Shown: positions 1 to 32,000 of the stretch, in pieces
How positions within the stretch are numbered: the stretch's first letter is position 1
Layout of the letters: every line of letters begins with the position of its first letter
Assembly: GCF_004102945.1 (NCBI RefSeq)
Contig: NZ_CP019384.1
Coordinates: forward strand, 1,620,001 to 1,652,000
Length of the DNA stretch: 32,000 nucleotides
DNA from: Candidatus Velamenicoccus archaeovorus
GTDB taxonomy: Bacteria > Omnitrophota > Gorgyraeia > Velamenicoccales > Velamenicoccaceae
Direction: 5' to 3'
Position numbers and translations under genes: made by a program
The notes under the pieces: model-generated
The model's input: the letters and a program-made list of their open reading frames with translations, nothing else
The model's database searches: none
Told to the model about the DNA's origin: nothing

Positions 1-195
1 CGCCAGCTCTCCCTCAGGCAAAGTCCTGCGTTCTTTTTTCAACAAAACCTCCCTGACACAAGAGAGCTCCCGTAACTCTTTCCGACAGGAGAAACAACCA
101 GCCACATGCGTTTCAATGAAAGCCGCATCCCTCTTTGCGGCCTCCTTGTCTATGTAGCGGGACAACAATCTCCTGGTTCGTGCGCATGCATTCAT
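1..195 (-). CDS. Anti-sigma factor, zf-HC2 type, N-terminal fragment (continues past window start)
   Basis: Hand translation from ATG 195..193 gives MNACARTRRLLSRYIDKEAAKRDAAFIETHVAGCFSCRKELRELSCVREVLLKKERRTLPEGELA. It carries the H-x3-C-x2-C motif (HVAGCFSC) of zf-HC2 anti-sigma factors. ATGA overlap with the stop of the ECF sigma gene. It is not in the ORF track because it runs off the window. Confidence 0.75.
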   Translation of the reverse strand, partial: MNACARTRRLLSRYIDKEAAKRDAAFIETHVAGCFSCRKELRELSCVREVLLKKERRTLPEGELA

Positions 196-749
196 ATCAC
201 ATCTCCCCCAAATTTCATCAGTTCTTTTTTCAATAATTGCCTGGCGCGATAGATCCTCGATTCCACAGTCCCTATGCGACAAGAAAGAATCTTCGATATC
301 TCGGCATAGCTTAATCCCTCGATATCTTTGAGGACCACCGCCGACCTGTATGCCAGCGGGACTTTACCCAGCGCCTTCTGAATCAAGACATCTCTCTCTT
401 TCATCAAAAGCACAAAAAGCACATCGTTGTGGCCGCCGCGAGCGTCGACACTCTGCCCCAAAGCCTCTTCTTCCGTAACAACGTCCCTTCTTTTACGCAG
501 AAAATCGTACGTCGTATTCAACACAATGCGATAGAGCCATGTCGAAAAAGAGCAGCGTCGCCTAAAACCCTTCAGGCCGCGGTAGGCTTTCAAAAATGCC
601 TCTTGGGCGATATCTTCACTCTCCCTGTCTTTTCCAATCAGGGAAAAAACGATATTCAGGACCCTGTTCTGGTATTTCCTGACGATCGCTTCAAATGCCT
701 TCTCTTCCCCGCCGAGAAACTGTTCTATGTAAAAGGCGTCTTCTTTCAT
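192..749 (-). CDS. RNA polymerase sigma factor, ECF (sigma-70 group 4) family
   Basis: 185 aa. Region 2 (DIAQEAFLKAYRGLKGFRRRCSFSTWLYRIVLN) and region 4 HTH (LSYAEISKILSCRIGTVESRIYRAR) are typical of ECF sigma factors. GGAG lies 7 nt upstream of the ATG. Confidence 0.9.
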   Translation of the reverse strand: MKEDAFYIEQFLGGEEKAFEAIVRKYQNRVLNIVFSLIGKDRESEDIAQEAFLKAYRGLKGFRRRCSFSTWLYRIVLNTTYDFLRKRRDVVTEEEALGQSVDARGGHNDVLFVLLMKERDVLIQKALGKVPLAYRSAVVLKDIEGLSYAEISKILSCRIGTVESRIYRARQLLKKELMKFGGDVI

Positions 750-763
750 CGATTCTCCGGATA

Positions 764-793
764 TTAGACGTAAGAGAAGCGGATTTTATTCCA
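764..793 (-). promoter_or_regulatory. Possible ECF-type autoregulatory promoter (GGAAT-N17-CGTCTAA)
   Basis: The minus strand reads TGGAAT AAAATCCGCTTCTCTTA CGTCTAA about 15 nt upstream of the sigma-factor ATG. This resembles the GGAAC/CGTC class of ECF promoters. Motif resemblance only. Confidence 0.3.
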
Positions 794-821
794 GGGATTT
801 TCAGGCGCGCAGCGGACAAAC

Positions 822-852
822 AAAAAAGCCTGATAAAACATCAGGCTTTTTG
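822..852 (-). terminator. Rho-independent terminator (bidirectional hairpin)
   Basis: AAAAAGCCTGA-TAAAACA-TCAGGCTTTTT. The perfect stem AGCCTGA/TCAGGCT is flanked by an A-tract and a T-tract. On the minus strand it is followed by TTTTTTG, 29 nt after the stop of the Cys-rich ORF. Confidence 0.8.
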
Positions 853-880
853 GGAACGCTTATGCCCATCGACCGGGCGG

Positions 881-991
881 TCATTTTTTCTTACAGGTGC
901 ACTTATCAAATTCCTTGCCGCACCCTTCACACTTGCCGTTGACGATCTTCTTGCCGCACTTGCATGGGGTACAACCGCAGACTTTACACAT
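881..991 (-). CDS. Small cysteine-rich protein, 36 aa (metallothionein-like composition), unannotated in ORF track
   Basis: Hand translation: MCKVCGCTPCKCGKKIVNGKCEGCGKEFDKCTCKKK, with 9 Cys and 9 Lys. SD GGAGGTGA lies 6 nt upstream of ATG 991. A terminator follows. It is below the 60-aa track cutoff. Confidence 0.6.
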   Translation of the reverse strand: MCKVCGCTPCKCGKKIVNGKCEGCGKEFDKCTCKKK

Positions 992-1031
992 ACGTCACCT
1001 CCAGTTTGTTCCTCTCCCATCCTCAAATCTA

Positions 1032-1247
1032 TTATACCACTGACGAGATGATTTCCAAAAGAATCCGGCCGGCCGCGACCTTGTCGCCTTTCCTGATCTT
1101 GCGGCGCAGGCGGCTTTCTTTTTCGCCGTTAACGAGGATCAGGCCTTGACGAATAAGGTCTCTGGCCTCGGCGCCGCTGGCCGCGATGCCGGAAGCCTTC
1201 AAAAGATTGTCCAGTTCGATATAATCGCCGCGCAGAGCGAATTCCAT
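1032..1247 (-). CDS. S4-domain RNA-binding protein (YbcJ-like)
   Basis: 71 aa. IELDNLLKASGIAASGAEARDLIRQGLILVNGEKESRLRRKIRKGDKV matches the small S4/YbcJ family layout. Confidence 0.8.
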   Translation of the reverse strand: MEFALRGDYIELDNLLKASGIAASGAEARDLIRQGLILVNGEKESRLRRKIRKGDKVAAGRILLEIISSVV

Positions 1248-1253
1248 CAGGGG

Positions 1254-2138
1254 TCAGAGGCCGGCAAGGACTTTCAACGCATGGAGATATTTCTCGGATG
1301 TCTTTTGAATGACATCGGCGGACACATCCGGGGCCGGAGGCGTCTTGTCCCAGGAAAGCGTCTCAAGGTAATCCCTCACAAACTGCTTGTCAAAGCTGGG
1401 CTGGGGGCGGCCCGGCGCATAGCCTTCTTGCGGCCAAAAACGGGAAGAATCCGGCGTCAAGACCTCATCGATCAGGATGAGCTTGCCGCCATATCCGCCG
1501 AATTCAAACTTGGTGTCGGCAATAATGATCCCCTTTGTCTGGGCGTAAGCGGCGGCTTTTTCGTAGAGGGCGACGGCCTTGGCGCGGACATCGGCGAGAG
1601 CTTCTTTGCCGACGATCCGGGCAGCGCCGGCCTCGTCGACGTTGATGTCATGGCCGATATCCGCCTTGGTGGAAGGCGTAAAAATGGTTTGCGGCAGCTT
1701 CTGCGACTCTTTCAATCCGGCCGGCAGCCTGATGCCGCAGACAGACTGCGTCTTCAGGTATTCTTTCCATCCGGAACCGGACAGGTAGCCGCGCACGATG
1801 CACTCGATGGCGAGAGGTTCGGCTTTTTTGACAAGCATCGATCGGCCGCGCAAGGCCTCGTGGTATTTTTTGGCCTGCGGCGGGTATGCGTTGACATCCG
1901 CCGTCAATAGATGGTTTTCGCAGATATCCCGAAGGTAATCAAACCAAAAAAGGGAGATCTTCGTCAGGACTTCTCCCTTATGAGGGATACCGCAGCCTAA
2001 GACAACGTCGAAACAGGAAATACGGTCTGTGGCGACGATCAACAGGCTGTCGCCGAGATCGTAGACATCCCGCACCTTGCCACGGCGCAAGAGCTTTAAA
2101 TCGGAAAAATTCGTCTGGAGGAGAACGTTCTCGGACAT
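1254..2138 (-). CDS. purC: Phosphoribosylaminoimidazole-succinocarboxamide (SAICAR) synthase
   Basis: 294 aa. The N-terminus [28 protein letters not shown] and ...[11 protein letters not shown] are hallmark PurC segments. Confidence 0.93.
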
Positions 2139-2147
2139 GTATGCTAT

Positions 2148-3944
2148 CTATTCCTGAAGTCTCTTGTTCTGCGCTTCCCACTCGGCCCAGAGCTCCCGCG
2201 GAAGCCTATCCCCAAAAGTTTTCAAGAATTCCCTCTGGCTTTCCATCTCCTGAAGCCATTCAAAACGGTCGATCTCCAGGACCTTCTGCAGGGCATCCCT
2301 GGAAATATTCAGCCCCGTCAGGTCCAGGTCTTGCAGCCTGGGGACATATCCGGCAGGCGTCTTGACCGCCTCAACCCTGTTGTTGCAACGGTCAAGGATC
2401 CATTCCAGGATGCGCAGATTTTCGCTATAGCCCGGCCATAAGAACTTGCCGTGTTCATCAAGACGAAACCAATTGACATGGAAGATTTTCGGCTGTTTTT
2501 CCATTTTTTTGCCCATCGCAAGCCAATGCTTGAAATAATCACCCATGTGATAGCCGCAGAAAGGCAACATAGCCATAGGATCACGACGAACCTCGCCCAC
2601 CGTGCCCATCTGGGCGGCAGTGCGCTCGGACGCCATGGTGGAGCCGACATAGACGCCGTGTTGCCAGCTGAACGCCTCATACACCAAAGGCGCCAAGTGC
2701 GCACGGCGGCCGCCGAAAACAATAGCGGAAATAGGCACGCCATGATGGTGTTCCAGGCGGAAAGATATCGAGGGGCACTGGGATGCCGGCGCGGTGAAGC
2801 GGCTGTTCGGATGGGCGCCTTTGATGATCTTGCCATGCTCATCTTTCATGCCTGGCCGCCACGGCTGGCCCCGCCAATCCATGCCTTCCGGCGGAGGCGG
2901 CTCATTGCCGTCTTCCCACCACACTGTAAAATCTTTTTTCAGGAGGACATTGGTAAAGATCGTATTCTTCCTGATCGTCGCCATGGCGTTCGGATTGCTC
3001 TTGGAGTTTGTCCCTGGCGCCACGCCGAAGAATCCGGCCTCCGGGTTAACCGCCCAGAGGGCTCCGTCGGAATCGATCCGCATCCAGGCGATGTCGTCGC
3101 CCACGGTCCAAATCTTATACCCCTTGCTCTTCAAACCTTCGGGAGGAATGAGCATGGCGAGGTTCGTCTTGCCGCAGGCGCTGGGAAACGCGGCGGCGAT
3201 ATATTCCACATGACCATTGGGCTCCTCGATGCCCATGATCAGCATATGCTCAGCCATCCAGCCTTCCCGCAGCCCCATATAACTGGCGATACGCAGCGAG
3301 AGGCATTTCTTGCCCAAAAGAACGTTGCCGCCATATCCCGATCCGACGCTCCAGATAGCGTTATCTTCCGGAAAGTGGAGGATCAATCTTTTGCCGATAT
3401 CAAGGTCTGCCTTGGAATGAAGACATTTGGTGAATTCGCCGTCGGCGCCAAGGAAATCCAGCACCTTCTGACCAATACGCGTCATGATGCGCATATTCAG
3501 GACGACATAGATGCTATCCGTCAACTCAACGCCAATCTTGCTGAAAGGGGAACCCACAGGCCCCATGGAGAACGGGACCACATACATCGTGCGTCCCTTC
3601 ATGGCCCCCCTGAAATAATCCGAGGCCTTGCGGTAAGCATCGCGGGGAGACATCCAGTTATTCGTAGGACCGGCGTCTTCTTTTTTCTTTGTGCAGATAA
3701 AGGTGAGATGTTCCGTGCGGGCGACATCGTTCGCAGCCGTGCGGTGATACAAACAGCCGGGGAGCTTTTCCTGATTCAGCCGGATGATCTCACCGGTGGC
3801 CACAGCCTCGTCTTCAAGACGCCTCTTCTCCTCTTCTGAGCCGTCGATCCAGACGATGCGGTCGGGCCGGCACAAAGATGCCATCTCTGAAACCCAAGTC
3901 TTGAGCCTCGCATGCTTAGTAGGAGGTTGATTTTTATCGGGCAT
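2148..3944 (-). CDS. pckG: Phosphoenolpyruvate carboxykinase (GTP)
   Basis: 598 aa. Kinase-1a loop FPSACGKTNLAML, GDDIAWMR and the overall length are typical of GTP-dependent PEPCK. Confidence 0.93.
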   Translation of the reverse strand: MPDKNQPPTKHARLKTWVSEMASLCRPDRIVWIDGSEEEKRRLEDEAVATGEIIRLNQEKLPGCLYHRTAANDVARTEHLTFICTKKKEDAGPTNNWMSPRDAYRKASDYFRGAMKGRTMYVVPFSMGPVGSPFSKIGVELTDSIYVVLNMRIMTRIGQKVLDFLGADGEFTKCLHSKADLDIGKRLILHFPEDNAIWSVGSGYGGNVLLGKKCLSLRIASYMGLREGWMAEHMLIMGIEEPNGHVEYIAAAFPSACGKTNLAMLIPPEGLKSKGYKIWTVGDDIAWMRIDSDGALWAVNPEAGFFGVAPGTNSKSNPNAMATIRKNTIFTNVLLKKDFTVWWEDGNEPPPPEGMDWRGQPWRPGMKDEHGKIIKGAHPNSRFTAPASQCPSISFRLEHHHGVPISAIVFGGRRAHLAPLVYEAFSWQHGVYVGSTMASERTAAQMGTVGEVRRDPMAMLPFCGYHMGDYFKHWLAMGKKMEKQPKIFHVNWFRLDEHGKFLWPGYSENLRILEWILDRCNNRVEAVKTPAGYVPRLQDLDLTGLNISRDALQKVLEIDRFEWLQEMESQREFLKTFGDRLPRELWAEWEAQNKRLQE

Positions 3945-3956
3945 ATGTTCGTTGGT

Positions 3957-4439
3957 TTATTGAGGATCCCGGGAAACCGTCAAGGCCGCCTTGAGCGCCG
4001 CCCAGGTTTTTGGCCCGACCTTGCCGTCGGCCACAAGACCGTTTTTCTGCTGAAACTCCCGGATGGCCGCTTTCGTCTTGGGACCGATCTTGCCGTCGAT
4101 CTCACCTTGGTAAAACCCGAGGTCCTTCAGGGCCGTCTGGATCCCCTTCTCGTCCGGCGTCTCCCCCAAAACGACGGCTGAAGGTCTTGCTTCTTCCAAA
4201 ACGGGGGCATCCGCGGGAACAGGAACATCCACAGCCACCTGTGTCTGTGCCTGCTGGCCGTTATCCACGATCTCTACGGCCTCATCGCGCGATCCCGAAA
4301 GAAGATTATCCGCCTCGCTTAAATTCAGGACGCCTTCTTCAACGGCAAATTTCTGTTTTTTATTGCTGTCTTTGCCGCATCCTGACACGGCAAAGCCAAA
4401 AATCACAAAGATGGCACACGCAAAACGCAAAGAGAACAT
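3957..4439 (-). CDS. Lipoprotein with C-terminal peptidoglycan-binding (PG_binding_1) domain
   Basis: 160 aa. Lipobox FAVSGC. The C-terminus LGFYQGEIDGKIGPKTKAAIREFQQKNGLVADGKVGPKTWAAL is the PG_binding_1 repeat pattern. Confidence 0.8.
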   Translation of the reverse strand: MFSLRFACAIFVIFGFAVSGCGKDSNKKQKFAVEEGVLNLSEADNLLSGSRDEAVEIVDNGQQAQTQVAVDVPVPADAPVLEEARPSAVVLGETPDEKGIQTALKDLGFYQGEIDGKIGPKTKAAIREFQQKNGLVADGKVGPKTWAALKAALTVSRDPQ

Positions 4440-4445
4440 TTTTTT

Positions 4446-4473
4446 ATCTTGCCTTTCTGATCTTGCCTTTCTG
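4446..4473. repeat. Perfect 14-bp tandem duplication (ATCTTGCCTTTCTG x2)
   Basis: Read directly at 4446..4459 and 4460..4473, 7 nt upstream of the start codon at 4439. On the minus strand each unit contains GAAAGG. Confidence 0.9.
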
Positions 4474-4500
4474 AAAAGGATAGCCCATCAAGCCATCCTA

Positions 4501-4887
4501 TTATGGAAGATATTTCAAAAGTTTTTCTTTCGTATTTTTACCGGCGATGCCGTCGGCTTTAAGACCCAAATCTTTCTGGAATTGCTTGATCGCGGCGGTG
4601 GTCTTCGGCCCGATCTTGCCGTCAATCTTGCCATCATAATAACCGGCGTTCTTCAGGGCCTGCTGAATCTGCTTCTTCGTCATCGTTGCCGCCGTCGCCC
4701 CTGAAGACTCTTTCTCGAAAGAAACCGGCGCCTCGGACGTCATCACTGGCCCTTCCAACGTCTGGACTTTGCTTTCAAGAACCTGCACGCGGTTTTCCAG
4801 CGAAGCGGAACCCGACTTGGTCGTAGCGCATCCGGCTACGGTCAATGCCGCCGCCAACACCCCAACCCCCATCCACATCCTGTTCAT
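4501..4887 (-). CDS. Lipoprotein with C-terminal peptidoglycan-binding (PG_binding_1) domain (paralogue of 3957..4439)
   Basis: Lipobox LTVAGC. C-terminus AGYYDGKIDGKIGPKTTAAIKQFQKDLGLKADGIAGKNT. I place the start at ATG 4887 (MNRMWMGV...), preceded by AAGGAG 7 nt upstream. The track start at 4929 reads into the repeat element. Confidence 0.8.
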   Translation of the reverse strand: MNRMWMGVGVLAAALTVAGCATTKSGSASLENRVQVLESKVQTLEGPVMTSEAPVSFEKESSGATAATMTKKQIQQALKNAGYYDGKIDGKIGPKTTAAIKQFQKDLGLKADGIAGKNTKEKLLKYLP

Positions 4888-4894
4888 AAGAACC

Positions 4895-5054
4895 CTCCTT
4901 AATTCCGCCTCTGGCGGGATTAACTCCACGTGTATCTCGAGAATTTATGACTGCCCGTCCGAACTCTGTGAGGACTGGTCGCAGACATAAATTGTCGAGA
5001 TGCTTACACGGGGAGTAACGTTTATTTCCTTGATTCTTCCGCCTCTGGCGGAAT
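4895..5054 (-). repeat. Structured intergenic element, family 2, copy 1 (two short hairpins flanking a roughly 90-nt imperfect hairpin; ends in the SD of the downstream gene)
   Basis: About 90% identical to 25786..25946. Long arms 4924..4954 and 4981..5015. Flanking hairpins TTCCGCC-TCT-GGCGG. The minus-strand end reads GGCGGAATTAAGGAG followed by the ATG. Confidence 0.85.
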
Positions 5055-5168
5055 CATTCCTTTTACTTTGCTTTGTGCCATCAATGTCACAACCCGCCAC
5101 GGGCGCACGTCTTATGACATTGAGAAGCGGTTAAGCAGAAAACCTTTGTATTTTTAAAGATTTGAGCC

Positions 5169-5196
5169 AATATATCACAACAGGACTAAAAGTCAA
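5169..5196 (-). promoter_or_regulatory. Sigma-70-type promoter with extended -10 (TTGACT-N16-TGaTATATT)
   Basis: The minus strand reads TTGACT TTTAGTCCTGTTGTGA TATATT. It would give a roughly 270-nt leader containing the family-2 element ahead of ATG 4887. Confidence 0.45.
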
Positions 5197-5410
5197 CCCT
5201 TCGTTGTCCTTGCCCTAAAAAGCGGGGCTTGCCTCAGGGTTGACACTCAAGACGGCGGATACATTACTTTCGCCTTAAAAGGCGAGGATTGACCGCCGGC
5301 GAATGCGTCAAATATCTTTGCAAAAACACGGCATTCCGGCCCCCAGGGCCCCGGTGGATCGCGAAACAGAAAAATGCCTGCCTGGAAGCCTGCTACGAAA
5401 TCACCTGGAG

Positions 5411-5557
5411 CCCCACGGGCCTGCCCTAGGCAAAGCCAGGGCGAGCCCGTGGGGCGACGTCCTGCTCCGCCATGGTTTTGTCTGCAAGACAAAACCAATC
5501 CACGAGCTGGGCCTCGCCTGCCCAAGCGGGCAGGGAATTCTGGAAAACGGGATTAAT
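5411..5557 (-). repeat. GC-rich multi-hairpin intergenic repeat, family 1, copy A
   Basis: The core 5447..5557 aligns with 10962..11072: ccgtgggg.gacgtcc..g..ccgccatggttttgtctgcaagacaaa.ccaatccacg.gc....gcctcgcc.gc.caagcgggcagggaattc.gg.....gggattaat. Hairpins: GGTTTTGTC/GACAAAACC, CCTGCCC/GGGCAGG, CCCCACGGGC/GCCCGTGGGG. Confidence 0.85.
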
Positions 5558-5586
5558 TTGTTTAAGGAAACAGGCGACGATGGAAG
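5552..5586. repeat. 35-nt perfect direct repeat, copy 1 (duplicate of the 3' coding end of the 806-aa gene)
   Basis: attaatttgtttaaggaaacaggcgacgatggaag occurs at 5552..5586 and again at 5623..5657. Confidence 0.9.
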
Positions 5587-5604
5587 TCCTGACAAAATTA
5601 AGGA

Positions 5605-8025
5605 TCACGCTTCTTTTGCCGAATTAATTTGTTTAAGGAAACAGGCGACGATGGAAGGGTCAAACTGACGGCTGGATTCCTTGGCAAGGGCGCTTGCTGT
5701 TTCTTTGCAACTCAAGGGCTTGACACGGTAGGGGCGCGGAGAGATCATCGCCTCATAGGCCTCGGCAACGGCGATCATCCGCGAGACGATCGGGATCATC
5801 CCCCCTTTGAGGCCGCGCGGATACCCCGAACCGTCAAAATGCTCATGGTGATCTAGGACATCCTCTCTAAGGGCCGCCAGGAAAGCGACATCGCCGATGA
5901 GGTCTATGCTGAAAAAAGGATGCCGCCGCACCAGCGCTTTTTCCTGGTCGCTCAGCAAGGATTTGCGCAGAACATCCCTGGGGAGACTCAAAAAACCAAG
6001 GTTGCACAATAACGCTGCGCGCCTCGCACGAGACGCATCCTCTTGCGGCAACGCCATCTCCAGACACAGACCTTCCACATCCTTGACGATACGATCCGTA
6101 TAACCAGGCTCATAGCCGAGGATTTCATCGGTCTTGCGCATCAAAGGCCTGAAGGATTCCAGCAGGGCCTCTTCATTTCTCAAATTCACATACCGCAGTC
6201 GTTGTTTCATCTTCACGAAAAGGTTTTCCTCGGGGGCATGGACAGGATCCTGCGTCTTTGCTATCCCTGCTTCTTCTTTATGGAAAATCGTGATGCGATT
6301 GCGGCCGGCGGCCTTGCTTCGATACATCGCCTGGTCGGCGGCATTCAAAAGGGCCACGGGATCTAAAACATTCACCTCCGGATAAGAGGCGATCCCCATG
6401 CTGATGGTGATGGTCACACGGCGCTCCTTGTTGCCGAGAGGTTTCTGTTTCAGCGCCGCGGCGATCTTACGGGCCGTGGCGAGAGCCCCGAAGCTGTCCG
6501 TATCGGGACAGAAGACGACAAACTCTTCTCCCCCGGAACGCACCACGATGTCCGTCGCGCGTACGCTGATCCTCAGAAGATCTGCGAAGCCTTTAAGGAC
6601 CGTATCTCCGAACAAGTGACCGTAGGCGTCGTTGACAGCCTTAAAGAAATCCAGATCGATCATGATGACGGCGAACGACCGCCAATAACGGCGGGCGCGA
6701 TGAACCTCCTCGTGGAGCCTTTCTTGAAGATAGCGATAATTATACACACCCGTCTGCACGTCCTTGAGCGCATTTTCCACCAGCGAGGCATTGAGCGCCC
6801 GCAGCGTCAGGTTGGCATCCCGCAACTTGATGGATGCCGTCTTGGCCTCCGTGATATCCGAAATGAACACAAGGGTGTGAGGCGGCTGCGTACCGAAGAC
6901 AAGAGGAATGCTGGATGCCAGGGCATAAAGATAATGGCCGTCTTTCTTGACGAAAATAATCTCCTGGGCCCTGCGGATCAGCTTGACGGAAGGAAGATGT
7001 CTGTGTTCCTCGGGCAGAATAAAATCATAAAGGCTCCGATCCACCATCTCCGATTCAAGATACCCCATCAAATCCGAGAAGCTTCTGTTGACGAACTGGA
7101 TCGAATTGTCCGTGCGCAATTCCACGATGCCTTCCACCGCATGCTCCATGATGGTGTGTATCTTTTTGTAATAGTACTCGAGCATCTCCTCCGACTTTTT
7201 CCTCCGGGTGATGTCGCGGAATATCTCCACGCGGCCGCCATTAAGTTCGCCGTGGGTGATGGGATAACTCCAGTGCTCCATATAGTCGATGTCCGGACTG
7301 CCCGGCCTTTTCATCTGGTACTCGACATTCTCCACGGCGGTGTTGGCCTCGTAGGCCGAAAGGATACCCTGCAAAAAAAGGTCATGATCCAGGATCAAGT
7401 CTTTAAAGTTCTCCCGGAAAATCCTGCGTATGTCCTCGCCGACCGCCCCTCTCTTATCGAGGCCAAAATACGTGCCGACGCTTGAAGAGACCCAGTGCAC
7501 CCGGAAACTCCTATCGAGGATCATGATGATGTAATCCAGCGTATCGATACCGTCTTCAAGCATCGATTCGTATTTTTTCTCAAGCCTCTGGACTTCCAAG
7601 AGCTTGGTCCTATCCTTGAAAACGGCCTTGGCGCCGCAGTAACGCCCCTGATTATCGCAGAATGCTATAGAGTTCATCTCGCCGGTGACCTTGCCGCCCC
7701 ACTTGGTCTTCAGGACAAAGTCCTGCATCCGCAGGCGGCCCGACTTCAGGAACTCCTTTGCCCTCTCCGCGAACGCCGCCCGGCTCTCCGGAGCGATGAT
7801 ATCGTACATATGCATGTCCAAACATTCTTTCTTGGTATACCCGAGCGAATCCGCCAACTGTCTGTTGACGTAAATAAATTTCCCCTCGCGGTCGACGATA
7901 CCCATCAGATCGCTGGATTCGTCCAACAGCGTGCGATACTTTTCGTCGATCAGCTGGTAGAGAAGCCGCGAAACCAACGGCAGGTCTTCATCTCCGGGAT
8001 TAAGGATCTTTTCTAAGTAATCCAT
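5605..8025 (-). CDS. Multi-PAS sensor, diguanylate cyclase (GGDEF, GGEEF active-site motif with RxxD I-site) fused to a degenerate HD-GYP domain
   Basis: 806 aa. PAS-like repeats in the N-terminal 400 aa. RATDIVVRSGGEEF (GGEEF at 6520..6534). C-terminal HHEHFDGSGYPRGL. The expected LHDIGK is LCNLGF (C674 N675 at 6001..6006). SD AAAGGAGAG lies before the ATG. Confidence 0.9.
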   Translation of the reverse strand: MDYLEKILNPGDEDLPLVSRLLYQLIDEKYRTLLDESSDLMGIVDREGKFIYVNRQLADSLGYTKKECLDMHMYDIIAPESRAAFAERAKEFLKSGRLRMQDFVLKTKWGGKVTGEMNSIAFCDNQGRYCGAKAVFKDRTKLLEVQRLEKKYESMLEDGIDTLDYIIMILDRSFRVHWVSSSVGTYFGLDKRGAVGEDIRRIFRENFKDLILDHDLFLQGILSAYEANTAVENVEYQMKRPGSPDIDYMEHWSYPITHGELNGGRVEIFRDITRRKKSEEMLEYYYKKIHTIMEHAVEGIVELRTDNSIQFVNRSFSDLMGYLESEMVDRSLYDFILPEEHRHLPSVKLIRRAQEIIFVKKDGHYLYALASSIPLVFGTQPPHTLVFISDITEAKTASIKLRDANLTLRALNASLVENALKDVQTGVYNYRYLQERLHEEVHRARRYWRSFAVIMIDLDFFKAVNDAYGHLFGDTVLKGFADLLRISVRATDIVVRSGGEEFVVFCPDTDSFGALATARKIAAALKQKPLGNKERRVTITISMGIASYPEVNVLDPVALLNAADQAMYRSKAAGRNRITIFHKEEAGIAKTQDPVHAPEENLFVKMKQRLRYVNLRNEEALLESFRPLMRKTDEILGYEPGYTDRIVKDVEGLCLEMALPQEDASRARRAALLCNLGFLSLPRDVLRKSLLSDQEKALVRRHPFFSIDLIGDVAFLAALREDVLDHHEHFDGSGYPRGLKGGMIPIVSRMIAVAEAYEAMISPRPYRVKPLSCKETASALAKESSRQFDPSIVACFLKQINSAKEA
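5623..5657. repeat. 35-nt perfect direct repeat, copy 2 (inside the 806-aa gene; encodes ...SIVACFLKQIN)
   Basis: Identical to 5552..5586. It lies 18 nt upstream of the real stop codon (5605..5607). Confidence 0.9.
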
Positions 8026-8144
8026 ATCTCTCCTTTGGCCTAAAGGAATCTAGTCCCTCCGCGAAGATGTTTTGGCCGCTTTTCCCCGGCCGGGCAATTC
8101 TGGCCGGCTGCACTCCCTGCTTGCCGGGGCCCTGGGCTCATGAA

Positions 8145-8177
8145 ACAAAAAAGGCCTCCGGGTTTCCCAGAGACCTT
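8145..8177 (-). terminator. Rho-independent terminator
   Basis: The minus strand reads AGGUCUCUGGG-AAA-CCCGGAGGCCU (11-bp stem, two G.U pairs that form only on this strand) followed by UUUUUUG. Confidence 0.8.
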
Positions 8178-8242
8178 TTCTCAAGAATACGATACGGCAT
8201 ATAACACAACGTCATATATGCCACCTTTCTTCCTTCGGGAAG

Positions 8243-8271
8243 AATATAGCACAAAATAAGGCATTTGGCAA
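8243..8271 (-). promoter_or_regulatory. Sigma-70-type promoter with extended -10 (TTGCCA-N17-TGcTATATT)
   Basis: The minus strand reads TTGCCA AATGCCTTATTTTGTGC TATATT, starting 4 nt after the cbiO stop. It points at a roughly 90-nt hairpin/terminator unit. Confidence 0.4.
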
Positions 8272-8274
8272 AGG

Positions 8275-8988
8275 TCAGGAGAGAAGAAAAAATCCGTTGC
8301 TCTTGAGGAGTTGGTGGTCGGAAAGAATCTCGCGGGTAGGGCCGTAGGCGACGATGCGGCCTCCGCTCAGCAAGATGACCTGCCGAGTCAGGACCCGGAT
8401 CATCTCCAAGTCGTGGGAAGCGATCAGCTTGGTCATTGAAACCCCCCTGAGGATCTCCATCAGCTGCTGCCTGTGGCCGGGGTCAAGATTGCTGGTGGGC
8501 TCATCGAGAACCAAAAGCCGGGGGGCCATCGCCAGCACCGTCGCCACCGAAACCCTCTTCTTCTCGCCAAAGCTCAGATGATGCGACGGCCGTTCAGCGC
8601 TCGCCTCCATATCCACGGCCCCGAGCGTCCGGTGCACGCGCCGGCCGATCTCGTCCTGCGGCAGGCCCATATTCAACGGACCAAAGGCAACATCATCAAA
8701 GACGGTCGGCATAAAAAGCTGCGTATCGGGATCTTGAAAGACAAGCCCTACATCCCGCCGCACGCGGGCAAGGGTCTCGTCACATATCTCGCGGGAAAAG
8801 ACCTTGATCTTTCCCTCGCCGCGCAGAATACCGTTAAGATGCAACAGCAAAGTCGTCTTGCCGGCGCCGTTAGGCCCAATCAGACCGACAGAATCGTCTT
8901 CGGAAATAGCAACCGACAGGTCTTTCAATACTTGCGTGCCGTCAGGATAGCTAAAATAAAGATGCTCTATTTCCACGGCATAAGACAT
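8275..8988 (-). CDS. cbiO: ECF-type (cobalt/nickel) transporter ATP-binding protein
   Basis: Walker [19 protein letters not shown] (ECF-ATPase signature), [16 protein letters not shown]. The start is taken at [10 protein letters not shown] (ATG 8988) with GGAGG 5 nt upstream. The track start at 9048 overlaps cbiQ. Confidence 0.88.
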
Positions 8989-9701
8989 AATGCCTCCAGG
9001 CTGCCCATGATCAAAATGGAGATTACAAGGAAGGCCCCATCCGCCCATGCGGCCGTGCGCGCAAACCCCGGATAGGCCAAAACACGGACGGTGCCGTCAT
9101 AGCCACGCGCACACATGGCCAGATACACCCTTTCTCCTTTTTCGTAGGACCTGACAAACAAATGGCCGAGGATACTTGAAAAAATCTTCGCCTGGCGGCC
9201 TGGCGAAAGACGGCCGCCCACTGTCCGCGACAACTGGGCCTGGCGCATCTTCATGAACTCATCGAGGATAAGATAGATATAGCGGTACAAGAACGACAAC
9301 ATCCGGATCACGATCGAAGGGCACCGCATGGCTTCCAACGCCTTGAGCAACCGCGGGAACGGCGTCGTCGAAACCATCAGAAAAACCGCCACCATGGCCT
9401 CCACCGCTTTGATGACGGTCACGGCAAGCCCGCCGGATGCCGCACGCATGGACCACCCCGTCAAGAGCACGAAGGGCAACAGGGTCAGGATGCGGCCGGC
9501 GATCGGCCTCAGCGGCAGGTGCGAAAAAATAAAAACAACCGCCAAAAGGACACCGTAGAAAACAAGCCCCCGCATGCCGGTGGAGGGCTGCAAAAGCACA
9601 AGCAAGATAAAAAGACCGAAAACAAAAAGTTTCACGCGGGGATCGCGCCGGCACAAAAAAGAATCCGTGTGGGAATATGCGTCAATGAAATTATGATGCA
9701 T
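8967..9701 (-). CDS. cbiQ: ECF transporter transmembrane (T) component
   Basis: 244 aa polytopic membrane protein with the C-terminal ...YLAMCARGYDG motif (Ala-Arg-Gly coupling motif of EcfT/CbiQ). It is adjacent to cbiO. Confidence 0.8.
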   Translation of the reverse strand: MHHNFIDAYSHTDSFLCRRDPRVKLFVFGLFILLVLLQPSTGMRGLVFYGVLLAVVFIFSHLPLRPIAGRILTLLPFVLLTGWSMRAASGGLAVTVIKAVEAMVAVFLMVSTTPFPRLLKALEAMRCPSIVIRMLSFLYRYIYLILDEFMKMRQAQLSRTVGGRLSPGRQAKIFSSILGHLFVRSYEKGERVYLAMCARGYDGTVRVLAYPGFARTAAWADGAFLVISILIMGSLEALCLMPWK

Positions 9702-9771
9702 GGACAGGCCCTTCCGGGATCAGGAAAACCGACGGCTCCTCACGCGCACCTTGTACGCCAGCGGCAGGATT

Positions 9772-10188
9772 CTAGAGGATTTTGCTGCCTGTCGTCGCCA
9801 TACTTAAAGACGTATGTTTGATACCCTTGAGCGCCTGGATCCGGTCATAAAGATCCTGGATACGCCTGGCGCGGCCGCGGACGACGATGATCTCCAAACA
9901 GTTATGATGGTCCAGATGGATATGCTGCGTGGAAACGATATGCTCCTGCGCACCGTGCTGGATCCCCAGAAGATTCTCCACCAGGTCCCGCCTGTGATGG
10001 TCATAAACGACCAGGAGCGCGCCGGCCACTCTTTCATTCGCCTGCCACTCCTGGGCCACAAAAACACCGCGGATCAAATCACGGATGGCCTCCGAACGGT
10101 TCTTGTATCCCTTGCGGCGCATGTAAGCGTCGAAGCGGCCCAAGAATTCCTCTTCCATCGATACGCCGAAACGCGACAATTTAGACAA
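9772..10188 (-). CDS. nikR: Nickel-responsive regulator NikR (RHH/CopG N-terminus plus ACT-like Ni-binding domain)
   Basis: LSRFGVSMEEEFLGRFDAYMRRKGYKNRSEAIRDLIR (RHH) and ...VVYDHHRRDLVENLLGIQHGAQEHIVSTQHIHLDHHNCLEIIVVRG (His-rich Ni site). The start is uncertain. I favour TTG 10188 (SD GGAAGGGGG upstream, 139 aa) over the track ATG 10263, which sits inside the promoter. Confidence 0.85.
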   Translation of the reverse strand: MSKLSRFGVSMEEEFLGRFDAYMRRKGYKNRSEAIRDLIRGVFVAQEWQANERVAGALLVVYDHHRRDLVENLLGIQHGAQEHIVSTQHIHLDHHNCLEIIVVRGRARRIQDLYDRIQALKGIKHTSLSMATTGSKIL

Positions 10189-10274
10189 AACTGCCCCCTT
10201 CCTGCCCAGCTGCCGGCCATCTAAAACCGGCCCAAAAGGACAAAAAATATCCTGGCGTGCCACTGATTATAAAA

Positions 10275-10302
10275 ATCATAACACGAAGAAGGTTTGTGTC
10301 AA
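10275..10302 (-). promoter_or_regulatory. Sigma-70-type promoter with extended -10 (TTGACA-N16-TGtTATGAT) upstream of nikR
   Basis: The minus strand reads TTGACA CAAACCTTCTTCGTGT TATGAT. A second TATAAT lies at 10266..10271. Confidence 0.45.
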
Positions 10303-10322
10303 AGGGATTTGGGAAAAGAATT

Positions 10323-10901
10323 TCAGGATAGCTTGAAGGACTCCAGGGTGTCCAGGAACAGGCTTTCCTGAGCAGCAAAATCAACGTCTGTATTCTTATA
10401 ACTCAGCACATAGATATCGTCGCCTTTTTCGAAATAATAGGTCTCTTCCTTGAGGAGGACATCTTTGGCGTTGACCTGGTAGATGGGCAGCCGCAGGACA
10501 TACGTCATGACACAGCGCAAGGCGTCGATCCCGAAAGGAAGTTTGACAGTGGAGCGGGACTCCAGCTTGAAGGACGACAGGCCATGGGCGGCTTGGACGG
10601 CGTGGTCCGCCAGGGCCTGGGCGCTCGCATAGACGCCCCCTTTGTCCTTTTTGGGATAGACCGTCAAGGTGATGGAAGGCCCGAAACCAAGGTCTTTGTT
10701 GCGTTCGCCGAAGACATGGACCTGGGTATAGGCTTCAGTCTTGCCTTTGGATTCCCGCAGGGTCCAGCCCTTGGGATAACGCAAGGTGCAGAAGGAAGAT
10801 TGGTAGGAGAAATCCTGATCCGCCATCGTGTCTCCTTGAAAAACGGCCGCCGCAACAACGGCGACGGTAAAGATCATGAAGCCAAAATGTTTTCGATCCA
10901 T
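10323..10901 (-). CDS. Signal-anchored/secreted small protein, partner copy 2 of the pilin-HExxH module
   Basis: 192 aa from ATG 10901 (MDRKHFGFMIFTVAVVAAAVFQ...). Residues SYQSSFCTLRYPKGW...YVLSYKN are identical to ORF 12288..12863. The track extension to 11189 reads through the family-1 repeat. Confidence 0.75.
   Translation of the reverse strand: MDRKHFGFMIFTVAVVAAAVFQGDTMADQDFSYQSSFCTLRYPKGWTLRESKGKTEAYTQVHVFGERNKDLGFGPSITLTVYPKKDKGGVYASAQALADHAVQAAHGLSSFKLESRSTVKLPFGIDALRCVMTYVLRLPIYQVNAKDVLLKEETYYFEKGDDIYVLSYKNTDVDFAAQESLFLDTLESFKLS
10391..10808. repeat. 418-bp direct repeat, copy 2 (reads as identical to 12356..12773)
   Basis: Base-by-base reading of the boundaries gives an offset of 1965 nt. 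Translations are identical in two different frames in the ORF track (the minus-strand proteins and plus-strand MGGLDGVVRQGLGARIDAPF...), which supports nucleotide identity. Confidence 0.9.
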
Positions 10902-11072
10902 AGACAGAGGGCCGAGAAGGCCAGCCCTTCGGGCCCGCCCCTGGCTTCCAGTCAGGGGCGGCCGTGGGGTGACGTCCCTGTCCCGCCATGGTTTTGTCTG
11001 CAAGACAAAGCCAATCCACGGGCATAGCCTCGCCCGCTCAAGCGGGCAGGGAATTCCGGCGCAGGGATTAAT
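10902..11072 (-). repeat. GC-rich multi-hairpin intergenic repeat, family 1, copy B
   Basis: It fills the whole gap between the stop of the 407-aa gene (TAA 11068..11070, inside GGGATTAAT) and ATG 10901. Hairpins: CCGCCCCTG/CAGGGGCGG, GGCTTTGTC/GACAAAACC, GCCCGC/GCGGGC. Confidence 0.85.
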
Positions 11073-12291
11073 ATTCCGGGAGATCCGGATAAGCCGTCCG
11101 GATGATCTCTTTTGCGCTCGCTTCATCCAAAGCAACCACAGAGGCCCACCCATCCTGATTGGCATCTGTATCGCCGTCCTTGATCTCATTCCAGACGGCG
11201 GCGCCGTTCAAAAAGGCATTGTACTCCTGATCGATGCTGTCCCCCAGATTCGTGCCGCGTTCCGGCTGGCCCTGGCTTGTATCGTTGGTCCACCAGGCAT
11301 GGGTCCCTTCGTGGGCCAGGATGGAAGTCTGAACGCCCTGGGACAATCCGAACTGCGAGAGATCCACGATGATCGTATTGAAATAAGAAGAGTACCATCC
11401 GACGGCATCGGAGACGCCTGTTCCAAAACCGATCTTGACATCATAAAGATCTATGATATCGGCGAGCGCGGAACCATTGCTGGATTCGTCGAGTTTCGTC
11501 AGGGCTTCGGCCGCCGCGACGGCATATACCGAATCCGCCGATGGTGTGCCAGAAAAAACGCCGGAAGAAACGACCGCCCCATCGTCGTAAACGGCATCTA
11601 CACGATAATAATAGGTGGAGCCGTTTGTCGTCCAGACGTCCGTGAACCAGGTCGCTGTCCACCCTTCCACGAAAAACTCATACGGCCCGCCGGGTGCCGT
11701 GGCGCGATAGATGTTATAACTGACAGGGGTCCCTGTGGCCGCCTCCCAACTCAGGCTCAAAAAGCTGTCATTGCCGATCGCTAGAGGCGTTTGTGGAAAA
11801 CTGCGGCCCACGCCTTCTGCGCCGCCGCCGCTTCCAGGAAAGCTTCCGCCCGCCCCAGCATCACTGCCGCCCCCTGATCCGCCTGTCGCCCCTATGCCTC
11901 CCCCTGTCCCTGCACCGCCGCCGCCCCCGCCTCCTCCTGTCCCGCCGCCGCTGCTACTGCCGCTGCCAAAACCGCCGGGACCGCTGAATCCCCCCGAAGA
12001 ACCTCCACTATTGCCGGCAAAACCGCCGCCGGATGCAGCGCCGGTCTCATCGTCAAACATATTCAAGGGCTGACCGACATCTTCGGCAATCAGACCGCCG
12101 GAATCGTTCATTTTCGTTCCGGCGTCGGCATACATTTTTGTCACGGAGGGCTTAAAGATGTGGAAGGCTGAAAAAACGACCGTTATCGCAAGGACCGTAA
12201 ACATGAGGACGAACTCAAGGACCCCTTGTCCCCGGCGCCCCCTCAAAAACCTCTCGACCTCTCTCGCCTTGCTGGCAGGTGAATTCATCAC
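11068..12291 (-). CDS. Modular pilin-like protein: class-III/Tad-like signal (RRG-QGVLEF), Gly-rich linker, FN3-like domain, C-terminal HExxH domain
   Basis: 407 aa. G21/Q22...E26 (+5 Glu) followed by a hydrophobic helix. Gly-rich region about aa 85-160. YNIYRATAPGGPYEF...GSTYYYRVDAVY (FN3 pattern). ILAHEGTHAWW (HEGTH at 11299..11313) with a downstream DQEYNAF. Confidence 0.7.
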   Translation of the reverse strand: MMNSPASKAREVERFLRGRRGQGVLEFVLMFTVLAITVVFSAFHIFKPSVTKMYADAGTKMNDSGGLIAEDVGQPLNMFDDETGAASGGGFAGNSGGSSGGFSGPGGFGSGSSSGGGTGGGGGGGGAGTGGGIGATGGSGGGSDAGAGGSFPGSGGGAEGVGRSFPQTPLAIGNDSFLSLSWEAATGTPVSYNIYRATAPGGPYEFFVEGWTATWFTDVWTTNGSTYYYRVDAVYDDGAVVSSGVFSGTPSADSVYAVAAAEALTKLDESSNGSALADIIDLYDVKIGFGTGVSDAVGWYSSYFNTIIVDLSQFGLSQGVQTSILAHEGTHAWWTNDTSQGQPERGTNLGDSIDQEYNAFLNGAAVWNEIKDGDTDANQDGWASVVALDEASAKEIIRTAYPDLPEY

Positions 12292-12863
12292 TTGATCCTT
12301 ATGGATTTTTTGATCATGCGGAATGAGGCAAGGTTGGGAGTAAAATCCTTCGCGATATTCTTATAACTCAGCACATAGATATCGTCGCCTTTTTCGAAAT
12401 AATAGGTCTCTTCCTTGAGGAGGACATCTTTGGCGTTGACCTGGTAGATGGGCAGCCGCAGGACATACGTCATGACACAGCGCAAGGCGTCGATCCCGAA
12501 AGGAAGTTTGACAGTGGAGCGGGACTCCAGCTTGAAGGACGACAGGCCATGGGCGGCTTGGACGGCGTGGTCCGCCAGGGCCTGGGCGCTCGCATAGACG
12601 CCCCCTTTGTCCTTTTTGGGATAGACCGTCAAGGTGATGGAAGGCCCGAAACCAAGGTCTTTGTTGCGTTCGCCGAAGACATGGACCTGGGTATAGGCTT
12701 CAGTCTTGCCTTTGGATTCCCGCAGGGTCCAGCCCTTGGGATAACGCAAGGTGCAGAAGGAAGATTGGTAGGACACGCCTTCCATCCGCGGCAAAAACAA
12801 AATCACAAGAAGAACTCCGCAAACTAAAAAAAATAACACAACGGCTATACTCTTCAGCTTCAT
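12288..12863 (-). CDS. Signal-anchored small protein, partner copy 1 of the pilin-HExxH module
   Basis: 191 aa. N-terminal TM/signal MKLKSIAVVLFFLVCGVLLVILFL. SD GGAGGAGG lies before the ATG. Its stop overlaps the start of the 407-aa gene. The YPKGW...-type beta-rich body is reminiscent of PsbP/DUF1795-like folds (unverified). Confidence 0.75.
   Translation of the reverse strand: MKLKSIAVVLFFLVCGVLLVILFLPRMEGVSYQSSFCTLRYPKGWTLRESKGKTEAYTQVHVFGERNKDLGFGPSITLTVYPKKDKGGVYASAQALADHAVQAAHGLSSFKLESRSTVKLPFGIDALRCVMTYVLRLPIYQVNAKDVLLKEETYYFEKGDDIYVLSYKNIAKDFTPNLASFRMIKKSIRIK
12356..12773. repeat. 418-bp direct repeat, copy 1 (reads as identical to 10391..10808)
   Basis: See 10391..10808. Confidence 0.9.
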
Positions 12864-12889
12864 TCAAGACCTCCTCCTGTGCCCCAGGA

Positions 12890-14320
12890 TCAATATTCAG
12901 GCAAATCCGGATAATAAAGACGAATGACCTCTTTCGCGTCGGCCTCTCCCTGGGCGATCACGCTTGCCCAGCTGTCCTGGTTGTAATCTGTCTGACCGCC
13001 CTTGATATCGCCCCAGACGGTAGCGCCGTTCAAAAAGGCATTGTACTCCTGATCGATGCTGTCCCCCAGATTCTCGCCGCGTTCCGGCTGGCCTTGGTTT
13101 ATATCGTTGGTCCACCAGGCATGGGTCCCTTCGTGGGCCAGGATGGCCGCCTGCACTTCCGCCGTACTCGAAAATTCATCCAGATTGATCCTGATGGTGT
13201 TAAAAAGAGGTTCGTACCACGCCGCAACCGAATTGTCGCAATTGCCGAACCCCACCTTCACGTCATACAATAAAATGATCTCTGCAATCGTCGCCCCCGT
13301 AGGGCTGGTCGCCAATTCCAACAAGGCCTCTGCGGCCTGCAAGGCGTATTGCGACGTTGCCGAAGGCGTTGCGGAAAAGATTTCGGAGGAATAGGTGGCT
13401 TGTTCGCCGTAATGGGCATCGATGCGGTAATAATACGTCGTATCATTGGTAACGGTCAAATCCGTATAATAATCGGTTGTGCCATACCAATTTTCATAAA
13501 GCAGCTCGAACTCGCCCGCCGCCGACGTCGACCTGTAGATATCATAAGAATCCGGATAAATACCGATCCCGGCCCAACCGATAGTGACAAAACCGTCATT
13601 CCCTGTTGCAACGGGCGGATAAGTGAACCCCATGGCAGCGACGGTGCCGCCGCCTGTGCTGCCCCCGGAGGAACCGTCTCCCGAAGACCCTGTGGATGAA
13701 CTGCCCCCCGAAGAACCGCTGCCCGAAGAGCCGCTGCTGCCGGAGGAGCCGCCCAAGGAACCGCCTGAAGACCCGCCGGACGAACCGCCTCCTGAAGAAC
13801 CGCCGCCTCCGCCATAAGAAGAACTTCCGCCGGAGGAAGAACCTGAGGCGTAGGTATAGCCGACATGACCATCGGCATACATGGCAATGACAATCGGTTT
13901 CTCCTGCGCCTTTTCTTCGTCGACACGCTCGGCGACAGCCGCAAAATCATCGGCCGTGACATTGACGATCTTATACGTGAAATCCTTATCTTCAATCTGC
14001 ACTTCCGTGAGACGCTCGTTGATCTCCTGGGTATTCGTCGCGTTGACGAACGCCCCCTTCGCGGCCGCTTCCGACAACTGCGCCTTACGGACAGCGGCGA
14101 GATTATTGAGGGCTTCGGCATCTTGGGCTTTAGAAGTAACATGGAAATAAGAAACGGCGGCAAGAGAAGCCAGGACGGAAGTGACAACGACAATAATGAC
14201 AATCTCAAGAAGAGTGAACCCCGCCCTGAGAGAAAACCTTCTTCTATCAAGTCCCGCCGCAAAATGCAGCCGTGCGGCGCAATCTTTGAGGCGTCTGCTC
14301 ATTCTGCAGAGATTGTTCAT
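12890..14320 (-). CDS. Modular type IV pilin-like protein: prepilin N-methylation motif (G-FTLLE), pilin-like head, Gly/Ser linker, FN3-like domain, C-terminal HExxH domain
   Basis: 476 aa. LRAG/FTLLEIVIIVVVTSVLASLA (motif at 14204..14221). Gly/Ser run about aa 158-225. YDIYRSTSAAGEFEL...DTTYYYRIDAHY. AILAHEGTHAWW (HEGTH at 13121..13135). The C-terminal 160 aa are highly similar to the 407-aa paralogue, and both end YPDLPEY. Confidence 0.75.
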   Translation of the reverse strand: MNNLCRMSRRLKDCAARLHFAAGLDRRRFSLRAGFTLLEIVIIVVVTSVLASLAAVSYFHVTSKAQDAEALNNLAAVRKAQLSEAAAKGAFVNATNTQEINERLTEVQIEDKDFTYKIVNVTADDFAAVAERVDEEKAQEKPIVIAMYADGHVGYTYASGSSSGGSSSYGGGGGSSGGGSSGGSSGGSLGGSSGSSGSSGSGSSGGSSSTGSSGDGSSGGSTGGGTVAAMGFTYPPVATGNDGFVTIGWAGIGIYPDSYDIYRSTSAAGEFELLYENWYGTTDYYTDLTVTNDTTYYYRIDAHYGEQATYSSEIFSATPSATSQYALQAAEALLELATSPTGATIAEIILLYDVKVGFGNCDNSVAAWYEPLFNTIRINLDEFSSTAEVQAAILAHEGTHAWWTNDINQGQPERGENLGDSIDQEYNAFLNGATVWGDIKGGQTDYNQDSWASVIAQGEADAKEVIRLYYPDLPEY

Positions 14321-14358
14321 AAATATAAGTGTAACATATTCTTATAACGCGTTCCAGT

Positions 14359-15654
14359 CTAAAGAGAAGGCCGGAAATTTTCTTTCGGAAGATTGAAATA
14401 GCCCAGTCGTAGCCGCGGAACCTCCTGCCGTATCCGGCGGATCATGCGCAGGATCCCGACAGGCCGGCCGTTTACCAACGCCATCTTTTCAGAGAAAACC
14501 TCCGGATCGATGCATAGATTCCTTAGCTGGAGCAGATCCGCGTTTCCTTTTTTCAAAAAAGAGACGAGCCGCGCGACATCATCCGCGTCGTCGGTGAAAC
14601 CGGGAAAAGTCAGATAATTCAGGGAAACGAACAATCCGTTGCTTTTGGCTTCCTTGATGCTGGCGATCACATCGCTGAACGCATAGCCCCGAGGCCTGTA
14701 ATAAGCCCCATAGAGACGCGGATGAAAACTATTGATGCTGATGCGCACGCTGTCAAGGCCGCAGGCCGCCAACGCCCTGATGCGGGCCGCATCGCATCCG
14801 TTGCTGTTGAGATGAATGGTCCCTCTCTTCGTGGCGCGCCGCATCCGTATGATGGCTTCTTTGAGGACATCGACCTCCAGAAGCGGCTCGCCTTCACATC
14901 CCTGGCCGAAACTGACGATGGGGGCGCGCGCATGCTTCAGATGATGGATGGCGATCTCGGCCACTTCGCCGGCCGAAGGGACAAAACGGATCCGGCTGTG
15001 GGACGAAGAACAGTCCGTGTCCTGGGCAGACAGGCACCCCAGACAACGGCTATTGCACAGGGGAGAAACAGGCAAAGGCGCTTCCCACCGGCCCAAAAAA
15101 AGATTCTGTGCATTGCGACAGTTATATTGCAGGGCGCAATGCCTGAGATGTTTCAGGAGCCTGTTTGACGGATACTGGCGCGACAAACGGCGCATACCGT
15201 TGACGATCGACGGCCGGTCTGCGTAACAGGACGGTCTCTGTTTCCGGCCGGCGTCGATACGGACAGCCGCAGCCACAAACTTCCCTTGGGCATATCCAAC
15301 GGCGGTATAGGGCCACAAAGGCAGGGTAAGCCTTGGGTCTGTTTTTCGGGCTGCCGGCAGATAAAAACGCGTATAGCCGGGAACCATGAAACCGGCAGCG
15401 GGATAGACCCCTCGCCCCTGTATTTCCTCGAGAACAGCCGCTTTTCCGGCAAGGGGATCAAAACCGAAAGCACGATGACCCGGCAGGTAGAAAAAACTAC
15501 TCCCCGCGGGCAAAGAGATCCACTCTTCCTGCGCGGGTAAAACAAACCCTTGACCGTCAAACCCCAATGCCTTCAACGACGGATGGACGAACACATCTCC
15601 TTTCGCGTCGCAAAAAACCATGCGGGGCGCGCGAGACAATGCGGAACCGGTCAT
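14359..15654 (-). CDS. Radical SAM protein with roughly 200-aa uncharacterised N-terminal domain
   Basis: CNSRCLGC (C-x3-C-x2-C) followed by GEPLL. The start is taken at ATG 15654 (MTGSALSRAPRMVFCD...), which forms an ATGA overlap with the pseudouridine synthase stop. The track start is at 15732. Confidence 0.8.
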   Translation of the reverse strand: MTGSALSRAPRMVFCDAKGDVFVHPSLKALGFDGQGFVLPAQEEWISLPAGSSFFYLPGHRAFGFDPLAGKAAVLEEIQGRGVYPAAGFMVPGYTRFYLPAARKTDPRLTLPLWPYTAVGYAQGKFVAAAVRIDAGRKQRPSCYADRPSIVNGMRRLSRQYPSNRLLKHLRHCALQYNCRNAQNLFLGRWEAPLPVSPLCNSRCLGCLSAQDTDCSSSHSRIRFVPSAGEVAEIAIHHLKHARAPIVSFGQGCEGEPLLEVDVLKEAIIRMRRATKRGTIHLNSNGCDAARIRALAACGLDSVRISINSFHPRLYGAYYRPRGYAFSDVIASIKEAKSNGLFVSLNYLTFPGFTDDADDVARLVSFLKKGNADLLQLRNLCIDPEVFSEKMALVNGRPVGILRMIRRIRQEVPRLRLGYFNLPKENFRPSL

Positions 15655-16379
15655 TTTTTCTTTTTTCCTTTCGGCGTTTTCCGGATCTCCTGCATGATCC
15701 TGGCTACTTCCTGAGGCGTCAAAAAACGCCACTCCCCTTCTTTCAGGCTGCCCAACTCAAGACCCCCTTGACGGATACGCTTAAGCCTCTCGACATGATA
15801 ATGGAAAAGGGCAAAGACCTTGCGGATCTGGCGTTTGCGGCCCTCGTGAATCGCCATTTCCAGTTCCATCGGCCCCCTCTTGACGATGCGGCATGGCAAT
15901 GTCTTTTGACCCTCCAGCAGAATTCCTTGGCTGATCCGGCGGATATCGCCATCCCCGGCCTCCTTGTTCAAAACAACCCTGTACACTTTCTCCACTTCAT
16001 AGGACGGGTGGCTCATTTTATGCGTCAATTCCCCGTCGTTGGTCAACAACAAAAGCCCGGTCGTGTCCTTATCCAGGCGGCCGACGGGATGCAAGCCGGA
16101 TCTCAAGTGCTGCGGGATGAGCTCCAGGACGGTCTTGGACGCATGAGGGTCGCTGACAGTGCTTATTGTCGCCTGAGGTTTGTGGAGAAGGAGATAAATC
16201 TTCTGGGGGAGATGGACAGGACGGCTGTCAAAACAGACTTTGTCCGACGACGGACGGACATCGAAAGACGGCTCTGTGATCTGTTTGCCGTTGACGGTCA
16301 CGCGGCCGGCCAGGATCGGCTCAAGGGCCTTGCGCCGGGAACAGATGCCGGCGTGCGACAAAAATACCTGAAGACGCAT
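15651..16379 (-). CDS. Pseudouridine synthase, RsuA/RluB family, with N-terminal S4 domain
   Basis: 242 aa. MRLQVFLSHAGICSRRKA...(S4). Catalytic HPVGRLDKDTTGLLLLTNDGEL. Confidence 0.9.
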   Translation of the reverse strand: MRLQVFLSHAGICSRRKALEPILAGRVTVNGKQITEPSFDVRPSSDKVCFDSRPVHLPQKIYLLLHKPQATISTVSDPHASKTVLELIPQHLRSGLHPVGRLDKDTTGLLLLTNDGELTHKMSHPSYEVEKVYRVVLNKEAGDGDIRRISQGILLEGQKTLPCRIVKRGPMELEMAIHEGRKRQIRKVFALFHYHVERLKRIRQGGLELGSLKEGEWRFLTPQEVARIMQEIRKTPKGKKKK

Positions 16380-16408
16380 AAAGCTGCCTCTCTCTGCCCC
16401 CGCAGGCT

Positions 16409-16455
16409 AGCCTCGCCTGCCCCAAGCGGACAGGAAACTCTGGCAAGGGGGATTA
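16409..16455 (-). repeat. Family 1 repeat, truncated copy C
   Basis: gcctcgcctgccccaagcggacaggaaactctggcaagggggatta matches the last roughly 50 nt of copies A and B. The hairpin CCUGUCC/GGGGCAGG needs a G.U pair on the minus strand. Confidence 0.6.
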
Positions 16456-16523
16456 GCAAAAACGCCGCCGGGAATCGGCAGCGTCTCAAAAATTTTCTAC
16501 GCGCTTACGTGACACGGTTCTCT

Positions 16524-16943
16524 CTAGGAGACCCTGGGCGGACCGATGATGCTTCTGACGCGCCCCAGGATCTCTGCAGGCGAACAAGGCTTGGCCACGA
16601 CGCAGCGCTTGGTGACGCGCCGCGGCTTCAGCTGTTCTGATTTTCTTACAATGCTGGTCAAAAAAATAATGGGGATACGGCTTGTAAGAGGATCTTCCAG
16701 AAGGCGGGCCGCTATATCGGAGCCGTCGATATCAGGCAGCATCAAATCCAGGATGACGAGATCCGGTCGACGATCGCGAACCAGCCTCAACCCCTCTGCG
16801 CCGTTATCAGCCGCCTCAACGTCATAACCGTTCCTCTCCAGATACCCAGAAAGAGAATCAAGAATGTCCTTTTCATCGTCAATGATAAGGATGGATTTTA
16901 TTTTTGATCCGCCGCCTTCTTCTTGATCCATCATAGGCATCAT
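16524..16943 (-). CDS. Stand-alone response regulator receiver (CheY-like)
   Basis: 139 aa. ILIIDDEKD...PDLVILDLMLPDIDG...IPIIFLTS. There is no output domain. Confidence 0.88.
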   Translation of the reverse strand: MMPMMDQEEGGGSKIKSILIIDDEKDILDSLSGYLERNGYDVEAADNGAEGLRLVRDRRPDLVILDLMLPDIDGSDIAARLLEDPLTSRIPIIFLTSIVRKSEQLKPRRVTKRCVVAKPCSPAEILGRVRSIIGPPRVS

Positions 16944-16970
16944 TATAGCATAAAACTTTTTAAAAAGAGG

Positions 16971-17759
16971 CTAAAACCCAAAACCGGCGCCGGCGATCTC
17001 CGCCTCTTTTCTAGACCTTCTGATACGCTCGCTCATACGCACAGGCGCATTCAGTATCTCGAATGCCTTGCCCGCCTTCTTTTTTTCCTTCATCAGAAAT
17101 TCCAGAGTGTCTGCCAGGGCATAGGGGTCGTATCCTGCGCGTGCCAGATACTTCACGGCGAGCGCATCCGCCTCAAGCTCATCTTGACGGCCATAGCCGC
17201 GGCCCAAGAGATCAAAAACCGCGTCCGAAGCGCCGGCGACCATCCGGATGATCTGAGGGTCTTTCTGCCCGACGCCCGCCAATACCAGACCGACAAACAT
17301 CTCATCCCCTAAGACAGACTGCATGCGCTTGACGGTGTGATAGGCCGCCACATGTGCAATCTCGTGGGCGACAATGGCTGCCCGTCCGTCATCATCCAGA
17401 TCTTGATATAACCCGCGGGACAGATAGACGTAGCCTCCAGGAAGCGCAAAGGCATCATAATCTGGGCTATCAAAAGTCTGCAAATGATAAACGATATCAG
17501 GCCTGTCCGAAGCCGCAGCGATCTTGCGGCCGATGGCATTGAGGCGGCGTTGCTCGACGGAATTATTCCACGGTGCATATCGCGGCGCGATGATCAATTG
17601 GGCCATGCTGCGGCCAACCTGCACTTCCTCGGCGCTATCGACAACAACGGTTTCCGGCCCCGAAGGGATGGCGGGTGGACGCGCCGTGGCGCAGCCCATA
17701 CAAACACAGCATATCACCGGCAAGAAAAAAACAAGCAGTTTTGGGACAAAAGAAGACAT
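16971..17759 (-). CDS. M48-family zinc metallopeptidase lipoprotein
   Basis: 262 aa. Lipobox CMGC. AAIVAHEIAHVAAYH (HExxH) plus the downstream ELEADALA typical of M48. Confidence 0.85.
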   Translation of the reverse strand: MSSFVPKLLVFFLPVICCVCMGCATARPPAIPSGPETVVVDSAEEVQVGRSMAQLIIAPRYAPWNNSVEQRRLNAIGRKIAAASDRPDIVYHLQTFDSPDYDAFALPGGYVYLSRGLYQDLDDDGRAAIVAHEIAHVAAYHTVKRMQSVLGDEMFVGLVLAGVGQKDPQIIRMVAGASDAVFDLLGRGYGRQDELEADALAVKYLARAGYDPYALADTLEFLMKEKKKAGKAFEILNAPVRMSERIRRSRKEAEIAGAGFGF

Positions 17760-17765
17760 TTCTCG

Positions 17766-18167
17766 TCAACTCAAAAGCGCCTTGATCTTTTCGGGGATCT
17801 TTCTCGGCTTCAAATCCCTATCGATCAAGACATGAGAGGTATATCCTTCACACAGGACTTTATCTTCGCCTTTGCGTGTGACCTTGTATTCGAACGTCAG
17901 GCTGGAATTCCTGACGGCCGCAGGCCAGGTGGAGACAACAATGGTCTCGCCGTAGCGCGCCGGTGCCTTATAGACACAGTGGGCCTCGACCACGGCCATG
18001 AACAGCCCGTCTTTCTCGACATCCCTGTAATCCATGCCCTGGCTCAAAAGATATTCCGTACGCCCTACCTCGAACCAAACGAGATAATTGGCGTAATAAA
18101 CAATCCCCATGTTGTCCGTCTCGGCATATCGCACCTTGATTTCCGTCGTGTGTATTTTAGGCGCCAT
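17766..18167 (-). CDS. Acyl-CoA thioesterase, YbgC/4HBT hotdog family
   Basis: 133 aa. EIKVRYAETDNMGIVYYANYLVWFEVGRTEYL is the 4HBT/YbgC signature region. Confidence 0.88.
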   Translation of the reverse strand: MAPKIHTTEIKVRYAETDNMGIVYYANYLVWFEVGRTEYLLSQGMDYRDVEKDGLFMAVVEAHCVYKAPARYGETIVVSTWPAAVRNSSLTFEYKVTRKGEDKVLCEGYTSHVLIDRDLKPRKIPEKIKALLS

Positions 18168-19209
18168 GTTCTTTGTCTCCTTGAAGCGTCTGATAACGCA
18201 GCTGGCCGCAGGCGGCGCTGATATCGCTGCCGCGCGGCAGACGCAGGGTCACATCCACACCGTGCTTTTCCAAATAGCTCTTGAAAAACAAGACTTCAAG
18301 CTTCACTGGCGGCTCGAATCCCAGGCGGGAAACCGCTGGATTGAAGGGGATCAGGTTGACGCGGGCATTGAGGCCCCGAATGAGGCCGATCAGCGCCTGT
18401 GCATCCTCCACCGTCGTATTAAAGGCGCGCAAAAGCACATACTCGAAAGTGATCTTTCTTTTCGTCGCCTGGGCATAGACACGCAGGGCGCGCATCAGCG
18501 TCTCAAGCGGGAAACGCTTGTTGACGGGCAGAAGCCGGCTGCGTTTTTCATCCGTCGCCGCATGAAGGGAAACAGAAAGCTCCAGTTGCAGCTTTTCCCG
18601 GCTCAGGCGTTCGATGGCCGGCGCCAGGCCGCAGGTCGAGATCGTCATTTTTCTGGCGCCCAACCGGACACCCTGCTCGTCATTGAGGATCCGGATCGCC
18701 CGCAAAAGGTTTTCATAATTATCCAGAGGCTCGCCGATTCCCATAAAGACGACGTTCGAAATATGGCCGCCGGGCACATGGGCGGCGATGGTCAGAAACT
18801 GTCCGATGATCTCGCCGGCATCAAGATTGCGCCTGAAACCCGCGATCCCGCTCGCGCAAAAAGCGCAGGAATAGCGGCAGCCGACCTGGGTAGACAAACA
18901 AGCCGTCAGGCGGGATTTGGCCGGGATGGATACGCTCTCAATCAGGGAACGATCTTTGAGACGCAGGAGGAATTTTTGAGTCAGGTCAGCCGACGTCTGG
19001 ATCTTCTCGATGGCAGGAGACTGAACCGTATAATAACTCTTTAAAAAGGCTTTAAGATCATGCGGCAGATTCGCCATGGTGGCAAAATCGCCGACACCTT
19101 TTTTATAGAGCCAGTCAAAAACCTGGCGGGCGCGGTAAGCGGGGAACCCGCCGGCCGTCAAATTTTTCTCCAGTTCCACGAGACTCAGATTCCTTATGTC
19201 TTCGACCAT
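18157..19209 (-). CDS. rlmN: 23S rRNA (adenine2503-C2)-methyltransferase, radical SAM
   Basis: FPAYRARQVFDWLYKKGV, STQVGCRYSCAFCASG and GIGEPLDN. The start is taken at MVEDIRNL (ATG 19209). The track start at 19314 lies inside the MOSC gene. Confidence 0.92.
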   Translation of the reverse strand: MVEDIRNLSLVELEKNLTAGGFPAYRARQVFDWLYKKGVGDFATMANLPHDLKAFLKSYYTVQSPAIEKIQTSADLTQKFLLRLKDRSLIESVSIPAKSRLTACLSTQVGCRYSCAFCASGIAGFRRNLDAGEIIGQFLTIAAHVPGGHISNVVFMGIGEPLDNYENLLRAIRILNDEQGVRLGARKMTISTCGLAPAIERLSREKLQLELSVSLHAATDEKRSRLLPVNKRFPLETLMRALRVYAQATKRKITFEYVLLRAFNTTVEDAQALIGLIRGLNARVNLIPFNPAVSRLGFEPPVKLEVLFFKSYLEKHGVDVTLRLPRGSDISAACGQLRYQTLQGDKEHGA

Positions 19210-19679
19210 GGCCAGAACGATCTCTTCTCGCGCAACAGACGGATAGGGTCGCGCAGGCGGATCTCCCCGCTTTCTTCGACGACGCCAAAGATGCCGGCTG
19301 TCGGCATAAGACACACTCCTGTCTTCTTTTTTATCTCACAGCCGTCGTGGCAGGCCTTGCCGATCTGGGTCACGCGCAAGACGGCCGAAGGCCCCACGGC
19401 GAGGCGGTCGCCGACCTTGACATCTGAAAGATCCATGCCCTCCGTGGTCAGGTTCTCGGCAAAAACGCCGGGGTGGAGATCAACGCCGTCCGCCTTGACC
19501 ACATCCTCGAATTTCTCGATGTCTTCAATGCTCAAAAGGCTGACCTGGCGTATACCCGGCCCTGCATGGGCATCTCCCTCCAGGCCCTGGCCTGCGACAA
19601 GACGCCCTAGGCGCTGCATGGATTTAGGACCTTTCTTCTGGGAGGAAACGTTGATCGAAAAGATGCGTCCGCTTGTCAC
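19194..19679 (-). CDS. MOSC domain-containing protein
   Basis: 161 aa. GLEGDAHAGPGIRQVSLLSIEDIEKF... is typical of small MOSC proteins. The GTG start forms a GTGA overlap with the moaC stop. Confidence 0.8.
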   Translation of the reverse strand: MTSGRIFSINVSSQKKGPKSMQRLGRLVAGQGLEGDAHAGPGIRQVSLLSIEDIEKFEDVVKADGVDLHPGVFAENLTTEGMDLSDVKVGDRLAVGPSAVLRVTQIGKACHDGCEIKKKTGVCLMPTAGIFGVVEESGEIRLRDPIRLLREKRSFWPWSKT

Positions 19680-20134
19680 AGAGATGCCTTCCAGACCCCG
19701 CTCTTGCCGCCCCTCTTCTCCAGAAGACGCAGGTCTTTGATCACGATGCCCTTGTCGTAGGCCTTGGCCATATCATAAACCGTCAGGGCCGCGACCGCGC
19801 AGGCGCAAAGCGCTTCCATCTCGACGCCCGTGGCATAGGCGGTTTTGACGACAGACGTGATCTCCAGGGCCTCCGGACGGAATGAAAACGAGATATCGAC
19901 GAAGCTGACCGGCAAAGGATGACAGAGAGGGATCGTCCCCGCCGTATTCTTGGCCGCCAGGATCCCCGCCGCCTGGGCGGCGGCCAGACAATCGCCCTTC
20001 CCCAGTGCGTTCTCTTTGATCATCTTGAGAACGCGGGAACACGCGCAGAGACGGACACGCGCGCAGGCGAGGCGCGCTGAAAATTTTTTCTGTGAAATAT
20101 CCACCATCCTGATACGGCCCCTTACGGATCCCAT
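19676..20134 (-). CDS. moaC: Cyclic pyranopterin monophosphate synthase
   Basis: MVDISQKKFSAR..., GKGDCLAAAQAAGILAAKNTAGTIPLCHPLP, TGVEMEAL...ALTVYDMAKA. The start is probably ATG 20134, just after the moaA stop. Confidence 0.92.
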   Translation of the reverse strand: MGSVRGRIRMVDISQKKFSARLACARVRLCACSRVLKMIKENALGKGDCLAAAQAAGILAAKNTAGTIPLCHPLPVSFVDISFSFRPEALEITSVVKTAYATGVEMEALCACAVAALTVYDMAKAYDKGIVIKDLRLLEKRGGKSGVWKASL

Positions 20135-20135
20135 C

Positions 20136-21092
20136 TCATCCTCCGATGGACGACATTTCAAAAAACCTGCTGCACGTCATCTTGTTATAGCGGCCCTTGG
20201 CTTCGGCTGTCTGCGCGATAAGGTTGGCGACGTCATCTATTCGTCCGGCGCGCAGCAATGTCCCCACGTCCGCATAATGCTCGGTATGCAGACAGGGGAA
20301 AAGCTTGCCGTCGGCCGTCAGGCGCAGACGATTGCACCCGGAACAGAAAAAATGCGTGACGGAACTGATAAACCCCAGACGCGGGCCGCCGCAGGAGAGC
20401 CGATAATATTGCGCCGGCCCGGACAAGGGATCAGACCCCTCCGGCGCCAAAGGCCCGAATGTCGTCTCGATGATTTTTATCACGTCGGCCGAAGCGACAT
20501 AGAGAGATCTGAACGCCTGACGGCGCTTCTGCGTCGGAAAATATTCGATAAAACGGATGACCAGGTCGCGCTCCAGGCCGAAACGCACGAACGAAGCGAT
20601 CTCGTCGTCGTTAAAACCCCGGACCAGAAGGACATTGATGCGCACATCCGTCAGGCCGTTCTGGCGGGCGGCGCGGATGCCTTCCAGCACCCGCTCCAGG
20701 CCGTCGACGCCGGTCAATGAACGGAAACGGCCCCTTTGAAGCGTATCAAGACTGACATTGAGCCTCCGCAGACCCACGAATGGGCGCGCGGCGAGAGTAT
20801 CTGCGAGCGCAAAACCGTTTGTCGTCATCGATACCAACTCAAGCCCTTTGATCGCCGCCAGCCGCCTGACGATATCGTGGATGCCGGCGCGCAAAAGGGG
20901 CTCGCCGCCGGTCAGCCGGACATGGCGGATACCGAGACCGACAAAAAGCCGCGCCAGACGTTCAAGTTCACCGACGTCCAGATATTCCCGATCGGAAAGA
21001 AATGCCTCCTTCTTCTGCGCCCCGCAATAAAAACAATCGAAGGAGCAGCGATCCGTCAAGGAAAGCCGTAAATATGAACATGTATGCGTCAT
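20136..21092 (-). CDS. moaA: GTP 3',8-cyclase (radical SAM)
   Basis: LRLSLTDRCSFDCFYCGAQ (C-x3-C-x2-C), LTGGEPLLR, and a C-terminal FCSGCNRLRLTADGKLFPCL cluster. The start at ATG 21092 forms an ATGA overlap with the moeA stop. Confidence 0.92.
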   Translation of the reverse strand: MTHTCSYLRLSLTDRCSFDCFYCGAQKKEAFLSDREYLDVGELERLARLFVGLGIRHVRLTGGEPLLRAGIHDIVRRLAAIKGLELVSMTTNGFALADTLAARPFVGLRRLNVSLDTLQRGRFRSLTGVDGLERVLEGIRAARQNGLTDVRINVLLVRGFNDDEIASFVRFGLERDLVIRFIEYFPTQKRRQAFRSLYVASADVIKIIETTFGPLAPEGSDPLSGPAQYYRLSCGGPRLGFISSVTHFFCSGCNRLRLTADGKLFPCLHTEHYADVGTLLRAGRIDDVANLIAQTAEAKGRYNKMTCSRFFEMSSIGG

Positions 21093-22306
21093 ATCTTGAA
21101 GAAAGAAACGTGCGTCTTTTTTTTCAACCGCGCATGCGCAGGCGCCGCAAAAAAACAATCCGCGCCTGCGACGTGATAGATATCCGCGCTCCCATGGAAC
21201 GTCAGAGGCATAAGGCCGGTTCCCCTGTTTTGACGGCGCAGGCGTGCCGGCAGAAACGACAGGCGCTCGCTCTCATTATACACATCTTTCAGCAAAACAC
21301 CCTGCAAGAAGGAAGACTTGCCCTCACCCCCCTGAAGGTATTCTATCACCGGTTTGACAAACAACATGAATGTCACGAGGCTCGCTATGGGGTTGCCGGG
21401 GAGGCCAAAAACCAGTTGACGGCCCCGGCGGCCGAACCACAAAGGCTTGCCCGGCCGAATCAGGACTTTATGGAAAAGACGGGTCACGCCGTTCTTGGCC
21501 AACATCCGCGGCACATAGTCCTTTGCGCCTGCCGAGACGCCTCCAGTCACGATGAGAATGTCATGCTTCAGCCCCTGACGGACCTTCTTGTCCAAAAGGG
21601 CCACACGATCAGGGGCGTGTCCCAGATGTTCACACAAGGCGCCCATGCGCGACAAACTGGAGAAGATCATGGGTGTTGTCGCATCATAGACCTGGCCGCG
21701 GCGCGCGCACCGTCCGGCTGGAACGACCTCATCACCCGTCGTCAACAAAGCGACACGCGCAGGCGCAAAGACCTCGACACAGCCGTATCCCAGGGACCCC
21801 AGAAGGGCGATGCGCGACGGATTCAACAACGTTGCGCGCCGCAAGAGAAGCGTCCCTTTCCTGTAATCGCGGCCGCGGGGATAAACGTCCTTCCCCCGAC
21901 ACACGCGGCGCACCACCCGCAGGCGGCCGTCCGACAAAACCTGCGCATCTTCTTTTTTGATGACGGCATCTGCGCCCGGAGGCATCACGGCGCCCGTGGC
22001 GATGGCAGCGCTTTCGCCGGCGCCGATCCTGCGGCCAAAGACCCGACCCGCAGGAACAAACCCGACGACCCGCAGGACGACCGGCGCATCCGCCGTGTCC
22101 CGGCTGCGCACGGCAAAGCCGTCCATGACAGCCCTGTCAAAAGCAGGAGCGTCCGTCGGAGCCATGACATCGCGGCTCAAAAATCTTCCTTCGGCTTTAA
22201 CAAGTTCAAGACAGGAGGTTTTACGTCGAGGCAGATGGCGGAAAACAATCTTGCGCGCGGTCGTGAATGAAATCATGATAGGACGCATCCCGGCGAGGCG
22301 GATCAC
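21089..22306 (-). CDS. moeA: Molybdopterin molybdenumtransferase
   Basis: 405 aa. FDRAVMDGFAVRS, ILIVTGGVSAGAKDYV and IRPGKPLWFG are typical MoeA blocks. The start is uncertain: GTG 22306 overlaps the upstream stop, or ATG 22276. Confidence 0.9.
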   Translation of the reverse strand: MIRLAGMRPIMISFTTARKIVFRHLPRRKTSCLELVKAEGRFLSRDVMAPTDAPAFDRAVMDGFAVRSRDTADAPVVLRVVGFVPAGRVFGRRIGAGESAAIATGAVMPPGADAVIKKEDAQVLSDGRLRVVRRVCRGKDVYPRGRDYRKGTLLLRRATLLNPSRIALLGSLGYGCVEVFAPARVALLTTGDEVVPAGRCARRGQVYDATTPMIFSSLSRMGALCEHLGHAPDRVALLDKKVRQGLKHDILIVTGGVSAGAKDYVPRMLAKNGVTRLFHKVLIRPGKPLWFGRRGRQLVFGLPGNPIASLVTFMLFVKPVIEYLQGGEGKSSFLQGVLLKDVYNESERLSFLPARLRRQNRGTGLMPLTFHGSADIYHVAGADCFFAAPAHARLKKKTHVSFFKI

Positions 22307-22800
22307 TCCCGGCTCGTTTCTTGTTCCTCAAGCCAGGAGAGGACGAGCTCTTTGATGTTCTTGACGATGTCCTCCTTGGCCTTTTCCAGTTCCGGCGTCA
22401 TCTCAAGGCCGTAGGAAGCGTCCTTTACCTGGATGCCGGCCACATGGATATCCGTCGCCAGGCCGAGGACATTGTAGATTTCCAGGAGATCGGCCAGTGA
22501 TATTTCATGCGAAGAAATCTTGCTTTGGCTGGCATAGACCTGTGCTTCTTCCAGACGAAAGATCTTAATGGTGGCAGGGGCAAATCCGGCATCCATGGCA
22601 TCGATCAACAAGACCTTGCGAAATTCGCCCAAGAAATTGACCAGACCGAAGCTTGCGATCCCGAAGTTCAGAAAAGAAATGCCGCTGCTTTTGAGCTCAT
22701 TCTCGAGCTCGGCAAGGAGATGGATCCCGATGCCGTCATCCCGGCGCAGGGTATTGCCAAGGCCGATGACGGCGATATTACGAGACGAATCTAACATCAA
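22303..22800 (-). CDS. [NiFe] hydrogenase maturation endopeptidase (HyaD/HycI family)
   Basis: 165 aa. IAVIGLGNTLRRDDGIGIHL and LIDAMD motifs. It lies directly after the large-subunit gene. Confidence 0.88.
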   Translation of the reverse strand: MMLDSSRNIAVIGLGNTLRRDDGIGIHLLAELENELKSSGISFLNFGIASFGLVNFLGEFRKVLLIDAMDAGFAPATIKIFRLEEAQVYASQSKISSHEISLADLLEIYNVLGLATDIHVAGIQVKDASYGLEMTPELEKAKEDIVKNIKELVLSWLEEQETSRE

Positions 22801-24166
22801 GCAAGTGCGTCGAACAGGAAATGCAGGGGTCGTAGGCCCTGGCCAGCATTTCCAGCGTCAGGCGCATCTCCTCTTCGCCTTGAATGCCGACGATTTCCGG
22901 AACGATTTTTCTCATGTCGGCCTCAAGATTATTGATGTTCTGGTTTGTGGGGATAATGCAGTTGGCGGCCGCCACGACGCCGTGGTCGTCGACCGTATAA
23001 TCGTGGAAAAGAATGCCGCGCGGCACTTCGACCGCCCCCACACCGCGACCGGCGCGCGTCTTGATCGGCCATTGGTCTTTTTTCGGATACATCGTCACCA
23101 AGACCTTTTCCTCGTCGATGCCGTTCTTGATCAATCTCTCGAGGATGGAGATGGAATCCTCCAGACAATAACCCCATTCAACGACTTGGGCCACAGTATT
23201 CATGAAGGTATTGGCGCACGGACGCTTCAAACCCAAGTAAGAAGCGACCTCTTTTGATTTCTTGTCCAGTTTGTCGCCGTTAAGATTGAAGCGCGCCAAG
23301 GCGCCCACCATATAGGGCGCCTTGTTGACCGTCACGAATTTCGCAGAAGAATAATCGCGTACCTCTTCCTTGATCACCGACAGGTAATCCTGAGGGTCGA
23401 CGAGCTTTTCGCCGTTGACATTGATCTTTCCGTCATAAAATGCGTATTCTTTCTCATGCGACAGCGCCACATACTGCCCTTTGCGCTCGAAGGACGGCAG
23501 CGCCAGCTTCTTGAAGAGCTCGACCGTTTCGGCGTAATCGGCGCGCGCCTCCACCATCATCTCCCGCAGCTTCTGTAAATGGGCCTTCTCGGGGATCTTC
23601 GTCAAGCCGCCGATGGCAAAAGAGATTGGATGGGTGTGACGTCCGGCCAGGATCTCTCCGGCCCAATCGGAAAGCTTTTTCATGCGGAAGGCCCGCTCAA
23701 TGACAGGCCTGTGGGTCTTCACCAGGGGCATGATGCTCTTGACGCCCAGGAGGTCCGGCGCAACAAGGACATAGGCGTGCAGGACGTGACTGTCCATCTG
23801 TTCGGTATGCAGGAGGAGCTTACGCAAAAGGAGCGTATCCTCGTGGGGCACGATACCGAGCGCTTTTTCCGAGGCCTTGATCGACGTCAGGCTGTGGCCG
23901 CAGGCGCAGATGCCGCAGATGCGACTTGTCAAATGCTGGGCCTCGTAGATCAACCGGCCGCGCAACATCGTCTCAAAGAATCTGGCCGACTCGATGACCT
24001 TGAATTTGCACTCCTTAAGCTCACCGGAGCGGACATCCACCGTGATATCGCCATGGCCTTCGACGCGCGTCAGATAGTGAACGTCGATCTTGACGTCCTT
24101 TGCCCCCCCGCTATGGGAAGCGCGGCGGGCCGTCCTTTCTGGATCAGGATTTGAACTCTTTGTCAT
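22778..24166 (-). CDS. [NiFe] hydrogenase large (alpha) subunit, group 3b-like
   Basis: 462 aa. N-terminal RICGICACGHS (RxCGxCxxxH) and C-terminal DPCISCSTH followed by an 8-aa tail (LLDVRFVS) for endopeptidase cleavage. Confidence 0.92.
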   Translation of the reverse strand: MTKSSNPDPERTARRASHSGGAKDVKIDVHYLTRVEGHGDITVDVRSGELKECKFKVIESARFFETMLRGRLIYEAQHLTSRICGICACGHSLTSIKASEKALGIVPHEDTLLLRKLLLHTEQMDSHVLHAYVLVAPDLLGVKSIMPLVKTHRPVIERAFRMKKLSDWAGEILAGRHTHPISFAIGGLTKIPEKAHLQKLREMMVEARADYAETVELFKKLALPSFERKGQYVALSHEKEYAFYDGKINVNGEKLVDPQDYLSVIKEEVRDYSSAKFVTVNKAPYMVGALARFNLNGDKLDKKSKEVASYLGLKRPCANTFMNTVAQVVEWGYCLEDSISILERLIKNGIDEEKVLVTMYPKKDQWPIKTRAGRGVGAVEVPRGILFHDYTVDDHGVVAAANCIIPTNQNINNLEADMRKIVPEIVGIQGEEEMRLTLEMLARAYDPCISCSTHLLDVRFVS

Positions 24167-24914
24167 ATTTGGCCCTCTCCTTCTGGGCGTTGCAGTAGAG
24201 CGTAAATTTATCCAGGATCCCTTCGACCGTCAGGCCGTATTTCTCCAGGATGTCTTTCTGGGCGTTGGCGGCCGGATTATCGATCAAACCGCGACAGCCG
24301 ACGCATGGAACACCGTTATTCGGCAACCACGAGTTGCAGCCCGCGCGCGTGATCGGCCCCAGACAAAACTGGCCTTTGTCATACAGGCAGACATTCTCGT
24401 TCTGCCTGCATTCAACACACACGGGATATGTCGGAACCTTGTAGGGTTTGCCCATGAGCACGCATTGCATCACCTTAACGAACTCCGGGCCGTGAATAGG
24501 GCAACCGTGGACATAATAATCCACTTTAACGACGGCATCGATCGGCTTGGCGGCAACGGCGTCCTTGACGGGATCGACGTCTCCGTAAACGATTTTTTTC
24601 TGCTCTTCGAGGGATTTAAGGTTCTTAAGATTATTGACCCCGCCTGTTGCCGCGCAGGCGCCGAGCGCCACGATGACCTTGGCCTTGGCGGCGATCGCCT
24701 TGAGCCTCTCTTCGTCATGCTTGGAGGCGATGCTCCCTTCGACGACGAGGACATCATACTCCTGCCCTTCCTCGCTCATGATTTCGCGGAAATTCACGAT
24801 ATCAACGGCCTTCGTCAACTCCAGAAGGTCGGCGCCGAGATTAGCCACCTGCAGCTGGCATCCTTCGCAATCCGTAAACTCAAAAAAAGCGACTTTGGGC
24901 TTCGCTTTAGACAT
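24144..24914 (-). CDS. [NiFe] hydrogenase small (delta) subunit, group 3-type
   Basis: VAFFEFTDCEGCQ...GACAATGG...HGCP... plus a C-terminal Cys cluster. The start is taken at MSKAKPKV (ATG 24914) with GAGGGGGA upstream. Confidence 0.88.
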   Translation of the reverse strand: MSKAKPKVAFFEFTDCEGCQLQVANLGADLLELTKAVDIVNFREIMSEEGQEYDVLVVEGSIASKHDEERLKAIAAKAKVIVALGACAATGGVNNLKNLKSLEEQKKIVYGDVDPVKDAVAAKPIDAVVKVDYYVHGCPIHGPEFVKVMQCVLMGKPYKVPTYPVCVECRQNENVCLYDKGQFCLGPITRAGCNSWLPNNGVPCVGCRGLIDNPAANAQKDILEKYGLTVEGILDKFTLYCNAQKERAKYDKEFKS

Positions 24915-25779
24915 GGCATTCCCCCTCGTGGCACTCCCCTTCCATCTGCCGCAGCTCATCATAGGTAAAGACCGGGCCGCTCTGGCAGACATAGACGCCG
25001 CGGATCTGGCAGTGGCCGCATTTACCCAGCCCGCACTTCATCTTGCGCTCCAGCGAAACGATGATCTGATGTCCCGGGATCTCTTTCTTCAACAATTCGA
25101 CGATGACGAATTTATACATGATCGGCGGCCCGACGACAACGGCATAGGTCTTTTTCGGCTCGATAGAGGCGCCGGGGATGAGACTCGTGATCAAGCCGAC
25201 GTTGCCTTTCCAGTCCGGGTCGGCGCGGTCCACCGTGCAGTTGAATTTGATGTCCGCCCGTTTCTGCCAGGCTTCGACTTCCTCGCCGAAAAGCATGTCC
25301 TTGGGCGTCTTGCAGCCCAAAAGGATCTGCACGTCGCCGAAATCCTTGCGCTGGTCGAGGATGTAATGGATAAGGGAACGCAACGGGACGATCCCCAGGC
25401 CTCCCGCTACGATCAGGATATCGTTGCCCCGCATCGCATCGAGAGGAAACCCTTTGCCGAACGGCCCGCGGATCCCCAGGACGCTGCCTGTCTCCAGCTT
25501 ATGCATGGCGGTCGTGAGCCCCCCGACGCGGCGGACCGTCAAATCGAAATACCCTTTTTCCGTCGGCGATGAGCAGACGGAAATCGGAGCCTCCCCCACG
25601 CCAAAAAGGGAAACCTGCACAAACTGCCCTGGAACATGTTCCAGGTCTTTTTTACCGTCAAGCTCGATACGAAACAGCTTCTCAAACTCCGTGTATTTGT
25701 TGGTCTTGACGATCTTCGCCTTGACCGGCTTGTACGGAGAGGTCTTGAGAAGCTCCTGATAAGACAATTCTGTTTTCAT
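24907..25779 (-). CDS. Hydrogenase gamma subunit (FAD/NAD(P)-binding oxidoreductase with C-terminal 2Fe-2S; AsrB-like)
   Basis: 290 aa. GQFVQVSLFGVGEAPIS, ILIVAGGLGIVPL and C-terminal CGLGKCGHCQ. Confidence 0.88.
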   Translation of the reverse strand: MKTELSYQELLKTSPYKPVKAKIVKTNKYTEFEKLFRIELDGKKDLEHVPGQFVQVSLFGVGEAPISVCSSPTEKGYFDLTVRRVGGLTTAMHKLETGSVLGIRGPFGKGFPLDAMRGNDILIVAGGLGIVPLRSLIHYILDQRKDFGDVQILLGCKTPKDMLFGEEVEAWQKRADIKFNCTVDRADPDWKGNVGLITSLIPGASIEPKKTYAVVVGPPIMYKFVIVELLKKEIPGHQIIVSLERKMKCGLGKCGHCQIRGVYVCQSGPVFTYDELRQMEGECHEGECHV

Positions 25780-25785
25780 ACCCTA

Positions 25786-25946
25786 CTCCTTAATTCCGCC
25801 TCTGGCAGAATTAACTCCACGTGTATCTTGAGAATTTATGGCTGCCCGCCTGAGCTCTGTGAAGGCTGGTCGCAGACATAAATTGTCAAGATGCTTACAC
25901 GAGGAGTAACGTTACCTTCCTTTAACCTTTCCGCCTCTGGCAGAAT
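25786..25946 (-). repeat. Structured intergenic element, family 2, copy 2 (occupies the beta-gamma intercistronic gap)
   Basis: It aligns end to end with 4895..5054. It starts 13 nt after the beta-subunit stop and ends in AAGGAG 6 nt before the gamma-subunit ATG. Confidence 0.85.
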
Positions 25947-25959
25947 GAGAAGTAAATTG

Positions 25960-26991
25960 CTATGCCTTATTATCCAAGAGGGCATTCACCGTTTCCACCA
26001 GGCTGATCTTGGCCATGCAGGTGCGCGTGCAGCGGCCGCAACCCGTGCAAAAATACTTGTTGTATTTTGTCACAGGGTATTTGAATTTCCGGTAATATCT
26101 GTGGCGCTGGCGGCCGTCCCGTCCGGGACGAAAATCCTCTCCTGTGGCGACTTTGGCAAAATCGTCCATCTGGCAATAGCTCCACGTCCGCGTCCGCACG
26201 CCGTCATTCAGGTTCATCTCCATCTCGTCGGCGATGTCGAAACAGTAACAGGTCGGGCAGACGGCCGTGCAGTTGGTGCAGCCGACGCACCGCCGGCCCA
26301 CGTCCTGCCACACAGGGCTGAAGAATCCGTCGTCAAAGGCCCTCTCGACGGACTTGATATCCTTGCTGAATTCGTTATGAAATTTTTTCAGTTTCTCGTC
26401 CTGGGCTTTTTTCAGCCGGGCCCTGTCCGTCGCGTTCATCTCGCGGATATAGCTCTTGCCGACCGCAAGCTTTTCACCCTTCTCGGAATTAATGTGCATC
26501 GCATAAGATCCGTCCAAGTCCGTCAGCATGATATCATAGCCGCCGCGGGGCACATGGTTGCCGACAGCCGCACAGGACGCATGGCTATCGCAATAGTCCA
26601 TGCACTCGATACCGATAACCGTCGTCTTTTCCTTACGGTTCAGGTAATTCGGATCGGCCGGATTGTCATTGAAGACGACGTCCAGACACTGGATACCCGC
26701 GATATCGCAGGTATGGACGGCAAAAAGGATGTACTCCTCGAACTCCTTAATGGCCTTGTCCGTCTTGTAAGGATCGATGCTGAACTTCAACAGGGCCTCT
26801 TTCTGGGGAAAGTAATATTTCTTGGGGGGCAGGATCGTCGGGATATAGACGAGGGACATCTCTTCGAACTCATCGATGGGGCGGAAGACATACTGGTGTT
26901 CTTTTTTCCTGGGTCCAAAGATCTTGCCGTGGCGTTTTAACGAGTCGAACCACCGCGGCATGTCTTTCTTGGCTATGATCGCATATTTCAT
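25960..26991 (-). CDS. Hydrogenase beta subunit (4Fe-4S ferredoxin-type; AsrA-like)
   Basis: CVGCTNCTAVCPTCYCF and CTGCGRCTRTC clusters. The start is taken at MKYAIIAKKD (ATG 26991) with GGGGGT 6 nt upstream. Confidence 0.88.
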   Translation of the reverse strand: MKYAIIAKKDMPRWFDSLKRHGKIFGPRKKEHQYVFRPIDEFEEMSLVYIPTILPPKKYYFPQKEALLKFSIDPYKTDKAIKEFEEYILFAVHTCDIAGIQCLDVVFNDNPADPNYLNRKEKTTVIGIECMDYCDSHASCAAVGNHVPRGGYDIMLTDLDGSYAMHINSEKGEKLAVGKSYIREMNATDRARLKKAQDEKLKKFHNEFSKDIKSVERAFDDGFFSPVWQDVGRRCVGCTNCTAVCPTCYCFDIADEMEMNLNDGVRTRTWSYCQMDDFAKVATGEDFRPGRDGRQRHRYYRKFKYPVTKYNKYFCTGCGRCTRTCMAKISLVETVNALLDNKA

Positions 26992-27024
26992 ACATTTACC
27001 CCCACAGGACATTGTCAGTCAACT

Positions 27025-27279
27025 TCAATTCTTGTCTTTGAACGTGACGCTCACGAGCCTGGCCTCCGGCCCCGTCATGACCTTCTTGATCTCGAGACGC
27101 ACGTCCTGCCAAGGCGTCCCCCCGACCGCTTCCTGGAAATGCTCCCGGAAATGCCCTTCGTCCCAGCCACCGAACGCCGACATCTCGACGGTAATCGCTT
27201 CAATCCGGCGGCCGGCGTGGTCTTCTTGGACCCGGCGAACCGCCTCAAGCATATTCTTGATCAAACCCGTCTCATGCAT
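27025..27279 (-). CDS. hypA: HypA-like nickel metallochaperone lacking the zinc-finger insert
   Basis: 84 aa. The N-terminal MHE nickel motif and the HypA core pattern (MHETGLIKNMLEAVRRV...IEAITVEMSAFGG...GT...RLEI) are present, but there are no CxxC...CxxC pairs at all. Confidence 0.7.
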   Translation of the reverse strand: MHETGLIKNMLEAVRRVQEDHAGRRIEAITVEMSAFGGWDEGHFREHFQEAVGGTPWQDVRLEIKKVMTGPEARLVSVTFKDKN

Positions 27280-27282
27280 GGC

Positions 27283-28284
27283 TCAACAGATCCGCGGAAG
27301 GGCTTCCGCAACCGGCATCCCCAAAATCCGGGATCCCCCGGCCGCTGTCTTAAGATAAACCTTGCCTTTTCGCTCAGACAAGACGTCGCCGATAACCGAA
27401 GCCCTGCGACAGGACGGAACCGATCTCAAAATCCTTAAGGCGCGATGCGCGTCTTTTGCACCGATAAAAAAGAGCATCTTGCCTTCGTTGGCGATATCCA
27501 ACGGCTCCAGGCCTAATATTTCGCAGAAAGATTTACAGGAAGCAGTGACGGGGATGTCGCGTTCCGCCAGAACCAGAGAAAAACCGCTCGACTGGGCCAT
27601 CTCATTGGCTACTGCAGAGACACCGCCGCGTGTCGGATCCCGCATAAAACGGACATCCACATGTTCTTGAAGTAACAATTTTACAATAGGCCATAAGGAT
27701 TTGCAATCGCTTTTTAGGCTCTCCCGGCCTTCAAACCCCTGGCGGGCCGCCAGGACACTCACACCATGCTGCGCTACCGGCCCGTTGATCAGGATCTTGT
27801 CTCCGGGACGTATCATGCCTGCTTCCAAAGTTTTATGCACCAGACCGATCCCTGTCGTATTAATAAAAAGCTTGTCGGCCTTGCCGCGGGGCACGACTTT
27901 CGTGTCCCCCGTGATAATCAACACTCGTTGCTGTCCGGCTTCCTGCGCCATGGAGGAGACAACAGACTCCAGGACATCGAAAGGCAATCCTTCCTCGATC
28001 ACGAAAGAAACCGAAAGATATCTGGGCTCGGCGGCGCAGGACGCCAGGTCGTTGACAGTCCCGCAGACAGCCAGCTTGCCGATATCTCCTCCGGGAAAAA
28101 TGATCGGATCAACGACGAAAGAATCCGTCGTCATCGCGTAGCGGCCCCCGCGAAGCTCAACGACAGACGCGTCGTCGAGCTTCCTTAAATAGACATTATC
28201 AAAAGCAGACGCAAAGATCTCGCGGATGAGTTTTTGCGTCAGCGCACCGCCGGAACCGTGGGAAAGGGAGATATATTCTTTCAT
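27283..28284 (-). CDS. hypE: Hydrogenase maturation protein HypE
   Basis: SLSHGSGG near the N-terminus, AIR-synthase-like body, C-terminal PRIC. The start at ATG 28284 forms an ATGA overlap with the hypD stop. Confidence 0.92.
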   Translation of the reverse strand: MKEYISLSHGSGGALTQKLIREIFASAFDNVYLRKLDDASVVELRGGRYAMTTDSFVVDPIIFPGGDIGKLAVCGTVNDLASCAAEPRYLSVSFVIEEGLPFDVLESVVSSMAQEAGQQRVLIITGDTKVVPRGKADKLFINTTGIGLVHKTLEAGMIRPGDKILINGPVAQHGVSVLAARQGFEGRESLKSDCKSLWPIVKLLLQEHVDVRFMRDPTRGGVSAVANEMAQSSGFSLVLAERDIPVTASCKSFCEILGLEPLDIANEGKMLFFIGAKDAHRALRILRSVPSCRRASVIGDVLSERKGKVYLKTAAGGSRILGMPVAEALPRIC

Positions 28285-29366
28285 CGCGTCTCGAAAAACG
28301 CCCTGCAGGTACCCTCTCGTGAAACCATGCAGGGGCCGAGGGGCTTCTGAGGGATACATTGTTTGCCGAAATAACGGCATGCCGATGGCTCGATCTTACC
28401 TGTCAGCACCCCGGCACACCGGCAGCCGTTGTCTAGCCGACATTCATCCTCTTGCCTCAGGCTGAAAGTGCGCCGCGCATCGAGGGAATCATAGGGTTTG
28501 CGCAAGAACAAGCCGCTTCCGGGAATTACGCCCAGGCCGCGCCACAGGCTGTCTTTTGACACAAAAACTTCTTTTAACAACGACACTGCCTTCGGATTGC
28601 CCCCTTCTCTCACCACCCGGCCATAACCGTTCCTCAGGACCGCTTTGCGATGGCGGGCGGCGTCGACGATCGTCAATATCGCCGAAAGAATATCCAGCGG
28701 CTCAAAACCGGTGACCACGGCAGGCAGCCGCAGGGAACGCATCGCCCGCCGGTAACCCTGCACACCGATCACGACGCTGACATGGCCCGGCAGGAGAAAG
28801 CCGTCGAGACAAAGCTCCTTATCTCTCCCAAGGCTCAAGAGGGCCGGCGGAATTGTCTTGTGCGCAGAATAAATCTTCAAATTTTTGATCCTTTCCCGAC
28901 GGGCCCTCTGGGCCAGAATAGCGGTCGCCGGGGCCGTTGTCTCAAAGCCGACGGCCAGAAAAACGACCGTTCTGCCTTCCGATTCCCTGGCGATCTCCAA
29001 AACTTCCAGAGCGGAATTCACGGCGCGAACATCTGCCCCTTTCGCCTTAAGGTCCTGAAGAGACATGCCGTCGGCAGGAACGCGCAACATGTCGGGATAA
29101 GTCGCGATCGTCACGTTTTTATCTGCAGCCATCCGGAATGCATTCCGCAGATAAGCGTCGCTGGTCACGCATACGGGACAGCCCGGTCCGGAAATCAGCC
29201 GGATACGGCTGGAAAGCATGGCAGGGATGCCAAAACGCCTGATGGCGGCCGTGTGCGTACCGCAAACTTCCATGATCCTGTAGGATCGGTCGGCGGCAGC
29301 GGCGTTGATCTGGCGCGCCATAGCCAGACAAGCTTCAGCCCCCCTGAAATCATCGACATATTTCAT
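28281..29366 (-). CDS. hypD: Hydrogenase maturation protein HypD
   Basis: 361 aa. MEVCGTHT and GPGCPVCVT motifs, plus a C-terminal Cys cluster. Confidence 0.93.
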   Translation of the reverse strand: MKYVDDFRGAEACLAMARQINAAAADRSYRIMEVCGTHTAAIRRFGIPAMLSSRIRLISGPGCPVCVTSDAYLRNAFRMAADKNVTIATYPDMLRVPADGMSLQDLKAKGADVRAVNSALEVLEIARESEGRTVVFLAVGFETTAPATAILAQRARRERIKNLKIYSAHKTIPPALLSLGRDKELCLDGFLLPGHVSVVIGVQGYRRAMRSLRLPAVVTGFEPLDILSAILTIVDAARHRKAVLRNGYGRVVREGGNPKAVSLLKEVFVSKDSLWRGLGVIPGSGLFLRKPYDSLDARRTFSLRQEDECRLDNGCRCAGVLTGKIEPSACRYFGKQCIPQKPLGPCMVSREGTCRAFFETR

Positions 29367-29596
29367 GGCTCTTCTTTTCTGCCTTTGCGCGCGACATCGC
29401 GGTAAAGCTTAAGCGTATCCCTGGCCTTCAAGGGATCGAGTCTCTCGATCGCCAATCCCGCATGCACAAGGACATAATCGCCTTTCTTTAAAGACGGCAA
29501 AAGCTGGATATTCACGTGCGCCTTCAGGGAGCCAGCGCTCACAAGCGCCTCCGTCTTGCCGATCGTCTCGATCTTCATGGGAACAGCCAGACACAT
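29363..29596 (-). CDS. hypC: Hydrogenase maturation protein HypC
   Basis: 77 aa starting MCLAVPMKI (essential Cys2). ATGA overlap with hypD. Confidence 0.92.
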   Translation of the reverse strand: MCLAVPMKIETIGKTEALVSAGSLKAHVNIQLLPSLKKGDYVLVHAGLAIERLDPLKARDTLKLYRDVARKGRKEEP

Positions 29597-29691
29597 ATCA
29601 CGGACTCGCTTTCTGGTACATGTTAAAAATCACCGCTAACCAAACGTGCGACTATTTGGAAATTTGAATTTGGTTATTGGTCATTGCATGG

Positions 29692-30864
29692 TTATTTCTT
29701 ATCATCAACCCCGGACCGCCTCATCAGACAATATCCAATCTGGCCGCGTGCGATCGCAGCATCCGTCATCAACGGCGGCGGCGGCACAAGCAGGCGCAAC
29801 CGGCTCTTGCCGAACAATCCTGTAATTTTTTGCGTCAATATCCTGTTCAAAAACACGCCGCCCGAGACATAGACGCGGGGCACGCCGTATCTGCGGGCCA
29901 GACGCTTGCAAACAAAAAAAATGCCTTCCGCCAAGGCACTATGGAATTTCATGGCGATGGCTTCCTTCGCCATGCGATGCGCCAGATCCCGCTGCATCGC
30001 GATAAAAAGAAACCCTGTATCCAGGACCAGACAACCGTCGCGCGACCTGGCGATAGGCATCCCATAGCTGCCCACCTCTTGACCGCAGGATGCGGCTGCC
30101 GCCTCCAGAGCCTGTGCGGCCTGGGCCTGTTTGGCGACCGCCGGAGTCAACCCCAAAAGGGCCGCTGCCGCATCAAACAGGCGGCCTGCGCTCGACGAAA
30201 GCGGCGTCTGAACCCCCCGGGCGATCATCTGATCGATAAGACGGAGTGTTTTGGCAGGGATCTTTCCTGAAAACGGCGTGCGGCCGGCACCCGCTGTCCT
30301 GAGGATCCCGTATGCGATGCGCCATGGCTCCCGGATCGCCGCTTCATTGCCGGCCAAGGGCTGATAATCCAGGTGGCCCGCGCGCACAAAACCTTTGGCG
30401 CTGCAGTAAAAAAATTCGCCGCCCCACATCCGGCCGTCGGCGCCGAAGCCCGTTCCGTCAAAAGCCGCGCCGATGAAAGGCCGCCGCGTTTGCATATCGA
30501 AAACGGCATTGGCCACATGGGCCCAATGATGATAGACGGCTTGGAGGCGGGCAGAGGGAAAGAGCTCTTTCTGAAGAAGAGGCGCCAGCCTCCGGCAAGC
30601 AAAATGCGGATGAGGATCAAAAGCGATGACGGCCGGCCGCACGCAGTATCTTCGAACGGCAAAGGCGACCGCCTGCCGATAAAATTCCTCGATATCTTCC
30701 GCCTCCAGCCGAGGAGACAACTGGAACAGGGTTTTTCCGTCAACCCAACAAAGACCCGGCCGCGTATCCGTGCCCAGAGCCAGAATACGCCGGCCCCCAT
30801 CAAATTTCAGCGGTGTCTGCGTTACGGAAAACATCTCGAAGGGCGCCCGAGTCCGGCGGCTCAC
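29692..30864 (-). CDS. hypF: HypF-related protein consisting only of the C-terminal Kae1/ASKHA-like half
   Basis: 390 aa. ILALGTDTRPG..., QAVYHHWAHVANA and FDGTGFGADGRMWGGEFF match the C-terminal half of HypF. No acylphosphatase, CxxC zinc-finger or YrdC-like segment is present. GTGA overlap with the upstream gene. Confidence 0.75.
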   Translation of the reverse strand: MSRRTRAPFEMFSVTQTPLKFDGGRRILALGTDTRPGLCWVDGKTLFQLSPRLEAEDIEEFYRQAVAFAVRRYCVRPAVIAFDPHPHFACRRLAPLLQKELFPSARLQAVYHHWAHVANAVFDMQTRRPFIGAAFDGTGFGADGRMWGGEFFYCSAKGFVRAGHLDYQPLAGNEAAIREPWRIAYGILRTAGAGRTPFSGKIPAKTLRLIDQMIARGVQTPLSSSAGRLFDAAAALLGLTPAVAKQAQAAQALEAAAASCGQEVGSYGMPIARSRDGCLVLDTGFLFIAMQRDLAHRMAKEAIAMKFHSALAEGIFFVCKRLARRYGVPRVYVSGGVFLNRILTQKITGLFGKSRLRLLVPPPPLMTDAAIARGQIGYCLMRRSGVDDKK

Positions 30865-32000
30865 TCCTTGCCGACGTAAGACCTTGTGCCGTGGGATTCC
30901 TTCTCGAAATGGCCCACGTTATTCATGAAATCCCTCACACACAAGCCGACGAGGGGATCGTAATTGCGGTTATGCATGGCCCTCTGGATACGGCCCGGTT
31001 TTGAATAAAATTCGCGGAACGCCCAGGAACCAAGGTCCGCTATCTCCGGGACCGTCAGGTGGTTCGTCGGGATGATCGGCTGATGAAAATCCCACTGTCT
31101 GATCTTTTTGTTGAGGTCTTCCAGACGCAAGAGGCCTTTTTTGGTTGCCTCCTCCCAGATCGGCGATCCGGGGATGGGCGTCAAAAACTGAAGGGCGATG
31201 ATGTCCGGATCGACCTCATCGACAGCCTCAAAGCGCGCCTTGATCTTCTCTTCGTTATCGTCCTCGAAGCCCATCATCCAGGTCAACACCGTCGCGATCC
31301 CGGCTTCCCTGAGTTTCGCCACTGTTTCCTTGACCTGCTCGACGGTAATGCCTTTCTTGATCTTGCGCAGCTCCTCATCATCGGCGACTTCCAGGCCCAC
31401 AAGGCACATAAAACAGCCGGCACGCCGCAGGTCCTTGAACAAATCGATATCGCGGATAAAATACGGCGCCCTGCCCAACGGCATCCATTTCATCTTGTTG
31501 TCGCGACGCAAACACTCCTCGATCGTCTCTTCCACGCGCGAACGATAAACATTATACGTATCGTCCATCATGACAATGACACGCGTGCCGTGCTTTTCGT
31601 ACAAAATCTCCATTTCGTCGACGACCTTCTTGCCGGAACGATAGCGGTAATTTTTCAGGTCCTGATGCCCCCGGGGGTCATACTGGCCCCATTCATAGCA
31701 AAAGGTGCAGGCCGCCGGGCACCCGCGGGAATTCCACGTCTCCGAATAATTCTTCCAATAGGTATGGCTGACGTAGACATCCATGGGAAACAGATCGTAG
31801 GCCGGCATAGGCAAAGTGTTCAGGTCCTGGATGAGGGGCCGGTATGCATTGAGGGTGATCTTGCCGTTATCGCGCCAGCAGATACCCTTGACGCCGGCGA
31901 TGTCCGGCTTGGTCTTGACCAGCTCTTTCAATAACTCGCTCAACGTCAGCTCCGCTTCCCCTGCGATACAGAAGTCCAGGTGCGGATTTTCCTTCATGGT
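30861..32000 (-). CDS. B12-binding-domain radical SAM protein (class B), 5' end outside window
   Basis: The reading frame is open to the window edge. DFCIAGEAELT is the end of a B12-binding domain. SRGCPAACTFC (C-x3-C-x2-C) is present. The C-terminal region is typical of class B rSAM enzymes. Confidence 0.8.
   Translation of the reverse strand, partial: TMKENPHLDFCIAGEAELTLSELLKELVKTKPDIAGVKGICWRDNGKITLNAYRPLIQDLNTLPMPAYDLFPMDVYVSHTYWKNYSETWNSRGCPAACTFCYEWGQYDPRGHQDLKNYRYRSGKKVVDEMEILYEKHGTRVIVMMDDTYNVYRSRVEETIEECLRRDNKMKWMPLGRAPYFIRDIDLFKDLRRAGCFMCLVGLEVADDEELRKIKKGITVEQVKETVAKLREAGIATVLTWMMGFEDDNEEKIKARFEAVDEVDPDIIALQFLTPIPGSPIWEEATKKGLLRLEDLNKKIRQWDFHQPIIPTNHLTVPEIADLGSWAFREFYSKPGRIQRAMHNRNYDPLVGLCVRDFMNNVGHFEKESHGTRSYVGKE

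Follow-up and report, generated by a model that had tools for sequence, protein, structure and literature searches.

The 32,000-nt stretch of the genome of Candidatus Velamenicoccus archaeovorus analyzed here, referred to as the window, contains two similar segments of about 160 nt that each precede the start codon of a gene, which raises the question of what kind of element they represent. A repeat search of the 32-kb window returned 4895-5038 and 25786-25929 as a 144-nt direct-repeat pair with 88% identity, the third-longest in the window. Direct alignment bore out the preliminary description of this DNA, made from the letters alone, in which 4895-5054 and 25786-25946 had been matched over their full length. 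That description regarded the pair as a structured element that supplies a ribosome-binding site. The pairing and the supply of a Shine-Dalgarno (SD) sequence are real; what was missed, and could not have been seen in the window alone, is that the element is dispersed, modular and recently mobile, with nested insertions and with sites that are empty in some strains and occupied in others. The reading that we favor, with a probability of roughly 55%, is that both copies belong to a dispersed, non-autonomous, mosaic repeat made of hairpin modules, similar to MITEs and BIMEs, that inhabits the Velamenicoccus clade of the Omnitrophota and carries its own SD.

On the gene strand, which is the minus strand of the window, the unit consists of a short hairpin (module A), a AAGGAAAU-type spacer, a long hairpin (module C), the junction UUAA, a further A hairpin and the sequence UUAAGGAG(G), followed after 5 to 8 nt by the start codon. 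The layout proposed earlier, a hairpin of about 90 nt between two short ones, is indeed how both copies fold, with a middle part of about 92 nt, but the second of the short ones is no separate structure: it is module A again. In copy 1, the distal A hairpin (5037-5053, UUCCGCC-AGA-GGCGGAA) matches the A consensus exactly, and module A stands at both ends of the unit in all loci. It is followed by the SD-like spacer GAAUCAAGGAAAUAAACGUUA (5016-5036), which is conserved as (U/C)AAGGAAAU(A/U)AACGUUA on the 5' side of nearly every C hairpin, and by C itself (4924-5015), an imperfect hairpin in which conserved bulges and internal loops interrupt 34 base pairs, supported by a covariance model (R1), by folding and by covariation. 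Model R1 scores the C hairpin of copy 1 at 111 bits on the minus strand versus 45 bits on the plus strand. The UUAA junction (4920-4923) and the gene-proximal A hairpin (4903-4919), with a stem that extends through the flanking UUAA/UUAA, lead to the SD UUAAGGAGG (4894-4902), a 6-nt spacer (4888-4893) and the ATG (4885-4887) of the PG_binding_1 gene (4501-4887); the local minimum-free-energy fold leaves this SD unpaired.

Copy 2 shows the same parts in its sequence, also on the minus strand: a distal A hairpin with one U.G pair (25929-25945, UUCUGCC-AGA-GGCGGAA), the SD-like spacer AGGUUAAAGGAAGGUAACGUUA (25907-25928), the C hairpin (25815-25906), the UUAA junction with the gene-proximal A hairpin (25794-25814), and finally the SD UUAAGGAG, the spacer UAGGGU and an ATG (together 25777-25793), which opens the gene of a hydrogenase gamma-type subunit (24907-25779). 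This subunit is 100% identical to a protein of Candidatus Velamenicoccus archaeovorus. The C hairpin of copy 2 scores 114 bits with R1, and a C of identical sequence is also present in another locus, L011.

The minus-strand end of both copies had been proposed to be an SD located 6 to 7 nt from an ATG, and this was confirmed. Both copies end in GGCGGAAUUAAGGAG, with copy 1 reading GGCGGAAUUAAGGAGGGUUCUUAUG (start codon 4887-4885) and copy 2 reading GGCGGAAUUAAGGAGUAGGGUAUG (start codon 25779-25777). The element therefore is the SD source of two unrelated genes, as had been claimed, coding for the PG_binding_1 protein and the FAD/NAD-binding hydrogenase gamma-type subunit, and the same holds for about 20 gene families elsewhere. 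Most of the other ~30 genes of the window have a weak SD or none, which shows that the SD of the element is not a general habit of this genome. Across the collected loci, 33 distinct cases combine the hairpin, U(U/C)AAGGAG, a start codon and an open reading frame (ORF) of at least 60 amino acids. In all 33 the element lies in the sense orientation directly upstream of the gene, and the spacing from SD to start codon is 5 to 8 nt across the family. All arrays that could be traced to their end close with a short hairpin, U(U/C)AAGGAG and a start codon, and the modules within any one locus are all co-oriented. One exception to the placement was found in L023, where a copy adjoins the 3' end of a convergent gene and not a start codon. 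The downstream genes code for ribosomal protein S13, thioredoxin, an ACP-like protein, desulfoferrodoxin, LemA, a GMP-synthase-like protein, PNPOx, Thi4, an M48 peptidase, HydB, HydG and small membrane proteins or lipoproteins. As these genes have no functional relationship, a leader specific to one ligand or regulon is ruled out.

The two copies differ in their transcriptional setting. Upstream of copy 1, a promoter-like TTGACT-16-(TG)TATATT (5169-5196, minus strand) has 10 of 12 consensus matches and is conserved at the orthologous loci L053 and L054. Because the -35 and -10 boxes are kept in these relatives, including the element-free L054, copy 1 is placed within the predicted 5' untranslated region (UTR), ~105 nt after the likely transcription start. 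Copy 2 is inside an operon, between hydB and hydG. The gene strand of either copy was scanned for promoter-like sites and for intrinsic terminator-like sites, and neither kind was found, so both copies must be transcribed through from upstream. A TTGACA in the 5' arm of C was considered as part of an internal promoter and rejected, as it has no -10 box at 16 to 18 nt.

The base pairing of the element was assessed by folding and by comparison of copies. Both copies, on either strand, fold better than shuffled sequences, with z-scores of -4.9 to -7.4 and none of 200 shuffles as good. The three compensatory changes reported between the copies were read base by base and are correct: C4938:G4997 becomes T25829:A25888, T4958:A4974 becomes C25849:G25865, and C4960:G4972 becomes T25851:A25863. 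Within the 92-nt hairpin the two copies differ at nine positions, all by transitions. Six of these make up the three compensated pairs; an internal loop, the apical loop and a bulge account for the remaining three, with no broken pair in either copy. In simulations of nine random transitions, at least three compensated pairs arose with P = 7e-4.

Covariation, which the preliminary description had expected of further copies as well, is present across 25 distinct C hairpins, in which 96.2% of cells are paired and 95% of the pairs are Watson-Crick. Nine pairs are changed on both sides, compared with 3.3 ± 1.3 in shuffles (0 of 500 reach 9) and 0 to 1 in slid controls; counted by cells, 33 are changed on both sides, compared with 6.6 in shuffles and 0 to 4 in slid controls, a tally of cells rather than of independent events that is inflated by related copies. 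In a subfamily of C, AUCUUGA...UCAAGAU is replaced by AGCUGAA...UUCAGCU. The stem of module A occurs in six fully compensated variants, and its loop is purine-rich on the gene strand (AGA or GGA).

This covariation had been taken as the signature of selection on structure, rather than coding, acting on RNA. The first part stands, given that the pairing is conserved and the ORF is not; the view that RNA is the folded species is unsupported, with G.U pairs about as frequent as A.C. The mixed G.U evidence noted between the two copies was read correctly: the two short hairpins of copy 2, UUCUGCC/GGCGGAA, each contain U.G when read on the gene strand, and in copy 1 the short hairpin next to the gene, UCCCGCC/GGCGGAA, contains C.A on that strand, which is G.T on the plus strand. 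The larger set of C hairpins gives 7 G.U cells versus 5 A.C cells, where A.C corresponds to G.U on the other strand, and module A gives 4 versus 5 variants, with no asymmetry. As G.U is no commoner than A.C, the strand that folds is not assignable from wobble pairs, and a palindrome that acts at the DNA level would fit the pairing data at least as well as a structured RNA. The bulges and internal loops of C are conserved across copies, which argues against simple homogenisation of one arm by the other and for recognition of a specific folded shape. A coding role was rejected, since the ORFs of 22 to 23 codons found on both strands of C are not conserved. The gene-strand ORF (AUGUCUGCG...UGGAGUUAA, 22 codons) begins 100 nt past the hydB stop, leaves 32 nt between its end and the hydG ATG, and has CTG in place of its ATG in a subfamily.

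The distribution of the element was explored beyond the window. Exact-word scans with a 19-mer from the hairpin found 7 loci in genome bins of Omnitrophota type, and a 22-mer found 25 metagenome loci or contigs. Since these exact words of 19 to 22 nt come from one arm and the loci from one clade, the sample is biased toward conserved members and toward that clade. A covariance-model search, as the earlier reader had suggested, was run with a model built from 25 distinct hairpins, together with nhmmer, and located ~48 forward copies in 274 kb of related genome and metagenome loci, where arrays often number two or three per 8 kb. Applied to the window with its filters off, the model returned the two known copies only. 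Rfam, also suggested at that stage, has no family that matches the element: neither the window nor six array-rich loci gave a match at the gathering score, and of five weak chance matches from a permissive scan of 4700-5700, none overlaps the element. Viral contigs searched with two patterns contained no copies. The literature on repeats, hairpins and MITEs of Omnitrophota and Velamenicoccus yielded no description of the family or of the repeat content of Omnitrophota. The family appears to be previously undescribed and, judging from its sequences, to consist of modular hairpin repeats placed directly 5' of start codons.

The collected loci show that the unit is a mosaic. Locus L025 carries the tandem unit A-C-A-C-A, and further modules occur elsewhere: B and B2, two mini-hairpins of which one has a preceding GTAG; D and D2, two mini-hairpins found within C; E and F, other long hairpins; and A2, an alternative SD-proximal hairpin. 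The junctions between modules are UUAA or UAA. Insertions nested in C, mapped by gap-tolerant pairwise alignment because the covariance-model alignment (A3) forces all of them into the apical loop, are located mostly in the apical loop and at consensus 61|62 (opposite the GA bulge) and 86|87 (one pair from an internal loop). Fewer lie within stems, at 33|34 (L025, L022), 18|19 (L030) and 82-84 (L006, L008, L029). Several contigs (L003, L016, L052 and L059) end inside arrays, as is expected of multi-copy repeats.

The history of copy 2 can be followed at the hydB/hydG junction. In strains with 97-99% identical HydG (L036-L050), the two genes overlap by ATGA (...GATGAAAGGAGGGAGTCATGAAGAC...) with no element, and the same element-free overlap is seen at 80-87% identity. 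In the window it holds an insert of ~180 nt (25780-25962, minus strand) that is absent from the strains with the overlap and includes a new hydB TAG stop (25960-25962), so that HydB ends ...DNKA* at this stop and HydG starts behind the SD of the element. The uninterrupted overlap in such close strains indicates that copy 2 is a recent insertion into the operon. A longer occupied allele is found in a near-identical metagenome-assembled genome of the same species (L051), where a 384-nt array has the same left and right junctions and the same A-C-A backbone, with the addition of an extra E+A unit, of D in the 3' arm of C and of B2 at the UUAA between C and A. Module D in this array has no duplication; B2 is flanked by TAA, that is, with UAA duplicated, versus the single TTAA of the window, and the same difference is seen between L044 and L047. 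For the insertion as a whole, the comparison of empty and occupied alleles at hydB/hydG fits a duplication of AAGG, a duplication of GGCAT, or no duplication and a 6-nt deletion. No clean target-site duplication is definable for the A-C-A unit at the hydB/hydG, hydB-upstream and lipoprotein sites.

Two other sites vary in the same manner. The leader of the PG-binding gene is short, with its own SD and no element, in the distant relative L054. It holds A-C-A in the window versus A-C(D)-B-A-C(D2)-A in a 91% relative (L057), and a different array again in a 97% relative (L053). Upstream of hydB the window has no element, but relatives carry four different arrays there, in three of which the hypA ORF runs into a truncated C. 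With differing arrays at all three sites, occupied sites turn over quickly. Between the window and L051, the shared parts of the element differ by 7.1%, versus 2.2% at the four-fold sites of the adjacent hydG. By this measure sequence constraint on the element is no tighter than on the DNA around it. The higher divergence fits overwriting by paralogous copies, which is probable. A transposase or other mobilising gene was sought by tblastn in ~0.3 Mb of locus DNA, using approximate IS200 TnpA and Escherichia coli RAYT queries, and chance matches only were obtained.

These observations can be brought together in a model in which the element spreads as DNA. The ATGA overlap of hydB and hydG had no prior module, so that occupation of a new site would need a transposition-like step, and ectopic recombination or gene conversion between copies, by way of the shared A and UUAA sequences, would reshuffle existing arrays. 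The insertions that survive would be those that keep the downstream gene translated. This end could be served by a strong SD that lies 5 to 8 nt upstream of the ATG and immediately 3' of a clamp hairpin, which would prevent the SD from pairing with upstream sequence. With an SD of its own, the element could break the ATGA coupling of hydB and hydG, or occupy the 5' UTR of the PG-binding gene, without silencing. The hairpins are probably recognised by the propagation machinery as folded single strands, because the complementarity of both strands is kept alike, the bulges are conserved, and most secondary insertions lie at or beside unpaired positions. Once transcribed, the 34-bp C hairpin would be a plausible substrate of a double-strand-specific RNase of the RNase III type, by analogy with the Correia elements, and would then be likely to modify mRNA stability, as a consequence of insertion rather than as the reason for the element. 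A bolder version of this model, which we hold to be doubtful, is that the element may target the AAGG core of SD sequences, rebuild a consensus SD at its 3' end, colonise translation starts including ATGA junctions, and propagate via folded single-stranded intermediates; the latter would explain why secondary modules often lie at or beside unpaired positions of the hairpin. If true, an SD-homing element would add a new mode of insertion to those of prokaryotic mobile DNA and would amount to a natural "portable RBS."

The strict sense orientation of the copies and their adjacency to start codons are equally expected of a cis-acting RNA leader selected by the host, and they count against the mobile-repeat reading. 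Such a leader might stabilise the mRNA from its 5' side, provide an RNase III-type processing site by which cistrons are uncoupled, or insulate and present a strong SD, and would have spread by duplication as an expression booster. The fixed distance of 5 to 8 nt between SD and ATG is in keeping with this proposal, as is the presence of the element both in a 5' UTR and inside an operon, ahead of many genes that are typically highly expressed (S13, thioredoxin, ACP, superoxide reductase). The conserved bulges and loops, the purine-rich A loop of the gene strand, the preference of the covariance model for that strand (~110 bits versus 45) and the unpaired SD of copy 1 also speak for it. However, G.U pairs are not in excess over A.C, no Rfam family matches, and the element diverges faster than adjacent four-fold sites. 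Moreover, arrays at the same gene differ wholesale among close strains, some of which are empty, and this is hard to square with a needed function, while the nested insertions, and the copies truncated on their 5' side that continue into the upstream ORF, resemble the turnover of junk. We therefore consider a host-selected leader possible but rather unlikely.

A REP/REPIN system appears unlikely. Here a RAYT (Y1/HUH) transposase would move REP-type palindromes, and the long hairpin would be a REPIN within BIME-like mosaic arrays. The arrays are indeed mosaics of small G+C-rich palindromes, modules B and B2 have GTAG directly 5' of the palindrome (GGGGGTAGACCTTCGC...GCGAAGGGTC), and module D inserted without duplication, as elements of the IS200/IS605 type do. 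Against this, GTAG and CGTC tags are lacking in modules A and C of the window, the arms of C do not themselves form tagged palindromes, the copies are located upstream at start codons, unlike REPs, and no Y1 transposase was found in ~0.3 Mb, a weak test given the approximate queries. It is very improbable that the 7-3-7 palindrome of module A is a protein operator, through which a regulator would control the downstream genes together with the rest of the element as a passenger. Module A is nearly perfect, keeps its loop and, at copy 1, lies between promoter and start codon; its stem, however, varies by compensated substitutions in six variants, which indicates that pairing is conserved rather than a recognition sequence, and it occurs within operons, in tandem, and ahead of genes with no common function. 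Were the copies alike by chance, or through simple local duplication of an intergenic region without any family, the presence of only two in the 32-kb window would be accounted for. This explanation is already refuted by dozens of copies at unrelated loci of several genomes and metagenomes, and by six occurrences of the short hairpin motif in the window versus 0.15 expected.

The organism of the window is contained in a limonene-degrading enrichment for which metatranscriptome data sets have been described (PMC12583861). Members of the Omnitrophota are ultra-small bacteria, uncultured and possibly predatory, whose genomes are compact. For such genomes the family shows how selfish DNA can inhabit packed operons, since it brings the strong SD that the downstream gene needs. 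From the positions of the copies, the expression of core genes, among them hydrogenase subunits, ribosomal protein S13, thioredoxin and ACP, may have been rewired, and at hydB/hydG translational coupling would have been swapped for independent initiation. Near-identical strains differ in the element, which makes it a likely source of strain-level variation in expression. The repeats also break assemblies, lengthen upstream ORFs, as at the C-termini of HypA and HydB that run into them, and can mislead the annotation of start codons. The A hairpin with its SD could be a naturally tested insulated RBS, of possible interest for synthetic biology.

Several repeat systems of other bacteria resemble the mobile repeat proposed here in one respect or another. 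The mycobacterial MIRUs, according to Supply et al. (1997), are reportedly intercistronic repeats of operons that are oriented like the flanking genes and preserve downstream translation. The sense orientation within operons, as for copy 2 between hydB and hydG, and the preserved translation are shared. MIRUs differ in that they are direct repeats with small ORFs that overlap the flanking start and stop codons in a coupling relay, whereas here an SD secures translation. An ORF of the MIRU type was rejected, as the 22-codon ORF in C overlaps neither the hydB stop nor the hydG ATG and is lost in a subfamily. In Nostoc, Elhai et al. (2008) are said to have described tiny hairpin repeats nested in each other and in MITEs, without obvious duplications and with the hairpins preserved. 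Those repeats belong to another phylum, have other sequences and show no association with start codons or SDs. Integron attC sites form an imperfect hairpin whose foot carries the cores R''(RYYYAAC) and R'(GTTRRRY), and they close the 3' side of promoterless cassettes that adjoin an integrase. An attC identity was rejected, because the foot of C (AAUAAACGUUA-CUCC...GGAG-UUAAUUC) matches neither core and the neighbors are a hydrogenase operon and housekeeping genes.

Correia elements of Neisseria, which have a defined TA duplication, and the ERIC/IRU repeats of enterobacteria and Yersinia are similar in being MITE-like, 100 to 170 nt long, foldable over their whole length into a long imperfect hairpin and inserted at transcribed intergenic sites. 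They differ in occurring in both orientations and at variable distances from genes, in supplying no RBS, and in having no apparent sequence relationship to the Velamenicoccus family. The RNA hairpin of Correia elements is cut by RNase III and ERIC creates RNase E sites, with changes in the stability of the flanking cistrons (PMC3049150). The BOX element of Streptococcus pneumoniae is co-transcribed with its neighbors and stimulates or inhibits downstream genes; it is over-represented between convergent genes and has no good SD (PMC3049150). Like the present family, BOX is modular (boxA-boxB(n)-boxC), varies in length by gain and loss of modules and has extensive secondary structure; its modules and phylum are different, and the Velamenicoccus family is SD-bearing and proximal to start codons. 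None of Correia, ERIC and BOX is reported to lie strictly in the sense orientation at start codons or to supply an SD.

By its dimensions, module C corresponds to a MITE, defined as a non-coding element of <300 bp with terminal inverted repeats: it is 92 nt long, its arms pair over 34 bp and its ORF is not conserved. No parent insertion sequence sharing the inverted repeats was seen in the collected loci. The comparison with REPs is the closest one. A REP is a palindrome of 20 to 40 bp with a tag, GTAG or CGTC, that stays unpaired on one side, GTAG being the tag that defines the GTAG superfamily, and REPs are found mostly downstream of genes, between unidirectional or convergent ORFs (PMC3733652). 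Membership was rejected for module A (UUAA-UUCCGCC-AGA-GGCGGAA-UUAA) and for C, which are untagged, with all 33 gene-proximal cases located upstream of a start codon. A REPIN consists of two inverted REPs that form a hairpin, together with a cognate single-copy RAYT gene that the repeats flank; C is a long hairpin whose arms are not tagged REPs. The differences from the BIMEs and REPs of enterobacteria and pseudomonads lie in the untagged modules of the window, in their co-oriented rather than alternating arrangement, in their position at the start codon with an array that ends in an SD, and in the RAYT gene, of which none was found in ~0.3 Mb with approximate queries. The likeness extends further: both are intergenic mosaics of small G+C-rich palindromes joined by conserved linkers, with many copies per genome, both can form larger hairpins and are co-transcribed with their neighbors, and module B here even has the GTAG (PMC3733652). 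From the organization of its sequences, the Velamenicoccus family would work most like the BIME/REP mosaics and REPINs.

Compared with the leader of the PG-binding gene in L054, a distant relative that lacks the element, the minus strand of the window carries about 115 nt of additional hairpin repeats of another kind at 5192-5311, upstream of copy 1. The element-free leader reads GATATTTGAC|TTTTGACCCC...TATATT, and the point of insertion is the −35 box. The sequence TTGAC flanks the inserted segment at both ends (5311-5307 and 5196-5192), which indicates that the −35 hexamer was regenerated by the insertion. The same segment of about 115 nt is also found in L053, a relative with a different array at this locus. 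This insert looks like a member of a second repeat family, one that rebuilds the signal that it interrupts.

Upstream reading frames also run into the repeats. In L039, L044, and L047, the hypA frame continues into a 5′-truncated C module (the long imperfect hairpin) and a B module (of the mini-hairpin type), and the open reading frame terminates in ...VTFEEDTLGVDPTRG*, with its stop located inside GGGGGTAG. This shows that the C termini of upstream proteins are rewritten by the repeats. HydB of the window likewise stops at a TAG that adjoins the repeat. At its other end, the longest hydB open reading frame begins with ATGTCCTGTGGGGGTAAATGT (26992-27012), 21 nt upstream of ATGAAATATGCG, which is the start of hydB in all orthologues; the annotated start in the window may be placed 7 codons too far upstream.

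Comparison of the 5′ end of hydG in the window (25750-25779) with that of L051 (1501-1530), the longer occupied allele from a same-species MAG, revealed that the two hydG alleles differ at seven nucleotides, five of which are clustered in the initial 25 nt, adjoining the element. This cluster could be the boundary of a recombination tract, or it could reflect selection on the initiation region. In the same hydrogenase operon, L041 to L043 carry a gene for a 129-amino-acid GIY-YIG domain protein between hydG and the small-subunit gene (e.g., L041 2366-2755). This gene is present in some close relatives and absent from the window, and it looks like a separate mobile insertion.

Other repeats were observed in the window. 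An 83-nt repeat (5461-5543 and 10977-11059, 88% identity) contains the palindrome TGGTTTTGTCTGCAAGACAAAACCA, and an exact 35-nt direct repeat (5552-5586 and 5623-5657, 71 nt apart) lies near the 3′ end of the GGDEF/HD gene. Two long direct repeats, of 300 nt (10374-10673 and 12339-12638, 97% identity) and 270 nt (11065-11334 and 12887-13156, 80% identity), each have their copies about 1.9 kb apart, which suggests that a gene pair was duplicated in tandem.

Several public contigs (those of L003, L016, L052, and L059) terminate within arrays. In addition, many of the PG-binding gene's homologues are found on contigs of only 1 to 2 kb. Short-read assemblies of this clade appear to be fragmented by the repeats.

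In the B and B2 modules (L001 to L032), GTAG is followed directly by a palindrome (GTAGACCTTCGC...GCGAAGGGTC). This tag is the mark of the GTAG REP superfamily (PMC3733652), and its presence is a hint of a possible RAYT-type transposase in the genomes that carry these modules.

Follow-up and report, generated by a model that had tools for sequence, protein, structure and literature searches.

The genes analysed in this study lie in a window of 32 kb, which is the whole stretch of Candidatus Velamenicoccus archaeovorus DNA that was analysed, and all coordinates follow the numbering of that window. On its minus strand we observed two modules, each made up of a gene for a large protein (L) and a gene for a small partner (S), in the order L1 (476 aa), S1 (191 aa), L2 (407 aa) and S2 (192 aa), whose order and positions the initial annotation had read correctly. 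The L1 open reading frame (12890..14320, minus strand) encodes a predicted modular pilin with a zincin-like domain and is followed by S1 (12288..12863, minus strand; NCBI BU251_07725), a partner carrying a signal anchor at its N-terminus and a predicted PsbP/Mog1-fold domain. L2 (11068..12291, minus strand; NCBI BU251_07720) is a paralog of L1 whose NCBI annotation begins at the second Met, giving 406 aa, and S2 (10323..10901, minus strand) combines a signal peptide with a predicted PsbP-fold domain, its reading frame being extendable upstream as far as 11189. The overlap reported between the S1 stop and the next gene was seen with the GTG start of L2 (AAGTGATG). No 100%-identical entry for L1 was present in the protein collection, S1 is 100% identical to its entry P0015, and a MAG assigned to the same species (L005) encodes a near-identical 476-aa ortholog of L1.

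Both large proteins display the common layout described for them, namely an N-terminal signal, a Gly/Ser linker, an FN3 domain, a HExxH domain and a YPDLPEY tail. The Gly/Ser-rich low-complexity linker of L1 is about 71 aa long (13637..13849, minus strand) and precedes an FN3 domain (13346..13636, minus strand) recognised by profile match to solved FN3 domains; the Gly-rich linker of L2 is about 81 aa long (11812..12054, minus strand), and its FN3 domain (11521..11811, minus strand) was recognised from similarity to L1 and from the family profile. This profile matched solved FN3 domains (3mpc at E = 4e-12, titin at 5e-11 and the PelI FN3 at 4e-7), bearing out the FN3-like domain proposed for both proteins.

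The N-terminal carriers of L1 and L2 belong to different classes. The leader peptide of L1 (14219..14320, minus strand) comprises 34 aa from the first Met, or 28 aa from Met7, with Gly at -1 (RAG), an exceptional length for a type IVa-like pilin, the leaders of orthologs being mostly 6-20 aa. It is followed, by direct reading, by FTLLE (F+1, E+5) and a hydrophobic alpha1-N helix, which together with a small head domain make up the pilin module (13850..14218, minus strand). Against NCBIfam, L1 matched PilA (7e-6) and GspG (1.3e-5), with N-terminal parts alone matched, while a profile of 14 orthologous L1-type modules reached the solved type IV pilins geopilin (6.5e-9), PAK pilin (1.3e-8) and PilE (8.7e-8), as well as GspG (9e-4), the PilE alignment spanning positions 8-116 of the profile. 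Judging by these matches, the L1 N-terminus can be regarded as a genuine type IVa-like pilin module. The L2 N-terminus (12157..12291, minus strand) reads RGRRG and then QGVLEFVLMF, continues with a hydrophobic helix and lacks a pilin head domain; it matched Pfam Class_IIIsignal at E = 2.8e-4 and 21.2 bits, below the 23.7-bit cutoff, and appears to be a short class III-like signal of Flp/Tad or archaeal type. Its ortholog in the genome L003 reads ERGVLEFVLIF, and relatives carry G/xxxxEY motifs, with a Flp_Fap match at 0.0065. The expectation that these are class III/prepilin rather than Sec N-termini is upheld by the matches of the L1-type profile to type IV pilins (6.5e-9 to 1e-7) and by the L2 score on Class_IIIsignal. 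Both carrier classes recur elsewhere (GFT... with ERGVLEF in L003 and L006, GFTLIE with NG/FLTSEY in L008); N_methyl was matched by 25 and T2SSG by 7 of the 130 family representatives (E < 1e-3), and at least 50 of 160 family members have a pilin motif. For N_methyl, Class_IIIsignal, DUF6782 and PsbP_2, the window copies themselves stay under the Pfam cutoffs. With a pilin module on L1 and a short Flp/archaeal-type signal on L2, the two modules are therefore not simple tandem duplicates: the duplication proposed in the initial annotation stands for the C-terminal parts and the partners, and fails for the N-terminal carriers, which are non-homologous (a pilin module of about 125 aa and a segment of about 45 aa).

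The C-terminal domain of L1 (12893..13345, minus strand), of about 150 aa and ending in YPDLPEY, was classed with AF2 and Foldseek as a DUF6782-related, zincin-like domain. It contains the HEGTH motif (13121..13135, minus strand), read from the translation as H396, E397 and H400, and Glu425 within SIDQEYN (13046..13048, minus strand), which is on the helix that follows the HExxH helix and is proposed as the third zinc ligand; the corresponding domain of L2 is at 11071..11520 (minus strand), with HEGTH at 11299..11313. L1 and L2 share 57% identity over the C-terminal 245 aa (BLASTP E = 1e-95) and 57-64% within the domain. Among 130 diverse representatives, H396, H400 and E425 never vary, and more than 90% of the sequences retain E397, so that the gluzincin-type HExxH...E arrangement suspected earlier is conserved, which argues for retained, predicted catalysis. 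The AF2 model (pLDDT 90.8) displays two helices, three strands, the HExxH helix and the Glu helix, the latter (97-114) starting at IDQE. Almost all of the top 35 Foldseek matches in the PDB are zincins, headed by projannalysin, selecase, proabylysin, ArdC, Spartan, IrrE and anthrax LF; they are weak (E at least 0.03, TM 0.33-0.46), with no match at E <= 1e-3. The topology of the model is that of a zincin, in keeping with the metalloenzyme fold that had been predicted. L1's domain has 469 representative clusters matching at E <= 1e-3, and 26 of the 130 relatives matched DUF6782 (E < 1e-3; best 8.4e-9) and three SprT-like. L2 matched DUF6782 at E = 0.023 (14.4 bits), and the window proteins reach 12-14 bits against a 27-bit gathering cutoff over a partial stretch of the model (positions about 32-102 of 241), so by sequence the domain appears to be a distant, sub-threshold relative of DUF6782. 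Weak matches to Pfam Tox-MPTase4 were also noticed (7e-4 and 0.0029), and our literature search returned no paper mentioning DUF6782.

In the S1 model (pLDDT 92), residues 2-22 form a helix and the domain after it is rich in beta-structure, which agrees with the single N-terminal TM/signal segment reported for the small protein. In Foldseek it matched CyanoP (2xb3) at E = 4e-7, and further matches of the partner model were EagT6 and SciW (E = 2e-5 to 3e-4), LpqN, DcrB and the immunity protein Tsi3. Pfam PsbP_2 was matched by 23 of 37 partner homologs and by S2 at E = 0.09, and one homolog carries the NCBI name DUF1795. Based on these models, the partner is predicted to adopt the PsbP/Mog1 fold.

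The co-conservation of large and small genes expected from the window was found in several phyla. Of the 59 HExxH genes found, at loci in Omnitrophota, Ratteibacteria and Chloroflexota, 55 have a partner gene as their immediate downstream neighbour, usually with a gap of -3 to +30 nt. Duplicated modules retain one partner each (the window, L008 and L026), L and S diverge together as pairs (r = 0.80), and paralogs vary in step from genome to genome. At Omnitrophota-type loci, L has a class III signal and S a signal anchor or lipobox; at Anaerolineae loci, the zincin is without a class III signal and the partner without an export signal, so the compartments of L and S match across lineages. The Anaerolineae pairs occur without any pilin, and their N-domain weakly matched the WXG-like HP0062 (E = 0.05), with no match to the LXG and WXG100 Pfam models. 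Synteny is conserved, with RlmN, M48, RluA-like and radical SAM genes before the module and NikR and CbiQ/O after it, and in L002 a gene for a 1428-aa RHS/Peptidase_C39 protein precedes the module. The reported absence of pilus-assembly genes from the 32-kb window was borne out, and the 133 genes that flank 25 Omnitrophota-type loci likewise include none; nothing therefore ties the module to a particular filament system. According to a published report, strain LiM of V. archaeovorus has the genes for a complete Tad system and for type IVa pili, and expresses both (PMC10066038). The window has no T6SS, PAAR or VgrG genes, the plasmids and phages searched gave no match to the module, and the PADLOC defence-system models gave a single weak, chance-level match and none that was meaningful.

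These observations are best explained, with about even confidence, by a modular pilin that displays a putative gluzincin protease together with a cognate partner that shares its compartment and would serve as inhibitor or chaperone. The large protein would be a small gluzincin-type domain joined to a type IV filament subunit by a flexible Gly/Ser linker and an FN3 spacer, with a type IVa-pilin-like carrier in L1 (G/FTLLE) and a Flp/Tad- or archaeal-type class III carrier in L2 (G/QGVLEF), and the partner a PsbP/Mog1-fold protein whose own signal anchor holds it in the compartment of the large protein. After insertion into the inner membrane, the large protein would be cleaved by a prepilin peptidase and would then either remain a membrane-anchored periplasmic protease or enter type IVa and Tad filaments, at low abundance and probably at the tip, where the flexible linker could give the protease reach to the surface of prey or substrate. 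The partner would bind the zincin domain, the sole part common to all family members, and may keep it inactive or assembly-competent where it is first folded, as an inhibitor, an immunity-like protein or a chaperone. A putative zinc protease on a pilus-subunit anchor with a small partner would thus be present twice in a predatory ultra-small bacterium, and the same gene pair, previously undescribed, is conserved in many uncultured bacteria.

With reference to known systems, modular type IV pilins such as PilB (pilin and vWA) and PilC (pilin and lectin) of Streptococcus sanguinis share the class III signal and pilin module, the linker, the functional C-terminal module and the presumed filament display. 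An InterPro survey listed 264 modular-pilin architectures, including FN3 and the predicted peptidase modules S74 and M26 (PMC8179133); a pilin-tethered zincin with its own partner was unfamiliar to the initial annotation, but pilins with predicted peptidase modules as such had been catalogued. The present proteins differ in their DUF6782-like gluzincin, which is absent from that survey, in an unusually long linker (70-80 aa of Gly/Ser) followed by FN3, in the dedicated PsbP-fold partner gene, and in the L2 paralog, known here from sequence, with its Flp/class-III-type carrier lacking a pilin head. The best structural matches, the minigluzincins proabylysin (4jiu), projannalysin (4jix) and selecase (4qhf), with Foldseek probability 0.96-0.97, are likewise small (about 105-150 aa) soluble HExxH-plus-Glu domains with a short beta-sheet and few helices, but the similarity is weak (E about 0.03, TM 0.33-0.46), a sequence relationship is undetectable, and they are stand-alone archaeal proteins whereas the domain in the window is pilin-fused with a separate partner. 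Published structures reveal that minigluzincins are inhibited by their own C-terminal tails, and the LPEY tail conserved at the C-terminus here might conceivably act in a similar autoinhibitory way. The best sequence-family match is Pfam PF20573 (DUF6782, a putative metallopeptidase family), whose alignment takes in the region as far as HExxH, this motif included; the family is uncharacterised, and the window proteins match its model partially and below threshold.

Several other readings were weighed. The large protein may belong to a membrane-anchored periplasmic protease complex, its class III-type N-terminus being an inner-membrane anchor or export signal alone; such a housekeeping or regulatory envelope protease might serve quality control or envelope-protein processing, with the partner as substrate adaptor or regulator. 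We consider this possible, if doubtful. Housekeeping genes surround the module in a conserved gene order, pilus genes are absent nearby at 25 loci, identical S cores are maintained for two differing L proteins, and the Anaerolineae pair is purely cytoplasmic, so that a filament is therefore unnecessary for the core function. Set against this are the complete, conserved L1 pilin module, which matches major type IV pilins beyond the signal (PilE, positions 8-116), the repeated recruitment of two different filament-type signals, and the 70-80-aa flexible linker with FN3, typical of surface display and superfluous for a membrane-proximal enzyme. The favoured reading is itself weakened by the L1 leader of 28-34 aa, atypical in length for a type IVa pilin, by the weak zincin structural matches and by window copies below Pfam thresholds. 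Many PVC-group bacteria have prepilin-type N-termini on proteins that are not known to become part of a filament. That the HExxH domain is no peptidase, but hydrolyses another class of substrate in a metal-dependent way or serves as a binding module that retains the motif without catalysis, seems quite improbable, as the His/His/Glu ligands are invariant and the catalytic Glu near-invariant in 130 representatives from several phyla, and the fold neighbours of known activity are all peptidases; in its favour, no family member is characterised, DUF6782 is absent from the literature, the structural similarity to known peptidases is weak, and the nearest folds include ArdC and IrrE-like regulators with specialised roles.

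It is also conceivable, though unlikely, that the pair is an antagonistic effector with its immunity protein, following polymorphic-toxin logic, in which a zincin toxin would act on prey or competitor envelopes, be exported by a lineage-dependent route (pilin-type in Omnitrophota, possibly a WXG/LXG-like N-domain in Anaerolineae), and be neutralised by the PsbP-fold neighbour at the site where the toxin first occurs in folded form. A similar arrangement is known from polymorphic toxins with zincin tips (Tox-MPTase1-5; PMC3482391), in which a variable N-terminal trafficking region precedes a small HExxH domain at the C-terminus and a small gene lies next to the toxin gene. The tightly spaced downstream gene, the Tox-MPTase4 and HP0062 matches, the inclusion of Tsi3 in the PsbP fold, the RHS/Peptidase_C39 neighbour in L002 and a host reported as a predator of archaea (PMC10066038) all favour this reading. 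Yet the Tox-MPTase4 matches are marginal, RHS or filamentous repeats are lacking from the protein itself, the C-terminal domain is constant with no alternative toxin/immunity cassettes, identical S cores serve two L proteins about 40% different, the locus is chromosomal and syntenic with no plasmid, phage or meaningful PADLOC match, the LXG and WXG100 models fail on the Anaerolineae N-domain, and a pilin-type carrier is outside the listed trafficking modes. The T6SS Eag chaperones (EagT6, SciW; DUF1795) and Tsi3 share the fold and are small proteins encoded beside an exported enzyme or toxin that they presumably bind. It could be proposed that the partner chaperones the hydrophobic N-terminal helix of the pilin as EagT6 and SciW do the transmembrane helices of T6SS effectors, and the Foldseek matches and the DUF1795 name of one homolog agree with this. 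This reading is already disfavoured and highly improbable: the partner is equally conserved beside Anaerolineae zincins without a hydrophobic N-terminus, Eag chaperones work in the cytoplasm whereas the partner in Omnitrophota is exported or anchored in the membrane, and the window lacks T6SS, PAAR and VgrG genes. Tsi3, for its part, neutralises a muramidase, and the partner in the window, with its own signal anchor or lipobox, lies downstream of a zincin with no T6SS involved.

Comparison of the two modules at the nucleotide level revealed an exact repeat of 418 nt, with one copy in S1 (12356..12773) and one in S2 (10391..10808), whose flanks are about 50% identical. S1 and S2 share 88% identity overall and do not differ in the core, and the tract they share indicates gene conversion, as judged from the sequence. 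L1 and L2 have a patch of 90-97% nucleotide identity (13028..13147; about 11206..11325 in L2) within flanks of 50-60%, which spans HEGTH to IDQEY in windowed identity and repeat searches. The identity of the S cores beside the 57-64% domain identity of L1 and L2 is unlike tightly co-specialised toxin-immunity pairs, and the MAG JBAZMA01 likewise displays an identical S core with divergent ends.

The reading best supported by our data is that each of the two modules encodes a gluzincin protease borne on a modular type 4 filament subunit, together with a cognate PsbP-fold partner of the same compartment. The module, one large HExxH gene and the small gene downstream of it, is present twice on the minus strand, as L1 (12890..14320, 476 aa), S1 (12288..12863, 191 aa, identical as database protein P0015 to NCBI BU251_07725 of Candidatus Velamenicoccus archaeovorus, Omnitrophota), L2 (11068..12291, 407 aa, identical as P0001 to NCBI BU251_07720 of the same organism) and S2 (10323..10901, 192 aa, with an ORF extendable to 11189), and the initial annotation had described these four ORFs, their layout and the likeness within the large and the small pair accurately. 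The stop of S1 overlaps the start of L2 by 4 nt, and the other close operon junction measures 26 nt. From the L2 stop to the likely S2 start runs a 166-nt GC-rich spacer (10902-11067) with a GCCCGC-TTGA-GCGGGC hairpin; the alternative S2 start at 11189 would give a 122-nt overlap with L2. L1 consists, in order, of a 34-aa leader ending in RAG, a pilin module of about 123 aa that contains FTLLE and a hydrophobic helix, a 71-aa Gly/Ser linker, an FN3 domain and a 151-aa C-terminal domain, which carries HEGTH and SIDQEYN and ends in YPDLPEY. The linker, FN3 and C-terminal domain of L2 are as in L1, and its N-terminus comprises about 45 residues (RGRRG↓QGVLEFVLMF...) and about 34 more, without a pilin head. 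A profile of the FN3 region (A8) matched solved FN3 domains in the PDB (3mpc, 4e-12; titin, 4.7e-11; also neogenin and fibronectin). L1 and L2 share 57% identity across the C-terminal 245 residues (E = 1e-95), while S1 and S2 agree at 88% of positions and do not differ at all within the core. The tandem duplication proposed earlier therefore stands for the effector half of the large proteins and for the partner, but not for the N-terminal carriers of L1 and L2, which are unrelated on sequence comparison, and a plain tandem duplication of the two large genes was rejected on this ground.

The C-terminal domain of the large proteins was concluded to be a small gluzincin-like domain and a distant relative of DUF6782. 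An exhaustive profile search gathered 469 representative clusters at E <= 1e-3, of which 156 reached E <= 1e-10, where a word-indexed search gathered only 14, and among these relatives the domain is almost always C-terminal, usually ending in ...LPEY. In an alignment of 130 representatives, H396, H400 and E425 (L1 numbering) are the only invariant columns, and E397, the glutamate of the catalytic motif, is kept in more than 90%, so that the HExxH...E arrangement suggested at the outset is conserved among homologues. The AF2 model of the domain (pLDDT 90.8, pTM 0.87) shows a helix, a second helix, three strands, the HExxH helix, a helix beginning at IDQE and two further helices; HEGTH lies inside model helix 62-80, and E425 (SIDQEY), 25 residues past the second His, stands at the start of model helix 97-114. 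As to the fold, the metallopeptidase assignment drew partial support: the order of secondary-structure elements fits, and almost all of the top 35 Foldseek matches in the PDB are zincins (projannalysin, selecase, proabylysin, ArdC, Spartan, IrrE/PprI, ImmA-like regulators, MATCAP, deuterolysin and anthrax LF), but the matches are weak, with nothing at E <= 1e-3 and a best E >= 0.03 (probability up to 0.97, TM 0.33-0.46). The zincin profile run directly against PDB sequences returned FN3 matches only. Pfam DUF6782 (PF20573, "putative metallopeptidase") is matched by 26 of the 130 members, with a best E of 8.4e-9, and the window copies score below its 27-bit gathering threshold (L2, 14.4 bits; L1 domain, 12.4 bits); their relationship to this family appears to be a distant one, short of formal membership.

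With reference to the N-terminal carriers, L1 has a class III signal, ...SLRAG↓FTLLEIVIIVVVTSVLASLAAV, taken here as a hydrophilic leader ending in Gly, a hydrophobic residue at +1, Glu at +5 and about 20 hydrophobic residues, and its orthologs keep the motif as G/A/S↓F[TS]L[IL]E. L1 alone reached 16.9 bits against Pfam N_methyl, below the 21.2-bit cutoff, and matched the N-terminal parts of PilA (7e-6) and GspG (1.3e-5) at sub-threshold level; N_methyl is matched at E < 1e-3 by 25 of the 130 relatives. A profile of 14 orthologous L1-type modules matched the solved type IV pilins geopilin (6.5e-9), P. aeruginosa PilA (1.3e-8) and Neisseria PilE (8.7e-8), with GspG at only 9e-4, and these alignments cover mostly alpha1 only, extending into the head for PilE (profile positions 8-116) and T. 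thermophilus PilA (8-104). The leader of L1 (14219-14320) is 28-34 aa long, a length typical of type IVb pilins, and no in-frame ATG, GTG or TTG start lies closer; despite this leader length, L1 resembles type IVa pilins in its mature N-terminus (FTLLE) and in its profile matches. L2 displays the motif RRG↓QGVLEFVLMF..., which scored 21.2 bits against Pfam Class_IIIsignal (E = 2.8e-4; cutoff 23.7 bits), and no match to the Flp_Fap and TadE models was obtained. Relatives of L2 show textbook Flp-type motifs (G↓LSTSEYALIIV and NG↓FLTSEYAVMF), those with G↓LSTSEY matching Flp_Fap (0.0065) and TadF (0.13) weakly. One version of the protease would be borne by a type IVa-like pilin (L1) and one by an Flp/class-III-like segment (L2), both of them presumably processed as prepilins and incorporated into filaments. 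A further locus, L008 (4972-7001 and 9151-10887), also has two modules, about 2 kb apart, again one of GFTLIE type and one of Flp type (NG↓FLTSEY), and its two partners are diverged (28% identity) and not homogenised.

The small partner was modelled by AF2 with a pLDDT of 92, and in the model residues 2-22 form an N-terminal helix that precedes a beta-rich domain. Foldseek assigned this domain to the PsbP/Mog1 fold with probability 1.0, through CyanoP (2xb3, E = 4e-7, TM 0.53/0.63), plant PsbP, Mog1, LpqN and DcrB, and further matches were EagT6 and SciW, both T6SS chaperones, and Tsi3, an immunity protein of the T6SS. Against Pfam PsbP_2 (PF18933), S2 scored 13.2 bits, below the 27-bit gathering threshold, and S1 did not match; among 37 partner homologs, 23 match PsbP_2 (E <= 0.1, best 1.5e-7) and 19 match PsbP. 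The partner probably binds the protease domain, whether as an inhibitor, an immunity-like protein or a chaperone, and may be the regulating member of the pair.

The distribution of the module was investigated by scanning one genome per species, which gave 50 loci from Omnitrophota, Ratteibacteria, Chloroflexota/Anaerolineae and one Actinomycetota MAG, and at each of five loci obtained through exact-protein matching the small gene lies downstream of the large one. HMM searches of the locus ORFs recovered 59 HExxH genes and 55 partner ORFs, and the partner is directly downstream at 55 of the 59 (54 by placement, L039 by inspection), with a gap usually of -3 to +30 nt, which bears out the expectation of the initial annotation that large and small genes would be co-conserved elsewhere. 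In these searches the partner was not detected at four loci, L041, L047, L052 and L055, the last two being the most divergent. Loci with two modules (the window, L008 and L026) have one partner per zincin gene. The identity matrices of zincin and partner correlate (r = 0.80, which is no proof of binding because the two genes are linked), and paralogous modules track the same orthologs across genomes; this shows that the module is inherited as a unit. A number of the contigs carrying it are labelled Planctomycetia/Planctomycetales (L008, L011, L012, L014, L033, L046), with modules 53-67% identical to those of Velamenicoccus and, for L008 and L012, flanking genes resembling Omnitrophota loci, and these labels may be wrong.

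Large and small proteins also match in compartment. At Omnitrophota-type loci a class III signal on the large protein goes with a signal anchor or lipobox (e.g. ...FGCS) on the small one. In the Anaerolineae, large proteins carry at most a coiled-coil N-domain, and small ones start directly with the PsbP-like domain. A crude signal classifier found both proteins signal-bearing at 19 loci, neither at 20, and discordance at nine, of which, on inspection, six were short lipoprotein signals that had been missed and three were extended or truncated large ORFs; the compartment matching essentially amounts to two independent lineage-level observations. The zincin domain is the only element common to all large proteins, and it is therefore the likely binding target of the partner. 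The Anaerolineae large proteins (loci L020, L022, L024 and L026-L029; database proteins P0006, P0007, P0012 and others) share a conserved helical N-domain of about 180 aa (VRSIQALxxLKGALxRFxGEAQ...W...), in which two Cys are nearly invariant. The one non-trivial match of this N-domain in the PDB was the WXG100-like H. pylori HP0062, at a marginal E of 0.05, and comparison with Pfam LXG/WXG100 gave coiled-coil noise only; the domain may serve in secretion or oligomerisation.

Several other explanations compete with a filament-borne protease and its cognate partner. One main rival holds that the large proteins belong to an anchored protease complex of the periplasm and are never built into a filament. 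Pfam annotation found no pilus genes in the 32-kb window, and no pilus families stood among the 25 most frequent Pfam families listed for 133 flanking genes of 25 Omnitrophota-type loci; V. archaeovorus is reported to encode and express type IVa pili together with a complete Tad system (PMC10066038). Another main rival gives the HExxH domain a non-peptidase role, and our literature search for DUF6782 returned nothing relevant and no characterised family member. The pair could also be a toxin with its immunity protein, likewise a main rival, as the placement of a small cognate gene so closely behind nearly every HExxH gene would fit; PsbP/MOG1-like proteins are known beside secreted toxins of the T6SS (PMC3482391). 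However, the pattern of polymorphic toxins is reversed here, the C-terminal domain being constant and the N-terminal region varying by lineage, and the loci showed no orphan cassettes. An Eag-like (DUF1795) chaperone for the pilin helix would be a cytoplasmic protein encoded beside a prePAAR/TMD effector in a T6SS context, and this reading is disfavoured and was rejected for the partner, which has an N-terminal signal anchor, occurs in a window without T6SS genes and has relatives beside zincins that lack a hydrophobic N-terminus.

Beyond the filament-borne protease with its cognate partner, a bolder proposal treats the modules as weapons of predation or antagonism, in which the protease on the tips of type IVa and Tad pili of an epibiotic predator would digest the proteinaceous envelope of the prey on contact, a periplasmic PsbP-fold immunity protein or inhibitor would silence it until assembly, and the Anaerolineae would deliver the same effector through another, possibly WXG-like, pathway. 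We consider this unlikely as a whole; if true, the pilin as toxin carrier would be a previously unrecognised mode of trafficking for a toxin-immunity-like pair. Because the host reportedly attaches to and kills cells, and both pilus types are reported to be expressed, the module is a concrete candidate for a tool of contact-dependent lysis. The common view of type 4 filaments is that they serve adhesion, motility or DNA uptake, and a catalytically active protease on pilin subunits, if true, would take the concept of modular pilins beyond binding, to enzymatic attack. Modular pilins themselves are established, and a survey lists pilin-FN3 and pilin-peptidase (S74, M26) architectures (PMC8179133). 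The novel elements are this particular zincin family, its obligate PsbP-fold partner, the use of two carrier types side by side at a single locus, and the fact that the pair is widespread, both with a pilin and without one. Our literature search found no description of a zincin/PsbP-fold pair among the papers searched, a search with the BU251 locus tags gave nothing relevant, and two recent papers on V. archaeovorus and Omnitrophota make no mention of the module. The zincin and PsbP-fold genes form a conserved two-gene module regardless of the pilin, within an HExxH family of about 470 representative clusters, and the matched localisation of large and small proteins offers a clear, testable hypothesis of a protease and its regulator.

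Regarding the genomic context, Pfam annotation places a NiFe hydrogenase with Hyp maturation, Moco synthesis, RlmN, an M48 peptidase, a pseudouridine synthase and a radical SAM protein before the modules, and NikR, CbiQ/O, a PAS-GGDEF-HD protein, peptidoglycan-binding proteins, PEPCK, SAICAR synthase and an ECF sigma factor after them; the synteny of the module is kept in relatives. The modules thus lie between the NikR-CbiQ-CbiO nickel/cobalt uptake unit (8275-10263) and, further upstream, the NiFe hydrogenase with HypD/E/F and HycI (22303-30864). Proximity is the sole link of the nickel genes to the zincin, and NikR is absent from the same position in L003. At the metagenomic locus L002 (3236-8004) the genes immediately before the module are a 140-aa ORF and one for a 1428-aa protein that faintly matches RHS repeats and Peptidase_C39, a neighbourhood that hints at a toxin-like setting. 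A mobile element or defence system was considered and rejected, as tblastn against plasmids and phages gave no module match and PADLOC returned only Cas3d (E = 0.0018), a chance-level match to the low-complexity part of L1.

With an exact 418-nt conversion tract, the locus also neatly illustrates how genes of one bacterial operon can evolve in concert. This tract is common to S1 (12356..12773) and S2 (10391..10808), and its flanks drop abruptly on both sides to about 50% identity and encode different signal peptides and C-terminal tails, which indicates recent gene conversion between the S1 and S2 cores. A patch of 90-97% nucleotide identity between L1 (~13028-13147) and L2 (~11206-11325), running from HEGTH to IDQEY between flanks of 50-60%, could be a second conversion tract or reflect extreme constraint at the nucleotide level. 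In the Omnitrophota MAG JBAZMA01, an L1-type gene ends one contig (the end of L006) and an L2-type module starts another (the start of L003), and the contig ends are 100% identical to the MAG's own S2 core (104/104 and 127/127 nt), which is only about 60% identical to the S core of the window. An identical S core with divergent ends breaks the assembly in this MAG. The tandem arrangement is therefore older than the split of these lineages, and the S cores evolve in concert. In a MAG of the same species as the window (GCA_041890195.1; locus L005, 6544-8576), a single module is found whose small gene joins the N-terminus of S1 to the C-terminal tail of S2, signifying either a recombinational deletion of L2 between S1 and S2 or a collapse of the 418-nt repeat in short-read assembly.
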